Of a stretch of 64,000 nt of DNA, positions 1-64,000 are shown piece by piece. The notes under the pieces are model-generated. The model saw nothing but the letters and a program-made list of their open reading frames with translations. It made no database searches and had not been told where the DNA came from. The translations under genes and the position numbers were made by a program. The stretch is from UHGV virus genome UHGV-0218015; one strand, 5' to 3'. Every line of letters begins with the position of its first letter. The stretch's first letter is position 1. The DNA comes from a virus.

Positions 1-16
1 AAAGACTCCTACTTTT

Positions 17-54
17 AAATAAAATGGATACCCCTCCCCATTACAGGGAGGGGT
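17..54 (-). terminator. rho-independent terminator-like hairpin downstream of the first tail fibre gene
   Basis: Stem CCCCTCCC / GGGAGGGG at about 31-53 with an A/T-rich run on the 3' side of the minus strand; sits just past the stop of CDS 92..4276. Confidence 0.45.
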
Positions 55-91
55 TACCTACGGACACACAACTGCCCGCAGGCAGTCTGTC

Positions 92-3000
92 CTAAGTACG
101 ATCCCCTAACTGCTTCCCGTTAAGTTCTCGTTTCAGTACAGCCAGAATCCACTTCCACGCTTTACTCGTGATGTGGTACGGGTTGCGTTTCTCCATTAAG
201 AACTGACTTTCGCCGCTACGGAGTTCGAAACTCTGTGCATTGAGTTGATCTTGACGGACACTTTTCTCGTCAGTGACATCTAACGAACAGGTAAAGTTAA
301 GTTCATAACCTTCCGGATTATTGCCGGGCGGTTCTAAGACAATATAAATGTCCTGACCTACACGTAAGTCCTTTGGCGTAAGAGTAATCGCTTTACCTGT
401 ATCAGAGGCGGTCGAAAGCGCAAAAGATACGCTATCAATAGCCGATACATACGGGTCCTTCCCGGCATCACCGATAATCACTTTACCCGGCCAGTTAGAC
501 TTCACCGTCCCGGCCACTTTTGCAACGCGATACTGCTGTTTATCAGCACCTTGTGCAAAGCGTAGAATGAGTTTATGGCGATAACGACTCGCAGCAGCTT
601 TAGTCGTGCTCCACTCATTATTCCAGGAAGCGTTGAGTTCACCTTTCTTGGCCATCAAGGCACCACGAGACAGCTTACGGTCAAAGAACTGCGCAGGCAA
701 CTGACCGTCATGTGAAACAGCAACACTTCCCTGGCCGGTTGGCAGCGCGATGCTTTCTGTAACGCGGTATTTCTGACTAATCTCATAAGTCGCGGGGTCA
801 ATCACAGTCTGACTAAAATCAACGTCTTTGGTATCAGCCAAATACCCAACGGACGAATCCAGATACGATTCGAACAACGAACGTAAGTAATGGTACTTAT
901 CAATGTCGACGTTACTCGTAGCCGGATCAATCAGCGCGTGACTAATCGTTACACGGCATTTCGCAGACAGTTCTTTAAACGACAATCCCACACCGTCGCC
1001 AGTGAAATAATCCACTAAATCGAACGGGAATTGAATCTCCAGCTGTCGATGTTTAACTGTTGTCGTTCCGAACTGTGAGAACGTCAGTGCTAAACGTAAT
1101 ACCCGACTGTTTACGTTGTAACGATAGCGAATCATGCCACGAGGTGCATGGTTTGCAGAAATTTTATCTCGGCTGGCACCCCAACCTATCAAGTCGAGCG
1201 TCGCCGCGTTGGTTTCCTCACCGTTGAACAACACATCCTTAAACGTTGCGGCCACTGCCGTTTCCCCAGACTCCTCCATCACTAACGGAATATCCGTAAC
1301 AGCAGAATCTGAACGGGAACCAATCCCCAACTTACAGGTTTTGGTAGTTAGGTCAATGCGCAGATAGCGACGTTTAACGCTGCTACCTTGCGTTGACGTG
1401 CATAGAACCAAATCCGGCGCAGCAGCAAGGGCTTGCGTTCCACCAACATCGTCAACATCGAACGCAAACGAGCCTTCGAATGTCGGTGCGTTGTTTTCTT
1501 TCGGGTTAAATGGTGTAAACCAACAATACGGCGTAGCACCTTCAGGTATCACAACGTATTGAAGACTCGACTTCACGTTTTGGTTGTGTGCGTAAGTATA
1601 AAGACCACGACTGACAAGATGGAAAACATCCCCTGTAGCGGTTGCTAACGGTTTCCTAAAGATACACGCTCTTGGTTCGGCAATAGCACGGTTTAATAAC
1701 GGCAACCGTGGGTTATCCGTCAGTGACCAGTCCGCAGCGTTGAGACCGTGTGCCTTACGAATACTATTATGCTCGCTAACTTCCGCACTTTTCCCGAAAT
1801 CAAACGTGGTTTCAAATCCCACGGTTTTATTCGCGTAAGACTGACCAGGAACGATATCAACATAACCGATATATCCGCGTTCTGGATCGACCTCAAATCC
1901 TTGAACTGGTTCAGCACGCGAATACAGAGAGCCTGTGAGCATGTTAACGTACAAATAATGACGAATACCTACATGCGTTGTGACAAACTCCTGGAGAAGC
2001 TCTACACGCGTTTCAGGACCACTGAAATAAACGGGGTAGTCACCATCGTAAACTTCGAACTGTACCGCTGCAGATTTAGCCGTGTCACTACACTCTGCTT
2101 TAACAGCAATTGTGTAGTTTTCAACATCTGGAGACGTTCCATAGTTCATTAACAATGGCGACGCACCAGTAGCGCCTACAACACCATTTACATAAACGGT
2201 TATTGTCCCACCGCCAGCGGCATAAACAAACAGCCTTTTCTGACGAGCTTTGACGCGCGTTTTAGCCAGTACCGATACAACGGACTGAACGCCCATCTGG
2301 GTGGCGCTTTTACCTACCGGAACTGACTGAAACCCCATTGTTGGGGGATCAACAATTCCATCCCAACTAATCCCGGTACCTTTACTCACCTTACCCGTAG
2401 GCCAAGTCAGCTCAAGTTGGTTGTTCGGTGAGAACCAGTTAAACATCGGAGTGGTTTGCAGGTCAATCGCACCGGTAACGGTACTGTCACCTTTCGTGCC
2501 GTCCAGCAAATAGAAATATTTCAAATCCTGAACGGAGATTGCCGTACCCTGGCTATTAAATCGCCAGTCTGCGCCTTTTACAGCAGCGAAATCCGTGACT
2601 GTTCCTTCTTTCGCATTTGCAATTGCCGCAGCGACCACACTTAAACGTGCCGAAAGCTCTTTTAGGATGTTCGGTACCACTGCACGGTTTTCAACCAAAC
2701 CGTTCTGGTTAGTTGCATAACGACCAATACCGTAAACAGATTGAGAAGCTTTATAAATACCTAACTCCGACCAATCGTGATGATGGCCCACATCTGCTAG
2801 ACCGCTAACCGCCTCAGTTAACTTGGTTGACAACGGTTTGTCAAGATCTGCGGTATTATCCGCTTGCCCTAACCCCAGGTCAGCTTTCGTGATTGTCCTG
2901 GAGCCGTCATTCATTGGCTTACCGTTAATCATGGTCGTTTTAGCCACATACCCCGATAGGTCGGTCGCATATGGCGCTAACGAAGCCGGAGTTGCTGCAA

Positions 3001-4276
3001 CCCCAACGATTTCTGTACCTTTACCAGTTTTAAGCTTAACAACACCTTTTTCAGTGGTTGTCGCTTTCGTCGGGTCGATAGTACCCACGATAGGATCGGT
3101 CCGAGAGCCTTTACCGGTGAAGCTAATCCCATTACGGCCTTCGATGTACACCTTTGAGTCGTCGGGGTCACCGCCACCGCTCCCGCCAGCATCAGGATCT
3201 TGTTGGTATTCCATCAATGCTGTGGTGGTCAGTAACGGGTTACCGTTTAGGGTGAGTTTGTTCATCCCTAAAGCATCGCCTGTTGACTCGATACGTAGGA
3301 TGTTTTTACCAGCACGCCAGTTAATGTAACGTCCTGCACCCGTTCCTTCCAGATGCCCTACCGATAACACTACAGAACCGTTGGATTTTAACGTAAAGCC
3401 ATCATTCGCAAAAATGATTTCTGACTCACCGTTTTTTGAGCGGAACTGTGCACGGTTTCCTGACACCGTACAGTTAAACACACCCCGTACTTCTGAAGAA
3501 ATCCAGTGGGAGATATACGTGTCAATAACTGACTGTGGTAAACGAAACGCTTTCAGCTCATCCGTCAATGCTTTCAACTTTAACCCGTACGCCATAAAGG
3601 TGTCGGGTGTTTTCAAGTTAACAGGATGTGCGTTAATCTGTGCAGAAGTGGTTTGGTGCGGGTTGGTTTCCGCGATGTGTGCCGGGTAGTTAAATGTCTC
3701 GATTTCTTTACCCAGCGCGGCGACTAACGCTTTAACTTCGGCTAATTTATCTTTAATTAACTGGTTAGCGTCATCGGTTTTCAATTCAACATCGTGGACT
3801 GCCGACGCTAAATATTTTTTGTTTAGCAAATCCGCCCAAGACGTTGCCGCAGGCGTAGCCGGGTATAACGACGGTCTGCCTTCTAATAACAACCAGTCAG
3901 CGCTGACTGGGTTATTCAAATATTTCACCAGCTCATCGAGAATATCAACAAACGGGTCGTAGAACGTACCGCCGAGCATTTGTCCTTCAAAGGTTACGAT
4001 GCCTTTGATGGAAGGGTTGATAAGGTGTACCCCACAATACACGTTGGCTGCTACCGAGTCATCCAGTTCCGTCAGCTGATATTGCAGTTCGTAGTCCACC
4101 CCACGACTCAGTGGGGTGGTTGAACCTGGTTGTCTGACGACTAAATCTTCAAAGAACGGGCGATGGTCTAAAATCACCACCCGATCGTTGTTGTTTTCTG
4201 ACCCGATGATACGCTCCTCTAAGAAGTGATTCTCGGTTTTCGTCCCCCGAGGATCGTAAGGATACGCTTTCATCAA
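92..4276 (-). CDS. large tail fibre-like virion protein (1394 aa)
   Basis: Uninterrupted 1394-aa ORF; N-terminal region shares a module with the adjacent 1440-aa protein (PFF..LVV..G...DY); Gly/Thr/Ser-rich repetitive segments typical of fibres. Track start is TTG; an in-frame ATG follows one codon later, with an AAGGAG-like RBS. Confidence 0.6.
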   Translation of the reverse strand: MMKAYPYDPRGTKTENHFLEERIIGSENNNDRVVILDHRPFFEDLVVRQPGSTTPLSRGVDYELQYQLTELDDSVAANVYCGVHLINPSIKGIVTFEGQMLGGTFYDPFVDILDELVKYLNNPVSADWLLLEGRPSLYPATPAATSWADLLNKKYLASAVHDVELKTDDANQLIKDKLAEVKALVAALGKEIETFNYPAHIAETNPHQTTSAQINAHPVNLKTPDTFMAYGLKLKALTDELKAFRLPQSVIDTYISHWISSEVRGVFNCTVSGNRAQFRSKNGESEIIFANDGFTLKSNGSVVLSVGHLEGTGAGRYINWRAGKNILRIESTGDALGMNKLTLNGNPLLTTTALMEYQQDPDAGGSGGGDPDDSKVYIEGRNGISFTGKGSRTDPIVGTIDPTKATTTEKGVVKLKTGKGTEIVGVAATPASLAPYATDLSGYVAKTTMINGKPMNDGSRTITKADLGLGQADNTADLDKPLSTKLTEAVSGLADVGHHHDWSELGIYKASQSVYGIGRYATNQNGLVENRAVVPNILKELSARLSVVAAAIANAKEGTVTDFAAVKGADWRFNSQGTAISVQDLKYFYLLDGTKGDSTVTGAIDLQTTPMFNWFSPNNQLELTWPTGKVSKGTGISWDGIVDPPTMGFQSVPVGKSATQMGVQSVVSVLAKTRVKARQKRLFVYAAGGGTITVYVNGVVGATGASPLLMNYGTSPDVENYTIAVKAECSDTAKSAAVQFEVYDGDYPVYFSGPETRVELLQEFVTTHVGIRHYLYVNMLTGSLYSRAEPVQGFEVDPERGYIGYVDIVPGQSYANKTVGFETTFDFGKSAEVSEHNSIRKAHGLNAADWSLTDNPRLPLLNRAIAEPRACIFRKPLATATGDVFHLVSRGLYTYAHNQNVKSSLQYVVIPEGATPYCWFTPFNPKENNAPTFEGSFAFDVDDVGGTQALAAAPDLVLCTSTQGSSVKRRYLRIDLTTKTCKLGIGSRSDSAVTDIPLVMEESGETAVAATFKDVLFNGEETNAATLDLIGWGASRDKISANHAPRGMIRYRYNVNSRVLRLALTFSQFGTTTVKHRQLEIQFPFDLVDYFTGDGVGLSFKELSAKCRVTISHALIDPATSNVDIDKYHYLRSLFESYLDSSVGYLADTKDVDFSQTVIDPATYEISQKYRVTESIALPTGQGSVAVSHDGQLPAQFFDRKLSRGALMAKKGELNASWNNEWSTTKAAASRYRHKLILRFAQGADKQQYRVAKVAGTVKSNWPGKVIIGDAGKDPYVSAIDSVSFALSTASDTGKAITLTPKDLRVGQDIYIVLEPPGNNPEGYELNFTCSLDVTDEKSVRQDQLNAQSFELRSGESQFLMEKRNPYHITSKAWKWILAVLKRELNGKQLGDRT

Positions 4277-4286
4277 AAAATTCTCC

Positions 4287-7200
4287 TTAATCGCGAATGA
4301 TTACCGCCTGCACTTTATTGTCGGTGTCGATAAACGACATTACGCGCTCCTTGTTAAGATAAGGAGGTATCGGTAACGCAGCGTAATCTGCCAGGTTGTT
4401 ATTAAATTCAGTTGCCACTAACGCATTAAGCGTTTCGGGGTCTGAGCTGACACCGGACAATTCCATGACGCGTACTCGATTTAATGAGGAATAGTTGCTA
4501 ACATAGTCCAACAACGTACCGTAGACTTTGTTCGCAGTTGCGCTGTCTGCTGTAGAGCGGATGTTGGCACGAACCTCATCCTCATAAAGTCCCCCTAAAC
4601 CGTAGTAAATAGGGGTATACGGATCATTAACGATAGGTTCGATATTGAACCCGGTTAAACGGTCGGCTAATGGGATTTTCTGCGTAGTTCCCCCTGCCGC
4701 CGTACAGCTTACGTATTTATCTGTCGCGGATAAAAACACCACGATAGTATACACAGTGCCAGCTAAAGTCAGCGATGCATTAAACGTTATTGCGTTGTTT
4801 GCACCACGGGTGTGGGTAAACGTTACGTCAGGTCGTAATGAACTCCACGGTGCAGGCGTAACACGCTTCGTTGGTGTGAAACCTACCACTACCGATTTCC
4901 CGCTACCGAAGTTCAAACCGAACCCTGCGTAACAATATTCACCGTTACTGTCAGTTAAACGATAACCGCGAGTGATAAGTAATGACAACCGCATAAACTC
5001 GCCGTCGGTGTTCTTCCAACAACCTAAAACAGTTTCTAACACTGTTCCGGTTTTTGCGTTGCTTTCTGTTTCCCAACTTACCCGCATTCCTGCGTTTTTG
5101 AAAGTCGGGAATAAGTTGTGAATAAACCCGTGAACGTTGTCACTTACCCCTTTCGCATCGAAAATCCACTTTGATGCGATCTGGTCGTATTTCACCCCGT
5201 CTAAGGCTTTATACTGTCCACGAACAACATAACGCCAATCTGCTTCACCACGCACTACTGCCTGGAGTCCAGAAGCCCAGCAAGGTGCACCTACTGTTAA
5301 ATCACTTAACCCCAATACTGCACGCGAAGCAGAACGTTGAATGTGTGCGTTGTCATTAGCGATGTGGTCTTTCAGCTCGTGGAATTCGCCTAATCGTGTC
5401 ACGTTACGCAATTCCACTACGTCCACTTCGGAAAGCTCATTGACAACGAGTCTTCCCACGCGCGTCATGGTATCCGTTTCAGCCTGATTGTAGCTGTCGT
5501 GGATAACATACTTCGCTTTGTTGTCAACAATATCAACAAAAATTCCTGCGTAGATCAACGTTTTCGGATTCGGGAAACGTTCAGTGACGTTAACCGACAT
5601 TAACGGTACGTCATACGTCTCACCACCAACAAAGTACGTTGAAGCGGGGAGCATAGCCAGAATTTTGTCTTTAACCGTAACGTTAATTAAGTCGTCACCA
5701 GACTTGCCGAAACGAATAATGTCAACGCGAGCACCCGAGTCAACGCCACCGACAGCATTTTCCAATTTTTCAATCTGGGAAGTCTGCGCCATTACCACAC
5801 TCCCATCGAGTGCTAAAGTCGCATCATCCACATCCAGACCAAATTTAATCAGACCACGTTTCGCTGTGGTTGCGTTCCCAGTACCAAAAGCGGTAAACGG
5901 GTGTTGGTGAACTTTAGGCGAGTATTTATCTAACTCCGCACGTTGTGCTGTAGAAATCGGTAAATTGACATCGGGTGTATTCGCAACGTTACCTAAACCA
6001 AAGGTAATTTTGTCGATAGTGACCGAGCTGGTAAGTTGCATGTCGTTAATGTACGATTTAACCGCAACTAATTTACCGGTGAACTCCGCATCTAGTTTTT
6101 CAATCAGTGCTGGCGTTGCTGCAAGGTTTTCAGCGGTACCAAACTCATCGGTCAACTGCCAAGCTGCCAGGGCTGTTGTATCTGTCGCGGTAGGGAGAAT
6201 AAAAGTCGCTACGAACGGCGATGCTTTTATCCCGCTACCGGTAAGCTCTACCGTGGTTGTAGATGTACCGTAGAATAATCCCGTACCGCCCGCGGTATTG
6301 CCTGGCAGATACGGAGCCACGGTAGTGGGGTCTAAGAGTTTCTTACCACGCCACTGTAACCCACGATCATCAGGATACAATATAAGTTGGTTAGTACCTG
6401 CTTGAAACGTTACAGGGTTATTCCCCGCATTAACCTCGGTTGAACCTTGTCCAATAAACTTAATGGATTTCGGGTCAACGACAAACTGGGCACCTAAACG
6501 GGTCCCGTCAACGACGTCGGGCGCTTTCTTAATGGTAACCGTGTTACCTTTATTCCCCGAGCTAATAGTGACATTGTCAGCAACATTACTGATCAATGAT
6601 TTAAAGTGGTGGCTATTCTCCAATGCTTCTAGTGCAGCGTCCATGTTAGTGAAGTTAACACGTGCACTGTATGTCTTGCCGTTTATGGTAATAACGACAT
6701 CAAACACGTTCCCTGTGCGTTTCAGTTGAAAACGCAGCGTAAAATCCCCATCCGGTATTGCTGGATTAGGAGCTTGGGAAAGATACTGAACTTCAGGTGT
6801 GGGATTCGAAAAACCGTTCAGTTCCAACTTAACGCCGACTTTACCCGCAGAAATTTCACCTGTAAGCTGGATAAATTTTCCAGAGTTAGTACCAGGTTTC
6901 TGATAGAAACGTAGGCTAACCGTACCGACAGCTTCATTACCAGACGCTGTTTTACGTCCGGTAACAATAAAGTCAATATCTTGCAGGTTAGCAGGTACCG
7001 CATTAAAAGAAGTGGCGAATCCACTCTTCGTTCCTGTGTAACGAAGCGCACCGTGATACCTGTGACCATTACTAACGTAGCTTTCGCTAAAACGAGGACT
7101 CACGTATTTCGACATTGACACCGGGTCAACTTCCGTCGTGAACGAAGTAAAACCGGGCAGCGTTCCAATAGTTCCGTTAGCCGTTTTCGTAGCTGACGTG

Positions 7201-8609
7201 CGCAATAGTTTCTTTTGTGCTGTCAGCGTCGCTTGTGTTGGATACTTAGCATTAACATAATCCGTTAACTGCGGCTTCGTTTTTCCGTAAGCTAATGCTG
7301 CATCCGACGCAATACCGTTCAACTCTAACGCACGGATCGGACCCCACGTATCTGTGTGTGGGTTGTCCTTACGTGTAACGTGTTCGTGCGCAGGCGCATT
7401 ACGATACAGCTGCTCAACCAACTGATGATACTTAACTATTAACTGGTAAACATCGTTATCAACGTCAGGCTCCGGCGCACCGGGTAAAGAACGAATTTGA
7501 ACATTATCGTTTTCAGCCGCATACCAGTTCAGGTTAATGTTCGTTTTAGACTTCAACCATTTGGCTACATCCGTTTTCGAATACCCTGCCGAGAACTCAT
7601 CAGGTGGCGTATCGACGTTGAACGTATAATCCATGGTCTGTTTATTTGTTTTTACTACGATTACGTAAACGCCGTTTCCGGGTTGTCGGGTTACACTAAA
7701 ATCGATATCGTTTTTTAACTCATCGTCAGTTAAACCGTTGATTAAAGTATAATCGTAGTTTGATGAACCGCTTCCAATAGCGACAGTTAAGACCAGTGAG
7801 ATTTTGCGCTGTTTTAGCTGCAACCGTAGAATGCTTGCACCACCGTTGGCATAACAGAGCATCCAATCGATCTGCTCGTTCGGATTCAACTTTGTCATGT
7901 CCGGCAGAATAGCAGGAATTCTGTGTTTCACCGACAGGGAATAGTTGTTAAAGGTTGTCGCTTTATAACTCAGGCTATAACGGTGGCGAGCTGTGTTGTA
8001 GGTGAAACCGCCTTTATTATCGTACGCAGCATACTGCTCGGAAGTGATAACCTTGCTATTAGCACGATATTCCAAATCCAGTGTATTGCGTGCGATTGGG
8101 TTAAGACGACTCACGACTTCCCCTAACGAATCGCCTACCCCAGCAATGGCCTGCATTAGCTCCAGTTCACCTTTCCAATTCTCCCAATCGAACTGGATAT
8201 CGACCGGTGGAAAGTAAACGTCTCCGATGACGGTGTCCCACTGACACGCGGAGGGGTATTTACCTTTATTAAGCTCGCGCTCTGCGGTAATCTGCTCTTG
8301 GGTTGCTTCACCACAACCAACGGCATGGTAATCTACAGTAAAGTTCGATTTGTATTTGTCATTAACAATCCAAATCATCCCGTGAATGAGATAGGCTGTG
8401 CGCAACATACCAGTCTCGTACGGGTGTGTAATAACGTAATCGTCGCCTAAGGTCAGTATTTTGCCGCCGCTCTTGACCACCAGGGATGTGGTGAAAAAAG
8501 GGGCGTGGGCAGGTACCAACATTCGGTATTTCGTACCAATGACGGCGACCGCTTCACCGGTTATTTTATTCCCCGGTTTTTTGAAGTGTGGGTCTAAGAC
8601 GACAGCCAT
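4287..8609 (-). CDS. large tail fibre / tailspike-like virion protein (1440 aa)
   Basis: 1440-aa ORF with ATG start at 8609, 10 nt upstream of the next gene; N-terminal module shared with the 1394-aa protein; long beta-rich, Gly/Thr/Asn-rich sequence. Confidence 0.6.
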   Translation of the reverse strand: MAVVLDPHFKKPGNKITGEAVAVIGTKYRMLVPAHAPFFTTSLVVKSGGKILTLGDDYVITHPYETGMLRTAYLIHGMIWIVNDKYKSNFTVDYHAVGCGEATQEQITAERELNKGKYPSACQWDTVIGDVYFPPVDIQFDWENWKGELELMQAIAGVGDSLGEVVSRLNPIARNTLDLEYRANSKVITSEQYAAYDNKGGFTYNTARHRYSLSYKATTFNNYSLSVKHRIPAILPDMTKLNPNEQIDWMLCYANGGASILRLQLKQRKISLVLTVAIGSGSSNYDYTLINGLTDDELKNDIDFSVTRQPGNGVYVIVVKTNKQTMDYTFNVDTPPDEFSAGYSKTDVAKWLKSKTNINLNWYAAENDNVQIRSLPGAPEPDVDNDVYQLIVKYHQLVEQLYRNAPAHEHVTRKDNPHTDTWGPIRALELNGIASDAALAYGKTKPQLTDYVNAKYPTQATLTAQKKLLRTSATKTANGTIGTLPGFTSFTTEVDPVSMSKYVSPRFSESYVSNGHRYHGALRYTGTKSGFATSFNAVPANLQDIDFIVTGRKTASGNEAVGTVSLRFYQKPGTNSGKFIQLTGEISAGKVGVKLELNGFSNPTPEVQYLSQAPNPAIPDGDFTLRFQLKRTGNVFDVVITINGKTYSARVNFTNMDAALEALENSHHFKSLISNVADNVTISSGNKGNTVTIKKAPDVVDGTRLGAQFVVDPKSIKFIGQGSTEVNAGNNPVTFQAGTNQLILYPDDRGLQWRGKKLLDPTTVAPYLPGNTAGGTGLFYGTSTTTVELTGSGIKASPFVATFILPTATDTTALAAWQLTDEFGTAENLAATPALIEKLDAEFTGKLVAVKSYINDMQLTSSVTIDKITFGLGNVANTPDVNLPISTAQRAELDKYSPKVHQHPFTAFGTGNATTAKRGLIKFGLDVDDATLALDGSVVMAQTSQIEKLENAVGGVDSGARVDIIRFGKSGDDLINVTVKDKILAMLPASTYFVGGETYDVPLMSVNVTERFPNPKTLIYAGIFVDIVDNKAKYVIHDSYNQAETDTMTRVGRLVVNELSEVDVVELRNVTRLGEFHELKDHIANDNAHIQRSASRAVLGLSDLTVGAPCWASGLQAVVRGEADWRYVVRGQYKALDGVKYDQIASKWIFDAKGVSDNVHGFIHNLFPTFKNAGMRVSWETESNAKTGTVLETVLGCWKNTDGEFMRLSLLITRGYRLTDSNGEYCYAGFGLNFGSGKSVVVGFTPTKRVTPAPWSSLRPDVTFTHTRGANNAITFNASLTLAGTVYTIVVFLSATDKYVSCTAAGGTTQKIPLADRLTGFNIEPIVNDPYTPIYYGLGGLYEDEVRANIRSTADSATANKVYGTLLDYVSNYSSLNRVRVMELSGVSSDPETLNALVATEFNNNLADYAALPIPPYLNKERVMSFIDTDNKVQAVIIRD

Positions 8610-8678
8610 TATCTACTCCTATAGTCCGTGGGCGTCGAAGTTCATACTATGACTTGAATCTATAGAGGAAAAAGAGCT

Positions 8679-9941
8679 GTGACTACTGCTTATCAAGTGC
8701 GACCCGACAGCGCTTTTGGCTTCTCTCGAGAGTCCCGTACCTGGGGAGCCATCGATGTCACGCAACCTTTAACTACGTTGTGTTCAGACTACCACACCTT
8801 TGAGATCGGTTTAAGTGCACTTGGTAAAGACTATACGTTAGTCAGTCAATACCATCTTGCCGAACTACAAAACCGAACAGACACTTTACAAGATTGGTTA
8901 AACGAAAAAGCCGGAAACGTCATTCCCACTCTAAAGACCGGATTGCCGAAACTGGAATTCAGTTGGGCACATTACCAATCAATTAATGCCGATGTACCTG
9001 TCGAAACATATCTGTGTCCACCAGGGTACCATCACAGTCAAGATTTCAGCTTAGACGATGCTGATGACGTTGTCGTCGTTTGTGAGGACAAGTGGAAAGA
9101 CAAATACCGTAATAGTGTGCTGTACAACATTAACGGTCAATGGGTACCACACCAGACGGATACCGTAGGTGTGCGATTGCCTGGGGCCGGTAAAATCGTA
9201 CGGAGAGCATGTACGCCAGATATTGGCTGTATGGTTTTTGGTCAGCTAGGGAATGTTAAAACCTATCCAATCGCCAACCTTACGCTAAACAAGCTCGACA
9301 CTACACGCGACTATTACTCCACGTTAATGATATCGCTGCCTGAGTCTATTACGGGGAAAACCGTGGGTTTCGTCATAGGCGGATTGCTACGTTGGTTGCC
9401 ACCGGACGGTTATTTCTCTGACCGTGCGATCATGATTTCTTTACCGAATTTTGATCTTGCACGGACCGTTCTGGAGACCCGACGTTATTACGACTGGGAT
9501 AGCATCGGTGTGGGGGATTTATCATCGCCTACCAACGTTCAACGTATTCGTAACCCTGAAACACTGAAAGCGCTTTTACTGCACGAATCCTCTTTTATCT
9601 TTACGGTAGATAATCCGTATTTAGAAGAAGAAGTTGTGGGTGTTTCGCATAACGCAGTTTGGGGACGTTGTTATCTCAAGGACCCCACCGATCCTGATTC
9701 TGAAAAACCATTAGGGTACTTAAATAATCGATTTGGAAAGACGGTAGGTTATTGGCCTACGTGGGAGGAAGGTGAGTGGGTATTTAACACCACCGAATTC
9801 GACAGTCAAAACTACGTCTTTCGTGAAGCCCGGTGGTATAATCAGAAGAAGATTAACGATGCTCAAGCAATCGTTGGTCCATTCGGTCCCTGGGAAAAAG
9901 TGTATTTAGAAATGCATCGCTTTAGAGCACGAAAAAAATAA
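8679..9941 (+). CDS. hypothetical protein (420 aa), possibly fibre-associated
   Basis: Complete ORF with GTG start, divergent from the fibre genes and followed by a strong terminator hairpin; no recognisable catalytic motifs. Confidence 0.5.
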   Translation: MTTAYQVRPDSAFGFSRESRTWGAIDVTQPLTTLCSDYHTFEIGLSALGKDYTLVSQYHLAELQNRTDTLQDWLNEKAGNVIPTLKTGLPKLEFSWAHYQSINADVPVETYLCPPGYHHSQDFSLDDADDVVVVCEDKWKDKYRNSVLYNINGQWVPHQTDTVGVRLPGAGKIVRRACTPDIGCMVFGQLGNVKTYPIANLTLNKLDTTRDYYSTLMISLPESITGKTVGFVIGGLLRWLPPDGYFSDRAIMISLPNFDLARTVLETRRYYDWDSIGVGDLSSPTNVQRIRNPETLKALLLHESSFIFTVDNPYLEEEVVGVSHNAVWGRCYLKDPTDPDSEKPLGYLNNRFGKTVGYWPTWEEGEWVFNTTEFDSQNYVFREARWYNQKKINDAQAIVGPFGPWEKVYLEMHRFRARKK

Positions 9942-9946
9942 AGTAA

Positions 9947-9988
9947 CCTCCTACCCTCTTAGAGGGTAGGAGTAGCACGTTTTTTTTT
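9947..9988. terminator. bidirectional rho-independent terminator
   Basis: Hairpin CCTCCTACCCTCTT / AGAGGGTAGGAG followed by a T8 run; lies between convergent genes 8679..9941 (+) and 9992..10219 (-). Confidence 0.7.
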
Positions 9989-9991
9989 CGC

Positions 9992-10219
9992 TTAGTCTTT
10001 TTTGTAGACAATCGCGTTACCGTGCAGTTTGTTGTTGCCGGAAATACCGATAACTTTGAATGCGTCGCCGCCAATTTTTTCGGCTTCAGCAGCCAGTTTA
10101 CCAGTTACATGATCAACGGTATCGCCGAAAGCGCTAACGTTACCGATTTTCTTAAACTCTTCTGGAATATGCTCAGCAGAAGAGAACTCTTTAATAGACA
10201 TAACAGCTCTCCATTTCAA
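9992..10219 (-). CDS. DUF1471 (BhsA/YdgH/McbA-like) domain protein lacking a signal peptide
   Basis: C-terminal ...KIGNVSAFGDTVD...KLAAEAEKIGGDAFKVIGISGNNKLHGNAIVYKK matches from memory the enterobacterial BhsA/YcfR C-terminus (...ITSVTGPNTLHGTAVIYK); no hydrophobic leader at the N-terminus. Probable ATG start at about 10201. Confidence 0.7.
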   Translation of the reverse strand: MKWRAVMSIKEFSSAEHIPEEFKKIGNVSAFGDTVDHVTGKLAAEAEKIGGDAFKVIGISGNNKLHGNAIVYKKD

Positions 10220-10407
10220 AAGGTTAGTGGTCTAAGACCGACGTGTGTTACAACCGAAGCATAAGATAGCTCCTCCCCGTAGGGAGGAGTAGAGTGCGCG
10301 AAAAAAGTGGCCTGCTTAACTAAACGATGGGTTTAAGAAAAGTGTTGATAAAAAGTTTTACCAACGTCAGGTCACAATATATAAAAACAACGTAAGAAAA
10401 AGGGGAA

Positions 10408-11373
10408 TTATTGCGGAGGCGATGTCGGGCCATGTTTACCTTGGTGAATGTGAACGCTAAAGGTAATACCAGAAATAACGGCATCTTTAACCGTAAAGAC
10501 ACCGACGCCTTTGCCCGTACCACCGTATTTGAAGTTCTTAGCGACTTCCAGATTACCGGTGAACATCGCTTCCTTCCCTTCTTGTTTAAAGTTCGGCGTT
10601 TTAAATGTTGTCGAACTCCCTGCTTCCGTTAACCAGGTTTGTGTTTTAAACGTAACGGATTTCGCTGCTTCCGTATTGCGAACTTCGCATTTTTCATTAA
10701 TCGTTTTCGTTTCCAGGTTAATAGAACGCTTTGAATAAATGAACGCATCTTCTTTGTTGATGTTCACTTTTGAGAGCATCGCATTCTCAAAACCTAAATC
10801 GTCTTCCACCGAGTTAATGTAATACTTATTCCCTTTGTGGTCAACACACTGCCACGTGCCATTTGCATTATCAAACTGAAATAACCACGCCGCTTTCTCA
10901 CCGTTCACCATACTTGTTCTTAGCGTGATATGTTTGTCAATCGTCGAGATATTCAACACATACGCATTGGACAGGTCATCCGCCATCTGGTTTTCAGGGT
11001 CAGCAGACCACGCGTAAACCGCATCCTCTAATCGCTTAACGTTAGCGAAGTTCAGATCAATCCAAAAATAAATATCGGTTTTCCCCAAACGTAACAAGAT
11101 AACGTAATCTTCTCGTTTAACGTCAGGGGAATTAATTCGGTTGGAGTTAAACTTCCACCACTTTGCTGTTATCGTGTTACCCGTCTTAATGGTTAGGTTA
11201 TCTGTTGCACCAGACGTTTCATGCGTCTTTTCAGTTGCTGAAGAAACAGATTGCACCACGGTAGGGTTAGCAAAGTTGGTTTCAATTGGTATCACTTTTA
11301 CCCGATCTGTACCACGGGGTTTGTCTTCCGCGACGATACCAACTGAGAAAAAATCAACACTGGATTTCTCCAT
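10408..11373 (-). CDS. hypothetical protein (321 aa), possibly structural
   Basis: Complete minus-strand ORF downstream of the promoter-like region at about 11400; beta-rich, Thr/Asn-rich composition. Confidence 0.5.
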   Translation of the reverse strand: MEKSSVDFFSVGIVAEDKPRGTDRVKVIPIETNFANPTVVQSVSSATEKTHETSGATDNLTIKTGNTITAKWWKFNSNRINSPDVKREDYVILLRLGKTDIYFWIDLNFANVKRLEDAVYAWSADPENQMADDLSNAYVLNISTIDKHITLRTSMVNGEKAAWLFQFDNANGTWQCVDHKGNKYYINSVEDDLGFENAMLSKVNINKEDAFIYSKRSINLETKTINEKCEVRNTEAAKSVTFKTQTWLTEAGSSTTFKTPNFKQEGKEAMFTGNLEVAKNFKYGGTGKGVGVFTVKDAVISGITFSVHIHQGKHGPTSPPQ

Positions 11374-11393
11374 CGGGACGTTCCTTAGATCGG

Positions 11394-11425
11394 AATTGAT
11401 TTCAGATATATATTACTTAAGTGAA
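11394..11425 (+). promoter_or_regulatory. phage promoter-like motif TTTCAGATATATATTACTTAAGTGA
   Basis: 20-nt core identical to a second copy at about 15788-15812; contains TATATTAC, which I recall as the phiKZ early promoter consensus; sits in a divergent intergenic region. Confidence 0.45.
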
Positions 11426-11506
11426 TAGGGACTGAAGTACCAGTTCAGCCCCTACGGACACGTTTCATTCGAAACGGATTGATTAAACCATTTGGGGAGA
11501 CAGATC

Positions 11507-11587
11507 ATGTCTACTAAAAAGAAAGAAAGTCTCAATGAGCTGCTCAAACGGCTTAAAGACTACACTCCATTTAGTACCTTCCGATAA
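11507..11587 (+). CDS. possible 26-aa basic peptide (MSTKKKESLNELLKRLKDYTPFSTFR)
   Basis: ATG preceded by a GGGGAGA RBS-like sequence, downstream of the promoter-like motif; too short to be sure it is coding. Confidence 0.25.
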   Translation: MSTKKKESLNELLKRLKDYTPFSTFR

Positions 11588-11794
11588 CAGGTACTAAAAT
11601 TTTACAGTCTGCCCCTTTATTCTGCTACTCGGGATACCGGTAGGGGGTAGGGGGCATTATGTATACGGATATAAATAGCGGAGGTATACGTAGTATACCG
11701 ACATACTCTTCCCAGAGGAACGTAGTGACTTCCTTATACCTCTTTTACAATCCATAATAATAGACTTCCCTTTATTGAGATTAGCGAGTAAATC

Positions 11795-12532
11795 ATGAGA
11801 GAATTATTAGACGATATCTTTACTAACACCAGTTTAGAACTTTCTTCTACTGTTGTTAACGAACTAATAAAACAATACCAACCTGCTAAGTTAATCGATG
11901 CTGGAACAATTAAACCTGAAGATTATCCAGACAGTGACGTTATCGACTGTATGATTGACGAATACGTGATAGGCAGTTACGCCAACCGCGTCTTCTTCGT
12001 TATTAATACCGAAACCAGTGTCATGTTAATCTATAAGTTGATCAGTGATGCCGAACTTGAAGTTGTGGCTGACCACATTCGTCTTCTTGCGAACACGCCT
12101 ACTAGTATCGATGATGTGCTTATTGGGAACGGTTGGGCTTTACCACCACTATTCTCTTACTTCCCTCTGTTTAGAAATGGGATAGGGTTACTCCGAAATG
12201 CAGAAAACCTTCCCGATAACGTCGAGTTATCACTGCTTGGACCCGGCATCGATCTTTGTCCATTAGAAGACGAGGGCACGCTATATGGTTTGCGCATCTA
12301 TGTTTCTGTGTTAAAGGGTTACCGCGTTATTGAACTGATTGCATCCGACTTAGCAAAACAGATCCCAGATGTGGAAACGATTTCTAAAGCCACCCACCTG
12401 GTTGAGATTAACTCAGACGATCCCTTATTGAAATATCACGAGAAAATTGATCTTCGTAAAATCGCCACGATGAGAGGGTGGAGTTGTGCTGAGATTACGA
12501 AGGACTATCTGCTGTTAATTAAAACCGCGTAA
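11795..12532 (+). CDS. hypothetical protein, member 1 of tandem paralog family (C-terminal GW module)
   Basis: 245 aa; N-terminus M.ELLDDIF resembles 14367..15140; C-terminus RGWSCAEITKDYLLLIKTA resembles the GW...QLLF ends of the next three genes. Confidence 0.55.
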   Translation: MRELLDDIFTNTSLELSSTVVNELIKQYQPAKLIDAGTIKPEDYPDSDVIDCMIDEYVIGSYANRVFFVINTETSVMLIYKLISDAELEVVADHIRLLANTPTSIDDVLIGNGWALPPLFSYFPLFRNGIGLLRNAENLPDNVELSLLGPGIDLCPLEDEGTLYGLRIYVSVLKGYRVIELIASDLAKQIPDVETISKATHLVEINSDDPLLKYHEKIDLRKIATMRGWSCAEITKDYLLLIKTA

Positions 12533-12563
12533 TTAAGAAAACCGAAAAAAAGGAGAATATACC

Positions 12564-13118
12564 ATGTTTCAAACTGAACTGAAAAATGAAATTATCCAAA
12601 CCCTTGAAAAAGGCGTAGGCGAACATTTCTTTGTCCGTCCTTATACCGTACTGACCAATACCATTATCCAGCCAGGTGCGATGATAGTAGGGGTAAGTGT
12701 ACAAGCTGTAGAGGAAACCCCGCTGCGTCGTAACATCACACGTAAAACCCATATCCTGTTTAGAACAGGTTTTACAGATTACTTTCAGAGCTTACTGAAA
12801 GATAGCGTTTGGAAAACAGGCAGCTTCTTCCACGAAGGGAAGACTTCCACGCTGGTTTATAAAGAGAACACCAAGTATCTGGTTGATTTTCTCTTAGCGC
12901 GTCAATACGATTTCTTTCCAACCCCTACCGGCACCACCCATGATAATCCAGGTAAGTTATTAAACCAAGACGAAGCCGAAGCACTCTTTACAAAACTTCG
13001 GAACGAGCACTGTGATGTTGATGACTGGGAAACGCTGATTGCTGTCGCTAAAGCACACGGTTGGTATACCGTACGTAAAATCGGCCAGCAGTTATTATTC
13101 TTAGCTTACCCTGCTTAA
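12564..13118 (+). CDS. hypothetical protein, member 2 of tandem paralog family
   Basis: 184 aa; C-terminus ...AKAHGWYTVRKIGQQLLFLAYPA; strong RBS AAGGAG. Confidence 0.55.
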   Translation: MFQTELKNEIIQTLEKGVGEHFFVRPYTVLTNTIIQPGAMIVGVSVQAVEETPLRRNITRKTHILFRTGFTDYFQSLLKDSVWKTGSFFHEGKTSTLVYKENTKYLVDFLLARQYDFFPTPTGTTHDNPGKLLNQDEAEALFTKLRNEHCDVDDWETLIAVAKAHGWYTVRKIGQQLLFLAYPA

Positions 13119-13147
13119 GTAACGAAAAAACCTAAAGGAGAGTAAAA

Positions 13148-14299
13148 ATGCGAAATATTATTTCTAAACCAAGACGTGGCAAGTACCTAAAAGAACTGAT
13201 GGACAGATGCTATAATCGGACTTGGCCACTACCAAGCTTAACCCTCGACTATTTTTTACAACATACGTTGTTTGGTTATAAATTGGGCTGCTGTGTACTT
13301 AGTGAATACAATGAGATTATCGCGCCTGTCGATGTCTGTACTTTCGATGAAGAAATTGAAGGTTACCAGTTCACGTCTTACACAAATTGTGGACTAAATT
13401 ACCGTAAACTTGTTGTTAGGGAAAAGAGTAGCAATCGGGAGATTATGTTTAAGGTCTTCCCAAATGGTGAAGTCACTAAGTTATGTTTTCAGCTTGAACA
13501 AGTGCCCTTTCACGGTGTAGCTATTTTAACTAAACCAGAACTCGCGTTATTAAGCGAGTTAATCGGCTTTGAAGCAAAAACCATCAAAGTTGAGCAGGAG
13601 CTTACACAAAACGATTTCGGCTCAAGTTGGTACGAAAGTTTCTTCCGCTACGAAATATTAAGTGATAAAGCAATCAAGCTCACTTACCGTTCTACTGACG
13701 ATCTCGTTTACCACATTTTAATTAGCGGCGAACCCCACCTGATTATTGAAGACAAAGGAGAAAATCAAGTGTCTACCTTAAAAGATGAATTAACTGATTT
13801 TGTTAACAAAATTGATAACGTGGGTATCAGTGAATTATTGTTCCCGATACAGCATCCAGAGTTGCTTGACGAGAAATCTGAAAACGTGGTTATGGGCGTA
13901 CATTTACTTCCTGAACATCTTGCTATTTACCGTACAGTTTCTAAGAACCAACTTAAAGTGTGGTGTCTGTTAAAAGACCTTTTAACGGAGGCGGGATGGT
14001 CGTGTAGTGTAGATGCTAACTGTGAAGGAGTTGCGTTCATCGCCAGAATAGACAATCGTAATTTTTCTGTCGATTTACCTACTCGCAGCTATTACAGTTT
14101 CTTCCCGACTGCAGAAGGACGTACTGAAAAAGAGCCAGCATTACTCCTCAGTGCTGAGGAGTCCAATGCGTTAATGGCGAAACTAAAAGCGAAAGACGAG
14201 AAGCTGGATATTTTACATCTACCTATAATCGGAAAAGACTACGGTTGGGCGGACGTACAAAAGTACGGCTGCCAGCTGTTGTTTGTTGCTGACCTCTAA
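13148..14299 (+). CDS. hypothetical protein, member 3 of tandem paralog family
   Basis: 383 aa; C-terminus ...GKDYGWADVQKYGCQLLFVADL, plus an internal GWSC copy of the module. Confidence 0.55.
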   Translation: MRNIISKPRRGKYLKELMDRCYNRTWPLPSLTLDYFLQHTLFGYKLGCCVLSEYNEIIAPVDVCTFDEEIEGYQFTSYTNCGLNYRKLVVREKSSNREIMFKVFPNGEVTKLCFQLEQVPFHGVAILTKPELALLSELIGFEAKTIKVEQELTQNDFGSSWYESFFRYEILSDKAIKLTYRSTDDLVYHILISGEPHLIIEDKGENQVSTLKDELTDFVNKIDNVGISELLFPIQHPELLDEKSENVVMGVHLLPEHLAIYRTVSKNQLKVWCLLKDLLTEAGWSCSVDANCEGVAFIARIDNRNFSVDLPTRSYYSFFPTAEGRTEKEPALLLSAEESNALMAKLKAKDEKLDILHLPIIGKDYGWADVQKYGCQLLFVADL

Positions 14300-14366
14300 T
14301 AAGTAAAAATAGACTTTCTCTAACTGCCGCGCTTTAGTCGCGGCTTTTGTTAAGAGGGAAATAGAA

Positions 14367-15140
14367 ATGAAAATCCATCTAGATGATATCTTTAAAACCG
14401 AACCGTATTTGATCGAAGGTCCGCTAACATCACTACTATTCGCCGATAGATTAGATCGTACGTTGCAATTACAATCGATCGAATCTGCGCCCGTTGACGA
14501 TGTAGAGCGTTACGAGCGCATCAACTATACGCGGGGTGAGTATCGTCGCTATAAGCCGAATTCACTAAGCGTTAAACTTTGGAAAGTAAGCACAGGTAAG
14601 GTATTGACTTATCGCACCGTTGGTAGTTATTACATACAACAAGCCAAAGAATGGCTAGAGAAAGTTAAAGAACTGAACTTCGATCTACTGAGCAAAAAAC
14701 TGCGCGATCATAACGCCAGTTTACCGATACGTAATTATTTCTCCATGGTTGAAAATAGTCGTTGTTTTGTTTCTCGCGAATCCACGATATTACCTGGGAT
14801 TGATGTTCAGACGACGCTAAAAGATGTGGTTGTGAAAAAAGTCTTTCATGAGTCTGAACACGTTGGGTTTCGTATTTATTTAACCCACAAAAGACCATTT
14901 ACCGTGATTCATGTTGTTACCGTACCCGAAGGCTCAGCAGTCTCTCGGGAACTTCCTGATGCACGCGACCGTTGCCCCAACGAGCCGCTTTACTTAATGT
15001 CAGGAACAAAATCAACCGCGTTGATGTCTCGTTACAGCATGATAGATGTTGTTGACGCTGCTATGAAGCTAGGTTGGAAAGAAGTGCAGCAACACGGTAA
15101 ACAGTTGCTGTTTATTGCCGATGTAAAACTTAATTATTAG
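14367..15140 (+). CDS. hypothetical protein, member 4 of tandem paralog family
   Basis: 257 aa; C-terminus ...AMKLGWKEVQQHGKQLLFIADVKLNY; N-terminus MKIHLDDIF. Confidence 0.55.
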   Translation: MKIHLDDIFKTEPYLIEGPLTSLLFADRLDRTLQLQSIESAPVDDVERYERINYTRGEYRRYKPNSLSVKLWKVSTGKVLTYRTVGSYYIQQAKEWLEKVKELNFDLLSKKLRDHNASLPIRNYFSMVENSRCFVSRESTILPGIDVQTTLKDVVVKKVFHESEHVGFRIYLTHKRPFTVIHVVTVPEGSAVSRELPDARDRCPNEPLYLMSGTKSTALMSRYSMIDVVDAAMKLGWKEVQQHGKQLLFIADVKLNY

Positions 15141-15152
15141 TGAGGTGGAACC

Positions 15153-15731
15153 GTGTACCGATTAATAGAAATGCGAAAAGACGTTTGGTTAGAAAATCTC
15201 GTCGATGGGGAGCTTGAGGGAATAGAGCTTTCCTTACCAGAAAGAGCGGACACGGTATTAGCCTTTCTGATAAAGCGGGCAGCGAATGAACCTGTGGGGA
15301 TTTTCGACGTGGATTACAAAGATCCGCGCGGAATTCGTTTACGTAACATCTGTTGTGGTTTAGATAACTTGACGGCAAGTCCTTTCGTAAACTACGCAAA
15401 ACGTAAACTCCAGCCAGGGCAACATCTCTGGGTAGTTCTAGCGCCAGATATTCGCATTATGCGAGACGACCTGACTGCGTTTGTGCAAGCAACGAAAGTC
15501 AGTTTGTACAATCCTAATGCGGAACGTACCGATATGCCGTTTACAATCACCTTAGAAGACGATGGAACGCAAGAGGGCATTGAGGCGATTACGGAATTAG
15601 TAAACTCTTATCCGGTTGCATCTATCGAGTTAGAAAACCCAAACCGATTACCGTTGGGGGATTTACTCGAATGGATTGAGCTGAATACTGAGTTCCTCAT
15701 TAACTCCCGGCAGTATCGGTTCGATGTATAA
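15153..15731 (+). CDS. hypothetical protein (192 aa)
   Basis: Complete ORF with GTG start directly after the paralog cluster, followed by a terminator hairpin. Confidence 0.5.
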   Translation: MYRLIEMRKDVWLENLVDGELEGIELSLPERADTVLAFLIKRAANEPVGIFDVDYKDPRGIRLRNICCGLDNLTASPFVNYAKRKLQPGQHLWVVLAPDIRIMRDDLTAFVQATKVSLYNPNAERTDMPFTITLEDDGTQEGIEAITELVNSYPVASIELENPNRLPLGDLLEWIELNTEFLINSRQYRFDV

Positions 15732-15732
15732 C

Positions 15733-15768
15733 GTCGGTGGGGGTTTACCCCCACCTTTTATTTTTTGT
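15733..15768 (+). terminator. rho-independent terminator
   Basis: Hairpin GGTGGGGGT / ACCCCCACC followed by a T-rich run (TTTTATTTTTTG). Confidence 0.7.
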
Positions 15769-15785
15769 TCGTCAACATTAAAAAT

Positions 15786-15833
15786 AATTTCAGATATATA
15801 TTACTTAGGTGAGAGTTCAGTTACTCTCACTTA
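15786..15833 (+). promoter_or_regulatory. phage promoter-like motif TTTCAGATATATATTACTTAGGTGA with downstream stem-loop
   Basis: Second copy of the motif at 11394-11425; immediately followed by the inverted repeat GTGAGAGT..ACTCTCAC; about 48 nt upstream of the ATG at 15861. Confidence 0.45.
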
Positions 15834-15860
15834 ACGAAAACCATTTTAGGAGAACTAAAG

Positions 15861-16232
15861 ATGAAAAGCGAATTATTTAAAGACCCGTTTGTTGCATTAC
15901 TGATCGTTACACGCGCCGCCACTAACCCAGAAGACCTGAAACGTTTACTTACCAACGAAGCATACCTTCTCGAGCAACGTGACGTGCAGTTAGACAAACC
16001 ACACGCTGAAAGCCAGGTGAAAGACCTTATCTCTATTTTCCGTAACGAAGAATGGCGTAAAAACAACGAGCTGTCCGATAACCTGACGGTTTCGATTGCA
16101 AAACTCTTAACATTGTTCAATCTTGACAAAGACATTAATCAATGCCTTTCTACAGAAGAACGCCTGGAAATGATAAGAGGTATCGGAGATAGTTATACAC
16201 AGATTCAGGCATTACGCAACGCTCTCATTTAA
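15861..16232 (+). CDS. hypothetical protein (123 aa)
   Basis: ORF with AGGAG RBS, downstream of the promoter-like motif. Confidence 0.5.
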   Translation: MKSELFKDPFVALLIVTRAATNPEDLKRLLTNEAYLLEQRDVQLDKPHAESQVKDLISIFRNEEWRKNNELSDNLTVSIAKLLTLFNLDKDINQCLSTEERLEMIRGIGDSYTQIQALRNALI

Positions 16233-16263
16233 TTCCTCGGTTTATAGGGCCCCTTATTTTTAG

Positions 16264-16662
16264 ATGGTGAAATCAATGAATATCAGAACAATACTTTATA
16301 CTATCATTATTTTCTGTGCGGCAGGCATCACCGCTACTTATGCTTTTGGGGAGTCAGATATCCACTACTACGACCCAGCACCAGACTCCCCAATTATTAA
16401 TCCTGATGAAACACCAACACTAATGCGAAGCTTCGGTAAACTAGAGGTGTACCGTCTGGTGCGTGCCGACGTGTGTACTGGTTTGATTATCGCCGATAGC
16501 AGTGCACATGTTTATCAGCGTCTAACCGATATTGCTTGCGAACAACCAAAAGTAATGTCGGTTAGCATACATCCGTTATCTGTTGGTAACTATACCGCTG
16601 TGGACTTCTTTCATAACGCCGAATTAATTGGCCGAGTTACTTTAAATCGTCCTGCTGAATAA
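16264..16662 (+). CDS. small secreted or membrane protein (signal peptide)
   Basis: N-terminal hydrophobic leader NIRTILYTIIIFCAAGITATYA; 132 aa. Confidence 0.5.
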   Translation: MVKSMNIRTILYTIIIFCAAGITATYAFGESDIHYYDPAPDSPIINPDETPTLMRSFGKLEVYRLVRADVCTGLIIADSSAHVYQRLTDIACEQPKVMSVSIHPLSVGNYTAVDFFHNAELIGRVTLNRPAE

Positions 16663-16680
16663 TCTAAAGGAGTAGTCACA

Positions 16681-17166
16681 ATGAAACGTTTACATACACT
16701 GATGTTCTTTCTGGTTTTCTTGTTTATCGGTGCCACACCTACTGTAGATGCGGCCCCCGTAGACGAATTACTTACCTGCGATGGGAACGCTCGGGAAGGT
16801 CAGCCAAATGCGTGTCCAAACATCAACGACTTGTACGATACCGATAAGTCATTTAAAGGTGTTGTTGATAAAACACTAGATCCGGTGGGACTGGATGGAA
16901 TGTTCGGCTCTAAAGGTTACATGGATGGCCCTGGCGGTAACATGTATCCGGTAAATATCAACAACAAAATCTGGATTGAAAGTGGTGGTTGTAAAGCTAA
17001 CGCTTGTGGCTGGGAATATATCGTAACGCTATACAACCCACACACCAAGAAACTCGTCGGTTATTATTACAACATCGACCCCGGTTATCTGATTTGGTTC
17101 GGCGAAATCGGCGTTGCTGAATTCGGTTATCTGGTTAAGAAGTACGTAGAACAATCTAAATACTAA
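16681..17166 (+). CDS. secreted cysteine-containing protein, possible Ivy-like fold
   Basis: Sec-type leader MKRLHTLMFFLVFLFIGATPTVDA; GGCKANAC loop reminiscent of the Ivy CKPHDC loop as I recall it; 161 aa. Confidence 0.4.
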   Translation: MKRLHTLMFFLVFLFIGATPTVDAAPVDELLTCDGNAREGQPNACPNINDLYDTDKSFKGVVDKTLDPVGLDGMFGSKGYMDGPGGNMYPVNINNKIWIESGGCKANACGWEYIVTLYNPHTKKLVGYYYNIDPGYLIWFGEIGVAEFGYLVKKYVEQSKY

Positions 17167-17176
17167 GGAGTTTATC

Positions 17177-17587
17177 ATGAAAACTATCATCAACACTCTT
17201 CTCATTGCAATTGCTATTCTGTTCTCTGTTAACGTATCAGCAAAAATAACACAGTTGCCAGCTGGAATTAAGTACGTCAATAGTACCGACGATTTCTACT
17301 GTACAGAAATTGACGGCCTGTACTGTCAGGCGAAGAGCCTGTTTAAATACAAAGGTAGCAGATACGTGTTCATCGTTGAGCAGGGCGGGGCCTGGTGCTA
17401 CGACAGCCCTATGTCCGTACTCAACCTCGAAACGTGGAAAGCACAGCGCCTTGAATACAACGACAAACGTTTGTGCTCTGGCAATAACAAACCATTCTTC
17501 GAAGTCGTAGATGGTGTACCGATGGTGGGGATATTAGACACTTCGGAAAAACCTATCGTTGTAGCTATGGATAAACTTAAAATTTAA
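17177..17587 (+). CDS. secreted cysteine-containing protein
   Basis: Leader MKTIINTLLIAIAILFSVNVSA; GG..C motif (EQGGAWCYD) shared with neighbours; 136 aa. Confidence 0.5.
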   Translation: MKTIINTLLIAIAILFSVNVSAKITQLPAGIKYVNSTDDFYCTEIDGLYCQAKSLFKYKGSRYVFIVEQGGAWCYDSPMSVLNLETWKAQRLEYNDKRLCSGNNKPFFEVVDGVPMVGILDTSEKPIVVAMDKLKI

Positions 17588-17597
17588 GGAGTAACTC

Positions 17598-17987
17598 ATG
17601 CGTCTCATCTGCGCTTTAGCATTCTTCTTCTCCCTGAGTGTAGCGGCATCTACCCAGGTTAATGATTTACTGCTAACCTCAAACAACAATACCGATTATC
17701 AGTACAATCCCCCGGGGTTTGAAGTTTGTGAAGTCGGTGAAACAATCTGCCAAGAAGTCGGCGCAGACGGGCGCTATATTCTGGTAAAAGCTGATGGTGG
17801 CACAATGTGTCCCGCAGGTTATTACTTTCTACTCGATTCCGTTGCAAGAGAGGTTCTTCCTATCACCACGAAAACGTGCGACCCTACTGTTGTCTTAACT
17901 CTCGCTAAAAGCAAATCTCGCGACCGTTATCTGATCGTTATCGAAGAACGGGGCAAGATGGCTGGCGCTATCGAATTAGATCATTGA
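17598..17987 (+). CDS. secreted cysteine-containing protein
   Basis: Leader MRLICALAFFFSLSVAAS; GG..C motif (ADGGTMCPAG); 129 aa. Confidence 0.5.
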   Translation: MRLICALAFFFSLSVAASTQVNDLLLTSNNNTDYQYNPPGFEVCEVGETICQEVGADGRYILVKADGGTMCPAGYYFLLDSVAREVLPITTKTCDPTVVLTLAKSKSRDRYLIVIEERGKMAGAIELDH

Positions 17988-17995
17988 GTGTAGTC

Positions 17996-18025
17996 TTGGC
18001 CCCGGAACGTCCGGGGTCCTTTTTA
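17996..18025 (+). terminator. rho-independent terminator
   Basis: Hairpin GGCCCCGGAACGTCCGGGGTCC followed by TTTTT. Confidence 0.65.
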
Positions 18026-18054
18026 CGACATGTTTTACCTAAAGGAGTATTAAA

Positions 18055-18531
18055 ATGCAATTATCTAACGTCTATCAAGCTGCGCAATTTCATCATGACC
18101 TGTCGGCTAAACCTGAACAAATTCGCCACAACTTAACGGTGGCCTGGAAACTGCTGCGTATCGCAGAGGCCGCACGCCTTAACGATCAGTCGACGATTAT
18201 CGACACTGTGCGCACATTACACCCAGTTGACCTGGAAACAATCTGGACATTTGATTTAACCCGAATTTATCATCGCCGTTTTAATGCGGCGGTTGACGCA
18301 ATCCGGCCTTACTTTCACCACCTGCGGACAACACGCGAAAATGACACCGCGCTCGAATGGGTATTGGTACAAAGCGTATGGAGCGACTACATTTATCTCC
18401 TTTCTTTAGAGACGGGTGAATGTATCGTTGCTAACGAAGTTTTTTCAAGTAACGCAGAAATGTATCGTTCCTTCGCGACGATTAAAGGTGAAACACAGCC
18501 TATTTTATCACTCACGCACTTAGGGCTATAA
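18055..18531 (+). CDS. hypothetical protein (158 aa)
   Basis: ORF with CTAAAGGAG RBS, followed by a terminator. Confidence 0.5.
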   Translation: MQLSNVYQAAQFHHDLSAKPEQIRHNLTVAWKLLRIAEAARLNDQSTIIDTVRTLHPVDLETIWTFDLTRIYHRRFNAAVDAIRPYFHHLRTTRENDTALEWVLVQSVWSDYIYLLSLETGECIVANEVFSSNAEMYRSFATIKGETQPILSLTHLGL

Positions 18532-18533
18532 TT

Positions 18534-18566
18534 AGCCCGGCCCCGTTTATTCGGGGCTTCTTTTTT
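18534..18566 (+). terminator. rho-independent terminator
   Basis: Hairpin AGCCCGGCCCCG..CGGGGCT followed by a T7 run. Confidence 0.65.
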
Positions 18567-18587
18567 TGATCTAAAAGGAAAGACCAG

Positions 18588-19196
18588 ATGAACGAAATTA
18601 CATTAGTTCGTTTTCTTGAAGCGATGCAAAATGCAGAGCGTTTTTCGCATACGCCTTTATTCATCGACTTAATGGAAGAGGAAGTAGAGGGCTTCCTGGC
18701 GTATCCACGCTTACGGGAGTATTTTAAACGTAAAACGCCGACTGCTTACGAAAAATTGGTTTACGCACTTGAGAACAGTTCAACATTGTTAACGACGCCT
18801 TTCAAGGCGTTGGAGGCTTTAGACCCGGCTGGTACCACAAGTATCCCGCAACGTGTCGTGTTCTACTATATCGACCACGACCGAATTAAAGCCGATGTTG
18901 TTAACTGGATCTCTGAAAACGCAGTTCCAGAAACACGTACGTTTAATCTCTGTCCTGTAGAGGAAGGGTGGAAGGTCGGCAATCACTATTCTTATCCGTA
19001 CCAATCCATTAAATCACCGTTTTTATACCCGGTTTATCTGGACGACGTTACGCCAGGAAATTGCATTCCGGTAACAAACCTGATCTGTGCACTGACAATG
19101 GAAGTCTTGGCCACAAAAGCGGGACAGGTTTGGGTAGAAAACACAAAGAACATCGATTATTGGACTTCAATGGGTTATCACCCATATACCAAATAA
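18588..19196 (+). CDS. hypothetical protein (202 aa)
   Basis: ORF with AAAGGAAAG RBS; no Mre11-type phosphoesterase motifs seen. Confidence 0.5.
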   Translation: MNEITLVRFLEAMQNAERFSHTPLFIDLMEEEVEGFLAYPRLREYFKRKTPTAYEKLVYALENSSTLLTTPFKALEALDPAGTTSIPQRVVFYYIDHDRIKADVVNWISENAVPETRTFNLCPVEEGWKVGNHYSYPYQSIKSPFLYPVYLDDVTPGNCIPVTNLICALTMEVLATKAGQVWVENTKNIDYWTSMGYHPYTK

Positions 19197-19201
19197 CGTT
19201 T

Positions 19202-19240
19202 GGGAGAACCTTCGGGTTCTCCCTTTCTCTATTTTTTTTC
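19202..19240 (+). terminator. rho-independent terminator
   Basis: Hairpin GGGAGAACCTTCGGGTTCTCCC followed by a long T-run. Confidence 0.7.
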
Positions 19241-19263
19241 TTTTTACACCACACTCCGTCTTT

Positions 19264-21780
19264 ATGGAGGTGGGTATGCTAAAAGTTGAACGCATTATAC
19301 TCAAAGGTTTTACGGGGATGGGATTACATGAAATTGAAACTTTCGATTTCACTATCCAGTCTCCAACAACAATTATCCTAGGTGGGAACGGTTGCGGGAA
19401 AACCAGTCTACTGTCTGTATTCTTACCCTTAGCACCGGCTAAAACTGAATTCAGAGACGGCGGTTCTTACACGAACTACTGTTTAGTTGGTGATCAACGG
19501 TATCGATTCAAAGTTGCCCGTAAAGGTAACTCTTTGGTTTGCGATATTGAAAATCTGACCACGGGAGCAAAGATCGTCGAGCAAGGTAATGCGAAGGTCT
19601 ACAACTCTCGTGTTGAAGAAATCACGGGTATTACGAAAGAAATTAAAGAACTATTAAATGGTGAGGTTTTGTTAACCGAAGCGGGAACCGAATTACGCCG
19701 TAAATGGTTTTACCGTTTAAGTACCTCTGATCTCACATACGCGTTAGGGTTTTATCAACGTTTGCGTAAAAACCTTACCGCCTTAAATGGAGGTATTGAA
19801 ATCACCAGTCGCAAGATTGCCGAATTACGGACGCGTGTTATTGAGAACGAGGAAGAACGACAACAATTAGCAACGAGATTAAAAGGTCTGGAATCGGATT
19901 TACGTGAACTGAACCGAGAAATCGAACAGTTGCCAGGATTAAATCGTGCTGTCACGATCGAAACAATCCAAGCGTTATTAAACGGTTTGGGTCCAACCAT
20001 CGACGCAATATTACAACATCGTGGTGGGTTGCCTACTGATGAACAGATACTGGTCGCCCGACAAAATGAAGCGACAGCCCGCGAAGCCGTCGTTTCTACC
20101 GAAACAGAGGTATCGATGTTGAATAAAGATTTATCGCTATTGATGGATGAGTCAACACGACAAGACTACCTGATGCGGAACCACGAAGGTCTCAAGAACA
20201 CACTGGCACGTTTACGTGAGTTACTTACCAAGTGGGACACCGAACATCTCTTTCCAGGTTTATTTAACGATAACGTTAATTTAGACCAACTTCGTGCGTC
20301 TACCGATGCGCGTATTTGGGGACAACGGTTGGGGACAACACTGGACGCTATTCATTCAACCGAGAAACTCAATGTTTTGGAAGAACGTCTTCTGGTGATG
20401 GATCAAAAAACCGCAGGATTACGGGATAGACTCCAGCGAGTGGAGAACGTTTTACAGAATTTAAATCACGAGCGTAACCACTACTTAGAAACGGCAGAAG
20501 TGGATTGTCCGCAGTGTCGGTTTAAGTTTCGGCCAGGTGTTACGCGTTCTTTACCTGAACTCGAGTCATCGATTCGTGGTCAACAGCAGCAACGGACGGA
20601 ACTTCAAACACAGCTAGAGACCTTATTACGCGATCGTGTTGAATTAGAATCTGATGTAACTTATATGCGGCAGGTTCGTGAGATTGTACTGACGTATTCA
20701 AAGGACCCTGTATTGAGTATGTTCTTTAAGCGTTTGCAAGAACGTAACGTTTTCACAGAGTCTCGCGAGCAGTTCGGGAGTCTATGCGCAGCGTTTGACG
20801 GTGAGTTGTACTCTGCTATTGAGTACCATGAAACCCGACAACGGTTAGTGAAAGCGGAAAAAGAATGGCAGGATGTCGTGGCGGCCGTTGGTAACGTCGA
20901 TGGTGCTTTACAACAAAAGATCGCCTTCCAACAGTCGAGATTAGGTAAAGCCACAGAGATGCTCTCAATGCATCGTAGAGAGCACGAACTGGCTAACACG
21001 ACACTTACCTATCTAGTGAATTTTAAACGTGCTGTAGATGATTTCAGTGCGTTATTCGAACGGTTAGAGAGTGATGTTAAGGTTACGTTGACAAATACGG
21101 TCGTCGAGGAGCTCTTACGAGCGCGGGAAGGGAAGCTGGATGCTTTTACAACTGCACGCGAACGTTATCGTCAGATGGAAAATGAATTGAACCAGCTCAA
21201 CAGTTTGGAGCGCGAACTTACAGACTTACAAGCCCAACAGTTCAATAACAAACTGATGATTCAAGCCTTCTCGCCAGAAAAGGGTGTACTTAGAAAGTAT
21301 TTTTACAACGCTATCGTTAGAATCACAGAGTTAATGACGCGTTATATCGAACAGGTCTGGACGTACCCCATGCGTGTTATGCCCTGTGATCTCACTGACG
21401 GTGATTTGGATTATACTTTTCCTGTCCAGCTAAAAACGCACCCTGAGCCTGTTCCTGACGTGCGTAAAGGGTCTAAGGCACAGCGTGCTATATTTAATCT
21501 GATGTTCAGACTGACTGCGTACAAAGCGCTGAAGTTGCATCAGTTTCCGTTGCTTTTGGATGAGCCTTCGGAAGGCATGGACGAGGAGCACCGTAATAAC
21601 CTGGTCGGCTTTATTAAAACGTTAGCAAACTCGGGAGAATTTTCACAACTGTTGGTAGTCTCCCACGAAGCCGAGGTTCATTCTAAACTTAATGAAGCAT
21701 CGTACTGTGTCATCGAACCGGAAGGAGTGACATTGCCTGCGGTGTATAACGAAGGAGTAAAAATTGTTTATGCAAACTGA
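19264..21780 (+). CDS. Rad50/SbcC-like ATPase with zinc hook
   Basis: N-terminal P-loop GGNGCGKTS; long predicted coiled coils; central CPQC (zinc-hook-type CxxC); C-terminal Walker B / H-loop LLLDEPSEGMD...VVSHEAE; 838 aa. Confidence 0.7.
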   Translation: MEVGMLKVERIILKGFTGMGLHEIETFDFTIQSPTTIILGGNGCGKTSLLSVFLPLAPAKTEFRDGGSYTNYCLVGDQRYRFKVARKGNSLVCDIENLTTGAKIVEQGNAKVYNSRVEEITGITKEIKELLNGEVLLTEAGTELRRKWFYRLSTSDLTYALGFYQRLRKNLTALNGGIEITSRKIAELRTRVIENEEERQQLATRLKGLESDLRELNREIEQLPGLNRAVTIETIQALLNGLGPTIDAILQHRGGLPTDEQILVARQNEATAREAVVSTETEVSMLNKDLSLLMDESTRQDYLMRNHEGLKNTLARLRELLTKWDTEHLFPGLFNDNVNLDQLRASTDARIWGQRLGTTLDAIHSTEKLNVLEERLLVMDQKTAGLRDRLQRVENVLQNLNHERNHYLETAEVDCPQCRFKFRPGVTRSLPELESSIRGQQQQRTELQTQLETLLRDRVELESDVTYMRQVREIVLTYSKDPVLSMFFKRLQERNVFTESREQFGSLCAAFDGELYSAIEYHETRQRLVKAEKEWQDVVAAVGNVDGALQQKIAFQQSRLGKATEMLSMHRREHELANTTLTYLVNFKRAVDDFSALFERLESDVKVTLTNTVVEELLRAREGKLDAFTTARERYRQMENELNQLNSLERELTDLQAQQFNNKLMIQAFSPEKGVLRKYFYNAIVRITELMTRYIEQVWTYPMRVMPCDLTDGDLDYTFPVQLKTHPEPVPDVRKGSKAQRAIFNLMFRLTAYKALKLHQFPLLLDEPSEGMDEEHRNNLVGFIKTLANSGEFSQLLVVSHEAEVHSKLNEASYCVIEPEGVTLPAVYNEGVKIVYAN

Positions 21781-21949
21781 TTGGTTCCGTCGTTTTATGG
21801 ACGCGGCGGGGTTTGGTTTCATGTCCATTCTAGCGGTTCTTTATGTCATGTTTTGCGTGGTGATGATTTTATGGGTAGTTTCATCTTATCTGATTAAACT
21901 ATCTTGGGGTTCAATTTGGCGTCAACGTGAATGCGAATGGCGGAATTAG
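21764..21949 (+). CDS. small membrane protein (61 aa)
   Basis: Hydrophobic segment FGFMSILAVLYVMFCVVMILWVVSSYLI; start overlaps the end of the Rad50-like gene. Confidence 0.4.
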   Translation: MFMQTDWFRRFMDAAGFGFMSILAVLYVMFCVVMILWVVSSYLIKLSWGSIWRQRECEWRN

Positions 21950-21960
21950 GAGAAGGGAAT

Positions 21961-22059
21961 ATGGTTGAAGGGGTTCTGTTAACACTTGGTGCGATGTGGT
22001 TAATCGGTAAAGGTTTAAACTTGCTGGTTAAACAACACAGATGGGCGTTTGAAGATTAA
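21961..22059 (+). CDS. small membrane peptide (32 aa)
   Basis: ATG preceded by AGGAGAAGGG; hydrophobic VEGVLLTLGAMWLIGKGL. Confidence 0.3.
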   Translation: MVEGVLLTLGAMWLIGKGLNLLVKQHRWAFED

Positions 22060-22116
22060 ACACCCAAATAATCCGGAAAATACCCTCCGACGTGAGGGTA
22101 TTACTAGGAGCAGAAA

Positions 22117-22245
22117 ATGACCTCGATAAACACTACGAATGTAGCGATATCCGCATTATACGATGCGGAACTTTCATGGGGTGGATTGATAATCACCACG
22201 GCCGTATTAGCCGCTGCGGCATTCGTCATCGCGCGTTGGTTTTAA
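22117..22245 (+). CDS. small membrane peptide (42 aa)
   Basis: ATG preceded by an AGGAG RBS; hydrophobic LIITTAVLAAAAFVIARWF. Confidence 0.3.
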   Translation: MTSINTTNVAISALYDAELSWGGLIITTAVLAAAAFVIARWF

Positions 22246-22276
22246 TTTTACTTTTTTGCGTCTCTAAGGTTTGCAA

Positions 22277-22720
22277 ATGGAAATTTATTTGTTGAACGCA
22301 TCTTCTAAAGTCGGCGAACGACAAGCTGCCGATTTACTCAAACTACACTACCGTTACTTAGACCACCAGGCTACATTACTAAAAATCAAAGCGTCGGTAC
22401 CGATGTTAAAAGCTCGGCAACTGATCGAAGGTAACTGCATAGTTCTGGTGTATCAGGATGATGTAGCGGTAGGATACTGTAGTTATCGGAATCGTAACGG
22501 TTCACTTAAGATACGTTCGGTATACGTGCTCCCAGACTATCGTCAGCGGGGTGTAATGAAAGAGATTTTCAAAGCAATTGCCGCTGATGAAGTTTTCGGT
22601 GAAATTGTTACTGGCATGTATGCGAAATGTAAAGAAGCAAAAGAGTATTTCATCCGACGCGGCTATCAGGCGATTTACTCACACGATCGTGAGTGGGTCG
22701 ATTTTAGCAAAACATTCTAA
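22277..22720 (+). CDS. GNAT-family N-acetyltransferase
   Basis: GNAT motif-A-like segment VGYCSYRNRNGSLKIRSVYVLPDYRQRGVMKEIFKAI (V-x-P-x-Y-R-x-x-G fits the acetyl-CoA-binding loop pattern); about 148 aa from the ATG at 22277. Confidence 0.55.
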   Translation: MEIYLLNASSKVGERQAADLLKLHYRYLDHQATLLKIKASVPMLKARQLIEGNCIVLVYQDDVAVGYCSYRNRNGSLKIRSVYVLPDYRQRGVMKEIFKAIAADEVFGEIVTGMYAKCKEAKEYFIRRGYQAIYSHDREWVDFSKTF

Positions 22721-22787
22721 AAACAATAAAAGCTCTCTTGGCGTACCTCACTATGAGTGTGAGAAATTTACGTCAGGAGAGCTAATT

Positions 22788-23033
22788 ATGTTAAAATCGT
22801 ACGGAGTGGGTGGTTTGGATACGAGTATTTGTTGGAAAGAATACGAACGTGCAAAAGCGTTCTTACAACATCCCAATGTAGGGACAATAGGTAAGGTCTG
22901 TTTCGGCAAACCTTCATTGACGGCTTGTATCCAAGGGGCTTTAGGGACGTTGCCACCCGAAACACATTTCGAGCCTGAGGAGAATACGAATGTTCACAGA
23001 GAACCCATCAATTTACGGCATACCGTTGAATGA
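22788..23033 (+). CDS. hypothetical small protein (81 aa)
   Basis: ATG with AGGAGAG RBS; the longer track ORF 22578..23033 overlaps the GNAT gene in another frame, so the shorter start is preferred. Confidence 0.4.
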   Translation: MLKSYGVGGLDTSICWKEYERAKAFLQHPNVGTIGKVCFGKPSLTACIQGALGTLPPETHFEPEENTNVHREPINLRHTVE

Positions 23034-23358
23034 AATTGACATTCTACAAATTTGTTATCAGTGCGACGACTTTGGTAAGACGCAGGTAACAGAGCTAGTT
23101 AAGCTTTTAGGTTACTTACCTGAAATCGAGCTACCTTTTGTTAAACCCAGCTTGGTTCGTCGTGCATCGTGTCGCGAAGCTTATTTGCTGTGGAAACACA
23201 ATATTTCAGTAGAGAAGGTCTGGGACCGCATGAACGATCATCAGTTCCGTGAACAGGTTGTGCACACGCTCAACTTGGCACTGACTATGCAACGCCTGGG
23301 CTTACAACACGAAGGTTTAGAAGCGGCGGTCAAACAATGGATTACAAAAAATCGCTAA
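22990..23358 (+). CDS. hypothetical protein (122 aa)
   Basis: ORF lying between the GNAT and macrodomain genes. Confidence 0.45.
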   Translation: MFTENPSIYGIPLNEIDILQICYQCDDFGKTQVTELVKLLGYLPEIELPFVKPSLVRRASCREAYLLWKHNISVEKVWDRMNDHQFREQVVHTLNLALTMQRLGLQHEGLEAAVKQWITKNR

Positions 23359-23445
23359 TGGGTAAAACATATATCGCTATACTTGTCGAGCTATCAATCG
23401 GCGGTACACGTTTTAATACTACACATCAACTATGGCCGATTCGTT

Positions 23446-23943
23446 ATGTTAACGGTACGTAAAGAATCTAAAATTGGTAACGATCTTTTTAATGCGCCCG
23501 AAGACTATAAAGTCGTTACCATTAACTGTGTAGGAGCAATGGGTCGCGGTATTGCACTGGCGTGCCGTGAACGCTACTCCAACCTTTATCAAGATTACCG
23601 TAAGCGGTGTCGCGAAGACGAAATTAAGATTGGAAGTGTTTACGTTTACCCGGATGAAAAGTGCATCTTGCTCCCCACGAAAACACACTGGCGTTTAAAG
23701 TCCCAGGTTTCTTATGTTACTGCGGGCATTACCGCATTAGCAGATTGTGTTGAGGAACTGGATACCAGCGTTGCTATCCCTCCACTGGGAATGGCAAATG
23801 GGTGGTTAGATTCCTGGGAAAGACAAGAAATCTTCTTGTGGCTTTACAAAAAACTTGAACCGAGGAGGCAACACTACACGTTATACTTACCCGATAAGCT
23901 GTACCGAGAAGCAGAGTCATTAATTCCAAACTCTTTTAAATAG
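23446..23943 (+). CDS. macrodomain protein of the TARG1/OARD1/DarG type (putative ADP-ribosyl hydrolase)
   Basis: GNDLFNAPEDYKVVTINCVGAMGRGIA matches from memory the human TARG1 segment [27 protein letters not shown]; C-terminal IPPLGMANGWLDSWE matches TARG1 MPRIGCGLDRLQWE. Track ORF begins at a TTG at 23383; the first ATG is at 23446. Confidence 0.7.
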   Translation: MLTVRKESKIGNDLFNAPEDYKVVTINCVGAMGRGIALACRERYSNLYQDYRKRCREDEIKIGSVYVYPDEKCILLPTKTHWRLKSQVSYVTAGITALADCVEELDTSVAIPPLGMANGWLDSWERQEIFLWLYKKLEPRRQHYTLYLPDKLYREAESLIPNSFK

Positions 23944-24016
23944 ATATCATCATTAGGGCACACAACAAAGGAGTATTAGCTGTCCGCGCCGTCATTTCGT
24001 CTTACGGAATACGGAA

Positions 24017-24742
24017 ATGTATAAATCCAACTGGAGAAACAAAATGTTTCGTATCTTCTTTCTTTTACTGGTAACACTTTTCGCGTTTAACGCACAGGCG
24101 TCAACGTCAACGCCACAAACTAAACATCAGCGTGAGTTTACACAAATCCAACATCGGTTCGAAAAAGTCAGTCCGTTAATTGTGGAAATCTCACGAAAGC
24201 AAGGCGTTGATCCTAAGCTGATGATTACGCTGATTTATCGTGAATCGCGTTTTGATCCCAAGGCTTACAACAAAAGCTCACGGGCACACAGCCTGGTACA
24301 GATGCTTCCAAGTACCAAGCGTAGTCTGCTAAAGCTTTATGGAAAAGAATTAGGTCTTAGTCAGAACGCCGATTTGTATAATCCGCGTAACGCTGTTTTG
24401 CTGGCTACCGCGTATGTTAAACATCTTGAGAAGGGGTTAACCAAACGACTCAAACGCAAGCCCACCATGGCTGAAGTTGCGTTAGCTTACCACTGGGGTG
24501 AAAGTGGTGCTCACACGCGAATCAAAAGCAAATCTCGAGCAGCACAACGAGAAATGGCAGGCTTTATGAAAGATGCCTCGTTCTATAGCGCGAAAATCGA
24601 TGTGTCTGTTGTTGTGGGCTCGGCCCCACGTCAGCTTGCGTTTGCGAAGAAAACATCACGTCAGATTCAATTGGCGGAAGTTAGTAAAATTTGGGATACG
24701 ATAAACACGAGTTTTCCAATCAATAGAGGAGTTACCCTTTGA
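24017..24742 (+). CDS. secreted lytic transglycosylase (SLT-domain; possible signal-peptide endolysin)
   Basis: Sec leader MFRIFFLLLVTLFAFNAQA; SLT family-1 motifs ...YRESRFDPKAY...AHSLVQMLPST...; 241 aa. Confidence 0.7.
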   Translation: MYKSNWRNKMFRIFFLLLVTLFAFNAQASTSTPQTKHQREFTQIQHRFEKVSPLIVEISRKQGVDPKLMITLIYRESRFDPKAYNKSSRAHSLVQMLPSTKRSLLKLYGKELGLSQNADLYNPRNAVLLATAYVKHLEKGLTKRLKRKPTMAEVALAYHWGESGAHTRIKSKSRAAQREMAGFMKDASFYSAKIDVSVVVGSAPRQLAFAKKTSRQIQLAEVSKIWDTINTSFPINRGVTL

Positions 24743-25248
24743 GCATCGTTGTAACCGATTGGTATAAAGGCATTACAAAAGCCGCACAACTAACCGCGAA
24801 AGACATTTACGGTATCGTCCGAAGCAGCATCGAAGACGAGATTAAATCGGATGAAGAGTTCGCAGAGAAGCACGAATTTTACGATGCTTTACCTACAGCA
24901 TTCGGTGATGACGAAGAGGAAGGTTTAGAGTTTGACTGGAACGTCAACCTTGCCTTGCTGTGGATTTGTGGTTTACGTCCAACGGTAAAAGAAACCGAAG
25001 AAGGGAAAGTCTTGCTTTGGAATTTTACCGGACAGTATAACCGTAGCCTAGTCTTTAAACAGGCGTATATGGACGCTACTGTAGAACTTCAGAAACTGCT
25101 ACTTGGCGAAAACACATACTGCCAGCGTAGTTTTCTAACGATTCTGGAAAAACTTGTGTTAACGCACAAAGTCTGGCGTAAAGAAGACGCCCCAGAACAC
25201 ATGTTCATTTTAGAGTACGCTGTCATTCCAAATCAGCCGTTCTTCTAA
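24739..25248 (+). CDS. hypothetical acidic protein (169 aa)
   Basis: ORF overlapping the SLT stop by 4 nt; followed by a terminator. Confidence 0.5.
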   Translation: MSIVVTDWYKGITKAAQLTAKDIYGIVRSSIEDEIKSDEEFAEKHEFYDALPTAFGDDEEEGLEFDWNVNLALLWICGLRPTVKETEEGKVLLWNFTGQYNRSLVFKQAYMDATVELQKLLLGENTYCQRSFLTILEKLVLTHKVWRKEDAPEHMFILEYAVIPNQPFF

Positions 25249-25252
25249 TCTC

Positions 25253-25290
25253 TACCCCTTACCCTTTACGGAGTAAGGGGTAATTTTATT
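25253..25290 (+). terminator. rho-independent terminator
   Basis: Hairpin CCCTTACCCTTTACGGAGTAAGGGG followed by a T-rich run. Confidence 0.65.
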
Positions 25291-25314
25291 TTCATTCCCT
25301 AAAGGAACAGAGAT

Positions 25315-25794
25315 ATGATAAAATTCATTTGGCGTTACCCAACACGTTTTTGGTTTGTGGTGCTTGAACTGTGTATGGTTCTTGTAGCGGTTACTTTTAT
25401 CGATGCACCTGCCTCACAGTTGACCATTTTCTGTCTTTTCGTGGCAGTTCCTGTATGGGTTATTGCGAAGGCTATTAAGTTCGCCATGGTGAGTTGGGCG
25501 AATTATACGTGTCCGTATAAACCCAGACAAATCATGAACTGGCTAATGTTTATTGAAGAACGTTTACCGGCGCAACGTAAATTACTGGGCTGGTCGTCTA
25601 TGTTGGATATTGCGCTAGAAACCAATGCAAAGTTCCCCGGTGCGAAAAACCCGTATTTGCTGTTGGCGGTAATTGTTGCGCAACAAAAACTGGTAGGCGA
25701 TCGTTGGTTGCCAGAAGAGGCGAAAGCGTATATCCGTAAACATCCAAAAGCTTTTTACTCAGTAGGTCAATGGCGTAACTTGCCATTATTTTAA
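25315..25794 (+). CDS. membrane protein with two N-terminal transmembrane helices (holin-like topology?)
   Basis: Hydrophobic segments FWFVVLELCMVLVAVTFI and LTIFCLFVAVPVWVIAKAI; 159 aa; lies near the secreted SLT. Confidence 0.45.
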   Translation: MIKFIWRYPTRFWFVVLELCMVLVAVTFIDAPASQLTIFCLFVAVPVWVIAKAIKFAMVSWANYTCPYKPRQIMNWLMFIEERLPAQRKLLGWSSMLDIALETNAKFPGAKNPYLLLAVIVAQQKLVGDRWLPEEAKAYIRKHPKAFYSVGQWRNLPLF

Positions 25795-25848
25795 CTTTTT
25801 TACATAACCCTTAGTTGATTTGAACAAACCTAAAAGAGGACTATTAAA

Positions 25849-26784
25849 ATGACTTTTCCATCTGAAGTAATTTACGAACTGGCTAACACTCTACGTCGTT
25901 ACCATAGCAGCAAGACGATGCAAACCAATGTGGGTGCGACCGCCGACTTTTTACGTGGTTATTTCCTAGGCAGAAATCCAACGTCGATTACACAGGAAAC
26001 GGTTTTCTCTATCGAACGTACCTCCTTAATCCTTCCAATTGATAATTTCACTGCCTTTCAAGAAAGGAATACGTTCAACTTCTCTATGGGAATGCTGTAT
26101 TCGACCATCGCCATTAATCCCATCATGAGAGATGACCCATCTTTCGTGCCTTACCAACATACAACGGATCATGGTAATTGGTTCGTTGTGGTAGAACAAG
26201 GCGCGAATCAGTATGATGTTGTTGCGGCTCGTGACGAAGCTTTCTTTGATTTAGGACAGATTTATCGCCGTCAAGAAATTGCGTTTGACCTACGTCAAGG
26301 TAATATCGGATTAAGTGGGGCTGCTGTCTATTTCATCCTGAGCAGTTGGTCACATGTAGGTTTTGTGCTGATGAAAAACGGAGCGTTGTTCAACTCACCG
26401 TTGGTAAAATACCATAGCCTTGAGGAAGGAGATCGTGACGAAGAAGAAACGGTACCTGGCACAGAAGTCGCCGTCTGTGAAAACTACGATGATCTGAAAT
26501 CTGTGCTCGTTAAACGCGATGTTTTCGAATCGTTAAACCTGGATTTCCCTGGTGACGAAAATGAAATATCCGTAGCTGATCTGGTAGAAGCGTTGTGTCA
26601 GAAAGACCAAGCTAACGAAATTAGCGACGAAGAAGCAGAACTCTTCCAAGTTCAACAACTCGTCAGCAAGGTTATCGGTGGCCAGGAAATCGTTGACACA
26701 CTTATGGCTTTACCACCGAAGAAACGTACTCAAAAGTACATTCGTGAACTGGTTCTTGAAAAGCTGGGCCAAACCAAAAAATAA
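25849..26784 (+). CDS. hypothetical protein (311 aa), paralog of 26846..27394
   Basis: N-terminus MTFPSEVIYELANTLRRY...FLRGYFLG resembles MFPSSEYLTHLAYGIRRG...FLANFLYNHFG of the next gene. Confidence 0.5.
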   Translation: MTFPSEVIYELANTLRRYHSSKTMQTNVGATADFLRGYFLGRNPTSITQETVFSIERTSLILPIDNFTAFQERNTFNFSMGMLYSTIAINPIMRDDPSFVPYQHTTDHGNWFVVVEQGANQYDVVAARDEAFFDLGQIYRRQEIAFDLRQGNIGLSGAAVYFILSSWSHVGFVLMKNGALFNSPLVKYHSLEEGDRDEEETVPGTEVAVCENYDDLKSVLVKRDVFESLNLDFPGDENEISVADLVEALCQKDQANEISDEEAELFQVQQLVSKVIGGQEIVDTLMALPPKKRTQKYIRELVLEKLGQTKK

Positions 26785-26790
26785 TCTAAG

Positions 26791-26825
26791 ACCCCTACTC
26801 CTCCGGGAGTAGGGTTAATTCTTTT
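26791..26825 (+). terminator. rho-independent terminator (CCCTACTCC hairpin family)
   Basis: CCCCTACTCCTCCGGGAGTAGGG followed by TTAATTCTTTTT. Confidence 0.7.
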
Positions 26826-26845
26826 TCCATCTTAGGAGTATTAAA

Positions 26846-27394
26846 ATGTTTCCATCGTCTGAATATTTAACTCATCTGGCTTACGGTATTCGCCGTGGTT
26901 CTGTTTTCCGCTCACGTTTAAAGGATATAAATTTCCTGGCTAATTTCTTATATAACCATTTTGGAGATGGAACTAACGTTTACAAAAAGATCACCTCAAC
27001 ACAACTTTATTCCCTTATAGCGGCGTCTGAAATCGTACCTACAGATATTTGGCGATTCAAGCGTTATAATGGTGATATTACAATCAGTTTTCTTGATCAT
27101 TCCCCTATTACCGTTGAAATCGCCGATCGTATTGACATTAATAGTGAAATGTCTGGTTGGAAGATTCTGTTTGATTGTGGCAATCGTTATGCGGTACTTG
27201 GCTCCTCTGATGAACGCGACTTCCCATTCGACAGGCCCTACTATTACCTTAGCGAAGATGATTTCCCGGATAAAGAATCCAATATCTATTTAAACGGGGA
27301 TACCGTTTACTTCATTTTTCGTACTTGGAACGATGTTGCTGCTATGATTGCTCAAGGCGTCATCGATTACCGTAAACTAGAAGTCGACATTTAA
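26846..27394 (+). CDS. hypothetical protein (182 aa), paralog of 25849..26784
   Basis: Shared N-terminal motif with the preceding gene. Confidence 0.5.
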   Translation: MFPSSEYLTHLAYGIRRGSVFRSRLKDINFLANFLYNHFGDGTNVYKKITSTQLYSLIAASEIVPTDIWRFKRYNGDITISFLDHSPITVEIADRIDINSEMSGWKILFDCGNRYAVLGSSDERDFPFDRPYYYLSEDDFPDKESNIYLNGDTVYFIFRTWNDVAAMIAQGVIDYRKLEVDI

Positions 27395-27403
27395 AATAAA
27401 AGC

Positions 27404-27436
27404 TACCCTACTCCTTCGGGAGTAGGGTAATCTTTT
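27404..27436. terminator. bidirectional terminator (CCCTACTCC hairpin family)
   Basis: CTACCCTACTCCTTCGGGAGTAGGGTA flanked by A-rich and T-rich runs, between convergent genes. Confidence 0.7.
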
Positions 27437-28060
27437 TTAGTTAACTAACCCGTTAGCTTTAAGAATCTCTAACATTTGGTTGTTTAACTCTTTTAATTTT
27501 TTGTTTTCTTCTGTCAACGCAGCAACTTTCTCGCCCAACGGAATAGACTCACGAATTTTATTTTTTCGTGCCGCTTCCATCTGCAAGTGTTGTTCCTCCG
27601 TTACCTTCCCCTCATACTCGAGAGTTGTAATTTCAACTTTCGGTTCAATTCCCAGAGTATGCGTGAGAATATCTGAAACGTCTTTTGTTATAGACGACAC
27701 TTTCACGTAATCCGGTACTAGTGCCAAATCTACCACTAACACATTTCGTTGATACGTGATCCCGGATAAACCTGGGTACGATTCCAGGTAGGTGTCAGGT
27801 ATGTATACAACTTGACCATCACGAGATTTAAATGTCAAAATCGACGCACTAACATTCGCATCTGCTAAATATTCTTCACGCCCTAGCCCTGCTGGCTGGT
27901 AATACGAATTATAAACGTCGATATTCTGACGTACTAAATCTGGGAAGGTACGCGATGCCTCTACCGTATAAATGACTGTCTCGGCTAAAGTAAATGGTGT
28001 TTTTACTTTAAACAGACCCGTGGTGTTGACTGGTACCTGTAGTGGTAAACGCGTAGCCAT
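27437..28060 (-). CDS. hypothetical protein (207 aa) with C-terminal coiled coil
   Basis: Minus-strand ORF 4 nt downstream of 28064..29437; C-terminal EENKKLKELNNQMLEILK coiled-coil-like segment. Confidence 0.5.
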   Translation of the reverse strand: MATRLPLQVPVNTTGLFKVKTPFTLAETVIYTVEASRTFPDLVRQNIDVYNSYYQPAGLGREEYLADANVSASILTFKSRDGQVVYIPDTYLESYPGLSGITYQRNVLVVDLALVPDYVKVSSITKDVSDILTHTLGIEPKVEITTLEYEGKVTEEQHLQMEAARKNKIRESIPLGEKVAALTEENKKLKELNNQMLEILKANGLVN

Positions 28061-28063
28061 TCA

Positions 28064-29437
28064 TTACTCCTCGTCTAACTCGCTGTACCATTTCGCTTTC
28101 CGAGACAGGATTCGATATTCCACATTATCGTACTCAAATACCCAGAAATAGTTATCGGGGTCTGCCTCATCGACCAGTTTTACAATGTCTAAGCTAGTTT
28201 GATACGGGTGGTATTCTTCCGCAGCAATAAGTGCCTGGAAGAATAACGCCAACCATTCGGTCGTTGTTTTCGACATACGTGCAATATCAGGGTTAGTCGT
28301 CGCAATTAACGCATAATCCGGGATAGTTTCGTGTAAGGTCGCTTTCCGCGTATCATTTTCCGGCCCACTGATTACAACACAGTTTAATGATTTATAAACG
28401 GTTGGTAAGTCAGTTACATCTGTCGTAGGCTTACTGATCGTTTTAGTATTTCTTTCTGCTACCGTCAGGTCTGCCCATTCTCCAAACCGACTGATAGCTT
28501 TGACCCAGAAATCATATGGAAGGATAGGGGAATAAAGCGCCGCTACGTCTTCCTCATTAGGTATTCCACGAATTTTCCATCCAGGAACAATTGTAAATTT
28601 CGTGGTAGTGAAAATTTCAGGAAATACCTTTACCCCGACGGGGACAGTAAAGCTAGAATTAGCGAGAATATGTTCACGCAACGCTTGCTTTATTTTCGTT
28701 GGGTTTTTTCCCGCACGGCCGTAAATAATAACCGACATTGGGACAACTAGGGTGGACTCGTAGTTTTCTTGATCGTGCCAAGTATAGTAGTTGGTTTGGA
28801 TAGCGGTGTAAGGAAATCCTGCCATTAACTCATTGATTTTCTTATGGTGTTCGGTAAGGTTAAACCCTTCCATCGCCTTTTCAACGACTGACTTGGTCGA
28901 CAAAAATGTGTCGATTGGTGAAATCGGCATCTGCACTTCGATTTCGAACCCTGTGTAATCTTGATCGAAGTCTTCATCCGAGAACCAAACAATGATCTGA
29001 TTATCTACATCAGTGTCATCTTGTACTTGATCTGCTGTTGCTTCATATTTCCAGCTCACCCAGCGTGGGAACCAATTACTGTTCGTCTGAATCATCGCAC
29101 CGGACTGAACGCCAGAAATGGTTGATTGGAATTGTCCTAGTAACAGGCGCTGGAATTCAAGTTCGTCATTTCTCAGATTCCCCAAGATGGCTTGCTGGTA
29201 TATCCATTGAGAAACGGTTAGAATATGATCAGAAAATTCGGCTGGTACAACAACCGTCTGTTTTTCTCGTTTAGACGTAAAAGTCACCAATTGAACTTGC
29301 AAATTGGTTTTGGTAAACGTCTGTTTACTCTTCGCGTACGAGAGTGTCAAATCCGACAGCTCGCCCACCGGAGCGGTGACGCCGTCCTGATTGTCAAACA
29401 GTGCCGGTATCTGAATAAAACCTTGTAAGTCTAACAT
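28064..29437 (-). CDS. hypothetical protein (457 aa), possibly structural
   Basis: Minus-strand ORF with RBS; forms a two-gene inverted cassette inside the plus-strand block. Confidence 0.5.
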   Translation of the reverse strand: MLDLQGFIQIPALFDNQDGVTAPVGELSDLTLSYAKSKQTFTKTNLQVQLVTFTSKREKQTVVVPAEFSDHILTVSQWIYQQAILGNLRNDELEFQRLLLGQFQSTISGVQSGAMIQTNSNWFPRWVSWKYEATADQVQDDTDVDNQIIVWFSDEDFDQDYTGFEIEVQMPISPIDTFLSTKSVVEKAMEGFNLTEHHKKINELMAGFPYTAIQTNYYTWHDQENYESTLVVPMSVIIYGRAGKNPTKIKQALREHILANSSFTVPVGVKVFPEIFTTTKFTIVPGWKIRGIPNEEDVAALYSPILPYDFWVKAISRFGEWADLTVAERNTKTISKPTTDVTDLPTVYKSLNCVVISGPENDTRKATLHETIPDYALIATTNPDIARMSKTTTEWLALFFQALIAAEEYHPYQTSLDIVKLVDEADPDNYFWVFEYDNVEYRILSRKAKWYSELDEE

Positions 29438-29462
29438 AATTAAAAATACTCCGAGGTGAGCA

Positions 29463-29966
29463 ATGGGTTCATTTTTTAAAGTGCTTCCGTTCTTCCTTCA
29501 GATGTTAATGGAAGCATTTAAACCAGGAGAAGGAGAAAACGTATCAAGAGCAAGCAAGATAATGACTTTAATCATCACGATCTTGTTGTCGTATTCTGGC
29601 TTCGTCTCCTACGCCTATGTACAACAGTTTCACGCGCTCGTTGCAGTGCAGTCTCATGACACTTATATGTCACAGTCTTACCAAGAGATGAAACAAGATC
29701 GAGATAAACTAAAAGAAGATAATGATAAGTTATACGACAGACTCTTCGTTTGCCTAGGCCAGAAACCGCCATATGAAAGCACGTTTAATTCATCGAAAGC
29801 GAGCGGTACGACGAAGGATCTGTCCTCGGCAAAACCAGAAACTCCTGTTAATCCGGCTTCAACACCAGAACAACGTAAAGAGGCTTCGGCGAGACCTGTT
29901 GGTAATTTAAACGCGAACAGTTTTCGACAGGAGATCATAAATACGCTATCGTCTTCTAAGGAGTGA
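29463..29966 (+). CDS. membrane protein with transmembrane helix and coiled coil
   Basis: Hydrophobic MTLIITILLSYSGFVSYAYV followed by charged coiled coil EMKQDRDKLKEDNDKLYDRL; 167 aa. Confidence 0.45.
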   Translation: MGSFFKVLPFFLQMLMEAFKPGEGENVSRASKIMTLIITILLSYSGFVSYAYVQQFHALVAVQSHDTYMSQSYQEMKQDRDKLKEDNDKLYDRLFVCLGQKPPYESTFNSSKASGTTKDLSSAKPETPVNPASTPEQRKEASARPVGNLNANSFRQEIINTLSSSKE

Positions 29967-30425
29967 TTGATGAAAATGCTATTATTCATCATGGTAGTGT
30001 TCGTGGGGTTGGTGAGTAATAGCTACGGTGACGAAGTTAAACGTCCAGCTTATAGACCACTGGAACTTCCTCCTGAACCGCCAATAATGGTGAATTGGAA
30101 AATTGACAAGAATGCAATGCGTGAGTATGTTGCAGATGTCAACACCTATGCTTATTACGTTTATGTCTACACACGAAATTTAAACCAGCAAGCCGCTAAA
30201 CGTGGCTGGAGTCCACCAATGTTGGCTCCACTTTGTGAACGCTATGAGTTACCGAAATTACACGTTGTACCTGAGCGCATGTTTCTTGATGAGAGCTCTT
30301 TAACGGCCCAGGAGATTAGCCGTGATTTATCGCGTAAACTCAATAATTTGTTGTGGAATTACCGTTCCGACCGTCAGGCACTGCTCGATTCGTATAACCA
30401 ATACTTGACATCGTGTTTGTACTGA
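29967..30425 (+). CDS. secreted protein (signal peptide)
   Basis: Leader MMKMLLFIMVVFVGLVSNSYG with no lipobox cysteine; 152 aa. Confidence 0.45.
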   Translation: MMKMLLFIMVVFVGLVSNSYGDEVKRPAYRPLELPPEPPIMVNWKIDKNAMREYVADVNTYAYYVYVYTRNLNQQAAKRGWSPPMLAPLCERYELPKLHVVPERMFLDESSLTAQEISRDLSRKLNNLLWNYRSDRQALLDSYNQYLTSCLY

Positions 30426-30428
30426 CAC

Positions 30429-30472
30429 TCCCTCCTGTACCCTTCGAGGTACAGGAGGGCCTTTCTTTTTAA
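30429..30472 (+). terminator. rho-independent terminator
   Basis: Long hairpin CCCTCCTGTACC..GGTACAGGAGGG followed by CTTTCTTTTT. Confidence 0.7.
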
Positions 30473-30514
30473 CGTTTACGACTATTTTAATGTAGACTAA
30501 CAGGAGAATTCAAC

Positions 30515-31249
30515 ATGACCTACCCAAAAATTATCACCCCGTACACACCGACGTTGGTTATTGGTGCCGATGCAGAAACCAAATCGTTACGTCCCGACGC
30601 TTATCTGTTGAGTGCAGGTTTAGTGGCGTTTGACGTCCCTACCTTGAAAATGGTTGGTTCCTCATACATCCGTATCGATCCTAACGATCCTAAAGCAAAA
30701 GCTATTTTCCACGAAGACCCACAAACGGTGGGATGGTGGGAAGGTAAAGGCGAACCTGAATACGCACCGTCTCGTGAAGCCTATGCGGAAGCATGGGGTG
30801 GAACAACAGCATTGCCTGATGCACTGTGGGCGATGCAAAAATGGCTCGGGGAGATCACCGCAAAACATGAGTTTGTTATTACCATGCGCGGTCCCGACTT
30901 CGATGCGCCGATTTTCATGAACGCCTTCGCACAGTGCGATATTCCGCCCGGGAAGTTCCGTAAATTTAGTGCGTTGGATAGCGATCGCACCGCAGAGCGT
31001 TTAGCTTTTGCGTTTGGTTTCGAACCCGACTTAACGGTAGAGCAAGTTTATTGGACGCGCGGTAAGCCCGCTTTTGAGCACCACGCAATGTGGGATGCAG
31101 CAAAAGAAGCCTACACCACGGCACGTATTTATCACCTCGCTTTGGTCACCCGCCAATACGGGTTTGAACGCGCCAAAGCCTGTCACGAAGAACTGAAAAC
31201 TGGCGAGTATGTTGCGCCGCAGATTCGTGATCAATTAACCAGGGATTAA
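30515..31249 (+). CDS. DEDDh-type 3'-5' exonuclease (DnaQ-like)
   Basis: Exo I-like LVIGADAETKS (D-x-E), central GPDFDAPIF, C-terminal HHAMWDAAKEAY (H-x4-D); 244 aa. Confidence 0.6.
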   Translation: MTYPKIITPYTPTLVIGADAETKSLRPDAYLLSAGLVAFDVPTLKMVGSSYIRIDPNDPKAKAIFHEDPQTVGWWEGKGEPEYAPSREAYAEAWGGTTALPDALWAMQKWLGEITAKHEFVITMRGPDFDAPIFMNAFAQCDIPPGKFRKFSALDSDRTAERLAFAFGFEPDLTVEQVYWTRGKPAFEHHAMWDAAKEAYTTARIYHLALVTRQYGFERAKACHEELKTGEYVAPQIRDQLTRD

Positions 31250-31251
31250 GA

Positions 31252-32772
31252 ATGAAGAACGTTGATGTTGCAGTAATTTACACGGACGGTAGCCATTTGA
31301 CCTCCCCGCTCGGTACAGGGGCGGGGATTCATGGATACTTATTTAATCGTGAAGCGATTGAGGATGGTCGGGTTTACCGCCATCCCACTATTCCCGAGGG
31401 GATTACGACGTCAGGATACCGCCAGATAAACAAGGATGAAAAACTTCCGCCTTTACCAGAAACCGTGGAGTTTATTGACGGCGTTGTTCCTGTACCAAAA
31501 ATGTCACACTCCGACGTTGCAGAACTCGTGGCTTTCCTGACCGTCTTCGAACACGCCCCCTTCGTTGCCAAAAACTACGTTATCTATATCGACGCATCTT
31601 ACGTTGTCAACACGTATAACGACTGGATTGATGGTTGGGCAGCACGTGGTTGGCGTCGTGCGGACGGTACACCTATTGCGAATCTGGAATTAATCCAACG
31701 GATGTGGGAGGTTAAACAGCGCTTAAAGAAAGAAGGGAAAGGTGTTCGTGTCCTTAAAATTAAAGGTCACTCTGGACGTTATGGAAACGAACGCGCAGAC
31801 GAGTTAGCGCGGAAAGGCTCAATTATCTCTGCCCGAGGGGAGGGCTTAGACTATACACCGTATTGGTCAAAAGACGAACTGCCTGAGGAAGAACAGCAAC
31901 CGGAAGTTGTTGGTGAGGGTGTCAATTTGTCCGCTTTCCCCGATATCTGTGTTACGAAGTTCTGTTACCCGATGGTGAACGAACCCCATCCCACTGTTAC
32001 AGTTAACGGTAATAAACTTTATTACATGTTCGGTGGAAACCACGCAAAACAGAAGGACGATATCGTCTTCGTTGGTAAGTACATTCCAGATGCACAATTC
32101 TGCGTAATGTTTACCAAAGAACCATGGGATAACGTATACGAGTTGGTAAATACCCATTCTGCGAAAGCGTGGGAAGGGGTGCCCCGTTTACGTCAATTTG
32201 ATCCAATCGCCGTTGTTTTTAACTTATTCGTAAAGCGCAAGAAGTTCGCAGAAGCCGCTGCTAACGGCATTCCTATCGATCGGATGCATTTTAGTGAAGA
32301 CAAAAACCTGTGGATGTTTGAAGATCTTTCGATTACACGAATTCTTCGTCCTGCGCTATTATCTTATCGTTGTATTGCGATTCGTGATGAGCTTGCAGGT
32401 TGGTTACGCGATGCCATGGAAGGGAAAAACTCAGTAGTGTTGAACGACATTACTGACCTGCTTTACGATGAGAAAGGTAAGCCGAAGAAAGATTTTTATC
32501 GTAACGTAGATAAAGGTTTTGACGTAACCATCCAGATCCCTGGTAGTAAAAACAAGGTTAAAGCTATCCTTACTCGAGGTATCGACATACCGACGCGTAC
32601 GGAAATCAACCGTATCAAAGAACCGGAAGGGCGGTTCTACGTGGCTGTACGTCGTCCAGAACGGCAGTATATCGAATACGCGTTGGTTTATATCGGGGAA
32701 AAATATCATGGTTTGTGGTGCGGCTATTATTCAAACAAACGAATATTGACGGATAAGGAGCTTGAATGCTGA
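31252..32772 (+). CDS. RNase HI domain fused to a ~300-aa C-terminal domain of unknown function
   Basis: N-terminal RNase H type 1 motifs VAVIYTDGSH, ELVAFLTVFEHA, YIDASYVVN, WIDGWAARGW, IKGHSGRYGNERADELARKG; start 3 nt after the exonuclease stop; 506 aa. Confidence 0.7.
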   Translation: MKNVDVAVIYTDGSHLTSPLGTGAGIHGYLFNREAIEDGRVYRHPTIPEGITTSGYRQINKDEKLPPLPETVEFIDGVVPVPKMSHSDVAELVAFLTVFEHAPFVAKNYVIYIDASYVVNTYNDWIDGWAARGWRRADGTPIANLELIQRMWEVKQRLKKEGKGVRVLKIKGHSGRYGNERADELARKGSIISARGEGLDYTPYWSKDELPEEEQQPEVVGEGVNLSAFPDICVTKFCYPMVNEPHPTVTVNGNKLYYMFGGNHAKQKDDIVFVGKYIPDAQFCVMFTKEPWDNVYELVNTHSAKAWEGVPRLRQFDPIAVVFNLFVKRKKFAEAAANGIPIDRMHFSEDKNLWMFEDLSITRILRPALLSYRCIAIRDELAGWLRDAMEGKNSVVLNDITDLLYDEKGKPKKDFYRNVDKGFDVTIQIPGSKNKVKAILTRGIDIPTRTEINRIKEPEGRFYVAVRRPERQYIEYALVYIGEKYHGLWCGYYSNKRILTDKELEC

Positions 32773-33434
32773 TCGTTTATAGTGAGGTCTTGTCAAAAGC
32801 CCCTCGGTTTTTACAAACTCACTTTATGTATAACGCACGGCAGTATTGGGGCTTTAAAGCCCCTTACTCCGAAGATTGGGAAGTTGTGGAAAAGTTGGCA
32901 TTTGTGTTTTCTCTTTCGTTGTTGTGGGAGATCATTGCACTATACAACGCGGGTTGTGATATCCCTGAGAACGGCTTTTTCCAACAACACCTATTCCAAA
33001 AATTCACAGCATCGATAGAAAATCATGAAGTACGCAAGGAGTGTATCGGCTACGCAGAGCATTCTGAAGAATTGAGAAAGATTTCCAAATTAGTTATCAC
33101 GCGGGCATGGGCTGAATTCGAAACTTACCCCGAAAAAATAATTTGGTTTAATCGTGAACAGTTTATTAAAGAGGCAGTCAGTCAACATCCCGTTCGATTA
33201 ATCGTGTTAAAGCCATCCGATCTTGCCTTACGCCGTGTCTATTCGTTTCCAGAGGAAATCATTTTTTCCGCAGGAACAGCAGATTATGGTATTTTTAAGC
33301 AAGGCGATTCTTGGATTCTTCCGCACGACTTAGACCAGTATTTGCTCAGTAGCGATCAAATACATTCGGGTTATGACTCACAAGTGAAGGAGTTTACAGC
33401 CGATCCTTTTTTCATTAAAAATATTCTTAGATAG
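32766..33434 (+). CDS. hypothetical protein (222 aa)
   Basis: ATG overlaps the RNase H stop (ATGCTGA). Confidence 0.5.
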   Translation: MLIVYSEVLSKAPRFLQTHFMYNARQYWGFKAPYSEDWEVVEKLAFVFSLSLLWEIIALYNAGCDIPENGFFQQHLFQKFTASIENHEVRKECIGYAEHSEELRKISKLVITRAWAEFETYPEKIIWFNREQFIKEAVSQHPVRLIVLKPSDLALRRVYSFPEEIIFSAGTADYGIFKQGDSWILPHDLDQYLLSSDQIHSGYDSQVKEFTADPFFIKNILR

Positions 33435-33453
33435 ATATTATCCAGGTGTAACA
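33434..33453 (+). promoter_or_regulatory. promoter-like motif variant AGATATTATCCAGGTGTAAC
   Basis: Resembles the motif at 42551-42570 and, more loosely, the TATATTAC motifs at 11394 and 15786; about 18 nt upstream of the ATG at 33471. Confidence 0.3.
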
Positions 33454-33470
33454 CCATTGGAGTTATTAGA

Positions 33471-34211
33471 ATGCTAAAAGTTTATGTCCCTCAATTACAA
33501 CGTATCAATCCCTCGTTGTTCGAGGGAATCTTTTATAAAATTTGGCCACAATACTTCAATGAACGTTTGAAAGACCCGAGGTGGTCGACCGTACAAGGAG
33601 AATTCTTTTATACCGCACAAACCGCCTGCACAGGTATTTTCACTCAGTTCATTGGAGAAATTATTAACGCCGTCAACACTAACCGAACTGTCGACCTACG
33701 TGACGTTACAGTAGACCTTTCTGCAATCTACGATAACTACGATTGTGATGATGCTGTGTTCGAACACTTTTCTGTTGAAGACGTTTGGGAAGCAGTGTAC
33801 CAGTGGTTAGAGTATTACGTGAATTACCTACTCTCCCCAGAGATGTTAGAAACCTTCAACAAAGCACTCTTTCCTATTTATAACGACTTACTCAACGTTA
33901 AACAAACAAAGAACCTGGTTGGGTTCTGGTATTCGACCTACGACGCCGAATGTAAGTTGTGGGAAAAAGAAATGATTGCTTACGGGATAGAACGGGGAGA
34001 CTATGTTGAGATTCACTGTGGTTTCTGGCCTTTCAGTCACTACGAGAACGCACGGCTTGGTATTTCACGATTGTGGTCGTTTTATCTCTGTGAAGCTACG
34101 GGCGTTATTTACCTTGAAGACAGCGGCGAACAAATCCCTAACGGTACTGTTGTAACATACTGTCAGATTCGAGAAGATCGGGGTCGGCCAATTTATCAGG
34201 AGTACGTATAA
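33471..34211 (+). CDS. hypothetical protein (246 aa)
   Basis: First of four tightly packed plus-strand ORFs with overlapping or abutting stops and starts. Confidence 0.5.
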   Translation: MLKVYVPQLQRINPSLFEGIFYKIWPQYFNERLKDPRWSTVQGEFFYTAQTACTGIFTQFIGEIINAVNTNRTVDLRDVTVDLSAIYDNYDCDDAVFEHFSVEDVWEAVYQWLEYYVNYLLSPEMLETFNKALFPIYNDLLNVKQTKNLVGFWYSTYDAECKLWEKEMIAYGIERGDYVEIHCGFWPFSHYENARLGISRLWSFYLCEATGVIYLEDSGEQIPNGTVVTYCQIREDRGRPIYQEYV

Positions 34212-34753
34212 TGAAAATACTTATCGATTTCTCACTCAGCGAGTCACGGGACAAATTAAACAAAGTGTTAAGTGAGATGCGTAGTCGCGTTGCGTTTGAA
34301 TTACACGATGCGATAGCAGTGCATGAGAATAAGATTTCTGAAGAACACGATGGAGCTGATATTACTATCCTGGATTCAGAAGCGATGGTGAATAACCTCG
34401 TTGAGCAGTTAGTGATAAAAATCAGTTCGGCTATGACATACCCGCATTTAGTACGGGTAACTGATCCCGATACGGATATTCAGCTGATTCTTGAGAAAGC
34501 CTTTCTACATGCCGCGCATTACTTACAGAATAATGCTCCAGATACCCTCGACGAAGTATACGTCGCAATATTGCAGCGCCAATCTTCAACGACAGATATA
34601 ATAGACACAACGTGTTGGAGCGATATTCTTACCAACGAAACGATGTCCCGTATCCGGGATATTTTCCTTGAGACACTCGGGTTAGTTGAGAAAATCTGCC
34701 ATGCTGAGCTCATCTACCTATCGTCAAAATACGGACAACCTAAAGGAGTATAA
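34211..34753 (+). CDS. hypothetical protein (180 aa)
   Basis: Complete ORF; start overlaps the previous stop. Confidence 0.5.
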   Translation: MKILIDFSLSESRDKLNKVLSEMRSRVAFELHDAIAVHENKISEEHDGADITILDSEAMVNNLVEQLVIKISSAMTYPHLVRVTDPDTDIQLILEKAFLHAAHYLQNNAPDTLDEVYVAILQRQSSTTDIIDTTCWSDILTNETMSRIRDIFLETLGLVEKICHAELIYLSSKYGQPKGV

Positions 34754-34755
34754 TC

Positions 34756-35280
34756 GTGGATATTTTAATTCAGCTTCGTAAGAAAACAACCATTGCCACG
34801 CCGATAGAGTTAGAGGAGAAAATCTCTGGCGCGGTTGCACGCAAGCTCTGTGGTGCTCACGGCTTTAGCAGTCATCAGGAACAGGTCGTTACTGCCGCTA
34901 CATTACACAACTTACGGCACGCAGTTCATTACTGTTTAGTTGACAACGTCACCATCACTCTTGATGATAACGTAAAAGTCGACCAACTGCGACGCGAAAT
35001 TGTCCACAAGATCGAGGCTTACAATAGACGTTTCGATCGTGTGTGCGCGCGTTTAACTGGTGACGAGGCTCTACGAAAACGTTTGAAACTTGAAATTGAG
35101 TATGCTGCGCAGCGTTACGGGATTGGCGGCACCGAACCGTGTCTGGCTGAACAAGAAATCGATTTAGCAATCGAGGTTTATACCATTCTCTGCTGCGCCA
35201 TCCTAAAAGAGACCAACCACGAAATTACAAAAGCATTGTTAGACACCGCAGACAGACTCACCCCAATTTTAGGACAATAA
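34756..35280 (+). CDS. hypothetical protein (174 aa)
   Basis: Complete ORF with GTG start and AAAGGAG RBS. Confidence 0.5.
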   Translation: MDILIQLRKKTTIATPIELEEKISGAVARKLCGAHGFSSHQEQVVTAATLHNLRHAVHYCLVDNVTITLDDNVKVDQLRREIVHKIEAYNRRFDRVCARLTGDEALRKRLKLEIEYAAQRYGIGGTEPCLAEQEIDLAIEVYTILCCAILKETNHEITKALLDTADRLTPILGQ

Positions 35281-35281
35281 A

Positions 35282-35770
35282 ATGAACTTAAATCATATCT
35301 TCGACATTCGTAACTGCGATATCGTACATGAATTTCTCAATAACGAAACACGTGTACGAAAAGAAATTGAAGAAAAGTTGACTCCGTTGGTTGCAGACAC
35401 TCCTTGGATGGCGGCTTACGCCGCGTCCTACTTTTCTTCTCGGTGCCTAACGCAATACATATTTATCCTATTTGACTTCTCCGATCTATCAAGCAAGCGC
35501 ATAACAGAAACAGACGTTCGGCAACGCCTACGCCATGGTCGCGACGAGTTCTTAAAGAAAGTTTCTGATGCGTACCACATGGAGCGATTCCCTACTCCAC
35601 TAGTCCCCTACACAGAACCGGAATGGGAAAAATTTTATACCCGGATTTGGGTTGAAGATTCTCACTTGGACGAAATCATGGAAATCATCGAACGTAATGA
35701 AAACCTACTTTCCTTACAGCTATGGGAGTGGCTAAAAGCTAATTATCCTGATTACGTCAAAATCGACTAA
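35282..35770 (+). CDS. hypothetical protein (162 aa)
   Basis: Complete ORF followed by a terminator. Confidence 0.5.
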   Translation: MNLNHIFDIRNCDIVHEFLNNETRVRKEIEEKLTPLVADTPWMAAYAASYFSSRCLTQYIFILFDFSDLSSKRITETDVRQRLRHGRDEFLKKVSDAYHMERFPTPLVPYTEPEWEKFYTRIWVEDSHLDEIMEIIERNENLLSLQLWEWLKANYPDYVKID

Positions 35771-35774
35771 TAGA

Positions 35775-35808
35775 CACCCTAGCTTCGGCTAGGGTAACTT
35801 TATTTTTA
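35775..35808 (+). terminator. rho-independent terminator
   Basis: Hairpin ACCCTAGCTTCGGCTAGGGT followed by AACTTTATTTTT. Confidence 0.65.
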
Positions 35809-35829
35809 ACCATTTTAGGAGAATATACC

Positions 35830-36756
35830 ATGTATTTGTACAAAAGTAAAAAAGTAAAAGGTATTAAAGACTGCCTTAGACAAATGGGGAGTCAGCATCT
35901 AGAAAATGTCATGGAAGAAAATCAAACAAAAGAAAATCCCGTCTCGAAATGGATAAAAAAGAATCGTAAGCATTTAACTAATGCCTTTATACCCTACGAC
36001 GCTGAGTTAGGTCTCAAAGATCCCCGTTCCCTTCACGCTCAAACATTGGCAATTGGATGGCTATACGGGGGTGCTTCCTTAATATCCAATCGAGCACTTA
36101 GAGAACTTGTTTTCGAGACTGAGATACCCACTAAATTCCCTGAAGAGTGGTTAGACTTTATACCTACTTGGACTGTAGCAATCGATGTAGGTAAAGAAGA
36201 TGAGACTTTCTTTCTCGGTTATCGAAAAAATAGGAATAGAAGGTTTATTATAATTGCTACAAATACTGATTACGGGTTAACAGAAGGCGTTACCACAATC
36301 GCCACCTGCTCGTTAGAGATATGTAGTGTTGGAAACGGGCTTGTTGAAATCGATTATACAACTGACGTACAGACCGAACAAGAGAAGACGTTATGGCTAT
36401 CACTGGCCAAAACCGCCATATCGTTGATATTTCTCTGTACGCTAATCCCGCCCAATCTCAGAGGGTCTTTCAATGACATTAAGTTCAAAGAAATCAAAAA
36501 GAATGGTAGTATAAGTCACGAAATCAAACCTCGTGAACGTGACGTTAAAATAGACATCACGCCAGGACAAGTGAAATATCTAAAGGGATTTAACACCGAC
36601 TTGAAAACCATGGAAGGTATCAAACACGCCAAGGCCGCACATATTCGTCGCGCGCACTGGCGCAGATATTGGGTCGGTCCAAGAGATGGGGAAAGGAAGA
36701 GAAAACTTTACTGGATTCCGCCTACATTTGTCCGTGGCTACGTACCCCACAATTAA
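35830..36756 (+). CDS. hypothetical protein (308 aa), paralog A with C-terminal HIRRAHWRR motif
   Basis: C-terminus AKAAHIRRAHWRRYWVGP...WIPPTFVRGY and internal LAIGWLYGGASLIS are shared with the next gene. Confidence 0.5.
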   Translation: MYLYKSKKVKGIKDCLRQMGSQHLENVMEENQTKENPVSKWIKKNRKHLTNAFIPYDAELGLKDPRSLHAQTLAIGWLYGGASLISNRALRELVFETEIPTKFPEEWLDFIPTWTVAIDVGKEDETFFLGYRKNRNRRFIIIATNTDYGLTEGVTTIATCSLEICSVGNGLVEIDYTTDVQTEQEKTLWLSLAKTAISLIFLCTLIPPNLRGSFNDIKFKEIKKNGSISHEIKPRERDVKIDITPGQVKYLKGFNTDLKTMEGIKHAKAAHIRRAHWRRYWVGPRDGERKRKLYWIPPTFVRGYVPHN

Positions 36757-36781
36757 GCTAAAAGTGTTTAGGAGCATTAAA

Positions 36782-37681
36782 ATGATAGCGAATAATAGAC
36801 TTTACGGGAAAGCGCTAAGACGCATGAGCGAACAGATAGAAAAAGCGCACCAAACAATTCACGGATTAGACCAGTGCCGTTTTATTCGGTTCATTAACGA
36901 GCATAAACGACAAATACCCGTAACGTTTATGCCAGTTAAAGATCCGACCTATCGAGAGTATGGCGTTACGGAACAGATTCCCAGACTGATTAAACAGTCC
37001 CTGGGCCTAGGATGGCAATACGCTGCTGTTGAAATCATCTCAGACGAAGAACTGATGGCGCTCTTAGCAAAAACTGAGAGACTAAAAAATATCCCGTACT
37101 TCTGGATAGAAACCATCCCTTCATTTACTTTCTCGGTTACCGTAAATCTCGACGAAAGCCCAATCACGTTATTTATCGGAAGACGTCTTTACGAAGGCGA
37201 AGAAGTTCTCTTCGTAATGTCATGCGAAGAACGTGAAGAATCGGTATACATGGAGTTTGAGATTTACAAAATCGATAAAAGCGAAGATGATTTCGTCGTG
37301 CTAAAGCCGCTTCTTACTTCGGTTAAGGAGAATCAACGACTACTCGACGCCGTCTACATCGGGCTATATCTTTCGTCACGAATTAAACGTACTGAACGTG
37401 AAAAGAAAGAATTTCGTGGAAGAACGATTCGTTATGTTCCTGATACAGAGATTCGCCCACGTAGTGAAGCAGTCGTTTTAGACGTAAGTCCGGTACAATG
37501 GGAAGATATAGAGCAGCAACGCAAGGAAGGACACGAAGTTTGTTTGGCAATTTATTGCGCAGCACATATCCGCCGTGCTCATTGGAAGCGTGTATGGTGT
37601 GGTAAAATGTCAGAAATGCGCTGGCGCGAATGGCGATGGATAGCGCCAAGCTACATCTCTGGATTTTATCGTGGGAAATAA
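36782..37681 (+). CDS. hypothetical protein (about 299 aa), paralog B with C-terminal HIRRAHWKR motif
   Basis: C-terminus AAHIRRAHWKRVWCG...WIAPSYISGFY; start taken at the first ATG after the upstream stop (track ORF begins at 36686, overlapping the previous gene). Confidence 0.5.
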   Translation: MIANNRLYGKALRRMSEQIEKAHQTIHGLDQCRFIRFINEHKRQIPVTFMPVKDPTYREYGVTEQIPRLIKQSLGLGWQYAAVEIISDEELMALLAKTERLKNIPYFWIETIPSFTFSVTVNLDESPITLFIGRRLYEGEEVLFVMSCEEREESVYMEFEIYKIDKSEDDFVVLKPLLTSVKENQRLLDAVYIGLYLSSRIKRTEREKKEFRGRTIRYVPDTEIRPRSEAVVLDVSPVQWEDIEQQRKEGHEVCLAIYCAAHIRRAHWKRVWCGKMSEMRWREWRWIAPSYISGFYRGK

Positions 37682-37687
37682 ATAGTT

Positions 37688-37730
37688 TACCCCTAGACCA
37701 CACGGTCTAGGGGTAGCTTTACTTTTTTTA
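37688..37730. terminator. bidirectional terminator
   Basis: Hairpin CCCCTAGACCACACGGTCTAGGGG followed by a long T-run; between convergent genes. Confidence 0.7.
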
Positions 37731-38483
37731 TTTTTTGTTTGCCTTAAGCGCTTTTAAGCGTTCGGCAGTAACGTTCAGGCATTCGATTAATTCGTTAACC
37801 TGTTTCATGAACAAACCAAACAGCTCCACCCAATCGGAAGCAAAATCTAACATCATCGTCAGTTCTTTTGCTACATTCGGATGAATGTTTTGTTCGGACA
37901 AGATTTCTGACGTAGTGCGAATAGACTCGATTGACTTGTCGATATTCGTCCGTAGACGTTTTGTGATTTCAACGTTCAGTGCCTTAGCGCGATTGAACGC
38001 AACATCAATTTCGGACGCGCTGTGATACGTCTTCTCAATTGGTCGCTGGTCAATAACGTTGTTAGTGTACGATTTCGCTAACAAGTTAACCAGATCTTTC
38101 GGGTTAACGTTACGTAAAGGTATATTAACATTTTTGTAACGGAAACCAATCGGTAATGACAGTACACCCACATCATGTGTAAGGGCCGAAAGTTGTTTAT
38201 CGACCGGCAACAGAATACCCGTATAAATGTTTTGCAGTGAACTCCATACGGATTCTAAGCGGTTCAAATGATCCATCACGTAGGTATTAAACCCAGGTGG
38301 AACGATAACCAACATTCCCGCAAAGTGAAGGAATTTTTCTTGTTGCATCCACTTGGAAACGTCCGACATCTCGTCATAAGTGGTTAATGCAATCTCTTGT
38401 TGAGGGCCACTAAAGCCTTTCGGTAAGATTGCAGACGCTTTAGCGGCGAAGCTAGATAACGCTGCAAGTGGATTTACATTCAT
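37728..38483 (-). CDS. hypothetical protein (251 aa)
   Basis: Isolated minus-strand ORF bounded by a terminator and an intergenic region. Confidence 0.5.
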   Translation of the reverse strand: MNVNPLAALSSFAAKASAILPKGFSGPQQEIALTTYDEMSDVSKWMQQEKFLHFAGMLVIVPPGFNTYVMDHLNRLESVWSSLQNIYTGILLPVDKQLSALTHDVGVLSLPIGFRYKNVNIPLRNVNPKDLVNLLAKSYTNNVIDQRPIEKTYHSASEIDVAFNRAKALNVEITKRLRTNIDKSIESIRTTSEILSEQNIHPNVAKELTMMLDFASDWVELFGLFMKQVNELIECLNVTAERLKALKANKK

Positions 38484-38581
38484 TCTAAAACCTCGGATTA
38501 TAAGTCAGGGTTACATAGTAAAGTCTTTTTACAGTTCACCCAAACCTTATGACCGAGACAATTCCATAAAGGTAAAGCTCG

Positions 38582-38881
38582 ATGAAAATCAAATTACTGA
38601 CTCGAAACACCACACCGCGTTTAGAACCGGAAATTTATCTGAGCCCTGTTAAAAAAGGTCAGAACGGTAAGCCTATTCAAGTTGGAAAAGTCTTGAGCGT
38701 AACGTCGTGCCCGAGCGGTAAACGTGTTATGGAACTGGAAATTGACGAGCGTAACAAACGCCGTTTCGAGTCTATTGAAAACCCTTATCCTGAAAATGCG
38801 GAAGAAGTTACTGAGTGGGTAGAGACCTACTTTGAATTCTGGCACAACCGCCGTCTTCTTCTTCCGACCAAGAATCGTTAA
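38582..38881 (+). CDS. hypothetical protein (99 aa)
   Basis: Complete ORF. Confidence 0.45.
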   Translation: MKIKLLTRNTTPRLEPEIYLSPVKKGQNGKPIQVGKVLSVTSCPSGKRVMELEIDERNKRRFESIENPYPENAEEVTEWVETYFEFWHNRRLLLPTKNR

Positions 38882-38896
38882 TTATCGGAGCGCTAA

Positions 38897-40393
38897 ATGG
38901 CAGGCCCAACTAAGCAAGTTATCGGTGAAGTAATTCGTCCACGTTTTAACGTTTACACCATCATGGATCATGCCTTAGGTAACTACGAAAAAGGTGAAGA
39001 TGGTTTGTACTACCTTAACGGTGGTTTTGCCCACATCATGGGTTTCGCAGGTCGCGGTAACACCTTTAAATCTACCTTGTTAGATTTCTGTATCTTCCAA
39101 ATCCTGCAACGTTATAAAGCAGAGTGGGGTTCTAAGTACGATACAGAAGTGTCCGCCGCCCTCGATCGTTTAGAAACTGGGTACATCTCTGCCATGAACG
39201 CCAACGGTATCGACGACGGAACGTCCGTATTGGAACTCATCCACGAAGGTCGTTATAACCTGGTCGGTTCTGATGTAATGCCTGGGGAACAGTATTACAG
39301 TGATTATATTCGTGATGAAGTTGAAAAACGCTTCAAGCAGTATATGTCTGGTAAAACCCGCGTAACGCCGTTCCCCGATCCGGTTCGTCGTAAGTTAAAA
39401 GAAATCCTGGACCCCTGGCTCTATTCTATCGACTCTTTGTCAGAGTGGCATTCCAGTTCGCTGGAAGACAAACACGCAAAAACGGATATCGGTGATTCTG
39501 ATCAGAACATCCTGAACGCCCACGATGCACTGCAAAAATCGAACATGATGAGCCGCTGGCCGTCTGCGTTTGCACGCGGTGGTTTCTATATGGGTTTCGT
39601 GGCACAGATGGCCGATGACTCTGGGAAAGCGATGGCAGGTGGTCGTCAGGCACAAAAAGCAAATGCGAAAATTCTTGACGATGCCAACGACGATTTAAAA
39701 TTCGCAGGTATTCCTCGCCGTCAGCTTAGCTTTTTAACAAACTCTTTTATCGTCGCGACGAAATCAGGGGAGTTGAAGAAAGACCAGAGCTATAACGCAC
39801 AGACCGGTGTTAACGAAGAACTTTATCCGACGTCACGTTCTAAAGCGATGAATGCTTCGGTAAACGACTTGAAGATTATCACCTTTACTCAGTATCGTGC
39901 GAAGGGTGGTCACACCGGTGTGAAATTCCAGATGATCTTCTCTCAGGAAATGGGTCTGTTATATCACCTGAGCCTGTGGCACTATTTAAGTGACACGCTG
40001 AAGAAATCAGACTTTGGTTTTACGTCAAGCGGAAGCGGCGGCTCCATCAAAGAACTGGACATTTTACCTGGTGTGAAATTCCAACGCACGACAATCCGTG
40101 ATATGATTTCTGATAACGCACGCTTACGTCGCGCTTTAGAAATCACGGCGGCAATCGCGTATATGCAAAACAACTACCACCGTCTTGAAATGAAGTATCA
40201 TCTCAGCATGGGTGAGATTTACAAACTGATTGACGAGAAGTGGGACTGGAATGAAATTCTGGATAACACGGTAGAATACTGGATGTTTAAAGACCAGGAA
40301 ACCAAAGGTGGTAAACGTACACTGACTGCACGTACTATTCTGGGTATGGCTGTCGATGGACTAGAACCGAAGTTCCTGACGAAAAAGAAATAA
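38897..40393 (+). CDS. hypothetical protein (498 aa) with P-loop-like GFAGRGNTFKST segment
   Basis: Glycine-rich loop followed by FKST loosely recalls UvsX/RecA-type P-loops, but no clear Walker B was found; function not assigned. Confidence 0.45.
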   Translation: MAGPTKQVIGEVIRPRFNVYTIMDHALGNYEKGEDGLYYLNGGFAHIMGFAGRGNTFKSTLLDFCIFQILQRYKAEWGSKYDTEVSAALDRLETGYISAMNANGIDDGTSVLELIHEGRYNLVGSDVMPGEQYYSDYIRDEVEKRFKQYMSGKTRVTPFPDPVRRKLKEILDPWLYSIDSLSEWHSSSLEDKHAKTDIGDSDQNILNAHDALQKSNMMSRWPSAFARGGFYMGFVAQMADDSGKAMAGGRQAQKANAKILDDANDDLKFAGIPRRQLSFLTNSFIVATKSGELKKDQSYNAQTGVNEELYPTSRSKAMNASVNDLKIITFTQYRAKGGHTGVKFQMIFSQEMGLLYHLSLWHYLSDTLKKSDFGFTSSGSGGSIKELDILPGVKFQRTTIRDMISDNARLRRALEITAAIAYMQNNYHRLEMKYHLSMGEIYKLIDEKWDWNEILDNTVEYWMFKDQETKGGKRTLTARTILGMAVDGLEPKFLTKKK

Positions 40394-40437
40394 ATAGGAT
40401 CGGGTAGGGTAAACCCTACCCGACCTAAGGAGTCATC

Positions 40438-40737
40438 ATGCGTTATCAAACGGAGATTGTGGAACGCTTAAGTGAAGGATTGGCAAGTGTTAATTTAGAA
40501 ACAGCGGCCGAATTTCGTGAAGCCTTCACTCTTCCGTTTCCCGATCTGGAATCCTTTTGTTTAAAGGTCGCTGAGTATTACTCGAATCTATTAGTACGTT
40601 ACGGGTATGCGCCAGTACGTTCCGAACTTCCTGAAAACACGGAAGCTATCAGCTACTGGATTGACCTGCTTGAAGCAGAAACGTTATCCAATTTACGTAA
40701 GGCGGTAGACAATGAAACTCGAACCAGCGCGGCGTAA
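40438..40737 (+). CDS. hypothetical protein (99 aa)
   Basis: ORF with AGGAG RBS, preceded by the stem-loop CGGGTAGGGTAAACCCTACCCG. Confidence 0.45.
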   Translation: MRYQTEIVERLSEGLASVNLETAAEFREAFTLPFPDLESFCLKVAEYYSNLLVRYGYAPVRSELPENTEAISYWIDLLEAETLSNLRKAVDNETRTSAA

Positions 40738-41380
40738 AAAGGCGGAAGCCTACGCCTTACAAATCTTAAAGTTGGTAGACCCTTCTGGCATTAATGCCGA
40801 AGCCGCGAAGAAAGCCTTCGCACGAATGACCGACGAACAGTTTAACCGACTTCGTAACGGTTTACCTATTTACAACCCGGTGGGAAGTAAAGTCGAAATT
40901 GACCACCTGCGCAATATCGAGGTGTGCAAAATCCTAGGGGTAAACCTGGAGCAACGGTTGTGGCTAACAGAACCAAAAACAGGTGTTTATCACCGTACTC
41001 GTTACCCTCACTTGGTCTTACGCTTGCCTGTCCGTCGTCAGACGCAGATGCAAGAGAAGAAAATGGCGGTTGCGAAGAACGACAAAGTTCGCGATAAACT
41101 CTCCGGTCAAGTTGTCGGTCCTTCCAAAGCATCCGGGGTCTCCTTCCCAGAAGCATACATCATGTATTCCGATGGTCACGACTGGACACTGAAAGAGTTC
41201 TTGTGGGCGCGTGGTGGTAACGACGCACTACAACGTGCTTTCTATCAGTCGCTGCGCCAAACCGGTAAAGGACGTATCGATTTGCCTGGAGCTGAGCGAA
41301 CGAGTTCTAAAGCAACACGGACGTGGTCAGCGTACCTCAAAGCGATGCATATCGGTAACAACATAGGCCATCCGTCATGA
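40712..41380 (+). CDS. hypothetical protein (222 aa)
   Basis: Complete ORF overlapping the previous gene by 26 nt. Confidence 0.5.
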   Translation: MKLEPARRKKAEAYALQILKLVDPSGINAEAAKKAFARMTDEQFNRLRNGLPIYNPVGSKVEIDHLRNIEVCKILGVNLEQRLWLTEPKTGVYHRTRYPHLVLRLPVRRQTQMQEKKMAVAKNDKVRDKLSGQVVGPSKASGVSFPEAYIMYSDGHDWTLKEFLWARGGNDALQRAFYQSLRQTGKGRIDLPGAERTSSKATRTWSAYLKAMHIGNNIGHPS

Positions 41381-42099
41381 GATTATCTCGACGTTTCTTA
41401 ATCGATATTGATACGTTATTTGATACGCGTTTAGGTTGGGTAAAAGCCATTAAGCCTGAAAGCTTAGCCTTACTAGACTACGATGTTTATCGGCGTCGCT
41501 ATACAGAAGCATGGGCGGGTGTACTCGGGTTTGAAAAATGGGATGAAGAGTGGCGGAAGCGGGATAAGCGCGCTTTGATTAATGCGCAGCCTACTGAATT
41601 ATTGGCAACGATGAAAAACGAATTCGAGTGTATGATGCTTGAAATCGAAATGCATTCGCCAATTGAAAAACCTACTCTGACCATCAATACATGGCCTTAT
41701 ACGGATTTAACAGGCGAAGAACTTCAAGCCTTTTTGAATCTGTTTCGGATGTATTACAATAACGTACAAGTCGAATTGGTGTCTTGGTCGTTAGAAGACC
41801 TCACACCGGGGAGATTATCATTGGCGTGGGATTGCTGGATAATGTACGATTGGTTCGAGTGGATTAAGCTTAACGCTTCGCACTTGAAAAAACCGATTCC
41901 AAGCTTTACCATCACACACCCTGCCATGCTCACACCAGAATTGACCGGCGTGTTGGTTGAACAAATCAAACAAGACGGCGTTAACCCGTTTAAGGAACAT
42001 ATCCGGTTTATGGCAGAGTGGGTCGGTGTCGACCCACGGGATGCTGCTTTATTTAGTCTTGCTCGTCCTGTTCAGGACGTGCAAACGCCGCCATCATAA
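41377..42099 (+). CDS. hypothetical protein (240 aa)
   Basis: Complete ORF; start overlaps the previous stop. Confidence 0.5.
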   Translation: MRLSRRFLIDIDTLFDTRLGWVKAIKPESLALLDYDVYRRRYTEAWAGVLGFEKWDEEWRKRDKRALINAQPTELLATMKNEFECMMLEIEMHSPIEKPTLTINTWPYTDLTGEELQAFLNLFRMYYNNVQVELVSWSLEDLTPGRLSLAWDCWIMYDWFEWIKLNASHLKKPIPSFTITHPAMLTPELTGVLVEQIKQDGVNPFKEHIRFMAEWVGVDPRDAALFSLARPVQDVQTPPS

Positions 42100-42517
42100 T
42101 GGACTTAACATCGATTTGTTCACCTACTGGTGCCAGCTCCCCTTCTGTTACCTCAACATTGGGAATAGCAGGAACGGGGGGCTGGTAGCCCTGGGTTTCT
42201 TCGATTTCCTCATCATGACGTCGTATTTTGATATTACCACGTTGCATGAGGATGCTATTAAGTGCATTCGCCAAATCTTGGTTAGCTTCGCTGTTTTTCT
42301 GTGCAGCGGCGACACGACGTTTGGAAATGATTTGTTTATCAACGTCGTTAAGCAAAGACCCTAGACGGTCTACCGTTTTCAAGTCTTTGTGTGCTTGTGG
42401 ATCGTCTAAGATGAGGTTCACAATCCGTACACGGGCTTGTTGCGTTTGGCGGAGAAGCGATTCTTCGTCGTCCACATCTCCATCAAACGCCTGATATTTC
42501 ACTTCTTCGTCAGCCAT
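42053..42517 (-). CDS. hypothetical acidic protein (154 aa)
   Basis: Minus-strand ORF with Asp/Glu-rich termini; its 3' end overlaps the 3' end of 41377..42099 by about 47 nt. Confidence 0.45.
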   Translation of the reverse strand: MADEEVKYQAFDGDVDDEESLLRQTQQARVRIVNLILDDPQAHKDLKTVDRLGSLLNDVDKQIISKRRVAAAQKNSEANQDLANALNSILMQRGNIKIRRHDEEIEETQGYQPPVPAIPNVEVTEGELAPVGEQIDVKSIMMAAFARPEQDEQD

Positions 42518-42550
42518 TCTTACTACCTCAATTTCAAAAAGAAGTCAGAC

Positions 42551-42570
42551 AGATATTATCTACGTGAGAC
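42551..42570 (+). promoter_or_regulatory. promoter-like motif variant AGATATTATCTACGTGAGAC
   Basis: Resembles the motif at 33434-33453; about 19 nt upstream of the ATG at 42589. Confidence 0.3.
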
Positions 42571-42588
42571 ATTCTTTAGGAGTGAATT

Positions 42589-43137
42589 ATGTTAACAGGA
42601 ATAATAACTCGTTTTAAACAACGGTTAGAGAATAACCGTTTAAAAGCCCTCAGAGAGTCTTTGAAGCAGGAGTTCCATAAGAACACCCACAACCCCTATG
42701 TCAGAGTCTTTACCGGCTTACAATTGCTTACATTGCCTTTAAACATAAATGAAGAACCCTTTCGCCCCAGCCTTCGCGGTTTCCTCGAATTGCGCGTTAA
42801 TAACATTGACATTCTTTATCAACGTTTAGCATTTCTCATTAACGAATACCAACGAGCAATTAACAGGAGTTCAATTGAATGGCTACCATTGCCCGATGCT
42901 TTAAATAAACGAAACGACTTGGCAGAATACCGATGGCTAGACACTTATTTTGGGACGTCCAGTCCTGAGGTTGCCGCTTATAAATTGGGTAAATTACTCG
43001 CGCTAATTCAACCTTATGAATCGACGTTCCTTAAACCGGAGTCCGACGAAGACAAAGCGTTGGTAAACCAAACAGCGCATTTATTCCGGGAGTTGGAAAC
43101 ACTGATCGAACACTACCTTTTAGAACGCCCTATTTAA
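42589..43137 (+). CDS. hypothetical protein (182 aa)
   Basis: Complete ORF with AGGAG RBS. Confidence 0.5.
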   Translation: MLTGIITRFKQRLENNRLKALRESLKQEFHKNTHNPYVRVFTGLQLLTLPLNINEEPFRPSLRGFLELRVNNIDILYQRLAFLINEYQRAINRSSIEWLPLPDALNKRNDLAEYRWLDTYFGTSSPEVAAYKLGKLLALIQPYESTFLKPESDEDKALVNQTAHLFRELETLIEHYLLERPI

Positions 43138-43167
43138 CAAACCAGTAACCCCTTGTAACAAGGTGAT

Positions 43168-44013
43168 GTGATGGATAGCAAAAAAGTAAGTGTGGTCGTG
43201 GACGCTGAAGACGAACGTGCTGGCGGACCACTTCAAACGCTTTATTGGAATTATAAAGAATTGATCGGATGGAAGCCTTCGGATTACAAACTCGCCGTCG
43301 CCAAACATATTCTGTCTCCAGAATTTAAAACACGTTCAAAAGCAACGATGGACGATCGAATACAACGTATCTCCACGAAGCTGAGTTCAGGTAACATCCC
43401 TGCACTACCTGTCGATCTTACCTGGCGAGGTTTTACAGAAGGGTTGGTGATTACCGGAGTGGAAACACTGCGGATTTGTGTAACCACTTACCGAGGACAC
43501 TTCAAAACAAAAACCGTATCTGAAGTTACCACACGCGTGCGTGAAGATCTCGCTCGGGATTTGTTCGAAGATAACGACGAACGACCTAAGGAGTCTGCAA
43601 CGGCGCAACTGAACCGTTATTTCCAGAACTGTGGTGAGACCGCAAAGATGATGGTACATCCGTTATCTCGGTTAACTTGGACTATCTTCGCAAACATGAA
43701 AATGAATGCGGATTGGTGGTACCGTCTTTCCACAAACTTCGTTAACGATCCCGCTAACTGTGAGCAGACGCCGTCGAAACGAAATGATTTGCGGCACAAT
43801 ATGCAGCACAATCTAAGGTTAAAAAAGAAGTTTTCCTGGAAATGGTTTATGAGGGTACTCAAGGCAATTGATGTTCGTAGTTTCGAAATCCTTTTGACCT
43901 TAAGGCGTCAGAAAGACAATAAGATCTACGAAGTTCAGGTCACGGTAAACCTTGACGAATACCAAATTGGAGACCAGAATGAAAATCGACCAAATAACCA
44001 GTCAGATAAATAA
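43168..44013 (+). CDS. hypothetical protein (281 aa)
   Basis: Complete ORF. Confidence 0.5.
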   Translation: MMDSKKVSVVVDAEDERAGGPLQTLYWNYKELIGWKPSDYKLAVAKHILSPEFKTRSKATMDDRIQRISTKLSSGNIPALPVDLTWRGFTEGLVITGVETLRICVTTYRGHFKTKTVSEVTTRVREDLARDLFEDNDERPKESATAQLNRYFQNCGETAKMMVHPLSRLTWTIFANMKMNADWWYRLSTNFVNDPANCEQTPSKRNDLRHNMQHNLRLKKKFSWKWFMRVLKAIDVRSFEILLTLRRQKDNKIYEVQVTVNLDEYQIGDQNENRPNNQSDK

Positions 44014-45253
44014 AGGTCAGTCGGCAATCGATAATTCCGTTAATACGGCAAAGAGCGCCACAAACCGCGTACAAACAACAGTGGAAAATGCGGAGCGTGG
44101 TATTAAGAACACGGTCGATAGCGTCAGCCGACTATCAGACCGCGCTGGTGAAACTTTCAACAAACTCATTAGCGGCGGCAACGAGCTGACCAGCAAAATT
44201 GGTAACCTTTTTGGCGGTAGCGATACCGCCAGTGTTGGGGGAACTAAGACTGCGGGGAGTTCAGCCTCCGGGGTGTCGCCAGGACAAAAGGTTCCCGGTT
44301 TTGCATCTAATACCAAAGAAACGCTTCCTGTCCTCGACCCACAAAAGCGTGACGTTTCTGAACCCTTTAAGAAAAAGGATGAAGATGGCCTAAAAGCACT
44401 AGACTACCTAAGTCCAGGTGGGATGGGGAAGCTGTTAGGTAAAGGGTGGGATAGTATCGGCAGCTTAACCGACTCCGTTTTATCCGGTATCGGTACTGAC
44501 TTTAACTCGGTGAAAAAACGTCTCGAAGGGACGATGAACATTGCTGGGCAATTGGCTAAACTCCCCTCGGAAGTTAGTCAAGAAGTCAACGGGTTTATGT
44601 CCGAAGTCAACAGTATGCGTTATCAAATCACCTCGATCGTTGATGACGTACAACATACTTTCGACAGCTACAAAGACTTAGACGACTTCTTAGCCATCGA
44701 TAACCTGATTAACAGCTTTAAAGGCAGCGACAGTTTCTCCACGTTAGACATTAATACCTCTTCAGCACTGATTTATGGCCTATCTACCAAACTGAACAGT
44801 TATGGTTTACCGGCTAAAATCGAACCGATGCTTCAAGCGATTACCGACACACAAGCAAAAGAGGTACTGTACGGCGAGTTGATGATTCAGGCGGCAGCGA
44901 CAGGTAATCTGGATTCAACGGAATACTATCTGGATAAACTCCAACCAGGACAAGGAACCCAGATCGCAACCACCGTTATCCAAAACCTCATGGCTAACCT
45001 TCGGGTTGAACCTGGTGTCAGTTTCAAAACGTATGGTACTCGCCTATTAACGCTATTTAAAGGATTAGATGCAAAGTGGGACAAAGCGAAGAACATCACG
45101 CCGGAGATGACTGAACTTAAACTTTACACCTACGCGGGCGTAAATGCGATTCAGGCACTACTGACCACTGAGAAACGTAATTACGTGATTGCTGCAGGCA
45201 GTGTAAGTTACCAGTCTACCGATAAAATCGTGGAAGACTATTTTGCAATTTAA
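43979..45253 (+). CDS. hypothetical Gly/Ser-rich coiled-coil protein (about 424 aa), possibly virion-associated
   Basis: ATG at 43979 with GGAG RBS (track ORF begins at 43952); low-complexity Gly/Ser/Thr segments. Confidence 0.5.
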   Translation: MKIDQITSQINKGQSAIDNSVNTAKSATNRVQTTVENAERGIKNTVDSVSRLSDRAGETFNKLISGGNELTSKIGNLFGGSDTASVGGTKTAGSSASGVSPGQKVPGFASNTKETLPVLDPQKRDVSEPFKKKDEDGLKALDYLSPGGMGKLLGKGWDSIGSLTDSVLSGIGTDFNSVKKRLEGTMNIAGQLAKLPSEVSQEVNGFMSEVNSMRYQITSIVDDVQHTFDSYKDLDDFLAIDNLINSFKGSDSFSTLDINTSSALIYGLSTKLNSYGLPAKIEPMLQAITDTQAKEVLYGELMIQAAATGNLDSTEYYLDKLQPGQGTQIATTVIQNLMANLRVEPGVSFKTYGTRLLTLFKGLDAKWDKAKNITPEMTELKLYTYAGVNAIQALLTTEKRNYVIAAGSVSYQSTDKIVEDYFAI

Positions 45254-45263
45254 GAGGCCGGTT

Positions 45264-46085
45264 ATGACCGAACCACAATTACTGCGTTCCGTATTAAAGA
45301 AGATCAAAAGTCAGAGCGAAGACAATCAAGCATTGGCTTTAACGCTGGGTTATCAACCTGGCCGAAATAATCCTAATACATACGTTAACGCGTCAAACAT
45401 TGTGCTTACTCCTGATGAGCGCTTTGTTTATGTCCTATACCTTCGTCGTTTAGGCTACGTTTGTGCGTTACCCGAAAAACTCCCTTTTACCGACGGTATC
45501 AACCACCTTAACCTTTACTCTAACGGTCGTACTACCGTAGGGAAAATGATCAGTAACTTCTACGCGCAACCTAACGGTGCTAAATTCGACACAATTCACG
45601 GTCAGTTTTTAACGTTGGAAGGTTACTATCATTATTTAAGGATCGTAGACTATCTGTTCTACAAGGGCTACGGAATAAACGCGTTGGGTCGTTTGGAAAC
45701 TGAATATCCAGACATTCGTTTATTACGAACCCTGACTGGGGCTGAATGTATACAACACGGTCGGCGATTAAAGGCGAGTATCTACGGGGGCACGGATTAT
45801 CGACCTGGCGAGTTTAGCAATTACGCGAACGGTGCATTTCAAAACGCATTGCTGCGTAAGCTCCGACTCTTGAAGTTTGACGGGAGTTGCTTAGGTAATG
45901 TGTTATCGTACTGCCATTCGATGGGACTACCGTTCTTGCATTACTACGTTATGAACGGTCGGGTTATTACACCACCTCATTCAGAATGGCTTCCTAATCT
46001 GGTGGTTTCTATTGTAGAAAACATCGACTTTAACGACACAACGTTCGACATTACGAGCGTCAGTGAAAGTATGGGATTAATCTAA
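45264..46085 (+). CDS. hypothetical protein (about 273 aa)
   Basis: ATG at 45264 with AAGAGG RBS (track ORF begins at a TTG at 45243). Confidence 0.5.
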   Translation: MTEPQLLRSVLKKIKSQSEDNQALALTLGYQPGRNNPNTYVNASNIVLTPDERFVYVLYLRRLGYVCALPEKLPFTDGINHLNLYSNGRTTVGKMISNFYAQPNGAKFDTIHGQFLTLEGYYHYLRIVDYLFYKGYGINALGRLETEYPDIRLLRTLTGAECIQHGRRLKASIYGGTDYRPGEFSNYANGAFQNALLRKLRLLKFDGSCLGNVLSYCHSMGLPFLHYYVMNGRVITPPHSEWLPNLVVSIVENIDFNDTTFDITSVSESMGLI

Positions 46086-46744
46086 TGGGATTATTCGATA
46101 CCCTTGCGCAATTGGAAAAAGCGCAGGAAGAAGAGGTTATTCGCGTTGCAGGCGAATCCATTAAACGTGAAGTGGAAAAGGAATATTGCGTTTGGGTAAA
46201 ACCCACGCAAGCGGGATGGGATTGGCTACACGCACAGTCCACTAAGATGTTCATGGACATTCTCATGCCGGTAGAAGGTGGGCGTCGTCGTATCCGTATT
46301 AAAGAAGACGGTACAGCACAGCTAACGCTTAAGCGTAAATTCCTGGACGGAAAGGTTGAAGAGAATTCGGATATCGGTATTAGTTCTGCACTCTCTTTTT
46401 ACAAGGACGGTTATTTGGCTCACCTGGTGAAACGTATCCACTTAGAACCGGGCGAATTAGCCGATAAAGGCGCTAAGCATTGGGATATTGATATTTTCAC
46501 TATCACCACCGGACACCCTGCAATTGAAGTTTCGGCTGACTTTAACGATCTCCTCACCGAGATGCGTAGTAGTACCAGCGTCGGTGACTGGGTGAAAGTT
46601 GAACTGGAAGTCGAGCGGTACGAGATTGCGGATGTGCTGTCTGTAATTCCGTTTGAGTTTGACGGCCATATTCCTGCTACACCGAAAGACCCAGAAGACC
46701 AAGAATACCTTCGTGACTATTGGGATTCTGTTACTCGTGTTTAA
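46085..46744 (+). CDS. hypothetical protein, possible CYTH/triphosphate-tunnel-like fold
   Basis: Alternating charged beta-strand-like motifs REVEKEY, RIRIKEDGTAQLTLKRK and VKVELEVERYE resemble CYTH signatures (ExExK, RxR...LTxK, ExExE); the N-terminal match is imperfect. Confidence 0.3.
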   Translation: MGLFDTLAQLEKAQEEEVIRVAGESIKREVEKEYCVWVKPTQAGWDWLHAQSTKMFMDILMPVEGGRRRIRIKEDGTAQLTLKRKFLDGKVEENSDIGISSALSFYKDGYLAHLVKRIHLEPGELADKGAKHWDIDIFTITTGHPAIEVSADFNDLLTEMRSSTSVGDWVKVELEVERYEIADVLSVIPFEFDGHIPATPKDPEDQEYLRDYWDSVTRV

Positions 46745-46748
46745 TACT

Positions 46749-46780
46749 TGCCCTACTCCTTCATAGGAGTAGGGTATTTT
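46749..46780 (+). terminator. rho-independent terminator (CCCTACTCC hairpin family)
   Basis: GCCCTACTCCTTCATAGGAGTAGGG followed by TATTTTCATTTTT. Confidence 0.7.
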
Positions 46781-46806
46781 CATTTTTACCCTAAAGGAGA
46801 ATTATC

Positions 46807-47175
46807 ATGCAAGCTCAGTTTTTTAGTACACCCAAAGGTTTCGGTTTTAAATTCCCTGAATTTGTTTTACCAAAACAAGTTATTGAAGTACCCTTTCCCA
46901 GTTATGTGCGATTAGGACTACGCACCGTACTTGCCAACTTTTCGGGAAAGACTGTGGAAATTCGTGTGTGGGAAGGTTCGGGAAGTCCTGGTGGTGTTAT
47001 GTTTGTTGATTACAATTGGATTAAAAGAACAGGTTTTCCGCTTGTACGAATAGTTGAGGCTGCTCGTGGATTACCCTTCCACGCTCTACTGGGAGATATA
47101 ACGTTACCTGAAGCTGGCGATTATTCTTCTCCTGCTGATGACGAATACCAAATTCATCTTGTTTTGTTGAAATGA
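46807..47175 (+). CDS. hypothetical protein (122 aa)
   Basis: ORF with CTAAAGGAG RBS. Confidence 0.5.
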   Translation: MQAQFFSTPKGFGFKFPEFVLPKQVIEVPFPSYVRLGLRTVLANFSGKTVEIRVWEGSGSPGGVMFVDYNWIKRTGFPLVRIVEAARGLPFHALLGDITLPEAGDYSSPADDEYQIHLVLLK

Positions 47176-47235
47176 TTTTTACAGTTGGGAACAGACTTAT
47201 GTCTCCCAAGACTGCGTTTAAGCGGAGAAACAATT

Positions 47236-47700
47236 ATGCGTGGATATATTCTCGATCTTGCAATTTCTGTAGAAGAACTTGTGGAAAAACTCGGCGGTAC
47301 CGGTCATGGGCTTCATGGGAAGACCAAAAGCATAGCTCATCTTCTCGAACCAAAATACGAACGGAAACTCCACATGATTGCTTCCGTTCGCAACAAAGCC
47401 GCTCACAGGAGAATTCTTCCCGAACGCATAGACGTCTATGAACAAGCTGTGGAAGAAACGAGGCTCTATTTAGAAGAACTGGTTAGGGAAGAAGAGCGGA
47501 AACGTCGTTGTGAAGAGGAAATAAATCCCAGCTGTCTGGAACGCGAAGCGATGTGGAGAGAACGGGCAGACGAGGCCAAACGACGTAACGAAGAGAAAAG
47601 ATGGGACGATATGAGTGTAATAGAAAAGATAGGTTGGGGCGCCGGTATTGCAATCGTGGGAGCTGCGGTTGCGTACCTTAAAATAAAGTCTCGTGACTAA
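47236..47700 (+). CDS. HEPN-like (Rx4H) helical protein with C-terminal transmembrane anchor
   Basis: Motif IASVRNKAAHRR (R-x4-H) within a predicted all-helical domain; charged linker; C-terminal hydrophobic IGWGAGIAIVGAAVAYL; ATG at 47236 with GGAG RBS (track ORF begins at 47185). Confidence 0.3.
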   Translation: MRGYILDLAISVEELVEKLGGTGHGLHGKTKSIAHLLEPKYERKLHMIASVRNKAAHRRILPERIDVYEQAVEETRLYLEELVREEERKRRCEEEINPSCLEREAMWRERADEAKRRNEEKRWDDMSVIEKIGWGAGIAIVGAAVAYLKIKSRD

Positions 47701-47714
47701 ATCGGGTATCGGAA

Positions 47715-48260
47715 ATGAAACAAATACAGTTAACTGATCACGTTAATGCGTTTAAACACTTTCTGGATAACGCGGGTATAAAACCCGGCGAACAGACAGA
47801 CGCATGGACTGCACGTGTTTATGGAAGTATTGGCAAAGTCTGTGAATCCACGACATCACACGACGGGTTGTTTGTTGCTAAAGCGGTGGGTAACGCCTTG
47901 TGGGATATTGCTGCTCTAGTTTACGTGATGAATAACGGGGATTTACGTCCCCTTGAAAAATCACTACACCGACTACTAGCCATTAAGAAATGGAAAAACG
48001 AACATCCTGAGTCAATCGCGGTTACGTTGATGCCAGAAGCGGTACTTGCTATCAAAGCGGTACGAAGTTGTACCGCTCGCGCACAAATGGAGCGTCGTCT
48101 ACATCTCGCGACACTCTTTTATCAATTGGCCAGAATTGTAAAGATGAACGGCCTAATCTTCGACCGGGTTCTACAGAACGGACGTATAAGTTGGACAGAA
48201 GAACTAAGTAGTTCTCCGTTCTATACAAAACTAAAACTTAAAGACATTTTGAAGGATTAA
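47715..48260 (+). CDS. hypothetical protein (181 aa)
   Basis: Complete ORF; predicted helical. Confidence 0.5.
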   Translation: MKQIQLTDHVNAFKHFLDNAGIKPGEQTDAWTARVYGSIGKVCESTTSHDGLFVAKAVGNALWDIAALVYVMNNGDLRPLEKSLHRLLAIKKWKNEHPESIAVTLMPEAVLAIKAVRSCTARAQMERRLHLATLFYQLARIVKMNGLIFDRVLQNGRISWTEELSSSPFYTKLKLKDILKD

Positions 48261-48261
48261 C

Positions 48262-48570
48262 ATGGAAAACTATTCGGGTTGGGCAATTTCGCAGTGCATT
48301 GGCTATTCTTTACGTTCTTTAGTGCGTACACTTTATAACAAAAACTCAGGTGAAAGCATTACACCACAGTTACTGGGCAAATTGGAAGTTGAAGTTAACC
48401 ACAAATTAAAACAGTTACTCGACAGCCACGTAAGAACAATGCGTTGGGAGTTCTTGCTACGTGGTAAGAAGCCTTTAATTACTGTTGTAGCAGAAGGCAG
48501 TGAAATCGTACTGCAGTCCAACGCAGACCTGTTTGAAATTTTAACTGAACTCGAAAAGGACAAAATCTGA
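48262..48570 (+). CDS. hypothetical protein (102 aa)
   Basis: Complete ORF; starts 2 nt after the previous stop. Confidence 0.45.
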   Translation: MENYSGWAISQCIGYSLRSLVRTLYNKNSGESITPQLLGKLEVEVNHKLKQLLDSHVRTMRWEFLLRGKKPLITVVAEGSEIVLQSNADLFEILTELEKDKI

Positions 48571-48887
48571 TGACTGTGAACGACAATATAAAGAAAAAGA
48601 TTGACGAAATCATAAGCGTCAGTTTAGATAGGATCGAATTAATTCCCGAAACTAAGGAAATCAAATACTACGTTCCTGCAGACGAACTATTTCCAGGTCT
48701 TCTTAGAATCTCACCAAAAAAGGTTGAAGAGGCTAAACGGCAATTCGAAGTTCGTGGCCTTAAGGTTGAGATTGTTAACAAAAAACATTTCCATGTAACG
48801 TATAGCCAGGAAAACATTATTTTTAGTCCTGAGCAAGCGCAACGTAATTTAGACATTTTAACGAAACGTATGGAGAATAACAAATGA
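48570..48887 (+). CDS. hypothetical protein (105 aa)
   Basis: Complete ORF overlapping its neighbours at both ends. Confidence 0.45.
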
Positions 48888-49918
48888 AACAGTATTTAGC
48901 GTTAATGCAAGACATTCTAGATAACGGTGTTGTCAAGAAAGACCGTACAGGCGTAGGGACACTTTCTGTATTTGGTCGCCAACTACGTTTCGACCTAAAA
49001 GAAGGTTTCCCATTAGTTACTACGAAAAAGGTTCACCTGAAAAGTATCATTCATGAACTGCTGTGGTTCTTAAATGGTGACACTAACGTGAAGTACCTGC
49101 AAGAGAACGGGGTAAAAATTTGGAACGAATGGAGTGACGAGGAGGGGAACTTAGGACCAGTTTATGGTAAACAATGGCGTGAATGGCGCGACTGTAAAGT
49201 TGTGGAGTGTCATGACGTAAGACGTACACAACAACTAATGCAGCGGGGTTACAAGTATATTGGGAATATGAAGGAAGACGGTACGACGTATTTGGTCTAT
49301 GAAAAAGCACATGACCAGATCAGCAAAGTTATCCAGCAACTTCGTGAAGACCCTGACTCCCGTCGTATTATTGTTAGTGCCTGGAATGTAGGTGACCTGG
49401 ACGATATGGCACTTAACCCATGCCACAACTATTTCCAATTCTACACAACGGAAATGACGTTGCTTGAACGACTGGATTGGTACGAAGTAAACGAACCGGA
49501 AAAATTTGCGAGCGCACCGCTTATTAATCACGAAGATATTGATGATGAAGAGCGACTTCATGAAATTTTAGATCGTGAGGACATTCCACGCCGTAAGCTT
49601 TCATGTTTTTACATGATGCGGAGCAACGACGTCGCATTAGGAAAACCGTTCAACATCGCGTCATACGCTCTGTTAACTCATATGGTTGCCCAACAAGTGA
49701 ATATGGTTCCCGATGAGTTAGTTTATAGTGGAGTCGATGTGCATTTATATCTGAACCACCTCGATCAAATAAAACTCCAGCTGACTCGTGAGCCGTACCC
49801 GTTACCTAAATTGGTTATTAAACGTAAACCCGAATCTATCTTCGACTACAAATACGAGGACTTTGAAGTAGTCGGTTACCAATCTCACCCACACATCGCC
49901 ATGCCTGTTGCGGTGTAA
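48884..49918 (+). CDS. thyA: thymidylate synthase (ThyA family) with two insertions
   Basis: Near-collinear with E. coli ThyA as I recall it (MKQYL.LMQ..LD.G..K.DRTG.GTLS.FG...[27 protein letters not shown]; [23 protein letters not shown]; [11 protein letters not shown]; [15 protein letters not shown]), with extra segments of roughly 35 and 45 aa. Confidence 0.95.
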
Positions 49919-49947
49919 ACTACCACTTAACTAAAAGGAACGATAAA

Positions 49948-50394
49948 ATGTCTAAAACTCATGTTAACTATAACATCGTAGTAGAAGAATTATCAAAAGG
50001 TTTAACTGAACTGGATTCTAAAGATAATCCGTTTACCGATCGTTACGGAGCCAAAGCTTTATCTGAGTTCCGTACTATCCGCTACGGTACAGGTAGACAG
50101 ACAGGACTTACTGACTTTGCTGTCGAGTTAGCTAAGAACCATAAAGGGAAAGTATTGTTCGTTAATCCAAAAGGGTTCTTAGAGGACGATGTGCTATTCC
50201 GTTTGGGTCTCGAAGACTTGCCGGAGAATATCACGCAAATCATCGGTTACCAAATGGGTACAGAAAAAGAAAAATACAGTCTTGTTATTGTAGATAACGC
50301 TGGGGTTTTCTTTAGCATTTTCCGTTACATGAAGTTCTTTCGCTTACTGGCAAACTCAGTAACTAAAGACGTTGTAATACATTTAATGGGTTAA
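49948..50394 (+). CDS. hypothetical protein (148 aa)
   Basis: ORF with AAAGGAACG RBS; not recognisable as DHFR. Confidence 0.5.
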   Translation: MSKTHVNYNIVVEELSKGLTELDSKDNPFTDRYGAKALSEFRTIRYGTGRQTGLTDFAVELAKNHKGKVLFVNPKGFLEDDVLFRLGLEDLPENITQIIGYQMGTEKEKYSLVIVDNAGVFFSIFRYMKFFRLLANSVTKDVVIHLMG

Positions 50395-50411
50395 TCAGTG
50401 GGGTTAGTTCT

Positions 50412-50582
50412 ATGGAAGAATTAGAGGCGGTTCCCTGTTACATTCCTAGAAGACGTGTTATAAAAGAATGTTACATCGATCGTATTTTGATCTCTCGTAT
50501 CAAGAAAGGTCCAAGAAAACATCAAAACAAGAAGGTATTTATTTATAAATACTTCGAAAAGGTTATAATCCGACCTTACTGA
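50412..50582 (+). CDS. small basic protein (56 aa), KGPRK paralog A
   Basis: MEELEAVPCYIPRRRVIKECYIDRILISRIKKGPRKHQNKKVFIYKYFEKVIIRPY; shares the KGP(R/G)K basic/aromatic motif with the ORFs at 51022 and 51192. Confidence 0.4.
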   Translation: MEELEAVPCYIPRRRVIKECYIDRILISRIKKGPRKHQNKKVFIYKYFEKVIIRPY

Positions 50583-50610
50583 TTAAATTAACTCAGGGAG
50601 TAAATTCATT

Positions 50611-51000
50611 ATGTCAATCGATATCTACGTTTATTCATACTCAAAATCCGCTGTAAAAGAATCCGTGCGTCAGGCTTGGGACAACCAACAATTTGTCGAT
50701 CATGTTGACGACATACACGGCGAAATATCTGATCAGGGTGAGTTGGTGTGGACAGAAAGGCTGTCGTTTTGTTGGAACGCGTTTAACAAACTTAAATCCG
50801 AATTCAATATAACGACGGTATGCGGTAGCAGTGAGTTCGCAATCAATAAAGAACAACTCACCGCTTTTAAACAATATATTGAAGAATTGGATCAGCTCAT
50901 TCCACGCGATGAATGGAAACAGCGCGCGTTGGAAGAATTGCAAAAACTAATCGAAACTTTCGATTTTGAAAGCAATTATCTCACTATCCACACCGATTAA
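50611..51000 (+). CDS. hypothetical protein (129 aa)
   Basis: ORF with GGGAG RBS. Confidence 0.5.
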   Translation: MSIDIYVYSYSKSAVKESVRQAWDNQQFVDHVDDIHGEISDQGELVWTERLSFCWNAFNKLKSEFNITTVCGSSEFAINKEQLTAFKQYIEELDQLIPRDEWKQRALEELQKLIETFDFESNYLTIHTD

Positions 51001-51021
51001 GGTAACCTGTGGGGAATTGAT

Positions 51022-51195
51022 ATGTTGGACGATGTTCTTAATTTCACGATAACGTATTTCGAGCCGAAGAAGTTCCGTACCATTGTTACACGTTGGTGCA
51101 AAGGGCCACGTAAAGGACGTAAACGTTTCCAAGTAATTCAATTTTCTTATTCCAAGTTCCTTGAAGCTAACCCATTCGAGAAGGAGGAACAATGA
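51022..51195 (+). CDS. small basic protein (57 aa), KGPRK paralog B
   Basis: ...TIVTRWCKGPRKGRKRFQVIQFSYSKF...; stop overlaps the next start (ATGA), suggesting translational coupling. Confidence 0.4.
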   Translation: MLDDVLNFTITYFEPKKFRTIVTRWCKGPRKGRKRFQVIQFSYSKFLEANPFEKEEQ

Positions 51196-51374
51196 AGAAG
51201 CCATATTTTCATAACCTCAGATTCTTTACAGGTACTCTATATTTTATTGGCTACAACCGCGTACGTAAGGGACCTGGTAAATCGAAAGTACGCACTGTGC
51301 AGTATAAAAAGGCAATGACAGCGACAGTTCCATTACGGATGGGCCTGCTTCTGTCTCACATTCGCCATCGTTAA
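51192..51374 (+). CDS. small basic protein (60 aa), KGPGK paralog C
   Basis: ...FIGYNRVRKGPGKSKVRTVQYKKAMTA...; AAGGAGG RBS. Confidence 0.45.
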   Translation: MKKPYFHNLRFFTGTLYFIGYNRVRKGPGKSKVRTVQYKKAMTATVPLRMGLLLSHIRHR

Positions 51375-51416
51375 ATCAAAACTGCTAACACCTTTGTAAG
51401 AAATTTGGGAACTAAA

Positions 51417-51560
51417 ATGACTGAAGAAGTTAAAGTAGAAACCGTTAAAGAAACTGACAAATTTGCAATCCCTGGCTTAGACCCAGAAGCAACCGTAGAG
51501 AAGGGTGCTGACCCAACTACGGAAGACGATAACTGCTCAGGCGGGGCTTGCAAAATTTAA
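51417..51560 (+). CDS. possible small acidic peptide (47 aa) ending CSGGACKI
   Basis: ATG after a GGGAACTAAA RBS-like sequence; followed by a terminator hairpin; too short to be sure it is coding. Confidence 0.3.
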   Translation: MTEEVKVETVKETDKFAIPGLDPEATVEKGADPTTEDDNCSGGACKI

Positions 51561-51565
51561 CAGTT

Positions 51566-51610
51566 CACGGGGTGCTTATGTAGCACCCCTAATCCTTATT
51601 CTTTTTTGTT
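51566..51610 (+). terminator. rho-independent terminator
   Basis: Hairpin GGGGTGCTTATGTAGCACCCC followed by a T-rich run. Confidence 0.65.
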
Positions 51611-51617
51611 TAATCTA

Positions 51618-52463
51618 ATGGAGTTTAAAATGGGCGAACGTTTTGACATCAACACTATTTACAACATCGTGGTTAATCCTGGTCAACACCTGGAAGAAGT
51701 TAACGCGCAACTGCGCGCTCTGAATGAGAATGCAGTACAGTTCGATGCTATTTACACAATTGGTGTAAACCCTGGTACCAACCGTATTCGTGTAGAAGGT
51801 AAACGCCACACCGGTAATCAAGAACTGGATATTGAAACGATTGTAGCGCCTATTAAGCTTACCGATGCCGTTTATAACGGTACGGTAATGCATACAGAAT
51901 CTGTTCTAGTTTGCACGATCGCAAAATGTGTAAAACTCGTTAAAGGTTGGTCTAAAGAACGTGGGATTCTCGATAACGGCAAACTGGAAACCCAAATCAC
52001 GAAGTTCTTTGAAGAGTTAGGTGAAATTGCGGCGGGCATCAGTAAAAACAAACCTGAAATGATCATGGATGGTATCGGCGATGCGTTGGTGGTTCTGGTA
52101 AACATCATCGAATTAGGGGATGCGAATTCTGGTTACCTTACAGTGGCAGAAGACTGCATCGAGTCTGGTCTACGCTTAGACGTGGAAGATGTAGCTGAAG
52201 TTGAAGAAAATTTAAACAACGCTGGATACCCACATCAACAATACCTTCACGCTATTGAAAGTTTTGCCACAACCTTTATGGAAGGTAAAGATCATGGTTT
52301 CGATTTCGTTAGCCTGGGTTTAGCCCATCTTGCTCGTATCGCCTTGTATTATAAATTGGATATTCGCCATTGCTTCTCTTTAGCCTGGCATGAAATCAAA
52401 GACCGTAAAGGTTACCTGAACGCCGACGGCATCTTTGTAAAAGAAGCAGACTTGGCGAAATAA
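51618..52463 (+). CDS. MazG-like nucleoside triphosphate pyrophosphohydrolase with ~110-aa N-terminal extension
   Basis: MazG-type helical core LETQITKFFEELGEIAAGISKN...IMDGIGDALVVLVNIIELGD (EExxE ... DxxGD); start at ATG 51618 or 51630 (track ORF begins at a TTG at 51606). Confidence 0.65.
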   Translation: MEFKMGERFDINTIYNIVVNPGQHLEEVNAQLRALNENAVQFDAIYTIGVNPGTNRIRVEGKRHTGNQELDIETIVAPIKLTDAVYNGTVMHTESVLVCTIAKCVKLVKGWSKERGILDNGKLETQITKFFEELGEIAAGISKNKPEMIMDGIGDALVVLVNIIELGDANSGYLTVAEDCIESGLRLDVEDVAEVEENLNNAGYPHQQYLHAIESFATTFMEGKDHGFDFVSLGLAHLARIALYYKLDIRHCFSLAWHEIKDRKGYLNADGIFVKEADLAK

Positions 52464-52469
52464 ATAAAA

Positions 52470-52519
52470 GCACCTACCTCCCTTCGGAGGTAGGTTAACT
52501 TTCTTATTTTTTTCTTTTT
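52470..52519. terminator. bidirectional terminator
   Basis: Hairpin CACCTACCTCCCTTCGGAGGTAGGT followed by a long T-run; separates the plus-strand block from the minus-strand virion genes. Confidence 0.7.
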
Positions 52520-53083
52520 TTAAGCGCCAGGAACAATCCCAGAAGAGATATACGTTAAACCGTCAAGTTCGGTGACTTTAATCAACTTCGAAATATCCTT
52601 ACCGTCGGACGGTAGCTCTGTCAAGTACACCTCCAACCGCCCCGTCCACGCCAAAGATCTCCCATTCATGATAATGATGGTTTTATCTTTGCTGTCTGGT
52701 GCAGCTGTTGGGTTCTCAACTTCATCGTCGGTAATCTGCAAATTGTACTTAGTGCGAAAAAGCTGTAGTACCTCAGATACCGTAGCCGCATTAACACCCG
52801 CAACAGAAACTACAAAATCACCTAAGAGGTGCTCTAAATCCAACCGACGATAAATAACGTCAATTTTACCAAACGTTTTCTGTTCAATAATTCCCTGGAC
52901 GCTAAGTTGGGTATTTAATCGCGTAAATTGAGTTTCTGGTGTTTCTACCGCGGGAATATGTGACGGTGTGCCAAAATTCAACTTATCGATTGTAATACCT
53001 TTCTCTACCAAACCTGGATTCTTTTTTACTAATAACTCATAAACCAGTTGTTTTCCTGATTTACCTAATAGCGTATTAGCCAT
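52520..53083 (-). CDS. hypothetical virion-associated protein (187 aa)
   Basis: Minus-strand ORF co-oriented with, and 16 nt from, the downstream large virion genes. Confidence 0.5.
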   Translation of the reverse strand: MANTLLGKSGKQLVYELLVKKNPGLVEKGITIDKLNFGTPSHIPAVETPETQFTRLNTQLSVQGIIEQKTFGKIDVIYRRLDLEHLLGDFVVSVAGVNAATVSEVLQLFRTKYNLQITDDEVENPTAAPDSKDKTIIIMNGRSLAWTGRLEVYLTELPSDGKDISKLIKVTELDGLTYISSGIVPGA

Positions 53084-53099
53084 TATTTCCTCTCAAACA

Positions 53100-55271
53100 T
53101 TAACGTGCTTGCGGCAAGAAGATGTTCGCGATCTGACGGGCTGGGATAACATCCAGTGCCGAGTTAATAAAACTACCCTGTGACCACGCAGATGCCCAGT
53201 TTTGTGCCCAGATGCTCGCATTAATCTTGGCACGTGCAATACCGTTAGTACGCTCGTACAACGTAGCACCGCCTAAACACGCCATAAATTCACTGAATTT
53301 GTTATCATCATCCCACACACCTGTGTCAGTAACAATGGGCATGTACATAACGCGAGTCAAATCACGAATAGTAACAGAGATGTCGCAAGACAGTGGGACG
53401 GAATCACCTGGCCGCCAACCTAAACCACCCACACCGAACTGTAACGACATCGACGTCACCATCGCGTTACGGAAAGAAAAGCGTCCTTGTGAGTAACACT
53501 CTAAGTAGAACGGGTGAGTAAAAGATTGTTTACCTGTAGCCAGGGGACAGACCGCAGCGATCCAGAATGACAGGGGAACGAGCAGGTCTTGGAAGATATC
53601 CAAGTCGTTGCCAGACCAACAACGTAACGGTATCGTTAACGTAATGTCATCTCCCGATGCATCCGAACTATCCCACACCTCCGGAAAGTCAATTACCGAA
53701 GAGTTGTACAACGACATGATCCCTGTCAAATGTAAGGTGTCGGCAACGCCACGCATCGCGGACTTAATCCCGGAAACTAAAGCATCTACGGCGCTGAAAC
53801 CCGTTTGACCGCCGGAAAGGTTGACTTCTAACGAACGTGCTTTCGCGGTTAACGAGTTAACGGTGCCTGAAATCTCTGGCTCTTTTGTAGAGTTGGAGAA
53901 CGAACGAGAAACCGTGTCTTTAGCGTCGATACGCCACGACACCCATTGTGAGCCGTTACGGATTTCAGAAAGCGCATTTTCCTTAATACCATCGATATAG
54001 TTTTTACCCATTTCGACGAAATCTTTAAAGAAGGTCCCTACGTTTTCTTTAGAACCCGTATCTGCCCATTCTTGTATCTTAGCTATATCGGGGACATCCT
54101 CACCACCGATTTCATTTTCAGCTTTTTCCGCCGCAGCCATGTTTGCTGCCATCGATTCTCGAAGTTTCTTTGTGTTCGCATCGATTTCATCTGCGGTACC
54201 GCCAGCGGTTAGTGTGCCAGTGATCCCTTCAACCAACTTAGACTCTTGATCGTTAATATTTTCAAAAGGCGCTTTATAAGCGTTGTCTTTTTGAGCAACC
54301 GTTTCTAAGTCATGCAATGAAACTTCGAAACTACCCGCATCATTAATAACGCGTTTGGAGTACATCCCTTCGTTATAAAACGCACGTAGTTTTCTTGCAA
54401 ATGCTTCTTCGTCCCCACCGCTTTCAACGCGCATTTGCTCTATGGCTTTGGTCTGATAATTCGCTAATGTTTGATAGCGGTTTATCATTCGGTAGACGTC
54501 AAACTCCCCATTATCTTTCCAGATAGTAGGCAACGAAGCATACCAGTCTTGTTTATCATTGCTGTATGAATTTGTACCATCATCGGTATTTTCTTGTAGT
54601 TTGAAATTACCGAGCACGCCTGTGGGAACCAAACGACGATAAATGAGTTGCGTGTTTAGAATGTTTTGCACGGCACGTAAATACAAATGCATCGTTGGCT
54701 TAACGTAATAGTAACGTGAAGTTTGTTTATTCAATACCGCTTTTAGAATTCGCGGCGTAATAAGAATAACCGCAAAAGCAACGGTACCTACAGTGGCCCA
54801 TATTGCCGCTGCACCTAAATACGAAACCATCGTTCTCATCATACCTGGATAGTCCCCAGTACGGGCCAAGTACGCTAGGTTGGAGTCGTACATGTTCGCA
54901 AAGAACGCGGCCATACCCAGATATTTCGGTTTACCAAACCGACAATGAACATAAAACGAATTCTGATTAATACTTTCGTAGAAATAGGTACCGAGTTTAT
55001 ACGAACCCGTTTCTCGGTTATTAGAGAATGATTTGGTTTCGGCTCTCGGGTTGTCAGGTTGTGCAAATGCGCCAGTCGACGGCGGATCTGCAAACCATGT
55101 AAATTGGGGCGGCGTGTTAATCGCTTTACTGCCACCTAACGTGGTGTCCTCGAACGATAACATGCCGTTGGAGTAGCGTCGCAAGGCCAGGAAACGTTCA
55201 TCTCGGCCATCCAACACGCCGTTAAAGAGGCTTTTGACCCAGCTTGAGTCGTTAGCTGTTCTAGCGTCCAC
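53100..55271 (-). CDS. large virion protein (723 aa) with internal transmembrane segment
   Basis: Hydrophobic stretch MVSYLGAAAIWATVGTVAFAVILI; lies immediately downstream of the giant SLT-containing protein. Confidence 0.55.
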   Translation of the reverse strand: MDARTANDSSWVKSLFNGVLDGRDERFLALRRYSNGMLSFEDTTLGGSKAINTPPQFTWFADPPSTGAFAQPDNPRAETKSFSNNRETGSYKLGTYFYESINQNSFYVHCRFGKPKYLGMAAFFANMYDSNLAYLARTGDYPGMMRTMVSYLGAAAIWATVGTVAFAVILITPRILKAVLNKQTSRYYYVKPTMHLYLRAVQNILNTQLIYRRLVPTGVLGNFKLQENTDDGTNSYSNDKQDWYASLPTIWKDNGEFDVYRMINRYQTLANYQTKAIEQMRVESGGDEEAFARKLRAFYNEGMYSKRVINDAGSFEVSLHDLETVAQKDNAYKAPFENINDQESKLVEGITGTLTAGGTADEIDANTKKLRESMAANMAAAEKAENEIGGEDVPDIAKIQEWADTGSKENVGTFFKDFVEMGKNYIDGIKENALSEIRNGSQWVSWRIDAKDTVSRSFSNSTKEPEISGTVNSLTAKARSLEVNLSGGQTGFSAVDALVSGIKSAMRGVADTLHLTGIMSLYNSSVIDFPEVWDSSDASGDDITLTIPLRCWSGNDLDIFQDLLVPLSFWIAAVCPLATGKQSFTHPFYLECYSQGRFSFRNAMVTSMSLQFGVGGLGWRPGDSVPLSCDISVTIRDLTRVMYMPIVTDTGVWDDDNKFSEFMACLGGATLYERTNGIARAKINASIWAQNWASAWSQGSFINSALDVIPARQIANIFLPQAR

Positions 55272-55285
55272 TTTATACCTCTAAA

Positions 55286-55312
55286 AAGTAGGGGGTAGTT
55301 ACCTACCCCCGA
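55286..55312 (-). other. intergenic stem-loop between two minus-strand virion genes
   Basis: Inverted repeat GTAGGGGGTAG..CTACCCCC; no clear U-run, so more likely an RNA processing or attenuation element than a terminator. Confidence 0.35.
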
Positions 55313-55318
55313 TTACTG

Positions 55319-58300
55319 TTACGCCCGTTTACGACCAACGTCGAGTTGGCGGGCAGGTTGTTCAACCGCGATGTTACGTGATGCTGACCCCGGGGCAGAA
55401 GCCGCCGAACTAGCTGGGGAGGACTGCATAGCCTGTGGTCGCTGACGAAGAATTGTAACAATCTCTCTCAGATAACCCGCAGACTCTTTTGCAACCGCCA
55501 GCTGCTGTACGCTAATCGGATCACCGCTGTTCACCGTTGGCGCAGTCTGTGCATCAGACGTTACCGTTGGCGCAGGACGAGCTGTTTTCTCCATTTGCTG
55601 TCTAGCACCTTCTTTTACTTTGGCAACTTCCTCTTCGCCCAGGCCATCAGCACGCGCATTTTGACCCACCGTTTCAACAACGACAGACGCATCACTTGGC
55701 GTGACGTCACCGCCAGGACTCGGCACAGCTGGACCACCCCCAGTTGCAGCTTTAATATCTTCAGCGCCCATCGCTCCTTTGTCTGCTAAAGCGGAGTCAC
55801 GATTCGCCTCGTTCGCGGCTGGCAGGTTATCTGCCGGACCAGAAATAGACGGATCGTTAGCTGCGCCAGCAGCAATTGCAGGAGACGATGGAACTGGCGA
55901 TAACCCTTTTGTCATGTTTTTCGCAGACGCAGGATTTGCCGCAATCTCGTTAGTTCCAACCGCGCCCATACGGCGGTTCAGTTCCTCGACAACCTCACCG
56001 ATCGTACGCATCCTAACGCGTTTCTTCCCGTTCATGATATAGAAAACACCTTCGTTGCCGTTAAGAACAGCAGGTGTAATATACTTCACTTTGTCGGGCG
56101 ACCCGTTAGGATTGGTTTTCCAGGCTTTAAGGAACTCAGCACCACCACCTGGACCTAAGAAGTGGTATAGGTACGCTACTGCCGGAGGTGGGGCAATTCC
56201 ACCCAGATCCTTTTGTGCGGTCTTGATGTTGTCTCTAATGAAGTTAACACCTAAGATTGCGTTAGCCCACGGGTCGAACTGGTCGGTTTGTGGGATACCG
56301 TATCTTCGGGCGTACTGCTTCATAACCCCGTTCCAAGTACCATTGGTAAATTGGAACAGTCCAGCGGCAGACATCTTATTACTTCTCGGTCTACCAGAGG
56401 ATGCGCCAGGGTAGTTGCCATACTGTAAGCCAGATTCTGCTTGTGCCATTGCAATCGCAACGGATGGCGGAACACCCACCATGTTTGCCGCGTCAATAAT
56501 CAATGACTTAATGGCTTCGGTATTTGACTGCATCGGTTTGCCAAGCATTTCCCTTGGGTATTTAGTCACTAACGATTTGTAATCACCGTCTTGTAACTCA
56601 CCGAGGGTGATACCAGATTGTCCAGTGGAATACTTCGCATAGTTCCCTATACCCATATCGCCAACAACTTGTGATAAGTCACCTGGCGTACCGTAGTACT
56701 GACCACCTTTTGGTAAGTATCCGTCGTTTGAAGCTTCGCCGTAGCTGTTAATTCCCTTATAACGCTCTTTGCTATCTTCATTCGTCTGATGGACACTGGA
56801 GTTTGTCGCTGGTGATTTCCATGTCATACGCTTAGGCGTGCTCGGTGTTTCTTTGAGCATATTCCTTACAGCCAGATCAGGTTCTTTAGACAACTCTTTC
56901 AACGTTGCTAATTCTTCCTTCACCGAACCCGCGTCAGTATTCGCATCGCCTCCTAACGGGTTAAATGCGATTTCCCACACAGACTGACGGATACCCCCTT
57001 TCATGTTGTAAGCACCACGCATCATCAGTGCCAGCTCATAGAGGAAACCCCCCGTGAGTTTCAAATCCAACGGATCGGCATGAGGTACGTAACGTTTTAC
57101 ACCATAAACGTAGGTCATGAATACTGGTAAGAATCGATTATAGAACCAGTTCTTGTAACGCTCCTCTTTTGGACCGCCAATTGCATCAGGCGCAATCGCA
57201 GAAATTGCTTTCTTCCAATCACCCTTATAAATGCAATTTTTGATATCCGTGTCTTTCAACACTTCTTTCTCAAGCAACCTAAAGAGGGTACGTGTTGTCT
57301 CATTAACAGATTTCACACCGTAAGATTTCCAACGGACGGATTCCATCGCGTCCAAATCTTTCTTCTCAGGTAATACTCTCCAGTCAACTTGAATTTGAAC
57401 CTGTTCAGTACCGTCTTCCCAACCCTCAGCTTTAGCAACGGTTTCGTTACGTTCGGTATCGTTCTTCGCGAGTACCTGCGAAGATTCTGCCACAGAAGCA
57501 ACCTTATGTCCTTCAGGCACAGCACCGGCTCTAGTTGTTTTCTTACGCTTATCATCGCGGCGCATGTTGATCGAACGGAAAACACGATCTTGTGCCTCAA
57601 CAACTTCTTCGCCTGACAAAAATTCTGCCGGTGTGAAGGTCACGAAATCCCACGCTTTAGAGAACCAACCTTGGTTAACTTTACGGGGGTCTGTCAGCGA
57701 TTTAAAAGCAGGTGCATCTTTTGTCATCTTCATTTTGTTAAAGATGGTAAGCATGTCTGCTTTTGATACCTTCGACGGATTACCGACGTCAGCTAACGCG
57801 ATATCGTTATCCATTGAACGTAACGCTGTAATCCAACGTAAATAGATCGGCACAAAACGTTGTAGCATAAACGCACTAAACGCCAGCATTTCGCCTTTGT
57901 CTTCTACGTTAGTACCAAACCCTTCGGCCAGTTTCTTCACATCGTCACCGGACAAACCACGCAGCTGCGCTTGACCGTTCTCTGTATAAGAGATATACGG
58001 TTTCAAGTTGTCTTCTAAATAACGTGCTTTTGCACCGTCGTCGGAAGACCATTCATCGTGGTCTCTAAAACCGTACTGTGCCAATCGCATGTTATCCAGA
58101 TACTGGGCATTTACACGATCTTTAGTTTTATAATAAAACCACGTTAACCCTGCGCCAGCGGCTACCAAACCGATAATCGGCCAGCCAACCGCAGTTACCA
58201 CTGCAGATGCAGCTGTCGCGACAGCACTAACCGCAGGGACAGCCAAACGGGTCACGGCAAACTTACCAACGTTCCACAACGCTTTGCCTGCAAATCCAAC

Positions 58301-61300
58301 CGGCTTGAAGATTCCCCATTTTGCAAGTTTACCTAAGATTGAACCCACTGTGCCTAAAATACTCACGATTGGTCCTACCAACGGCAATCCTTTAAGGAAA
58401 TCCATTACCCCACGTTTACCACCTTTCTTCTCAGCCTCTTTCTTAGCCTTTTCCTCTTCCTTAGAACGCCGACGGCGTCGGAAGAACTGGAAGTAATCGC
58501 GTTTTTCATCACTGGCAGGCGGCTTATTGCGTTGGCCGAACTTACTGAACATAGTTCTTAACAAACCTTCCGAAGCACCTGCTTTTTCCGCAGAATCACG
58601 CATGGTGTTAAACCATGACATTTCCTGAAGATTAACCATTCGGTTCAGGCGTTCCAGTAAAGCTGACCCAACGCTACGGGCTTTCTGTTTCCCTTTATTA
58701 ATCACACGTCCAGCGCTATCCGTTACGGTGTCTAAGTCTTCTTTTGCCGCATCGATGATACGTGTTTTAGACACCTTGCCTCTTGCGTAGATGTGCTGAC
58801 GATAAAACTCAGCAACATCGTCATCGCGTCCTGCTAAACGACTCTCCATTCGATAACGTGTGCCGATATCGTAACGTGGGTCTCGGAAAGTATCGACCAT
58901 ATCGCTTGCACGGCCACGGAAACGATCAAACCAACCACGTGCGGCACCGCCCCAACGAGAAAGACGACCACCTACCGCATTGCGATAACGGGACATTCTG
59001 TCACGCATCCGACCGCGCCAATCCCGGAACCCCTGAAAATGTTCACGGAACCCTTCACGTATGTCCTTAGCACGTTGGAATAATCCTTTAACTGAGCTGG
59101 CTCCCGTATTCCGTTCCATCTGTTCTGTCCAGGTATCATCTTCTGGTTCACCTGGCAATCTCCGGTTAAGGAGTTTGTAGATACGGATTAAGATGTGGTT
59201 AGTTTTACGGCCGTTCGACCATGAGAACACACTAAACCCACCACCAGAACCCCCTTCCTTACGGTTCTGCCACCAACGTGTCAGAGGGTTATCAGAAGCC
59301 AACTCTTTGAGCTTCTCAAACCCGCGTTTTGCATTGTTCCACAAACGCGCTGGCATTCCCGTTACACGGGAAATCATGCTTTGTAAACGGGTTTTCTCTG
59401 CGCCCTCTGGAACCTCATTTAGCCACTCGCGTGCTTTCTCGAACAACGAAGCCGCTTTAGGTGAAATGAAGCCCAGAAGTTTCTTCGGTAAAGTCACAGC
59501 TTTGTTTACCGCCGTTCCTGCTTTCCCAGAAATGTACTGGAAAAGCGCTTGAACTTTACCACCTTTGTAGAAGCGCAGTTTACCTGCGGCAGCCAAATCA
59601 GCAGCAGCTAAGATTAAATTACCCGCTTCATCGACAATATCGCGTCCCAGTTTAATATCGTCGAGGGTTTTAAGTTGAATCAGCTTCTCAGTTTTCGGGT
59701 CAGCCTGGTAATATTCCCCAGCTTCTAAACGACTTCCTTGTAATACGACGTTGCCACGTTCATCGTAAATATCACGAACACCTAAAACGCCTTTACCGAA
59801 AGCTACAGCAGAATTCCAACCTGTCGATAGAGTACCTGTTACTAACCCTTTCAGTCGGCTAAATACACCGGGTCCTTCGGAGGGGCCGCCTGAGAATTTC
59901 CCACGGATAAAACCACCTAAAGCCTGCAGACGATCTTTCCCACGTAGGAACAGATTCTTACCAAACCGCCCTACACCTGAACCGGTATCCCAAAGCACCC
60001 CAGCCCAACGGCGTAACAAGCCTGTCTCGCCTAGCACAATACGTTTGCGTTTACGACGACGTTTACGACCCGAGTCACTCGAACTTTCAGATTCGTCACC
60101 GTCATCACGACTACCGCCTAAACTGGCTAGGAGAATACCTTCCTCATCCATGTTCTTAACGTGTTTGAGGATATCTTGCACTGTGCTAGATTCGGGCTGT
60201 TTACGTACAGCATCAATCAAACGGTCGAATTGGTGCTCCAACCCGGCGTTCGTGTCTGGACGACTGCTTAATAGTTCAACAAAGTTAGTGGATTTCTCTC
60301 CATAAAGTACCGCAGCGAGTTGGCGTGCGCTTAAACCGCGACCACGACCTCCTTTTCCACCGCCACGTACATTGGACAGTTCTTTGTCTTCAAAGCTCGG
60401 CTCTGCGCCTGCACCCATCCGACGCAAGTAATCACCCAGCGCAGAACCGTTTTGCAATTTACGCTGAATCTCTTGCTCACGGGTTAACGAACGTCCAGAG
60501 CGGGTCTTACCCATCGACAGGTCATTAAATAACGTATAGGGATCGTTAATGTCCTTATCAACCTCGAAAATGTCATTCTTCGCATCGTATTTAAAAATAC
60601 CGGAATCACGAAGTGCATTCTCGCCGTAAATCACAGACGCAGCATCAACAGTGTCCTGACGTGCGCGAATCGTTGACTGGATAGCGGCGATTTTGTTTGA
60701 AATCGCGTTGCTCAGTTCATGGTGCCCACCAACCAGTTCCGCAGAACGGGCTTCTAAAACACCCTGAATCGCTTCCACAGCGTTTGCGTTCATGTACCGA
60801 TACATGTGCATCGGGTCTTTCAATAAAGACCCTACGTCGAACGCTTTCCCTTCTGAGGCACGAGATTCGATGTAGTCCGCTAATGCTTGACGTGTTTTAT
60901 TATCGAGCGTTTTATCTTTATCGATAAAGTCAACAGTGTCGTTGATGTAAGTCTGTAAACGTTTACGCTGATCGTCATTAGCGACCGCTTTACGAACACG
61001 ATTACCAATAACTTTACGATCCACCATACCGCGTGTGGTCAGGTCATAAACCTGATCGTGGTGTTCCCCATATCCACGACGAATAGATTTGTTAATCTCG
61101 GACAGTAACGTCGGAATAACTTCAGTGATGCTGAGGTAAGCTTTACGATCGAATTTCGCCGCCGCAGAAAGAGATTCCGCAGAGCGATCGTCTAATGCTA
61201 ACGTTTCGCGACGTAGCGGGTTAACCAATCCCAAATCGTGCATTAGGCGAAACAGATCAGCTAACGGGCCGCTTGTTTCTCCTGCTATTGCTGAGTTAGA

Positions 61301-62485
61301 GATGGACGACAAATTTCCAAAACCATACTTCGCCAACTGAAGGCGTTTCATGACTTCTGGATTTTTCTCTAACTCGCCACGAGTCCAGTTTTGTAGACGT
61401 TCGATCTGTGGTTGTAAGAGTCGTTTTGCTAACCAACCACCTGCAAAACCTGCCGCTTTATTACGCGAGTTTGTATTACGACGGTCAGGAGACAACGATG
61501 AGCTGTCCGACATGTCAAAGTCGTCTTCCTGGGCCATCCCTAGAACTTGTTCTAGAATCCCACGACCATCGCTAAAGACGTTCGAGATTTTCTTCTTCGC
61601 GTTCTCACGAATCTGGCTAATGAAATTGTCTGCGTAATGTAAGGGGTTCATCCACTCCGCAGCTTTACGTTTTACATTAGCCCAACGAATTTCAGAAAAC
61701 TCTTCCTTCGCGTAGTCTGGCAGTGCTGTATTCTTAACGATAGCTTCTAATGCCGGTGTATTGCGTGCAAACTCGTCTTGTTTGAGTTTCGCAATATCCT
61801 GCAAAGCAAACAATGTCCGATATTGCAGCTCTAACTGCTTACGCTGAACATTCAACAACACGCCACGACTTAAGCTAGTCGTTAAGTTGACGTCTTTTGC
61901 AATACCGATTACTGTCTGGAACAGTGCGTCGGACTTCATGTCCTTAATCGTGTCACGCAAGCGGTCTTCAACCATCCCTTCTTGCGTTTCGCGTTGTTGG
62001 TCCGCTGTTTGCGGTGCACCTGAGAACACGCTATCCAGCTCACGATCCATCAACGCTTGTTTAGGATCGTAATTCCCGTAGTCGACTTGATCGTTACGTG
62101 CCCACTTGTCGATTTTCCGTGTTACGGATTCCGGTAAATACCGTTTCAGTGTTGGGCCTAACTGTCTCGCTTGCATCTTAACGACGCGAGACGTCTTTTC
62201 AATCTCGTCTTTCGTATGGGCCAGAATGTCTTGACCTGCAGCTTTAACGTTTTGATAGCCTTCGTAGGCTTCTGCCGCAGGTTTAGGCATCCCTTTTAAA
62301 ATAACCTGATCACGTTTGTTTTCGGGCCAGATAGTCGACAACGCCGACTTACGGGCAGCACGAAATGTGTCCATGACCGGGTTACGCGATTGGTCTTGTT
62401 GACGAGGGGGCTCATCAAAATCGTCCCAGTCGTCCATGTTATCAAGATCGATTTCATCGAAATCATCTTTACCTTTTTTAGCCAT
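55319..62485 (-). CDS. giant virion protein (2388 aa) with transmembrane block and lytic transglycosylase domain
   Basis: Acidic N-terminus; hydrophobic helices around aa 1290-1385 (at about nt 58330-58615); SLT family motifs VAIAMAQAESGLQYG...AAGLFQFTNGTW...AYLYHFLGPGG near the C-terminus (at about nt 56000-56400). Size and domain placement resemble phiKZ gp181 as I recall it. Confidence 0.8.
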   Translation of the reverse strand: MAKKGKDDFDEIDLDNMDDWDDFDEPPRQQDQSRNPVMDTFRAARKSALSTIWPENKRDQVILKGMPKPAAEAYEGYQNVKAAGQDILAHTKDEIEKTSRVVKMQARQLGPTLKRYLPESVTRKIDKWARNDQVDYGNYDPKQALMDRELDSVFSGAPQTADQQRETQEGMVEDRLRDTIKDMKSDALFQTVIGIAKDVNLTTSLSRGVLLNVQRKQLELQYRTLFALQDIAKLKQDEFARNTPALEAIVKNTALPDYAKEEFSEIRWANVKRKAAEWMNPLHYADNFISQIRENAKKKISNVFSDGRGILEQVLGMAQEDDFDMSDSSSLSPDRRNTNSRNKAAGFAGGWLAKRLLQPQIERLQNWTRGELEKNPEVMKRLQLAKYGFGNLSSISNSAIAGETSGPLADLFRLMHDLGLVNPLRRETLALDDRSAESLSAAAKFDRKAYLSITEVIPTLLSEINKSIRRGYGEHHDQVYDLTTRGMVDRKVIGNRVRKAVANDDQRKRLQTYINDTVDFIDKDKTLDNKTRQALADYIESRASEGKAFDVGSLLKDPMHMYRYMNANAVEAIQGVLEARSAELVGGHHELSNAISNKIAAIQSTIRARQDTVDAASVIYGENALRDSGIFKYDAKNDIFEVDKDINDPYTLFNDLSMGKTRSGRSLTREQEIQRKLQNGSALGDYLRRMGAGAEPSFEDKELSNVRGGGKGGRGRGLSARQLAAVLYGEKSTNFVELLSSRPDTNAGLEHQFDRLIDAVRKQPESSTVQDILKHVKNMDEEGILLASLGGSRDDGDESESSSDSGRKRRRKRKRIVLGETGLLRRWAGVLWDTGSGVGRFGKNLFLRGKDRLQALGGFIRGKFSGGPSEGPGVFSRLKGLVTGTLSTGWNSAVAFGKGVLGVRDIYDERGNVVLQGSRLEAGEYYQADPKTEKLIQLKTLDDIKLGRDIVDEAGNLILAAADLAAAGKLRFYKGGKVQALFQYISGKAGTAVNKAVTLPKKLLGFISPKAASLFEKAREWLNEVPEGAEKTRLQSMISRVTGMPARLWNNAKRGFEKLKELASDNPLTRWWQNRKEGGSGGGFSVFSWSNGRKTNHILIRIYKLLNRRLPGEPEDDTWTEQMERNTGASSVKGLFQRAKDIREGFREHFQGFRDWRGRMRDRMSRYRNAVGGRLSRWGGAARGWFDRFRGRASDMVDTFRDPRYDIGTRYRMESRLAGRDDDVAEFYRQHIYARGKVSKTRIIDAAKEDLDTVTDSAGRVINKGKQKARSVGSALLERLNRMVNLQEMSWFNTMRDSAEKAGASEGLLRTMFSKFGQRNKPPASDEKRDYFQFFRRRRRSKEEEKAKKEAEKKGGKRGVMDFLKGLPLVGPIVSILGTVGSILGKLAKWGIFKPVGFAGKALWNVGKFAVTRLAVPAVSAVATAASAVVTAVGWPIIGLVAAGAGLTWFYYKTKDRVNAQYLDNMRLAQYGFRDHDEWSSDDGAKARYLEDNLKPYISYTENGQAQLRGLSGDDVKKLAEGFGTNVEDKGEMLAFSAFMLQRFVPIYLRWITALRSMDNDIALADVGNPSKVSKADMLTIFNKMKMTKDAPAFKSLTDPRKVNQGWFSKAWDFVTFTPAEFLSGEEVVEAQDRVFRSINMRRDDKRKKTTRAGAVPEGHKVASVAESSQVLAKNDTERNETVAKAEGWEDGTEQVQIQVDWRVLPEKKDLDAMESVRWKSYGVKSVNETTRTLFRLLEKEVLKDTDIKNCIYKGDWKKAISAIAPDAIGGPKEERYKNWFYNRFLPVFMTYVYGVKRYVPHADPLDLKLTGGFLYELALMMRGAYNMKGGIRQSVWEIAFNPLGGDANTDAGSVKEELATLKELSKEPDLAVRNMLKETPSTPKRMTWKSPATNSSVHQTNEDSKERYKGINSYGEASNDGYLPKGGQYYGTPGDLSQVVGDMGIGNYAKYSTGQSGITLGELQDGDYKSLVTKYPREMLGKPMQSNTEAIKSLIIDAANMVGVPPSVAIAMAQAESGLQYGNYPGASSGRPRSNKMSAAGLFQFTNGTWNGVMKQYARRYGIPQTDQFDPWANAILGVNFIRDNIKTAQKDLGGIAPPPAVAYLYHFLGPGGGAEFLKAWKTNPNGSPDKVKYITPAVLNGNEGVFYIMNGKKRVRMRTIGEVVEELNRRMGAVGTNEIAANPASAKNMTKGLSPVPSSPAIAAGAANDPSISGPADNLPAANEANRDSALADKGAMGAEDIKAATGGGPAVPSPGGDVTPSDASVVVETVGQNARADGLGEEEVAKVKEGARQQMEKTARPAPTVTSDAQTAPTVNSGDPISVQQLAVAKESAGYLREIVTILRQRPQAMQSSPASSAASAPGSASRNIAVEQPARQLDVGRKRA

Positions 62486-62514
62486 AACGTTTAATCCGTA
62501 TCAGGAGATTTAGC

Positions 62515-64000
62515 GTGAATAAACTTAATTGGGTTGACTTTTATCTGCTCAATGTAAACAAGTCTCTTGTGTCGCGATTACGACCCGTCACGACCACGGA
62601 TACTTTCCAGGGGTTAACAAAAAACTTTCACCCCGAAGGTCTTTACTCTACAGAGATTTTTGGACTCACGGGTAGTGAAGCGCGAGACTCTACATTCTCT
62701 TATATCGATATTAAGCTCGATATCATTTCGCCGACAGTGTGTTTGGCGTTATTCCAACTCAAACAACTCTACGAAGAAATTTGTTCTGGAAAACGCTACG
62801 CAACGTGGAGCGAAAAAGAAAAAGATTTCGAACCGGCCTTGCCGGGAGACCCAGGCGCAGATACCGGTTTTAACTTCTTCCTCAGTCACTATAACGATTT
62901 AAAACCTAAGCGTAACGAGTCCCTACAACGTGACGAAACCGTGGATTTCTTTTTGAAATTCCGCCCCGTCAGTCTTAGTCGATACGTTCTCGTGTTACCC
63001 GCGGGTTTACGCGATTTAGTAATTCGGCAAGATGGCAGAGAGCAAGAAGAAGAAATCGGTGGGATGTATCGTCGGTTGGTATCTCTCGCCAGGGCAATCC
63101 CTGACCGAGCAACCCGTGTCGAATTAACTAACCCCGTACGCTGGAAACTTCAACAAACCTTCAATGACATCTGGATGTATTTCTTTAACATCCAAGACGG
63201 TAAAGGGGGTTTCCAACGTCGTAAAGTGACGTCTCGTAAATTAATGAACGGGACACGTAACGTATTGTCCTCGTTCTCGACGGGGTCTAAATGCATGGGT
63301 CGTGAAGACGCTATTCGTCCTACCGACACCAAAATTGGTTTATACCAGGGTTTAAAAGCATTACTCCCTGTTGCGCAGTACCAAATACGTGAACGTTACC
63401 TCGGTAACATCCGTGCTGGTGATGGCAACCTTTACGGCGTAAACACCAAAACCCTTAAACGTGAATTCTTGGAAGTAGGTGGTCGTGTATACGACACCTT
63501 TACCACCGACGATGGGATTGAATCCTTAATCAACCGAATGGAAGCTCGCGAGCTTCGCCATCAGCCGATTATGTTGGATGACACCCACTACATTGCGTTG
63601 GTTTACCAAGACACCAAACATTTTAAGGTGTTCTACGATATTGAAGAACTTCCTAAAACGTTTGACCGAAAATTCGTTCACGGTATGACACTCGTCGAAT
63701 TGCTTTATTTGTCGGGCTACGAACTTTGGAACGATTATTTCGGTTTCGTTACACGTTATCCCGTTACAGGCCGAGGCTCGACGTATTCATCGACCATAAG
63801 ATTGGAGACCACCACGTCATCTTTATATTTAAAAGAACTGGAAGATGACTGGGAAACTGAAAAACCCCGAGGGGCTATCAGCTACCCTGACCGGTCGGTT
63901 CCTACCTTCGTTGAGTCTATGGCACCACACCCTTCACGCTTAGGTGGCTTAGGGGGTGACTATGACGGTGATACCGGCTCGTTTAACGCGCCTATGTCCC
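62515..64000 (+). CDS. RNA polymerase beta-prime-like subunit, N-terminal part (partial; runs off the window)
   Basis: GTG start after a CAGGAG RBS; open frame to the window end (about 495 codons); GKGGFQRRKVTSRKLMNGTRNV resembles the beta-prime GRFRQNLLGKRVDYSGRSV segment and the final GGDYDGDTGSF resembles the catalytic NADFDGD loop. Confidence 0.4.
   Translation, partial: MNKLNWVDFYLLNVNKSLVSRLRPVTTTDTFQGLTKNFHPEGLYSTEIFGLTGSEARDSTFSYIDIKLDIISPTVCLALFQLKQLYEEICSGKRYATWSEKEKDFEPALPGDPGADTGFNFFLSHYNDLKPKRNESLQRDETVDFFLKFRPVSLSRYVLVLPAGLRDLVIRQDGREQEEEIGGMYRRLVSLARAIPDRATRVELTNPVRWKLQQTFNDIWMYFFNIQDGKGGFQRRKVTSRKLMNGTRNVLSSFSTGSKCMGREDAIRPTDTKIGLYQGLKALLPVAQYQIRERYLGNIRAGDGNLYGVNTKTLKREFLEVGGRVYDTFTTDDGIESLINRMEARELRHQPIMLDDTHYIALVYQDTKHFKVFYDIEELPKTFDRKFVHGMTLVELLYLSGYELWNDYFGFVTRYPVTGRGSTYSSTIRLETTTSSLYLKELEDDWETEKPRGAISYPDRSVPTFVESMAPHPSRLGGLGGDYDGDTGSFNAPMS

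What the first reader, a model, noticed from the sequence alone, without database searches (positions are those of the whole stretch)
9992..10219. Host-like DUF1471 (BhsA/YdgH family) gene without a signal peptide
The C-terminal 50 residues closely track the enterobacterial BhsA/YcfR stress and biofilm protein, which is normally secreted, but this copy has a polar N-terminus and no leader. It sits alone on the minus strand downstream of a bidirectional terminator, a typical arrangement for an acquired gene. It also points to an enterobacterial host.
Basis: partly seen in the sequence, partly recalled or inferred. Interest (0 to 1): 0.45.

Follow-up and report, generated by a model that had tools for sequence, protein, structure and literature searches.

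The report
Leaderless DUF1471 gene of a jumbo phage
This is a real 69-residue gene: a copy, without the export signal, of a small enterobacterial periplasmic domain (DUF1471) that one lineage of giant phages has long kept next to its tail-spike gene; it is already annotated in relatives, its function is unknown, and it is not a recent pick-up of the host stress gene bhsA.

Summary
Window 9992-10201 (-) encodes a 69-aa protein. The start is ATG 10201, not TTG 10219. It passes Pfam DUF1471 (38.2 bits, cut-off 27) and is predicted to adopt the DUF1471 fold. It has no signal peptide, and an in-frame TAG at 10234-10232 rules out a longer N-terminus.

- It is the ortholog of SPN3US gp172 (PHROG 8068). 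Homologs occur in about 60 SPN3US-like jumbo phages of Salmonella, Erwinia, E. coli, Cronobacter and Proteus.
- In all 13 loci inspected the order is the same: tail spike, then DUF1471, then a convergent gp171-like tail gene.
- It is under purifying selection (dN/dS 0.03-0.25) and has the phage's own GC content.
- It fails the BhsA equivalog model (46.8 bits, cut-off 90; 34% identity to E. coli BhsA).
- So the capture is old and fixed in the lineage, not a recent moron.

Two deeply diverged alleles (41-50% identity) have been swapped between genera, and the swap is confined to the ORF.

Published mass spectrometry detects gp172 in CsCl-step virions and strongly in crude pellets. It is absent from highly purified tails. 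Virion association is therefore loose at best.

Most likely it is a late, cytoplasmically made accessory protein of the tail module that meets the cell envelope only from outside. This is a new member of a known kind, of modest interest.

The parts
9992..10201 (-). Coding sequence of the leaderless DUF1471 protein (69 aa plus TAA at 9994-9992); ortholog of SPN3US gp172
   Evidence: ORF and sequence. Pfam PF07338 38.2 bits, above 27. PHROG 8068 full length, E 4.5e-32. AF2 pLDDT 89.4 and DUF1471 fold matches. dN/dS 0.03-0.25 among close homologs.
10207..10212 (-). Shine-Dalgarno sequence GGAGAG, GGAG ending 7 nt before ATG 10201
   Evidence: Read from the sequence. A GGAG or GAGG motif sits at the same distance in the phage homologs, except that the Derbicus window printed lies upstream of a mis-annotated GTG start.
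10232..10234 (-). In-frame TAG that closes the reading frame upstream; no longer N-terminus is possible
   Evidence: upstream in-frame translation.
9932..9988 (.). Bidirectional intrinsic terminator shared with the convergent gp171-like gene: A9 run, hairpin 9948-9972 (11 bp, CTCCTACCCTC/GAGGGTAGGAG), T7 run
   Evidence: Terminator scan. Fold energy -29.7 and -28.1 kcal/mol, z -5.4 and -5.5 on the two strands. A similar hairpin occupies the same spacer in all 10 relatives checked, with the CTCCTACTCCC...GGGAGTAGGAG core in most and a diverged stem in the Derbicusvirus group.
10270..10289 (-). Hairpin CTCCTCCC-TACG-GGGAGGAG between the spike gene and the DUF1471 gene; probable end of the spike transcription unit (inferred)
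   Evidence: Relatives have a hairpin plus T-run at the equivalent place.
10260..10263 (-). TATG, 62 nt upstream of the ATG; candidate late promoter or start site (inferred only)
   Evidence: A TATG lies 45-69 nt upstream of the start codon in all 13 phages, and TATGC is invariant in the 8-phage alignment. The phiKZ non-virion RNA polymerase uses TATG with G as the start site (PMC5312081). The motif is not enriched elsewhere in the window.
10408..11373 (-). Upstream neighbour: central tail spike (cell-puncturing protein), homolog of phiKZ gp164 and SPN3US gp173, with a Mu gp45-like apex domain
   Evidence: phmmer to PDB 6ORJ (PHIKZ164) E 2.3e-21. C-terminal residues 267-320 match Mu gp45 (3VTN, 3VTO, 9KI1), including the HIH motif. 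phrog_3216 baseplate protein, E 8e-114.
8679..9941 (+). Convergent neighbour: homolog of SPN3US gp171, an essential tail-associated protein
   Evidence: phrog_3337 E 3e-144. 76% identity to SPN3US gp171. gp171 is essential and tail-associated in SPN3US (PMC5105663).
92..8609 (-). Two large baseplate or fibre candidate genes (4287-8609 and 92-4276), homologs of SPN3US gp170 and gp169 (paralog family C)
   Evidence: PHROGs 7557 and 8078. DNA similarity to SPN3US-like phages. Baseplate/tail-fibre candidates in SPN3US (PMC5694885).

Best explanation
What it is (about 0.95 sure): the window's ortholog of SPN3US gp172. This is a DUF1471 domain that corresponds to the mature, signal-less form of an enterobacterial periplasmic protein. 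An ancestor of the SPN3US-like jumbo phages captured it, and it has stayed fixed directly downstream of the central tail-spike gene.

How it most likely works (inferred, about 0.4):
- It is transcribed late as its own short unit, bounded by an upstream hairpin and a bidirectional terminator. A conserved TATG 62 nt upstream is a candidate promoter.
- It is translated in the cytoplasm and cannot be exported by Sec.
- It therefore does not do the BhsA-type job in the periplasm of the producing cell.
- It acts as a small accessory protein of the tail and host-recognition module. It meets the bacterial envelope only from outside, either riding loosely on particles (as reported for gp172) or released at lysis.
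- It binds a partner at the phage-envelope interface that is not yet known.

Shown: gene identity, fold, lack of leader, synteny, purifying selection and allele exchange. Shown in SPN3US, not here: the protein is made and co-purifies with particles at low stringency. Inferred: timing, promoter, site of action and partner.
For: - Family and fold.
- No leader in any of the 13 phage copies, and no usable upstream extension.
- A profile search of 1.84 billion representative proteins found 91 hits. The phage-type representatives are 68-78 aa and align from residue 1. The bacterial hits are mostly 80-90 aa and carry a hydrophobic leader.
- The gene order spike, DUF1471, convergent gp171 holds in five genera. 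The neighbours are tail proteins.
- Purifying selection: dN/dS 0.03-0.25. GC content is that of the phage.
- There are two allele classes, A and B, 41-50% identical to each other. Their distribution disagrees with the flanking genes: ChrisDB and Caitlin are 84-85% identical in the spike and gp171 but 47% in this gene.
- The drop in DNA identity is confined to the ORF: 32-63% inside against 75-92% in the flanks. Conversely, SPAsTU and Asesino are 83-95% identical inside the ORF against 60-75% in the flanks. Such swapping is typical of genes at the phage-host interface.
[quoted passage not shown] It is labelled 'Tail' in PMC7411985 Table S2, with 13 spectra in a crude pelleted fraction.
- The signal sequence is not needed for a DUF1471 domain to fold (PMC4092069).
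Against: - Virion association is not robust. gp172 gave 0 spectra in virions purified by step plus buoyant-density gradients. It also gave 0 in three purified prohead-plus-tail samples in which the spike gp173 gave 3/27/26 spectra and gp171 gave 23/39/39.
- The authors note that the low-mass gel region may have been missed and that the protein's status is unresolved.
- The spike already carries its own Mu gp45-like apex, so a PAAR-like tip position is unlikely.
- Allele type does not co-vary with the spike, gp171 or the gp170 N-terminus, so no partner is indicated.
- All phage copies are acidic, pI 4.4-6.3. This argues against SrfN-like binding of polyanions.
- No experiment bears on the window's own protein.
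Confidence: 0.4

Rival explanations
1. It is a non-structural assembly factor. The small acidic cytoplasmic protein would help fold or assemble a tail, baseplate or fibre component and then be discarded. Its traces in virion preparations would be carry-over.
For: - It is most abundant in the crude pelleted fraction (13 spectra). It declines with purification and is absent from highly purified tails and virions.
- It lies inside the tail module.
- It is small and acidic.
Against: - The two deeply different alleles work beside nearly identical spike and gp171 proteins, and allele type does not track the gp170 N-terminus. No co-evolving client is visible.
- The DUF1471 fold has no known chaperone role.
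- A free 7-kDa soluble protein would not be expected to pellet in differential centrifugation unless it is bound to something (inference).
Confidence: 0.25
2. It is a cytoplasmic, or phage-nucleus, protein with a function unrelated to the envelope or the tail, for example binding a host or phage factor. Its position beside the spike gene would then be a historical accident.
For: - The lack of a leader puts it in the cytoplasm by default.
- It appears to have its own transcription unit, separated from the spike gene by 200-400 nt and a hairpin.
- Small phage genes in mosaic regions often have host-directed roles (general knowledge).
Against: - The position inside the tail module is strictly conserved across five genera.
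- It is classed with the tail proteins in SPN3US proteomics.
- There is no match to known defence or counter-defence models.
Confidence: 0.2
3. One reading: a recently acquired host bhsA-like moron that changes stress resistance or biofilm behaviour of the infected cell.
For: - Among the NCBIfam models, BhsA is the best-scoring one for the window protein.
- Some GenBank records label the homolog 'multiple stress resistance protein BhsA'.
Against: - It falls below the BhsA equivalog cut-off (46.8 against 90) and is 34% identical to E. coli BhsA.
- It has no leader. Periplasmic localisation was required for function of the one DUF1471 protein tested, YdgH (PMC11705850).
- It is fixed at one locus in a whole lineage of virulent jumbo phages, has the phage's GC content and is under purifying selection.
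- A scan of one genome per bacterial species found no close bacterial relative.
Confidence: 0.03
4. It is a decaying or non-functional remnant of a captured gene.
For: The signal peptide has been lost, and no function has been demonstrated.
Against: - The ORF is intact in all 13 loci inspected, with a conserved start and Shine-Dalgarno sequence.
- dN/dS is 0.03-0.25.
- The protein is detected in SPN3US.
- The identical 69-aa sequence is listed in 876 blocks of the public assembly collection.
- The predicted fold is confident.
Confidence: 0.02

Closest known systems
SPN3US gp172 (SPN3US_0172; PHROG 8068; RefSeq 'DUF1471 domain-containing protein')
   Same: Same length (69 aa), same locus between the spike (gp173) and the convergent gp171, same leaderless N-terminus (MSI[KR]E...), and same Pfam domain (43.5 bits).
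   Different: Only 44-45% identical. The window protein belongs to allele class A (with SPAsTU/STsAS 80%, ChrisDB 78%, Asesino 72%), whereas SPN3US carries class B. The proteomic data exist only for SPN3US.
Enterobacterial single-domain DUF1471 proteins (BhsA/YcfR, YbiJ, McbA/YbiM, YahO, YhcN)
   Same: Same Pfam family and the same alpha+beta fold. The phage protein spans the whole mature domain: it aligns to BhsA residues 16-85 and to mature YahO 9-69. Conserved core motifs are kept (G.VS..G....L...A...GA..F.I....GNN..HG.A..YK).
   Different: No Sec signal peptide. About 34% identical to BhsA and 29% to YahO, and below every subfamily cut-off in NCBIfam. It is encoded by a virulent jumbo phage, not a bacterium.
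PAAR spike-tip gene of PhiPA3 and 201phi2-1
   Same: A small gene occupying the slot immediately downstream of the gp164-type spike gene, on the same strand.
   Different: No sequence or fold relationship. The SPN3US-like spike has its own Mu gp45-type apex. In the SPN3US-like phages a 200-400 nt spacer with a hairpin separates the two genes. The analogy is positional only.
RcsF (outer-membrane lipoprotein sensor of the Rcs envelope-stress system)
   Same: It is among the best structural matches of the model (2Y1B, TM 0.85 normalised to the query). RcsF is the closest non-family fold to DUF1471 according to PMC4092069.
   Different: 12% identity. The phage protein has no lipobox, no signal and no cysteines, whereas RcsF activity depends on its disulfides (PMC4092069). 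This is a fold resemblance only.

Membership tests
Pfam PF07338 (DUF1471; YdgH/BhsA/McbA-like domain) | Profile match at or above the curated gathering score | tested here: met
   38.2 bits against a cut-off of 27, E 1.4e-9, residues 17-67 on profile positions 2-55 of 55. SPN3US gp172 scores 43.5 bits.
Pfam PF07338 (DUF1471; YdgH/BhsA/McbA-like domain) | Compact alpha+beta fold (short strand 1, strand 2, helix, strands 3 and 4) as in the solved YahO, SrfN and YdgH domains | tested here: met
   AF2 pLDDT 89.4, elements E4-6, E16-26, H29-42, E47-54, E59-68. Top Foldseek PDB matches 4EVU, 2M2J, 2MA8, 2JNA and 2NOC, TM 0.72-0.78.
Pfam PF07338 (DUF1471; YdgH/BhsA/McbA-like domain) | N-terminal Sec signal sequence and periplasmic location (typical of most members, not part of the domain model) | tested here: not met
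   The N-terminus is polar (maximum hydropathy 0.40, against 2.2-2.7 in BhsA and YahO). The frame is closed upstream. The same holds in all 13 phage copies. Localisation itself is not testable here.
Pfam PF07338 (DUF1471; YdgH/BhsA/McbA-like domain) | Occurrence restricted to Enterobacteriaceae/Enterobacterales genomes | tested here: not met
   It is encoded by a phage. The cultured phages carrying it do all infect Enterobacterales. The host of the window phage is unknown.
BhsA/YcfR subfamily (NCBIfam NF047859, equivalog) | Whole-protein score at or above the curated cut-off (90 bits) | tested here: not met
   46.8 bits, matching only profile positions 30-85. E. coli BhsA scores 137.4 as a control. 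34% identity by BLASTP.
YahO, YbiJ, McbA and YhcN subfamilies (NCBIfam) | Whole-protein score at or above the curated cut-off | tested here: not met
   YbiJ 33.8 against 110; YahO 24.9 against 90; McbA 22.9 against 110; YhcN 18.8 against 125.
SPN3US gp172 ortholog group (PHROG 8068) | Full-length profile match and about 70-aa length | tested here: met
   E 4.5e-32, residues 1-69 on profile positions 1-70 of 70.
SPN3US gp172 ortholog group (PHROG 8068) | Conserved locus: downstream of the gp173-type spike and convergent with the gp171-type tail gene | tested here: met
   Window map and 12 related genomes in five genera.
SPN3US gp172 ortholog group (PHROG 8068) | Presence of the protein in purified virions | not testable with these tools
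   Published SPN3US data are mixed: detected in CsCl-step virions, absent after further purification and from purified tails.
Moron or recently acquired accessory gene | Patchy presence among close relatives, atypical composition, close donor homolog | tested here: not met
   It is present at the same locus in every SPN3US-like genome inspected. GC is 42.4% against 44.7 +/- 3.9% for the window. No bacterial relative was found by the pattern plus tblastn scan of 185,579 species genomes.
Moron or recently acquired accessory gene | Own transcription signals (promoter and terminator) separate from neighbouring operons | tested here: inconclusive
   The terminator is clear. There is an upstream hairpin and a conserved TATG, but the motif is not enriched in the window and no transcript data are available.

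The most novel reading that the evidence does not exclude
A periplasmic-type host domain has been repurposed as cargo that reaches the periplasm or envelope from outside, bypassing Sec. It would be carried loosely on the tail or baseplate and released during penetration or at lysis. There it would mimic or interfere with a host DUF1471 or RcsF-like envelope factor, or mask receptors on debris. The two ancient alleles that are shuffled between phage genera would then reflect an arms race with the host envelope.
Probability: 0.12. Interest if true: 0.65.

Novelty: new member of a known kind. Interest (0 to 1): 0.33.

Why it matters
DUF1471 proteins are a large family of envelope proteins that is confined to the enterobacteria and remains poorly understood. 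This phage lineage has kept a signal-less copy under selection for a long time, beside its cell-puncturing spike, and it exchanges two very different versions between genera. The phage copy is therefore a natural handle on what the domain binds. It is also the smallest unexplained protein reported in SPN3US virion preparations. The finding supports an enterobacterial host for an uncultivated phage of about 225 kb that recurs in many metagenome assemblies. It is not a new kind of system, and the gene is already annotated in relatives.

Tried and rejected
- **Dating the capture by phylogeny.** A neighbour-joining tree on the 60 alignable columns, with 85 bacterial representatives, does not recover the phage copies as one clade (2 of 300 bootstraps). 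The domain is too short, so one capture cannot be distinguished from several. A first attempt with Biopython timed out.
- **Looking for a bacterial donor.** A pattern plus tblastn scan of one genome per bacterial species found none. The word-indexed protein search returned only phage-type sequences.
- **Co-variation of allele type with a neighbour, to nominate a partner.** None was found with the spike, gp171 or the gp170 N-terminus.
- **A general promoter motif.** TTAC-N14-19-TATGC gave 3 hits against 2.5 expected in the window. The conserved CCACTTTTTTCGC is unique to this spacer.
- **RNA families.** Rfam finds nothing credible in 9850-10500. RNAalifold gives no consensus structure for the conserved part of the spacer.
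- **Other libraries.** PADLOC defence models give no hit. A megablast of the locus against phage genomes gives no near-identical record.
- **Literature.** No paper in the library discusses phage DUF1471 or BhsA genes. The SPN3US infection time-course proteome (J Virol 2019) is not held.
- **Co-folding.** A fused-chain model with the spike apex was considered and dropped.
Full report
**1. What is there**

The minus strand of the window carries an ORF ending at TAA 9994-9992. The mechanical ORF begins at TTG 10219, but the biological start is ATG 10201. Three observations support this:
- GGAG lies 7 nt upstream of that ATG.
- The twelve phage homologs I extracted all begin at the aligned methionine, behind the same kind of ribosome-binding site.
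- PHROG 8068 aligns residues 1-69 to profile positions 1-70.

The product is MSIKEFSSAEHIPEEFKKIGNVSAFGDTVDHVTGKLAAEAEKIGGDAFKVIGISGNNKLHGNAIVYKKD (69 aa, 7.4 kDa, pI 6.3). An in-frame TAG at 10234-10232 closes the frame, so no longer N-terminus exists.

**2. Family and fold**

- Pfam PF07338 (DUF1471, YdgH/BhsA/McbA-like) is matched at 38.2 bits against a gathering score of 27.
- By sequence, the only solved relatives are the two Salmonella YahO entries (2MA4, 2NOC; E about 2e-3). Their alignment covers the whole mature YahO domain.
- An AlphaFold2 model built on eight phage sequences is confident (pLDDT 89.4, pTM 0.74) with strand-strand-helix-strand-strand topology.
- Most of its top Foldseek matches in the PDB are solved DUF1471 domains: YdgH domains 4EVU and 2M2J, SrfN 2MA8 and 2JNA, and YahO 2NOC (TM 0.72-0.78). 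RcsF also ranks high, and the literature already names it as the nearest outside fold (PMC4092069).
- At subfamily level it fails every curated NCBIfam model: BhsA 46.8 bits against 90, YbiJ 33.8 against 110, YahO 24.9 against 90. E. coli BhsA passes at 137 bits.
- BLASTP gives 34% identity to E. coli BhsA (residues 1-67 against 16-85) and 29% to YahO.

It is therefore a DUF1471 domain but not a BhsA ortholog. 'Closely tracks BhsA' is too strong.

**3. No leader**

- The highest 10-residue hydropathy in the first 30 residues is 0.40. The range is 0.3-1.2 in all thirteen phage copies, against 2.2 and 2.7 in BhsA and YahO.
- I searched 1.84 billion representative proteins with a profile of the phage sequences and found 91 hits.
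- The phage-type representatives are 68-78 aa and align from residue 1.
- The bacterial hits are mostly 80-90 aa, with the match starting near residue 27-35 behind a hydrophobic leader.
- The few short exceptions look like truncated or mis-started gene calls (the last point is my reading of the sequences).
- The phage protein starts within a few residues of where signal peptidase cuts the bacterial proteins. In effect it is the mature domain.
- The literature shows that the signal sequence is not needed for this domain to fold (PMC4092069).

**4. Context in the window**

- Upstream on the same strand is a 321-aa protein (10408-11373), which is the central tail spike. It matches phiKZ gp164 (PDB 6ORJ, E 2e-21), and its last 54 residues match the apex domain of the Mu gp45 puncturing device, including the His-x-His motif. 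It also matches phrog_3216.
- Downstream and convergent is the homolog of SPN3US gp171 (8679-9941, +). In SPN3US this protein is essential and tail-associated.
- Beyond that lie two proteins of about 1400 aa belonging to the gp169/gp170 baseplate or fibre family.
- The gene is therefore not alone on its strand. The inverted gene is the gp171 homolog.
- The bidirectional terminator is real: an 11-bp GC-rich hairpin at 9948-9972 between A9 and T7 runs, z about -5.4 on both strands. It lies at the 3' end of the gene.
- A similar hairpin, with the same stem sequence in most, occupies this spacer in all ten relatives I checked.
- A second hairpin (10270-10289) lies between the spike gene and this gene.

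**5. Distribution**

- tblastn against 50,697 phage genomes finds the protein in 60 records at E <= 1e-3. All are jumbo phages of 197-251 kb of the SPN3US-like group: Erwinia 32, Salmonella 22, Escherichia 2, Cronobacter 2, Proteus 1 and Enterobacteria 1.
- Relaxing to E <= 10 adds a few more members of the same group (Caitlin and, apparently, some Derbicusvirus-group records) plus spurious hits.
- The spike, by contrast, has homologs in 290 jumbo-phage records from many host genera. None of these phages outside the SPN3US-like group appeared among the DUF1471 tblastn hits, even at E <= 10.
- In the outgroups I inspected, the slot after the spike is empty (Vibrio Yong MS32, Pseudomonas OBP, Klebsiella N1M2). 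In PhiPA3 it holds a PAAR spike-tip gene behind a shorter spike.
- In all 13 SPN3US-like loci I inspected (Seoulvirus, Machinavirus, Erskinevirus, Wellingtonvirus and Derbicusvirus) the order is spike, DUF1471, convergent gp171.
- The capture therefore happened in this lineage and has been kept since.
- The window phage itself is uncultivated. No phage record is near-identical at DNA level, and the closest protein is 80% identical (STsAS/SPAsTU).
- The exact 69-aa sequence is indexed in 876 blocks of the public assembly collection. The four contigs shown are 223-228 kb, and two IMG/VR contigs are 221 and 225 kb.

**6. Selection and allele exchange**

- Close pairs give dN/dS of 0.03-0.25. The gene's GC content (42.4%) is that of the phage (44.7 +/- 3.9%). 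It is a working, long-resident gene.
- Unexpectedly, the copies fall into deeply different classes. Class A comprises the window, SPAsTU, ChrisDB, Asesino and phiEaH2 (71-97% identical to one another). Class B comprises SPN3US, pEa_SNUABM_29 and Caitlin (72-84%). A and B are only 41-50% identical.
- These classes cut across genome relationships. The identity matrices of the spike and gp171 agree with each other (Spearman 0.94) and with taxonomy.
- Yet SPAsTU and SPN3US (75% and 85% identical in the neighbours) share 43% here, and ChrisDB and Caitlin (84% and 85%) share 47%.
- Sliding-window DNA identity shows that the break is confined to the ORF. For ChrisDB against Caitlin the flanks and upstream spacer are 75-92% identical and the ORF 32-63%.
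- SPAsTU and Asesino, from different genera, are 83-95% identical inside the ORF but 60-75% outside.
- The gene has therefore been exchanged as a cassette at least twice.
- Allele type does not co-vary with the spike, gp171 or the mosaic N-terminus of gp170, so the data do not nominate a partner.

**7. Origin**

- DUF1471 is described as exclusive to Enterobacteriaceae. It has about twelve paralogous subfamilies that are more than 50% identical within and 20-40% identical between (PMC4092069; PMC11705850).
- The phage copies are 42-57% identical to their nearest bacterial representatives over 60 columns, about as far as classes A and B are from each other.
- A neighbour-joining tree does not resolve whether the phage copies form one clade.
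- The shared locus, the shared length and the shared N-terminus (MSI[KR]E) make a single capture followed by divergence and exchange the simpler reading. This is inference.
- No close bacterial relative turned up in a scan of one genome per species.

**8. Experimental record for the ortholog**

- SPN3US_0172 is the syntenic 69-aa gene and passes Pfam DUF1471 at 43.5 bits.
- Ali et al. 2017 list gp172 as the smallest protein found in CsCl-step-purified virions: 7 kDa, 4 peptides, 6 spectra, 81% coverage, function unknown.
- They did not detect it in gene 47 amber mutant, 47(am1), particles, and they state that its status needs further work (PMC5694885).
- Reilly et al. 2020 (Table S2) class it as 'Tail', a label derived from its absence in tailless heads.
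- Their spectral counts are: 6 in wild type, 3 in one suppressed mutant, 0 in virions purified by step plus buoyant-density gradients, 2 in DNA-full heads, and 13 in a crude differential-centrifugation pellet.
- The count is 0 in three well-purified prohead-plus-tail samples in which the spike gp173 (3/27/26) and gp171 (23/39/39) are plentiful (PMC7411985).
- My reading is that the protein is made in good amounts late in infection and sediments with large material. It sticks to particles only loosely, or the low-mass gel region was sometimes lost.
- I found no paper that connects gp172 with DUF1471 or comments on the missing leader. RefSeq does label the SPN3US gene 'DUF1471 domain-containing protein', and several Erwinia phage records say 'putative BhsA'.

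**9. Expression signals (inferred)**

- The spacer between the spike gene and this gene is long for a phage (about 210-400 nt) and partly better conserved than the coding flanks.
- In all 13 phages a TATG lies 45-69 nt before the start codon, in the relatives just after a hairpin and T-run. TATGC is invariant in the eight-phage alignment.
- The phiKZ late (non-virion) RNA polymerase uses TATG with the G as the start site (PMC5312081).
- This fits a short late monocistronic unit. However, a 4-5 nt motif is weak evidence, and the extended motif is not enriched in the window.

**10. Mechanism and rivals**

- The leaderless domain is made in the cytoplasm, so it cannot act where bacterial DUF1471 proteins act unless it arrives there from outside.
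- Several observations point the same way: its fixed place in the tail-spike and fibre module, the 'tail' classification, the low-stringency virion signal in SPN3US, and the cassette-like exchange of alleles in a recombination-prone host-range region.
- On this basis my best guess (about 0.4) is a late accessory protein that works at the phage-envelope interface, loosely carried on particles or released at lysis.
- The main rival (about 0.25) is a discarded assembly factor. That reading fits the loss on purification but not the lack of any co-varying client.
- A cytoplasmic role unrelated to the tail (about 0.2) cannot be excluded.
- Two points count against specific versions of my favoured reading. 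The spike has its own apex, so a PAAR-like tip site is unlikely. All phage copies are acidic, so SrfN-like polyanion binding is unlikely.

**11. Verdict**

The interpretation needs revising: this is a domesticated, lineage-wide phage gene, not a fresh host pick-up and not BhsA. It is a new member (allele class A, in an uncultivated phage of about 225 kb) of a known and annotated phage protein family whose function is still open. The leaderless state and the allele swapping are worth a note to people working on SPN3US-like phages or on DUF1471, but they do not amount to a new kind of system.

Noticed in passing
window 10290-10407 (minus strand); also the spike-to-DUF1471 spacers of L001, L003, L006-L012: The spacer after the spike stop codon carries blocks conserved across four genera: TTAC, then 13-16 nt, then (A/T)TGTGAC, then about 55 nt containing TCGCTTG. 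It ends in GCCACTTTTTTCGC (window 10298-10310, unique in the window). In ChrisDB against Caitlin this spacer is 80-92% identical, more than the coding flanks. It could be a second promoter-like element driving a short transcript that ends at the T6 run. RNAalifold and Rfam gave nothing.
   Followed up: partly
window 10408-11373 (-): The tail spike is a fusion-like protein. Residues 4-259 match phiKZ gp164 (6ORJ), and residues 267-320 match the Mu gp45 apex with its His-x-His motif. PhiPA3 instead has a shorter spike followed by a separate PAAR gene, so two different spike-tip solutions exist within the phiKZ-like phages.
   Followed up: partly
window 4287-8609 (-): The gp170-like fibre or baseplate protein is 1440 aa, against about 1237 aa in SPN3US. 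DNA similarity to known phages covers only about 43-44% of the gene, within its 5' 2.7 kb, so the C-terminal 555 or so residues (window 4287-5952) appear novel. Its N-terminal 360 aa are mosaic: 71% identical to SPN3US but 45% to SPAsTU, the reverse of what the DUF1471 gene shows.
   Followed up: partly
window 9948-9972 and 10270-10289; spacers in L001, L003, L006-L008, L011-L015: The terminator hairpin downstream of the DUF1471 gene has a nearly fixed stem sequence (CTCCTAC(T/C)CC...GGGAGTAGGAG) in most of the relatives, with a diverged stem in the Derbicusvirus group. The hairpin upstream of the gene in the window has a related stem (CTCCTCCC/GGGAGGAG). I did not test whether this hairpin type is reused genome-wide.
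   Followed up: no
L016-L020, L025-L029 (metagenome and IMG/VR contigs): The exact 69-aa protein is indexed in 876 blocks of the public assembly collection. The four contigs shown there are 223-228 kb with the same gene order, and two IMG/VR contigs carrying it are 221 and 225 kb. The window phage is therefore an uncultivated jumbo phage that recurs in many samples. I did not look up the sample types.
   Followed up: no
L009 2115-2273 and 2787-3347; L010 2123-2281 and 2805-3371: In the Wellingtonvirus genomes, extra small ORFs are annotated on either side of the DUF1471 gene: 52 aa in the upstream spacer and about 186 aa downstream. The DUF1471 protein there has an acidic C-terminal tail of 5-10 extra residues.
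   Followed up: no
records MH221128.1 (STsAS) and MT799840.1 (JN03), seen: The DUF1471 gene is present but not annotated in these two GenBank records. In Derbicus it is annotated with a GTG start 12 codons too far upstream.
   Followed up: no

What the first reader, a model, noticed from the sequence alone, without database searches (positions are those of the whole stretch)
11394..15833. Repeated 20-nt promoter-like element containing TATATTAC, with two shorter variants elsewhere
TTTCAGATATATATTACTTA occurs identically at about 11401 and 15788, followed by (A/G)GTGA; the second copy is followed by a perfect stem-loop (GTGAGAGT..ACTCTCAC). The core TATATTAC matches what I recall as the phiKZ early promoter consensus used by the virion RNA polymerase. 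Related shorter motifs (AGATATTATC.A.GTG) lie just upstream of the genes at 33471 and 42589.
Basis: partly seen in the sequence, partly recalled or inferred. Interest (0 to 1): 0.45.

Follow-up and report, generated by a model that had tools for sequence, protein, structure and literature searches.

The report
Jumbo-phage early promoters, also in E. coli
The repeated 20-base element is real and is most likely the early promoter read by a giant phage's own injected RNA polymerase, a known kind of signal; the unexpected part is that the same promoter, with some of the phage genes it drives, also sits in about a third to a half of complete E. coli chromosomes.

Summary
TTTCAGATATATATTACTTA occurs exactly twice (11400, 15788; none of 100 shuffles gives two). 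The two shorter variants (33433, 42551) align with it without gaps.

All four sites are intergenic and point the same way as the genes downstream. A weight matrix trained only on Salmonella phage SPN3US scores them 36-48 bits, against at most 10.8 in shuffles.

The window comes from an undescribed SPN3US/Erwinia-type jumbo phage that encodes multisubunit RNA polymerase subunits. The motif, AGA(T/C)A(T/G)ATATTA(C/T)-N6-G, matches two known cases:
- the experimentally mapped early consensus of phage AR9, AAATATATATTAT-N6-G(+1);
- phiKZ, where TATATTAC-N5-TG lies upstream of 7 of 7 genes checked, including the nuclear-shell gene.

In SPN3US the motif precedes non-virion RNA polymerase genes. The best reading is therefore virion-RNA-polymerase early promoters: a new member of a known kind. 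No transcription data were available to confirm it.

Further results:
- Transcripts from the strong class are predicted to begin with a hairpin anchored exactly at +1.
- The promoter plus homologues of its secreted-protein genes lie in E. coli genomic islands (1880-2670 of 5426 complete genomes), where the genes are under purifying selection.
- A conserved structured leader lies downstream of site 1.

The parts
11394..11423 (+). Site 1, class A promoter (AATTGATTTCAGATATATATTACTTAAGTG); predicted +1 is G at 11423
   Evidence: Exact 20-mer. SPN3US-trained matrix scores 37.6 bits. TSS placed by the N6-G rule. No SPN3US counterpart. Mutated to TATTTTAC in the 91%-identical relative L017.
11426..11454 (+). 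Hairpin near the 5' end of the site 1 transcript (positions +4 to +32)
   Evidence: RNAfold on +1..+36 gives -12.2 kcal/mol, z = -2.6. The relative L013 has a C-to-T change that perfects the stem, -17.3 kcal/mol.
11508..11591 (+). 27-codon ORF with a GGGGAG Shine-Dalgarno sequence; probably not a real gene
   Evidence: Frameshifted by a 2-nt deletion in L013 and deleted entirely in L017.
11600..11760 (+). Conserved structured non-coding leader (GGGGGTAGGGGG ... GCGGAGGT-hairpin-ACCGACAT ... GGAACGTAGTGACTTCC) before the gene at 11795
   Evidence: Nearly invariant in 91-98% relatives. Recognisable in SPN3US, STsAS, Stratton, ChrisDB, Caitlin, Kwan and Phobos. 3 of 5 hairpin pairs covary. The whole leader folds with z = -4.2. 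No Rfam match.
11795..15731 (+). Five-gene unit downstream of site 1 (245, 184, 383, 257 and 192 aa; no known function)
   Evidence: ORFs. No Pfam hits; only PHROGs of unknown function.
15736..15765 (+). Intrinsic terminator (GGTGGGGGTTTACCCCCACC followed by a T-run) that closes the site 1 unit
   Evidence: Terminator scan. The same layout of terminator then promoter is seen in phiEaH2, SPN3US and the E. coli islands.
15777..15811 (+). Site 2, class A promoter (ATTAAAAATAATTTCAGATATATATTACTTAGGTG); predicted +1 is G at 15811
   Evidence: Matrix score 48.0 bits. The 41-nt stretch 15777-15817 that contains it is identical in Erwinia phages phiEaH2 and Stratton, and this is the only megablast match of a 7-kb query. 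Positional orthologue of the SPN3US site at 165706.
15811..15828 (+). 5'-terminal hairpin GAGAGU-UCAGUU-ACUCUC starting at the predicted +1 (8 bp in DNA, 15809-15830)
   Evidence: -8.4 kcal/mol, z = -3.9, first paired base +1. Anchored stems are found in 16 of 26 unique class A leaders against 14.5% in the null set.
15861..17987 (+). Five-gene unit downstream of site 2. Genes 2-5 (16264, 16681, 17177, 17598) have signal-peptide-like N-termini. It ends at the terminator at 17998.
   Evidence: Genes 2-4 have 58-76% identical homologues in E. coli islands.
23922..23957 (+). Weak or degenerate fifth site (AAATAGATATCATCATTAGG; ATATCAT in place of ATATTAT)
   Evidence: Matrix score 14.0 bits against a shuffle maximum of 10.8. 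Positional orthologue of the SPN3US site at 174958.
33413..33448 (+). Site 3, class B promoter (…AAAAATATTCTTAGATAGATATTATCCAGGTG); predicted +1 is G at 33448, giving a 23-nt leader to the ATG at 33471
   Evidence: Matrix score 36.2 bits. Orthologue of the SPN3US site at 184048.
33471..35770 (+). Four-gene unit downstream of site 3 (246, 180, 174 and 162 aa; unknown function)
   Evidence: A terminator follows at about 35780.
42531..42566 (+). Site 4, class B promoter (…TTTCAAAAAGAAGTCAGACAGATATTATCTACGTG); predicted +1 is G at 42566, giving a 23-nt leader to the ATG at 42589
   Evidence: Matrix score 42.9 bits. Orthologue of the SPN3US site at 191606.
42589..46744 (+). Gene unit downstream of site 4 (182 aa and following genes), ending at the terminator at about 46760
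40712..41380 (+). Homologue of a multisubunit RNA polymerase subunit (222 aa)
   Evidence: phrog_3233, RNA polymerase beta subunit, E = 6e-93.
62515..64000 (+). Multisubunit RNA polymerase subunit gene with a DYDGD catalytic motif; it runs off the end of the window. Syntenic with the SPN3US gene at 212357.
   Evidence: Translation. phrog_2986, E = 3e-219. Synteny.

Best explanation
The elements are early promoters of a jumbo phage of the SPN3US/Erwinia-phage group (the phiKZ-related, nucleus-forming phages). The polymerase that reads them is most likely the multisubunit RNA polymerase packaged in the virion and injected with the DNA.

The signal spans about 35 bp:
- an A-tract near -29;
- T-CAGA at -21 to -16;
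- the core A(T/G)ATATTA(C/T) at -15 to -7;
- CT at -6 and -5;
- T(-1)G(+1).

Transcription is predicted to start at the G seven bases after the core, at 11423, 15811, 33448 and 42566.

There are two sequence classes. Class A (CAGATATATATTACYTARGTG; sites 1 and 2) is almost invariant across phage genera, and its transcripts begin with a hairpin anchored at or near +1. Class B (AGAYAGATATTATC; sites 3 and 4) has short leaders of 23 nt.

Each site heads a block of small genes of unknown function that ends at an intrinsic terminator.

Shown here: the motif, its statistics, its placement, its conservation, its match to mapped promoters of other jumbo phages, the polymerase genes, and the hairpins in silico.

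Inferred: the polymerase that reads it, early timing, the exact start site, and that the hairpin acts in RNA. My guess for the hairpin is protection of the 5' end from RppH/RNase E-type decay, as for other 5'-terminal stem-loops.
For: Statistics and placement:
- Four sites, all intergenic and co-oriented with the downstream genes.
- A matrix trained on 18 SPN3US sites recovers exactly these four at 36-48 bits; the maximum in 20 shuffles is 10.8.

Cross-phage conservation:
- In a 7-kb query, the promoter at 15777-15817 is the only stretch with a megablast match in 50,697 phage records, identical in Erskinevirus and 86% in Seoulvirus. The proteins downstream are unrelated.
- The 17-mer occurs 2-3 times per genome in many 205-246-kb viral contigs, each time between a terminator and a ribosome-binding site.

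Match to mapped promoters:
- phiKZ has TATATTAC-N5-TG at 7 of 7 intergenic sites, including chmA.
- AR9 early consensus is AAATATATATTAT-(6N)-G+1, and phiKZ and phiR1-37 start 6 nt downstream of the element (PMC5312081).
- The review PMC7598289 says every RNAP-encoding jumbo phage has such a motif before its early operons.

SPN3US genome:
- 17 of 20 AKATATTAY sites are intergenic and 19 of 20 lie on the gene strand.
- They precede the operon holding the homologue of phiKZ nvRNAP gp055 (E = 8e-43) and an RNAP beta gene at 29014.
- None precedes a structural gene.
- Three strong window sites (15811, 33448, 42566) and the weak fifth site (23957) are positional orthologues of SPN3US sites.

Other:
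- The window encodes RNAP subunits.
- The sigma-70 scan does not call any of the sites, and sigma-70-like sites are not enriched: 28 found against 32.9 expected.
- Hairpins: 16 of 26 class A leaders have a stem of 5 bp or more anchored at +1, against 14.5% of random GAG-starting positions, with at least six different stem sequences.
Against: There is no transcript mapping for this phage or, as far as I could find, for any SPN3US-like phage. The start site, timing and polymerase are all inferred.

The paper that predicted these motifs across jumbo phages (Lavysh 2016) is not held in the library, so I could not compare logos.

The same element sits in E. coli chromosomes in front of genes under purifying selection. 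This suggests it may also be usable by host RNA polymerase. TATATT at -14 to -9 matches the sigma-70 -10 hexamer in 5 of 6 positions.

Site 1 looks evolutionarily labile: it is absent from other genera and mutated in a close relative.

The hairpin statistic counts related sequences, so the number of independent events is smaller than 26. It also depends on the inferred +1.
Confidence: 0.78

Rival explanations
1. They are host sigma-70 promoters. E. coli or Salmonella RNA polymerase would read TATATT as a -10 element, helped by the upstream A/T tract, and transcribe immediate-early phage genes. The E. coli island copies would be ordinary host promoters.
For: TATATT at -14 to -9 matches TATAAT in 5 of 6 positions, including A2 and T6 (sequence). 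The same element precedes E. coli chromosomal genes with dN/dS of 0.12-0.24, and these genes must be expressed somehow. The 135-nt intergenic region differs at 1 of 135 positions between alleles whose synonymous sites differ by 14-17%.
Against: There is no -35 hexamer at 16-18 bp; the best matches are 1-2 of 6. In the E. coli copy, TTGAAA lies 13 or 15 bp from the candidate -10 hexamers. The consensus scan does not call any site.

The most conserved positions (CAGA at -20 to -17, C at -7, T-1/G+1) are not sigma-70 determinants.

The same core is used by phiKZ in Pseudomonas and AR9 in Bacillus, where early transcription is independent of host polymerase.

The 17-mer is at chance level across 185,579 bacterial species. 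Only Shigella carries the island copy.
Confidence: 0.1
2. They are middle or late promoters read by the phage's second, non-virion RNA polymerase, or class A and class B belong to different temporal classes.
For: Two distinct sequence classes exist. In Goslar most genes are already expressed by 5 min, so classes can be blurred.
Against: The known non-virion polymerase promoters are different: phiKZ late TATG, phiKZ middle a weak AT motif at -24, and AR9 AACA-N6-TA. Class B precedes non-virion polymerase genes in SPN3US, and those genes cannot depend on their own product. Class A carries the exact phiKZ early core.
Confidence: 0.07
3. The repeat is a protein-binding or recombination site rather than a promoter. 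Candidates are an operator, a homing or recombination hotspot that shuffles gene cassettes, or a remnant of a mobile element.
For: In E. coli islands, sequence similarity between variants breaks at or just after the element, and different cargo lies downstream. Site 1 lies on a lineage-specific insertion.
Against: The orientation is always with the downstream genes. The distance to the ribosome-binding site is fixed. A terminator lies immediately upstream. There are no inverted or direct terminal repeats and no associated transposase or endonuclease. A role as a recombination anchor would be compatible with its being a promoter.
Confidence: 0.05

Closest known systems
phiKZ early promoters, read by the virion RNA polymerase (Ceyssens 2014; Wicke 2020, PMC8244752)
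   Same: The core TATATTAC is identical and is followed by N5-TG. Both have an A/T-rich tract upstream, lie in intergenic regions before small early genes, and occur in a phage that encodes two multisubunit polymerases.
   Different: The upstream half differs: TTTCAGATA here, TTAAACAG in phiKZ. phiKZ leaders show no regular hairpin at +1. This clade also has a second class (AGATAGATATTATC). The hosts are enterobacteria.
AR9 early promoters, AAATATATATTAT-(6N)-G+1, mapped by dRNA-seq and primer extension (PMC5312081)
   Same: 11 of 13 core positions match, with the same spacing to a G start. The paper describes the polymerase as very sensitive to single deviations, which fits the near-invariance seen here.
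   Different: AR9 has a uracil-containing genome, forms no nucleus and infects Bacillus. AR9 has T where class A has C at -7.
Bioinformatically predicted early motifs of SPN3US-like phages (Lavysh et al. 2016, as summarised in PMC7598289)
   Same: This is presumably the same motif family; the review says such a motif can be found in every RNAP-encoding jumbo phage.
   Different: I could not read that paper. Whether it reports the two classes, the +1 hairpin or the host copies is unknown to me.
5'-terminal stem-loops that stabilise mRNA (ompA 5' UTR, T7 phi10 leader); from my own knowledge, not tested here
   Same: The hairpin begins 0-2 nt from the predicted 5' end, and the stem sequence varies while pairing is kept.
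   Different: Function was not tested. The position depends on an inferred start site. The hairpin has decayed in the E. coli copies.
N4 virion RNA polymerase hairpin promoters (PMC4496689 listed; details from my own knowledge)
   Same: An injected virion polymerase transcribes early genes, and a hairpin is associated with the promoter.
   Different: The N4 hairpin lies upstream of the start and is the recognition element for a single-subunit enzyme. Here the hairpin is downstream of +1, variable in sequence, and absent from class B.

Membership tests
Jumbo-phage virion-RNAP early promoters (phiKZ/AR9 type) | Highly conserved AT-rich element of about 10 nt centred near -10 | tested here: met
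   AKATATTAY carries 2 bits per position in 18 SPN3US sites. It is identical to the phiKZ core and matches AR9 in 11 of 13 positions.
Jumbo-phage virion-RNAP early promoters (phiKZ/AR9 type) | Conserved start nucleotide 6 nt downstream of the element (G+1) | tested here: inconclusive
   A G is present at that position in all four window sites, all 18 SPN3US sites and all 7 phiKZ sites. No 5' ends were mapped.
Jumbo-phage virion-RNAP early promoters (phiKZ/AR9 type) | Intergenic, co-oriented, upstream of operons of small non-structural genes; absent before structural genes | tested here: met
   Window 4 of 4; SPN3US 17 of 20 intergenic and none before a structural gene.
Jumbo-phage virion-RNAP early promoters (phiKZ/AR9 type) | The phage encodes a multisubunit virion RNA polymerase | tested here: met
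   RNAP subunit homologues at 40712-41380 and 62515 to beyond 64000 (DYDGD). That these are in the virion is inferred from SPN3US literature, not tested.
Jumbo-phage virion-RNAP early promoters (phiKZ/AR9 type) | Precedes the genes of the non-virion polymerase, which must be made before it can act | tested here: met
   Tested in SPN3US, not in the window. Sites at 15620 and 15711 lie before the operon with the gp055 homologue (E = 8e-43), and a site at 28973 lies before the RNAP beta gene.
Jumbo-phage virion-RNAP early promoters (phiKZ/AR9 type) | Transcription is early, rifampicin-resistant and independent of protein synthesis | not testable with these tools
   This needs infection experiments. 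No SPN3US-group transcriptome was found.
Bacterial sigma-70 promoters | -35 TTGACA-like hexamer 16-18 bp upstream of a TATAAT-like -10 | tested here: not met
   The scan calls none of the sites. By hand, the -35 matches at most 2 of 6 at the proper spacing. The -10-like TATATT matches 5 of 6.
N4-type hairpin promoters | DNA hairpin upstream of +1 as the recognition element | tested here: not met
   The hairpin lies from +1 onward, varies in sequence, and is missing in class B.
5'-terminal mRNA stabiliser hairpins | Stable stem beginning within 0-2 nt of the 5' end | tested here: inconclusive
   16 of 26 class A leaders have a stem of 5 bp or more anchored at the predicted +1, against 14.5% in the null set. 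The 5' end and any effect on half-life are unmeasured.

The most novel reading that the evidence does not exclude
The class A promoter and the operon of secreted proteins it drives form a transferable module that E. coli and Shigella genomic islands (CP4-44/SpLE1 type) have captured from jumbo phages and kept under selection. The host may use these early phage periplasmic proteins as a superinfection-exclusion-like barrier against jumbo phages. The retained phage promoter might even make their expression respond to the incoming virion polymerase. Separately, the hairpin anchored at +1 could be a specific mark of transcripts made inside the early infection vesicle (for export, stability or translation) rather than a generic stabiliser.
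Probability: 0.2. Interest if true: 0.75.

Novelty: new member of a known kind. Interest (0 to 1): 0.4.

Why it matters
As a promoter call, this is routine annotation of a new SPN3US-like jumbo phage. It still gives four precise predicted start sites and operon boundaries.

Three points go further.

1. The roughly 35-bp class A signal is nearly invariant across genera whose proteins are only about 50% identical. That makes it a well-defined template for the virion RNA polymerase. As of the 2017 AR9 paper (PMC5312081), no virion RNA polymerase of this phage group had been purified.

2. The hairpin at +1 suggests a testable RNA-level feature of immediate-early transcripts.

3. Jumbo-phage early genes with their own promoter, in a third to a half of complete E. 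coli genomes and under purifying selection, point to gene flow from nucleus-forming phages into host islands, and possibly to a host defence against them. This could be tested with simple knock-outs and plaque assays.

Tried and rejected
- Rfam on 11300-16000 at E of 1 or less: nothing. tRNA scan of the window: none.
- Ceyssens 2014 and Lavysh 2016 are not held. The supplements of the two phiKZ TSS papers are not held. A full-text search for TATATTAC returned only irrelevant papers. I therefore derived the phiKZ consensus from the genome itself.
- The SPN3US 617-aa protein at 15768 could not be confirmed as the nuclear-shell protein. BLASTP against phiKZ gp054 was not significant and it falls in a different PHROG. 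I rely instead on the adjacent gp055 homologue.
- blastn of the site 1 leader (11590-11800) against all phage records found nothing. Homologues were found only by fetching the syntenic intergenic regions.
- A GTAAAAAAG-N-TAGTATG box next to the baseplate gene looked like a phiKZ-type TATG late promoter, but it occurs only once in the window and once in SPN3US, so I did not pursue it.
- AlphaFold of the 136-aa secreted protein gave pLDDT 48.7, too poor for a fold search. Pfam and PADLOC gave no hits for the operon proteins.
- The 27-codon ORF after site 1 was rejected as a gene.
- A larger repeat or mobile element around the two copies was rejected.

Full report
**Observation.** The 20-mer TTTCAGATATATATTACTTA is present exactly twice, at 11400-11419 and 15788-15807 on the + strand. 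There are no further matches with up to three mismatches, and none of 100 dinucleotide shuffles gives two. The similarity extends to 31 nt (11394-11424 and 15782-15812, 90%) and then stops; the flanks are unrelated. Both copies are intergenic (11374-11794 and 15732-15860) and point towards + strand genes. The second copy is followed by the perfect hairpin GTGAGAGT/ACTCTCAC. The shorter variants at 33433 and 42551 exist as described and align without gaps to the long copies as AGAYAKATATTAYYNANGTG. TATATTAC alone is not over-represented (3 found, 2.1 expected). ATATTAYNNNNNTG is over-represented (7 found, 1.0 expected, 0 of 100 shuffles), and its four intergenic hits are exactly these sites.

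**What the window is.** The large proteins are about 53% identical to those of Salmonella phage SPN3US, and the baseplate protein is 72% identical to that of Erwinia phage Stratton. Gene order follows SPN3US 150.8-214 kb. The window encodes two multisubunit RNA polymerase subunit homologues, one with a DYDGD motif. Close relatives at 76-98% nucleotide identity exist only as metagenomic viral contigs of 220-225 kb. A further relative, about 79% identical over the aligned 45% of a 21-kb query, is a 221,873-bp circular "plasmid" in an E. coli urine isolate. The window therefore comes from an undescribed enterobacterial jumbo phage of the phiKZ-related, RNA-polymerase-encoding group.

**Conservation.** When 7 kb around the finding is searched by megablast against 50,697 phage records, the only match is the promoter itself. 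Forty-one bases (15777-15817) are identical in Erwinia phages phiEaH2 and Stratton, and 57 bases are 86% identical in SPN3US-like phages. In each case the match is intergenic, lies after a terminator hairpin, and is about 50 nt before a small gene. The proteins downstream are unrelated. The 17-mer CAGATATATATTACTTA occurs two or three times per genome in many 205-246-kb viral contigs, always in the same terminator, element, ribosome-binding-site layout.

**Genome-wide test in a complete relative.** In SPN3US (240 kb) AKATATTAY occurs 20 times. Nineteen are on the gene strand and 17 are intergenic. They fall into two classes. Class A is CAGATATATATTACYTAGGTG, with six copies. Class B is AGATAGATATTATC, with about twelve. 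A weight matrix built only from these SPN3US sites scores the four window sites at 48.0, 42.9, 37.6 and 36.2 bits, while the best score in 20 shuffled windows is 10.8. The only other window site above the shuffle maximum is at 23957 (14 bits, ATATCAT); one 8.9-bit hit inside a gene on the - strand falls within the shuffle range. The sites at 15811, 33448, 42566 and 23957 are positional orthologues of SPN3US sites at 165706, 184048, 191606 and 174958. The matrix shows a signal of about 35 bp: an A-tract near -29, T-CAGA at -21 to -16, the core at -15 to -7, CT at -6 and -5, and T-1/G+1.

**Link to known promoters.** In phiKZ 1-50 kb, TATATTAC occurs seven times. All seven are on the + strand, intergenic and upstream of genes, including the nuclear-shell gene gp054, and each is followed by N5-TG. 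The AR9 study mapped 41 early starts with the consensus AAATATATATTAT-(6N)-G+1. It states that phiKZ and phiR1-37 also start 6 nt downstream of the element, and that the virion polymerase tolerates almost no deviation (PMC5312081). The window's AGATATATATTAC-(6N)-G matches 11 of 13 positions. A review states that such a motif is found before the presumed early operons of every RNA-polymerase-encoding jumbo phage, and was confirmed wherever it was tested (PMC7598289). A logical check also holds. The non-virion polymerase genes must be transcribed before that enzyme exists. In SPN3US the motif precedes the operon that contains the homologue of phiKZ gp055 (E = 8e-43) and another RNAP beta gene. 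No site precedes a structural gene.

**Host polymerase as a rival.** The sigma-70 scan calls none of the sites, and sigma-70-like sites are not enriched in the region (28 found, 32.9 expected). Terminators are enriched (36 found, 16.6 expected). There is no -35 hexamer at a usable spacing, and the best-conserved positions are not sigma-70 determinants. However, TATATT at -14 to -9 is a 5-of-6 match to a -10 hexamer, so weak host recognition cannot be excluded. The E. coli copies described below keep this rival alive.

**Predicted transcripts.** Starts are predicted at 11423, 15811, 33448 and 42566. Sites 3 and 4 give 23-nt leaders. Site 2 gives a 50-nt leader that begins with GAGAGU-UCAGUU-ACUCUC paired from +1 (-8.4 kcal/mol, z = -3.9). 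Across 26 distinct class A leaders from the window, SPN3US and viral contigs, 16 have a contiguous stem of 5 bp or more anchored exactly at +1. That compares with 14.5% of random GAG-starting genomic positions, and the fraction falls off as the anchor is moved downstream. At least six different stem sequences are used, for example GAGAGTT/AACTCTC, GAGCATTGA/TCAATGCTT, GAGATTGC/GTAATCTT, GATAGA/TCTATC and GAGCGTTA/TAACGCTT. Pairing is therefore preserved while the sequence changes. The sequences are related, so independent events number fewer than 26, and the anchor depends on the inferred start. I read the hairpin as a 5'-end structure of immediate-early mRNAs, most simply a stabiliser. That is inference.

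**Site 1.** It lies on a lineage-specific insertion between the baseplate gene and a conserved intergenic element. In a 91%-identical relative the core is TATTTTAC and the following 100 nt are deleted. The 27-codon ORF there is frameshifted in another relative, so it is probably not a gene. Site 1 is therefore the least secure of the four as a working promoter. Downstream of it lies a 160-nt non-coding element, GGGGG-N-GGGGG ... GCGGAGG-hairpin-CCGACAT, with a second hairpin GGAACGTAGTGACTTCC. This element is almost invariant in close relatives and recognisable in six genera. The hairpin covaries (GGTATAC/GTATACC, GGTGAC/GTCACC, GGTATCC/GGATACC, GGTACTCT/AGAGTACC). It has no Rfam match and I have no explanation for it.

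**Unexpected finding.** The class A element is also in E. coli chromosomes. A 44-nt match (86%, with the 17-mer exact) occurs in 2310 of 5426 complete genomes. It sits in islands of the CP4-44/SpLE1 type, directly after a patatin-like phospholipase gene and its terminator. The genes that follow are homologues of the window's site 2 operon:
- In strain CFSAN064036, a 79-aa protein is 76% identical to the gene at 16264-16662, and a 162-aa pseudogene is 66% identical to the gene at 16681-17166.
- In O104:H4, a 227-aa protein is 58% identical to the 16681 product (75% to phage contigs L006/L025), and a 136-aa protein is 63% identical to the 17177 product (76% to L025).

The O104-type cassette is present at 80% coverage or more in 1880 genomes. 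Two alleles 5.5% apart give dN/dS of 0.24 and 0.12, while the 135-nt intergenic region differs at a single base. The latter could reflect selection or a mosaic boundary. Genes 2-5 of the phage operon all begin with signal-peptide-like sequences. These genes are syntenically conserved in SPN3US and in Erwinia-type contigs at 30-48% identity, so transfer from phage to host is the simpler direction. Across one genome per bacterial species, the 17-mer is at about chance level (113 hits against roughly 69 expected) and only Shigella carries the island copy. The element is therefore not a general bacterial promoter. The function of the host copies is unknown: there are no Pfam or PADLOC hits and the structure model was unusable. 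A superinfection-exclusion-like role is a guess.

**Verdict.** These are most likely virion-RNA-polymerase early promoters, a known kind of element in a new phage, at confidence about 0.78 pending transcript mapping. The hairpin at +1, the host-island copies and the conserved leader raise the interest above routine annotation.

Noticed in passing
L053:13871-15384 (NZ_CP028166.1); L055:3040-4282 (NZ_CP031902.1); L054:3040-3140 (Sakai SpLE1); homologous to window 15777-17587: E. coli and Shigella chromosomal islands carry the phage class A promoter followed by homologues (58-76% aa identity) of the window's secreted-protein genes. The promoter element is in about 2300-2670 of 5426 complete genomes and the full O104-type cassette is in 1880. 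dN/dS is 0.12-0.24. O157 Sakai keeps the element but has lost the genes.
   Followed up: partly
window 11600-11760; SPN3US 161470-161560; L045-L050 intergenic regions: Conserved structured non-coding element between the baseplate gene and the next + strand gene in at least six jumbo-phage genera. It has a G5-N-G5 box and a covarying hairpin flanked by GCGGAGG and CCGACAT. No Rfam family matches. Function unknown.
   Followed up: partly
NZ_CP173450.1 (L051), 221,873 bp: A record deposited as a circular E. coli plasmid (p98232-contig_4, urine isolate) is a jumbo-phage genome, about 79% identical to the window over the aligned 45% of a 21-kb query, with five copies of the promoter element. It may be a carrier-state or contaminating phage annotated as a plasmid.
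   Followed up: partly
window 26793-26814, 27404-27429, 46760-46785; also phiEaH2 and SPN3US upstream of their class A sites: Many intrinsic terminators share nearly the same stem, (A)CCCTACTCC-NNNN-GGAGTAGGG(T), across genera. Terminators are twice as frequent as in shuffles (36 found, 16.6 expected).
   Followed up: no
SPN3US 165706-165780 (L043:15706-15780): In SPN3US the orthologue of window site 2 is followed by the +1 hairpin and then immediately by a strong terminator (GGCTACCTTCGGGTAGCC plus a T-run) before the first gene. This suggests a short RNA or an attenuator there. The window lacks this terminator.
   Followed up: no
window 38484-38514 (- strand); SPN3US 161410-161440 (- strand): GTAAAAAG-N-ACTATG and CGTAAAAAAG-TG-TAGTATG boxes lie just upstream of - strand structural genes. 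They resemble the phiKZ late TATG start motif, but occur only once in each genome scanned.
   Followed up: partly
SPN3US class A and class B leaders, e.g. 94275-94300, 65455-65480, 223320-223345, 23835-23850: A conserved box AATCGAC(T/C)ATT lies between the +1 hairpin and the Shine-Dalgarno sequence in several SPN3US and phiEaH2 early leaders. The window has TAACGAAAACCATTTTAGGAG instead. It could be a translational or protein-binding signal.
   Followed up: no
L050 (Erwinia phage Phobos), intergenic region next to the baseplate gene: Phobos also has a class A-like promoter (TTTCAGATATATATTACCATTGTGA) in the same intergenic region as window site 1, but downstream of the conserved leader element. 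Early promoters have apparently been gained there more than once.
   Followed up: no

What the first reader, a model, noticed from the sequence alone, without database searches (positions are those of the whole stretch)
11795..15140. Tandem array of four paralogous genes sharing a C-terminal GW...G.QLLF.A module with divergent N-terminal domains
Four consecutive plus-strand proteins (245, 184, 383, 257 aa) end with a related ~45-aa segment (..AL..KL...D.....A...GW..V...G.QLLF.AD); member 3 also carries an internal GWSC copy, and members 1 and 4 share an M..LLDDIF N-terminus. A conserved anchoring module with fast-diverging partner domains is the pattern seen in host-takeover and anti-defence families. 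Nothing in the sequence indicates the function.
Basis: seen in the sequence. Interest (0 to 1): 0.6.

Follow-up and report, generated by a model that had tools for sequence, protein, structure and literature searches.

The report
Hypervariable early gene array, jumbo phage
Four neighbouring genes of a giant enterobacterial phage share a small, previously undescribed protein domain attached to fast-changing partner regions and lie behind a predicted early promoter, which makes them good but unproven candidates for host-takeover or counter-defence factors.

Summary
The four ORFs exist exactly as described and are real paralogues, but the picture needs correction. The shared unit is a ~65-aa autonomous domain (beta-alpha-alpha-beta-beta; signature PDxxDR[ST]xNEPxYLMS...GWxxVxxxGxQLLF), not a 45-aa tail. 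An HMM built from unrelated phages recovers m4, m3 and m2 (E 8e-20 to 9e-13). m1 is a strongly diverged paralogue of m4 (profile-profile E 3e-4). The proposed internal copy in m3 is not supported. The domain matches no Pfam, NCBIfam, PDB or Rfam entry. It gives 60 hits (2 of them repeat-protein false positives) among 1.84 billion protein clusters, and every source identified is a jumbo phage of Enterobacterales or Shewanella. It occurs alone, C-terminal or N-terminal. The window is an SPN3US-like phage. m4 is the orthologue of the single gene SPN3US gp175; Machina has an independent three-gene array at the same site. The array follows a virion-RNA-polymerase early-promoter consensus and ends at a terminator. 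Seven related genomes keep all four genes under purifying selection, yet swap very divergent alleles (m3 43%, m2 N-region 32-37% identity where flanks are 91-99%). Best reading: an early accessory-gene hot spot encoding modular host- or competitor-interaction proteins. The function remains unknown.

The parts
11394..11424 (+). Predicted early (virion RNA polymerase) promoter upstream of the array: AATTGATTTCAGATATATATTACTTAAGTGA
   Evidence: Exact 20-mer found twice in 64 kb (expected 0.01). 31-nt direct repeat with 15782-15812. Matches the published early-promoter consensus of phiKZ-like phages (PMC7058600 Table 2; PMC7598289). The same motif lies upstream of the module gene in L006, Phobos, CR5 and L007.
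11508..11588 (+). Small 26-aa ORF in the leader, with GGGGAG upstream. Poorly conserved, probably not essential.
   Evidence: Read from the sequence. Variable in sequence and deleted in L011.
11608..11735 (+). ~125-nt almost invariant leader element immediately upstream of m1. Predicted two-hairpin RNA of unknown role.
   Evidence: Only 3 variable positions in 7 genomes. RNA fold -47.8 kcal/mol, z -2.44. No Rfam or tRNA match. Single copy per genome and lineage-restricted.
11795..12532 (+). m1, 245 aa: strongly diverged full-length paralogue of m4. Degenerate module (GW and hairpin retained; the PD..YLMS motif replaced by IPxxETISKATHxVEIN).
   Evidence: (m1-m4 E 5e-5). dN/dS 0.23 against L006. 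84 allele clusters at 50-97% identity.
12564..13118 (+). m2, 184 aa: N-region of ~115 aa plus canonical module. Reciprocal best paralogue of m3.
   Evidence: (E 9e-13). N-region alleles at 32-37% identity in L006, L013, L014 and L015. Split into 55 + 102 aa ORFs in L006.
13148..14299 (+). m3, 383 aa: N-region of ~310 aa (10 Cys) plus canonical module. The fastest-evolving member.
   Evidence: E 7e-13. dN/dS 0.34. Alleles at 43% identity in L012 and L013. The N-region has only in-lineage orthologues.
14326..14344 (+). Terminator-like GC hairpin plus T-run between m3 and m4. A conserved cassette boundary.
   Evidence: The intergenic sequence is nearly invariant in all 7 genomes despite divergent m3 alleles.
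14367..15140 (+). m4, 257 aa: positional and sequence orthologue of the single-copy gene of other genera (SPN3US gp175, Phobos gp176, CR5_165, phiEaH2 gp097). Best-preserved module.
   Evidence: (E 8e-20). Module model pLDDT 88-95, beta-alpha-alpha-beta-beta. dN/dS 0.10.
15153..15731 (+). d5, 192 aa: last gene of the transcription unit (phrog_20879, homologue of SPN3US gp177). It has no module and is not a family member.
15736..15755 (+). Strong intrinsic-terminator-like hairpin (8 pairs, 7 GC, T-run) closing the unit.
   Evidence: Conserved in L011 and L012.
15782..15812 (+). Second copy of the early-promoter consensus, starting the next unit.
   Evidence: The only stretch of the 5-kb query with a megablast match (85-100% over 41-60 nt) to SPN3US- and phiEaH2-like phages.

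Best explanation
The four genes are a lineage-specific tandem expansion of one ancestral early gene (the orthologue of SPN3US gp175) in an SPN3US-like jumbo phage of Salmonella, E. coli and Shigella.

Each gene encodes a soluble two-part protein. One part is a rapidly diversifying N-terminal region. The other is a ~65-aa autonomous alpha/beta domain (beta-alpha-alpha-beta-beta, here called PD-GW-QLLF). This domain was found only in jumbo phages, wherever the source could be identified.

Shown:
- The paralogy and the domain boundaries.
- The confident fold prediction for the module.
- The absence of any characterised relative.
- The conserved synteny.
- Retention of all four genes under purifying selection in seven genomes.
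- Replacement of individual members by very divergent alleles between conserved intergenic boundaries.
- An independent three-gene expansion at the same site in Machina.

Inferred from the promoter consensus and terminators: the array (with d5) is transcribed right after DNA injection by the virion RNA polymerase.

Inferred mechanism: the domain is a protein-binding unit. Its most constrained surface is the extended PDxxDR[ST]xNEPxYLMS segment plus the first strand, and this surface engages a conserved partner. The variable regions supply different specificities toward diversifying host targets (defence or takeover) or competing-phage targets. Having four paralogues and many alleles broadens that repertoire. 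m1, which carries a different but equally constrained motif in the same segment, has probably switched partner.
For: - Paralogy and module.
- Autonomous domain: stand-alone 72-100 aa proteins, and N-terminal placement in P0054, P0063 and PhiEaH1 gp105.
- Fold: pLDDT 88-95 for the module.
- Restricted distribution: 60 hits (2 of them repeat-protein false positives) among 1.84e9 representatives. Phage hits are all 218-307 kb genomes.
- Synteny and orthology of m4.
- Early unit: promoter consensus and terminators.
- Real genes under constraint: dN/dS 0.10-0.34.
- Array conserved in 7 genomes.
- Hot-spot and mosaic alleles.
- Conserved cassette boundaries.
- Recurrent expansion in Machina.
- Not strongly basic: module pI 4.9-8.1.
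- Most conserved part of m1 coincides with the motif segment.
Against: - No experiment and no annotated homologue links the domain to any activity or partner.
- Early timing rests on a consensus motif. About 370 nt with a conserved structured element separate the promoter from m1. SPN3US and Machina lack the motif directly upstream of their first module gene.
- dN/dS is below 1 everywhere, so positive selection is not demonstrated. Allele divergence could reflect old balanced or recombined lineages.
- The full-length model is poor (pLDDT 56), so nothing is known about the N-regions.
- The locus neighbours tail and baseplate genes.
Confidence: 0.5

Rival explanations
1. The module is a winged-helix-like nucleic-acid-binding domain, and the proteins are early transcription or replication regulators (for example of the early-to-middle switch). 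The variable N-regions would act as effector or oligomerisation parts.
Against: None of those matches is significant. Modules are near-neutral or acidic (pI 4.9-8.1). The conserved residues are P, D, N, S, G, W, Q and L rather than basic ones. The loop between the two helices varies by 0-40 residues across the family, which is incompatible with a fixed helix-turn-helix geometry. A regulator would not be expected to need four paralogues with hypervariable alleles.
Confidence: 0.12
2. The proteins are virion-associated: tail-fibre or baseplate accessory proteins or their assembly chaperones. The conserved module would be the attachment piece and the variable regions would determine host range.
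For: The array lies next to a baseplate assembly gene and large virion structural genes. Mosaic, cassette-like allelic variation with conserved boundaries is typical of receptor-binding loci. SPN3US gp168 and gp171 nearby are tail proteins (PMC5105663).
Against: The array is on the opposite strand from the baseplate gene, behind an early-promoter consensus. It has no PHROG structural hits. Homologues are annotated 'hypothetical' while their neighbours carry 'virion structural protein' labels. SPN3US gp175 is never mentioned in the SPN3US virion proteome papers read. Stand-alone copies sit in a tRNA cluster (FBKp24) or among nucleotide-metabolism genes (PhiEaH1). The proteins are small with mixed alpha/beta predictions, not fibre-like.
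Confidence: 0.1
3. The array serves competition between co-infecting related jumbo phages (exclusion or incompatibility factors) rather than interaction with the host. This is a variant of the best explanation with a different target.
For: The lineage is abundant and very polymorphic in the same samples: 84 m1 clusters, and several variants within IMG/VR sample 3300045988. Alleles are exchanged among genomes with 91-99% identical flanks. Interference between related chimalliviruses is documented (own knowledge).
Against: There is no direct evidence. The same data fit host-directed functions, and the module family spans distant genera with different hosts.
Confidence: 0.15
4. The C-terminal QLLF[IV] acts as a sliding-clamp-binding peptide, so the proteins dock on the host DnaN clamp to arrest or hijack host replication.
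For: The motif begins with an almost invariant Q followed by hydrophobic residues and often ends the protein (QLLFIS* in Phobos and CR5). This is reminiscent of the QL[SD]LF clamp-binding consensus (own knowledge).
Against: It does not fit the consensus spacing. In the confident model it is the last beta-strand of the folded sheet, not a free peptide. It is internal in proteins that carry the module at the N-terminus. m1 has YLLLIK instead.
Confidence: 0.04

Closest known systems
Salmonella phage SPN3US gp175 (SPN3US_0175 / YP_009153469) and its positional homologues Phobos gp176, CR5_165, phiEaH2 gp097 and Machina gp185-187
   Same: The same C-terminal domain (36-43% identity to m4; E 1e-9 to 1e-13). 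The same position after the divergently transcribed baseplate gene. In Phobos, CR5 and L007, the same early-promoter motif upstream. Unrelated N-regions of different length.
   Different: These are single genes (three in Machina), against four here. No function or expression data were found for any of them.
PHROGs phrog_26772, phrog_33648, phrog_24489 and phrog_18480 (all 'unknown function')
   Same: m3 and m4 match the last ~65 positions of each of these profiles (E 2.5e-9 to 5e-3).
   Different: PHROGs splits the family by its N-regions and does not recognise the shared domain. m1 and m2 match none of them at E<=0.1.
Phage accessory regions / hot spots of fast-evolving early genes flanked by conserved genes (for example the concept in bioRxiv 10.1101/2023.04.06.535777)
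   Same: Variable gene content and very divergent alleles between conserved flanks. Uncharacterised small proteins. Predicted early expression.
   Different: Here the variable genes are all paralogues built on one conserved domain. No counter-defence activity has been shown.
Polymorphic modular effectors (polymorphic toxins; tail-fibre cassettes)
   Same: One conserved module joined to many unrelated, exchangeable partner regions. Recombination occurs at conserved boundaries.
   Different: The conserved part is usually C-terminal here and also exists alone. There are no toxin, immunity or fibre domains, no secretion signal, and the proteins are predicted to be cytoplasmic and early.

Membership tests
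PD-GW-QLLF domain family (undescribed; defined here) | Significant match to a module HMM built from members outside this phage lineage | tested here: met
   m4 8e-20, m3 7e-13, m2 9e-13. For m1 alone the test is not met (E 0.45). m1 is tied in only by profile-profile comparison (E 3e-4).
PD-GW-QLLF domain family (undescribed; defined here) | Signature PDxxDR[ST]xN[DE]PxYLMS ... GWxxVxxxGxQLLF and a beta-alpha-alpha-beta-beta fold | tested here: met
   Alignments; model pLDDT 88-95. m2 and m3 have relaxed versions of the first motif. m1 keeps only the P, the GW and the hairpin.
Orthologue of SPN3US gp175 | Same genomic position plus closest sequence relationship | tested here: met
   m4 lies next to d5 (= gp177 homologue). 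Its module is closest to the single-copy genes of other genera (about 43% identity). m1 to m3 are extra copies.
Any Pfam / NCBIfam / PADLOC family | Score above the curated threshold | tested here: not met
   No hit approaches a cut-off for m1-m4, for 38 family members or for stand-alone members.
Winged helix-turn-helix DNA-binding domains | Significant structural match and a basic recognition surface | tested here: not met
Sliding-clamp-binding proteins | Accessible QL[SD]LF / QLxLxL peptide | tested here: not met
   The sequence is QLLF[IV][AS], and it forms a strand within the folded domain. Binding itself was not tested.
Tail fibre / virion structural proteins | Presence in virions and late expression | tested here: inconclusive
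   Early-promoter consensus upstream. No structural PHROG match. Not named in the virion proteome papers read. The supplementary proteome tables were not examined.
Early genes of RNAP-encoding jumbo phages | Conserved AT-rich vRNAP promoter motif upstream of the operon | tested here: met
   TTTCAGATATATATTACTTAAGTGA at 11400 fits the published consensus. Actual transcription timing cannot be tested with these tools.
Known anti-defence protein families | Homology to a characterised anti-defence protein, or a demonstrated activity | not testable with these tools
   No anti-defence library is available. Pfam, PHROGs and PDB give nothing.

The most novel reading that the evidence does not exclude
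The PD-GW-QLLF domain is a dedicated docking adaptor of jumbo phages. It would bind one conserved hub very early in infection: an essential host machine, or a phage structure such as the early-infection vesicle or the nuclear shell. It would thereby deliver interchangeable N-terminal 'warheads' or decoys, giving a new modular class of takeover or counter-defence effectors. Tandem arrays and allele swapping would record an ongoing arms race. m1 would be a retargeted derivative.
Probability: 0.2. Interest if true: 0.75.

Novelty: new variant of a known kind. Interest (0 to 1): 0.45.

Why it matters
Most genes of nucleus-forming and other jumbo phages have no known function, and the early genes that disarm or take over the host are the least understood. 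This locus offers three things:
- a compact, well-delimited new domain with a clear signature;
- natural 'experiments', namely stand-alone, fused, single-copy, triplicated and quadruplicated versions, and dozens of alleles in a widespread Salmonella/E. coli/Shigella phage lineage;
- a tractable model relative (SPN3US gp175).

Finding the domain's partner would assign a role to a whole family and might reveal a new takeover or counter-defence strategy. If it turns out to be dispensable or structural, the interest is modest.

Tried and rejected
- Internal second module copy in m3: rejected (HMM score -3.3).
- Common origin of the N-regions across the family: no support (BLAST clusters; 36 hhalign pairs, none significant after correction). 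The exception is the m1/m4 pair.
- Known-domain searches (Pfam, PHROG function, NCBIfam, PADLOC, PDB sequence): nothing.
- Full-length m4 model: too poor to use.
- Homing-endonuclease idea (sporadic distribution, tRNA-cluster copy): no nuclease domain in any member.
- DNA repeats between paralogues as recombination substrates: none beyond the promoter duplicate.
- Literature on 'gp175': all hits concern phiKZ protease or PhiPA3 RecA, not SPN3US gp175. Accession searches were empty.
- Attempt to trace the three BFVD hits of Erwinia phage Wellington: P0018 turned out to be from Salmonella phage SPAsTU. Not pursued.
- Whether PhiEaH1 and FBKp24 are nucleus-forming: no literature hit. Left open.
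- The search for related loci with the alignment failed. The single-protein query worked.
Full report
**1. What is there**

The region holds four consecutive + strand ORFs exactly as described: m1 11795-12532 (245 aa), m2 12564-13118 (184 aa), m3 13148-14299 (383 aa) and m4 14367-15140 (257 aa). The unrelated 192-aa gene d5 follows. m2, m3 and m4 have good Shine-Dalgarno sequences; that of m1 is weaker.

Compared with the orthologues in a related contig (L006, about 84% nucleotide identity), dN/dS is 0.23 for m1, 0.34 for m3 and 0.10 for m4. For flanking genes it is 0.04-0.10. These are genuine protein-coding genes under purifying selection.

**2. Is the similarity real?**

Pairwise BLASTP gives m2-m3 4e-14 over 108 aa, m3-m4 1e-9 over 65 aa, m2-m4 3e-4, and m1-m4 5e-5 over 131 aa.

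To avoid circularity I built an HMM from 50 module sequences of other phages and searched all 396 stop-to-stop segments of the window:
- m4 scored 8e-20, m3 7e-13 and m2 9e-13.
- m1 was the next segment but not significant (E 0.45).
- The proposed internal 'GWSC' copy in m3 scored -3.3 bits.

A 46-sequence m1 profile aligns to the module profile only over the last 26 columns (second helix, GW, hairpin; E 3e-4). It aligns to the m4 family collinearly over 157 columns (E 3.4e-4). So m1 is a strongly diverged full-length paralogue of m4. This also explains the shared M..LDDIF start.

It is about 65 aa, beginning with PDxxDR[ST]xNEPxYLMS and ending with GWxxVxxxGxQLLF. In m2 and m3 the similarity extends about 40 aa further upstream.

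**3. The domain**

AlphaFold2 on the last 110 residues of m4, with a 10-sequence alignment, gives pLDDT 88-95 for residues 45-105. The order is an extended segment, strand, two helices and a beta-hairpin.

It matches nothing characterised:
- Sequence libraries: Pfam, NCBIfam, PADLOC and PDB sequences.
- PHROGs: the module matches only the C-terminal ends of four different 'unknown function' families.

An exhaustive HMM search of 1.84 billion cluster representatives found only 60 hits, two of them repeat-protein false positives.

The domain sits at the C-terminus of proteins of 129-534 aa. It also makes up the whole of 72-130-aa proteins, and it is N-terminal in P0054, P0063 and PhiEaH1 gp105. 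It is therefore an autonomous, mobile domain rather than just a tail.

The partner regions fall into about 21 BLAST-unrelated clusters. They show no significant profile-profile similarity. No Pfam domain is found in any of 38 members.

**4. Genomic context**

The window has no close DNA relative in the phage collection, but it is syntenic with SPN3US, phiEaH2, Phobos/CR5 and Machina. The shared order is: large virion proteins, a 420-aa protein, a small DUF1471 gene, and a baseplate gene on the minus strand, followed by a plus-strand block.

Those phages carry the module gene as the first or second gene of that block: SPN3US gp175 (412 aa), phiEaH2 gp097 (223 aa), Phobos gp176 (319 aa) and CR5_165 (364 aa). 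m4 is their orthologue by position (next to d5, the gp177 homologue) and by sequence (about 43% module identity). m2 and m3 are reciprocal best paralogues.

Re-scanning neighbours with the HMM showed that Machina has three tandem members, gp185, gp186 and gp187 (E 2e-23, 5e-10, 2e-8). gp186 and gp187 are closest to each other. Tandem expansion at this site has therefore happened at least twice.

More distant carriers are PhiEaH1, Klebsiella FBKp24 (a stand-alone copy inside the tRNA cluster), about 300-kb Serratia/Klebsiella phages and Shewanella SXP01. All are 218-307 kb genomes.

**5. Expression signals**

The string TTTCAGATATATATTACTTA occurs exactly twice in 64 kb (expected 0.01): at 11400 upstream of m1 and at 15788 after d5. 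It fits the early-promoter consensus reported for phiKZ-like phages (N1M2, OBP, 201phi2-1, phiKZ TATATTAC; PMC7058600). In these phages the motif marks operons transcribed by the injected virion RNA polymerase (PMC7598289).

The same motif lies upstream of the module gene in L006, Phobos, CR5 and L007. It was not found within two mismatches in front of SPN3US gp174/175 or Machina gp185.

A strong terminator-like hairpin follows d5 (15736-15755), and a weaker one separates m3 from m4.

The likely unit is therefore: early promoter, a 370-nt leader, m1-m4, d5, terminator. Early timing is an inference from the consensus, not a measurement.

**6. Population variation**

Seven genomes of this lineage (the window, L006 and IMG/VR L011-L015; about 221-225 kb) all keep the four genes in the same order. 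Identities are strongly mosaic:
- L012 is about 99% identical to the window in flanking proteins and in m1, but only 43% in m3.
- L006, L013, L014 and L015 are 91-95% in the flanks but 42-45% in m2.
- L011 is 98% in the flanks but 72% in m1.

Split by domain, the N-regions of divergent m2 and m3 alleles are 32-38% identical, while the modules are 60-69%.

The m3-m4 spacer and a 125-nt leader element are almost invariant. Variable cassettes therefore sit between conserved boundaries.

m1 alone has 84 clusters at 90% identity, spanning 50-97% identity. They lie on 222-227-kb contigs from Salmonella, E. coli and Shigella assemblies and from metagenomes. The m3 N-region has only in-lineage orthologues.

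This is the behaviour of an accessory-gene hot spot. Positive selection was not demonstrated.

**7. Mechanism**

*Shown.* This is a conserved autonomous domain joined to exchangeable, fast-diverging regions. The genes are retained and duplicated, and a promoter consensus lies upstream.

*Inferred.* The domain binds a conserved partner. The most constrained part of canonical members is the PDxxDR[ST]xNEPxYLMS segment. In m1 the most conserved stretch (residues 181-210) occupies the same place with a different motif. This suggests that the segment is the functional surface and that m1 has been retargeted.

The modules are near-neutral (pI 4.9-8.1), and the inter-helix loop varies by 0-40 residues. 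Both argue against a classical DNA-binding winged helix.

The QLLF ending resembles a clamp-binding peptide only superficially, and it forms a strand of the fold.

The structural/tail-fibre rival is weakened by strand, promoter, annotation and the non-structural contexts of distant copies. It is not excluded.

I put about 0.5 on early host-directed or competitor-directed modular binding proteins. The remainder is split among the rivals and the unknown.

**8. Novelty and verdict**

No paper in the searchable library mentions SPN3US gp175 or its accessions.

The domain appears to be undescribed, and PHROGs does not unite its members. The overall pattern, a paralogous and hypervariable early gene family in a large phage, is familiar. 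I therefore rate it a new variant of a known kind with moderate interest (0.45). It is a well-defined, experimentally accessible candidate, but there is no functional evidence yet.

Noticed in passing
window 11608-11735 (+): An ~125-nt non-coding element in the leader before m1 is almost invariant: 3 variable positions in 7 genomes whose coding DNA is about 84% identical. It folds into two hairpins (dG -47.8 kcal/mol, z -2.4). It has no Rfam or tRNA match, occurs once per genome, and is found only in this lineage. It contains a TATG core like phiKZ late promoters. Its role is unknown (translational control, RNA stability, a second promoter, or a recombination anchor).
   Followed up: partly
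window 15782-15812 and 11394-11424: A 31-nt direct repeat carries the jumbo-phage early-promoter consensus. The downstream copy is the only part of the 5-kb query (window 11000-16000) with a megablast match to SPN3US- and phiEaH2-like phages (85-100% over 41-60 nt). The promoter is thus far more conserved than any gene in that stretch.
   Followed up: yes
window 16264-17987 (+): Four consecutive small proteins (132, 161, 136 and 129 aa) each have an N-terminal signal-peptide-like hydrophobic segment. Three match SPN3US gp180, gp182 and gp183 by BLASTP; the 161-aa one has no BLASTP match but occupies the position of gp181. In SPN3US, gp181 is weakly paralogous to gp182 and gp183. They form a cluster of secreted or periplasmic early proteins of unknown function, and the 161-aa one is also highly variable between relatives (48-97% identity).
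   Followed up: partly
window 15861-16232 (+); L006 11052-11513: The first gene after the second early promoter (d6, 123 aa; phrog_27024; weak T4 y05I-like N-terminal hit, E 0.04) is present only in L011 among six relatives. In L006 a 153-aa YfjT-domain protein (PF27224) takes its place. This is a second variable slot.
   Followed up: no
L006 7770-8309: In the relative L006, m2 is represented by two ORFs (55 + 102 aa) instead of one of 184 aa. Its N-terminal DNA does not align with the window. This could be a different allele with a frameshift, a pseudogene, or an assembly error.
   Followed up: no
window 11795-12532 versus L006 7005-7742: m1 has much lower synonymous divergence from L006 (dS 0.11) than neighbouring genes do (0.4-0.85). 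This indicates a recent recombinational exchange of this cassette.
   Followed up: partly
L010 (Erwinia phage Machina) 4485-6541: Three tandem module-bearing genes (gp185-187) sit at the syntenic site. An early-promoter motif lies between gp185 and gp186. tblastn had detected only gp185.
   Followed up: yes
whole window: The phage lineage (about 222-227 kb, SPN3US-like gene order) has no close relative in the phage collection searched. It is nevertheless common on large contigs in assemblies labelled Salmonella enterica, E. coli and Shigella, and in metagenomes. It may be an unrecognised genus that persists in isolate cultures.
   Followed up: partly
window 9992-10201 (-): A small DUF1471 (YdgH/BhsA-like) gene, from a family of enterobacterial periplasmic stress proteins, is embedded between virion and baseplate genes. 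It is conserved at this position in all relatives examined.
   Followed up: no
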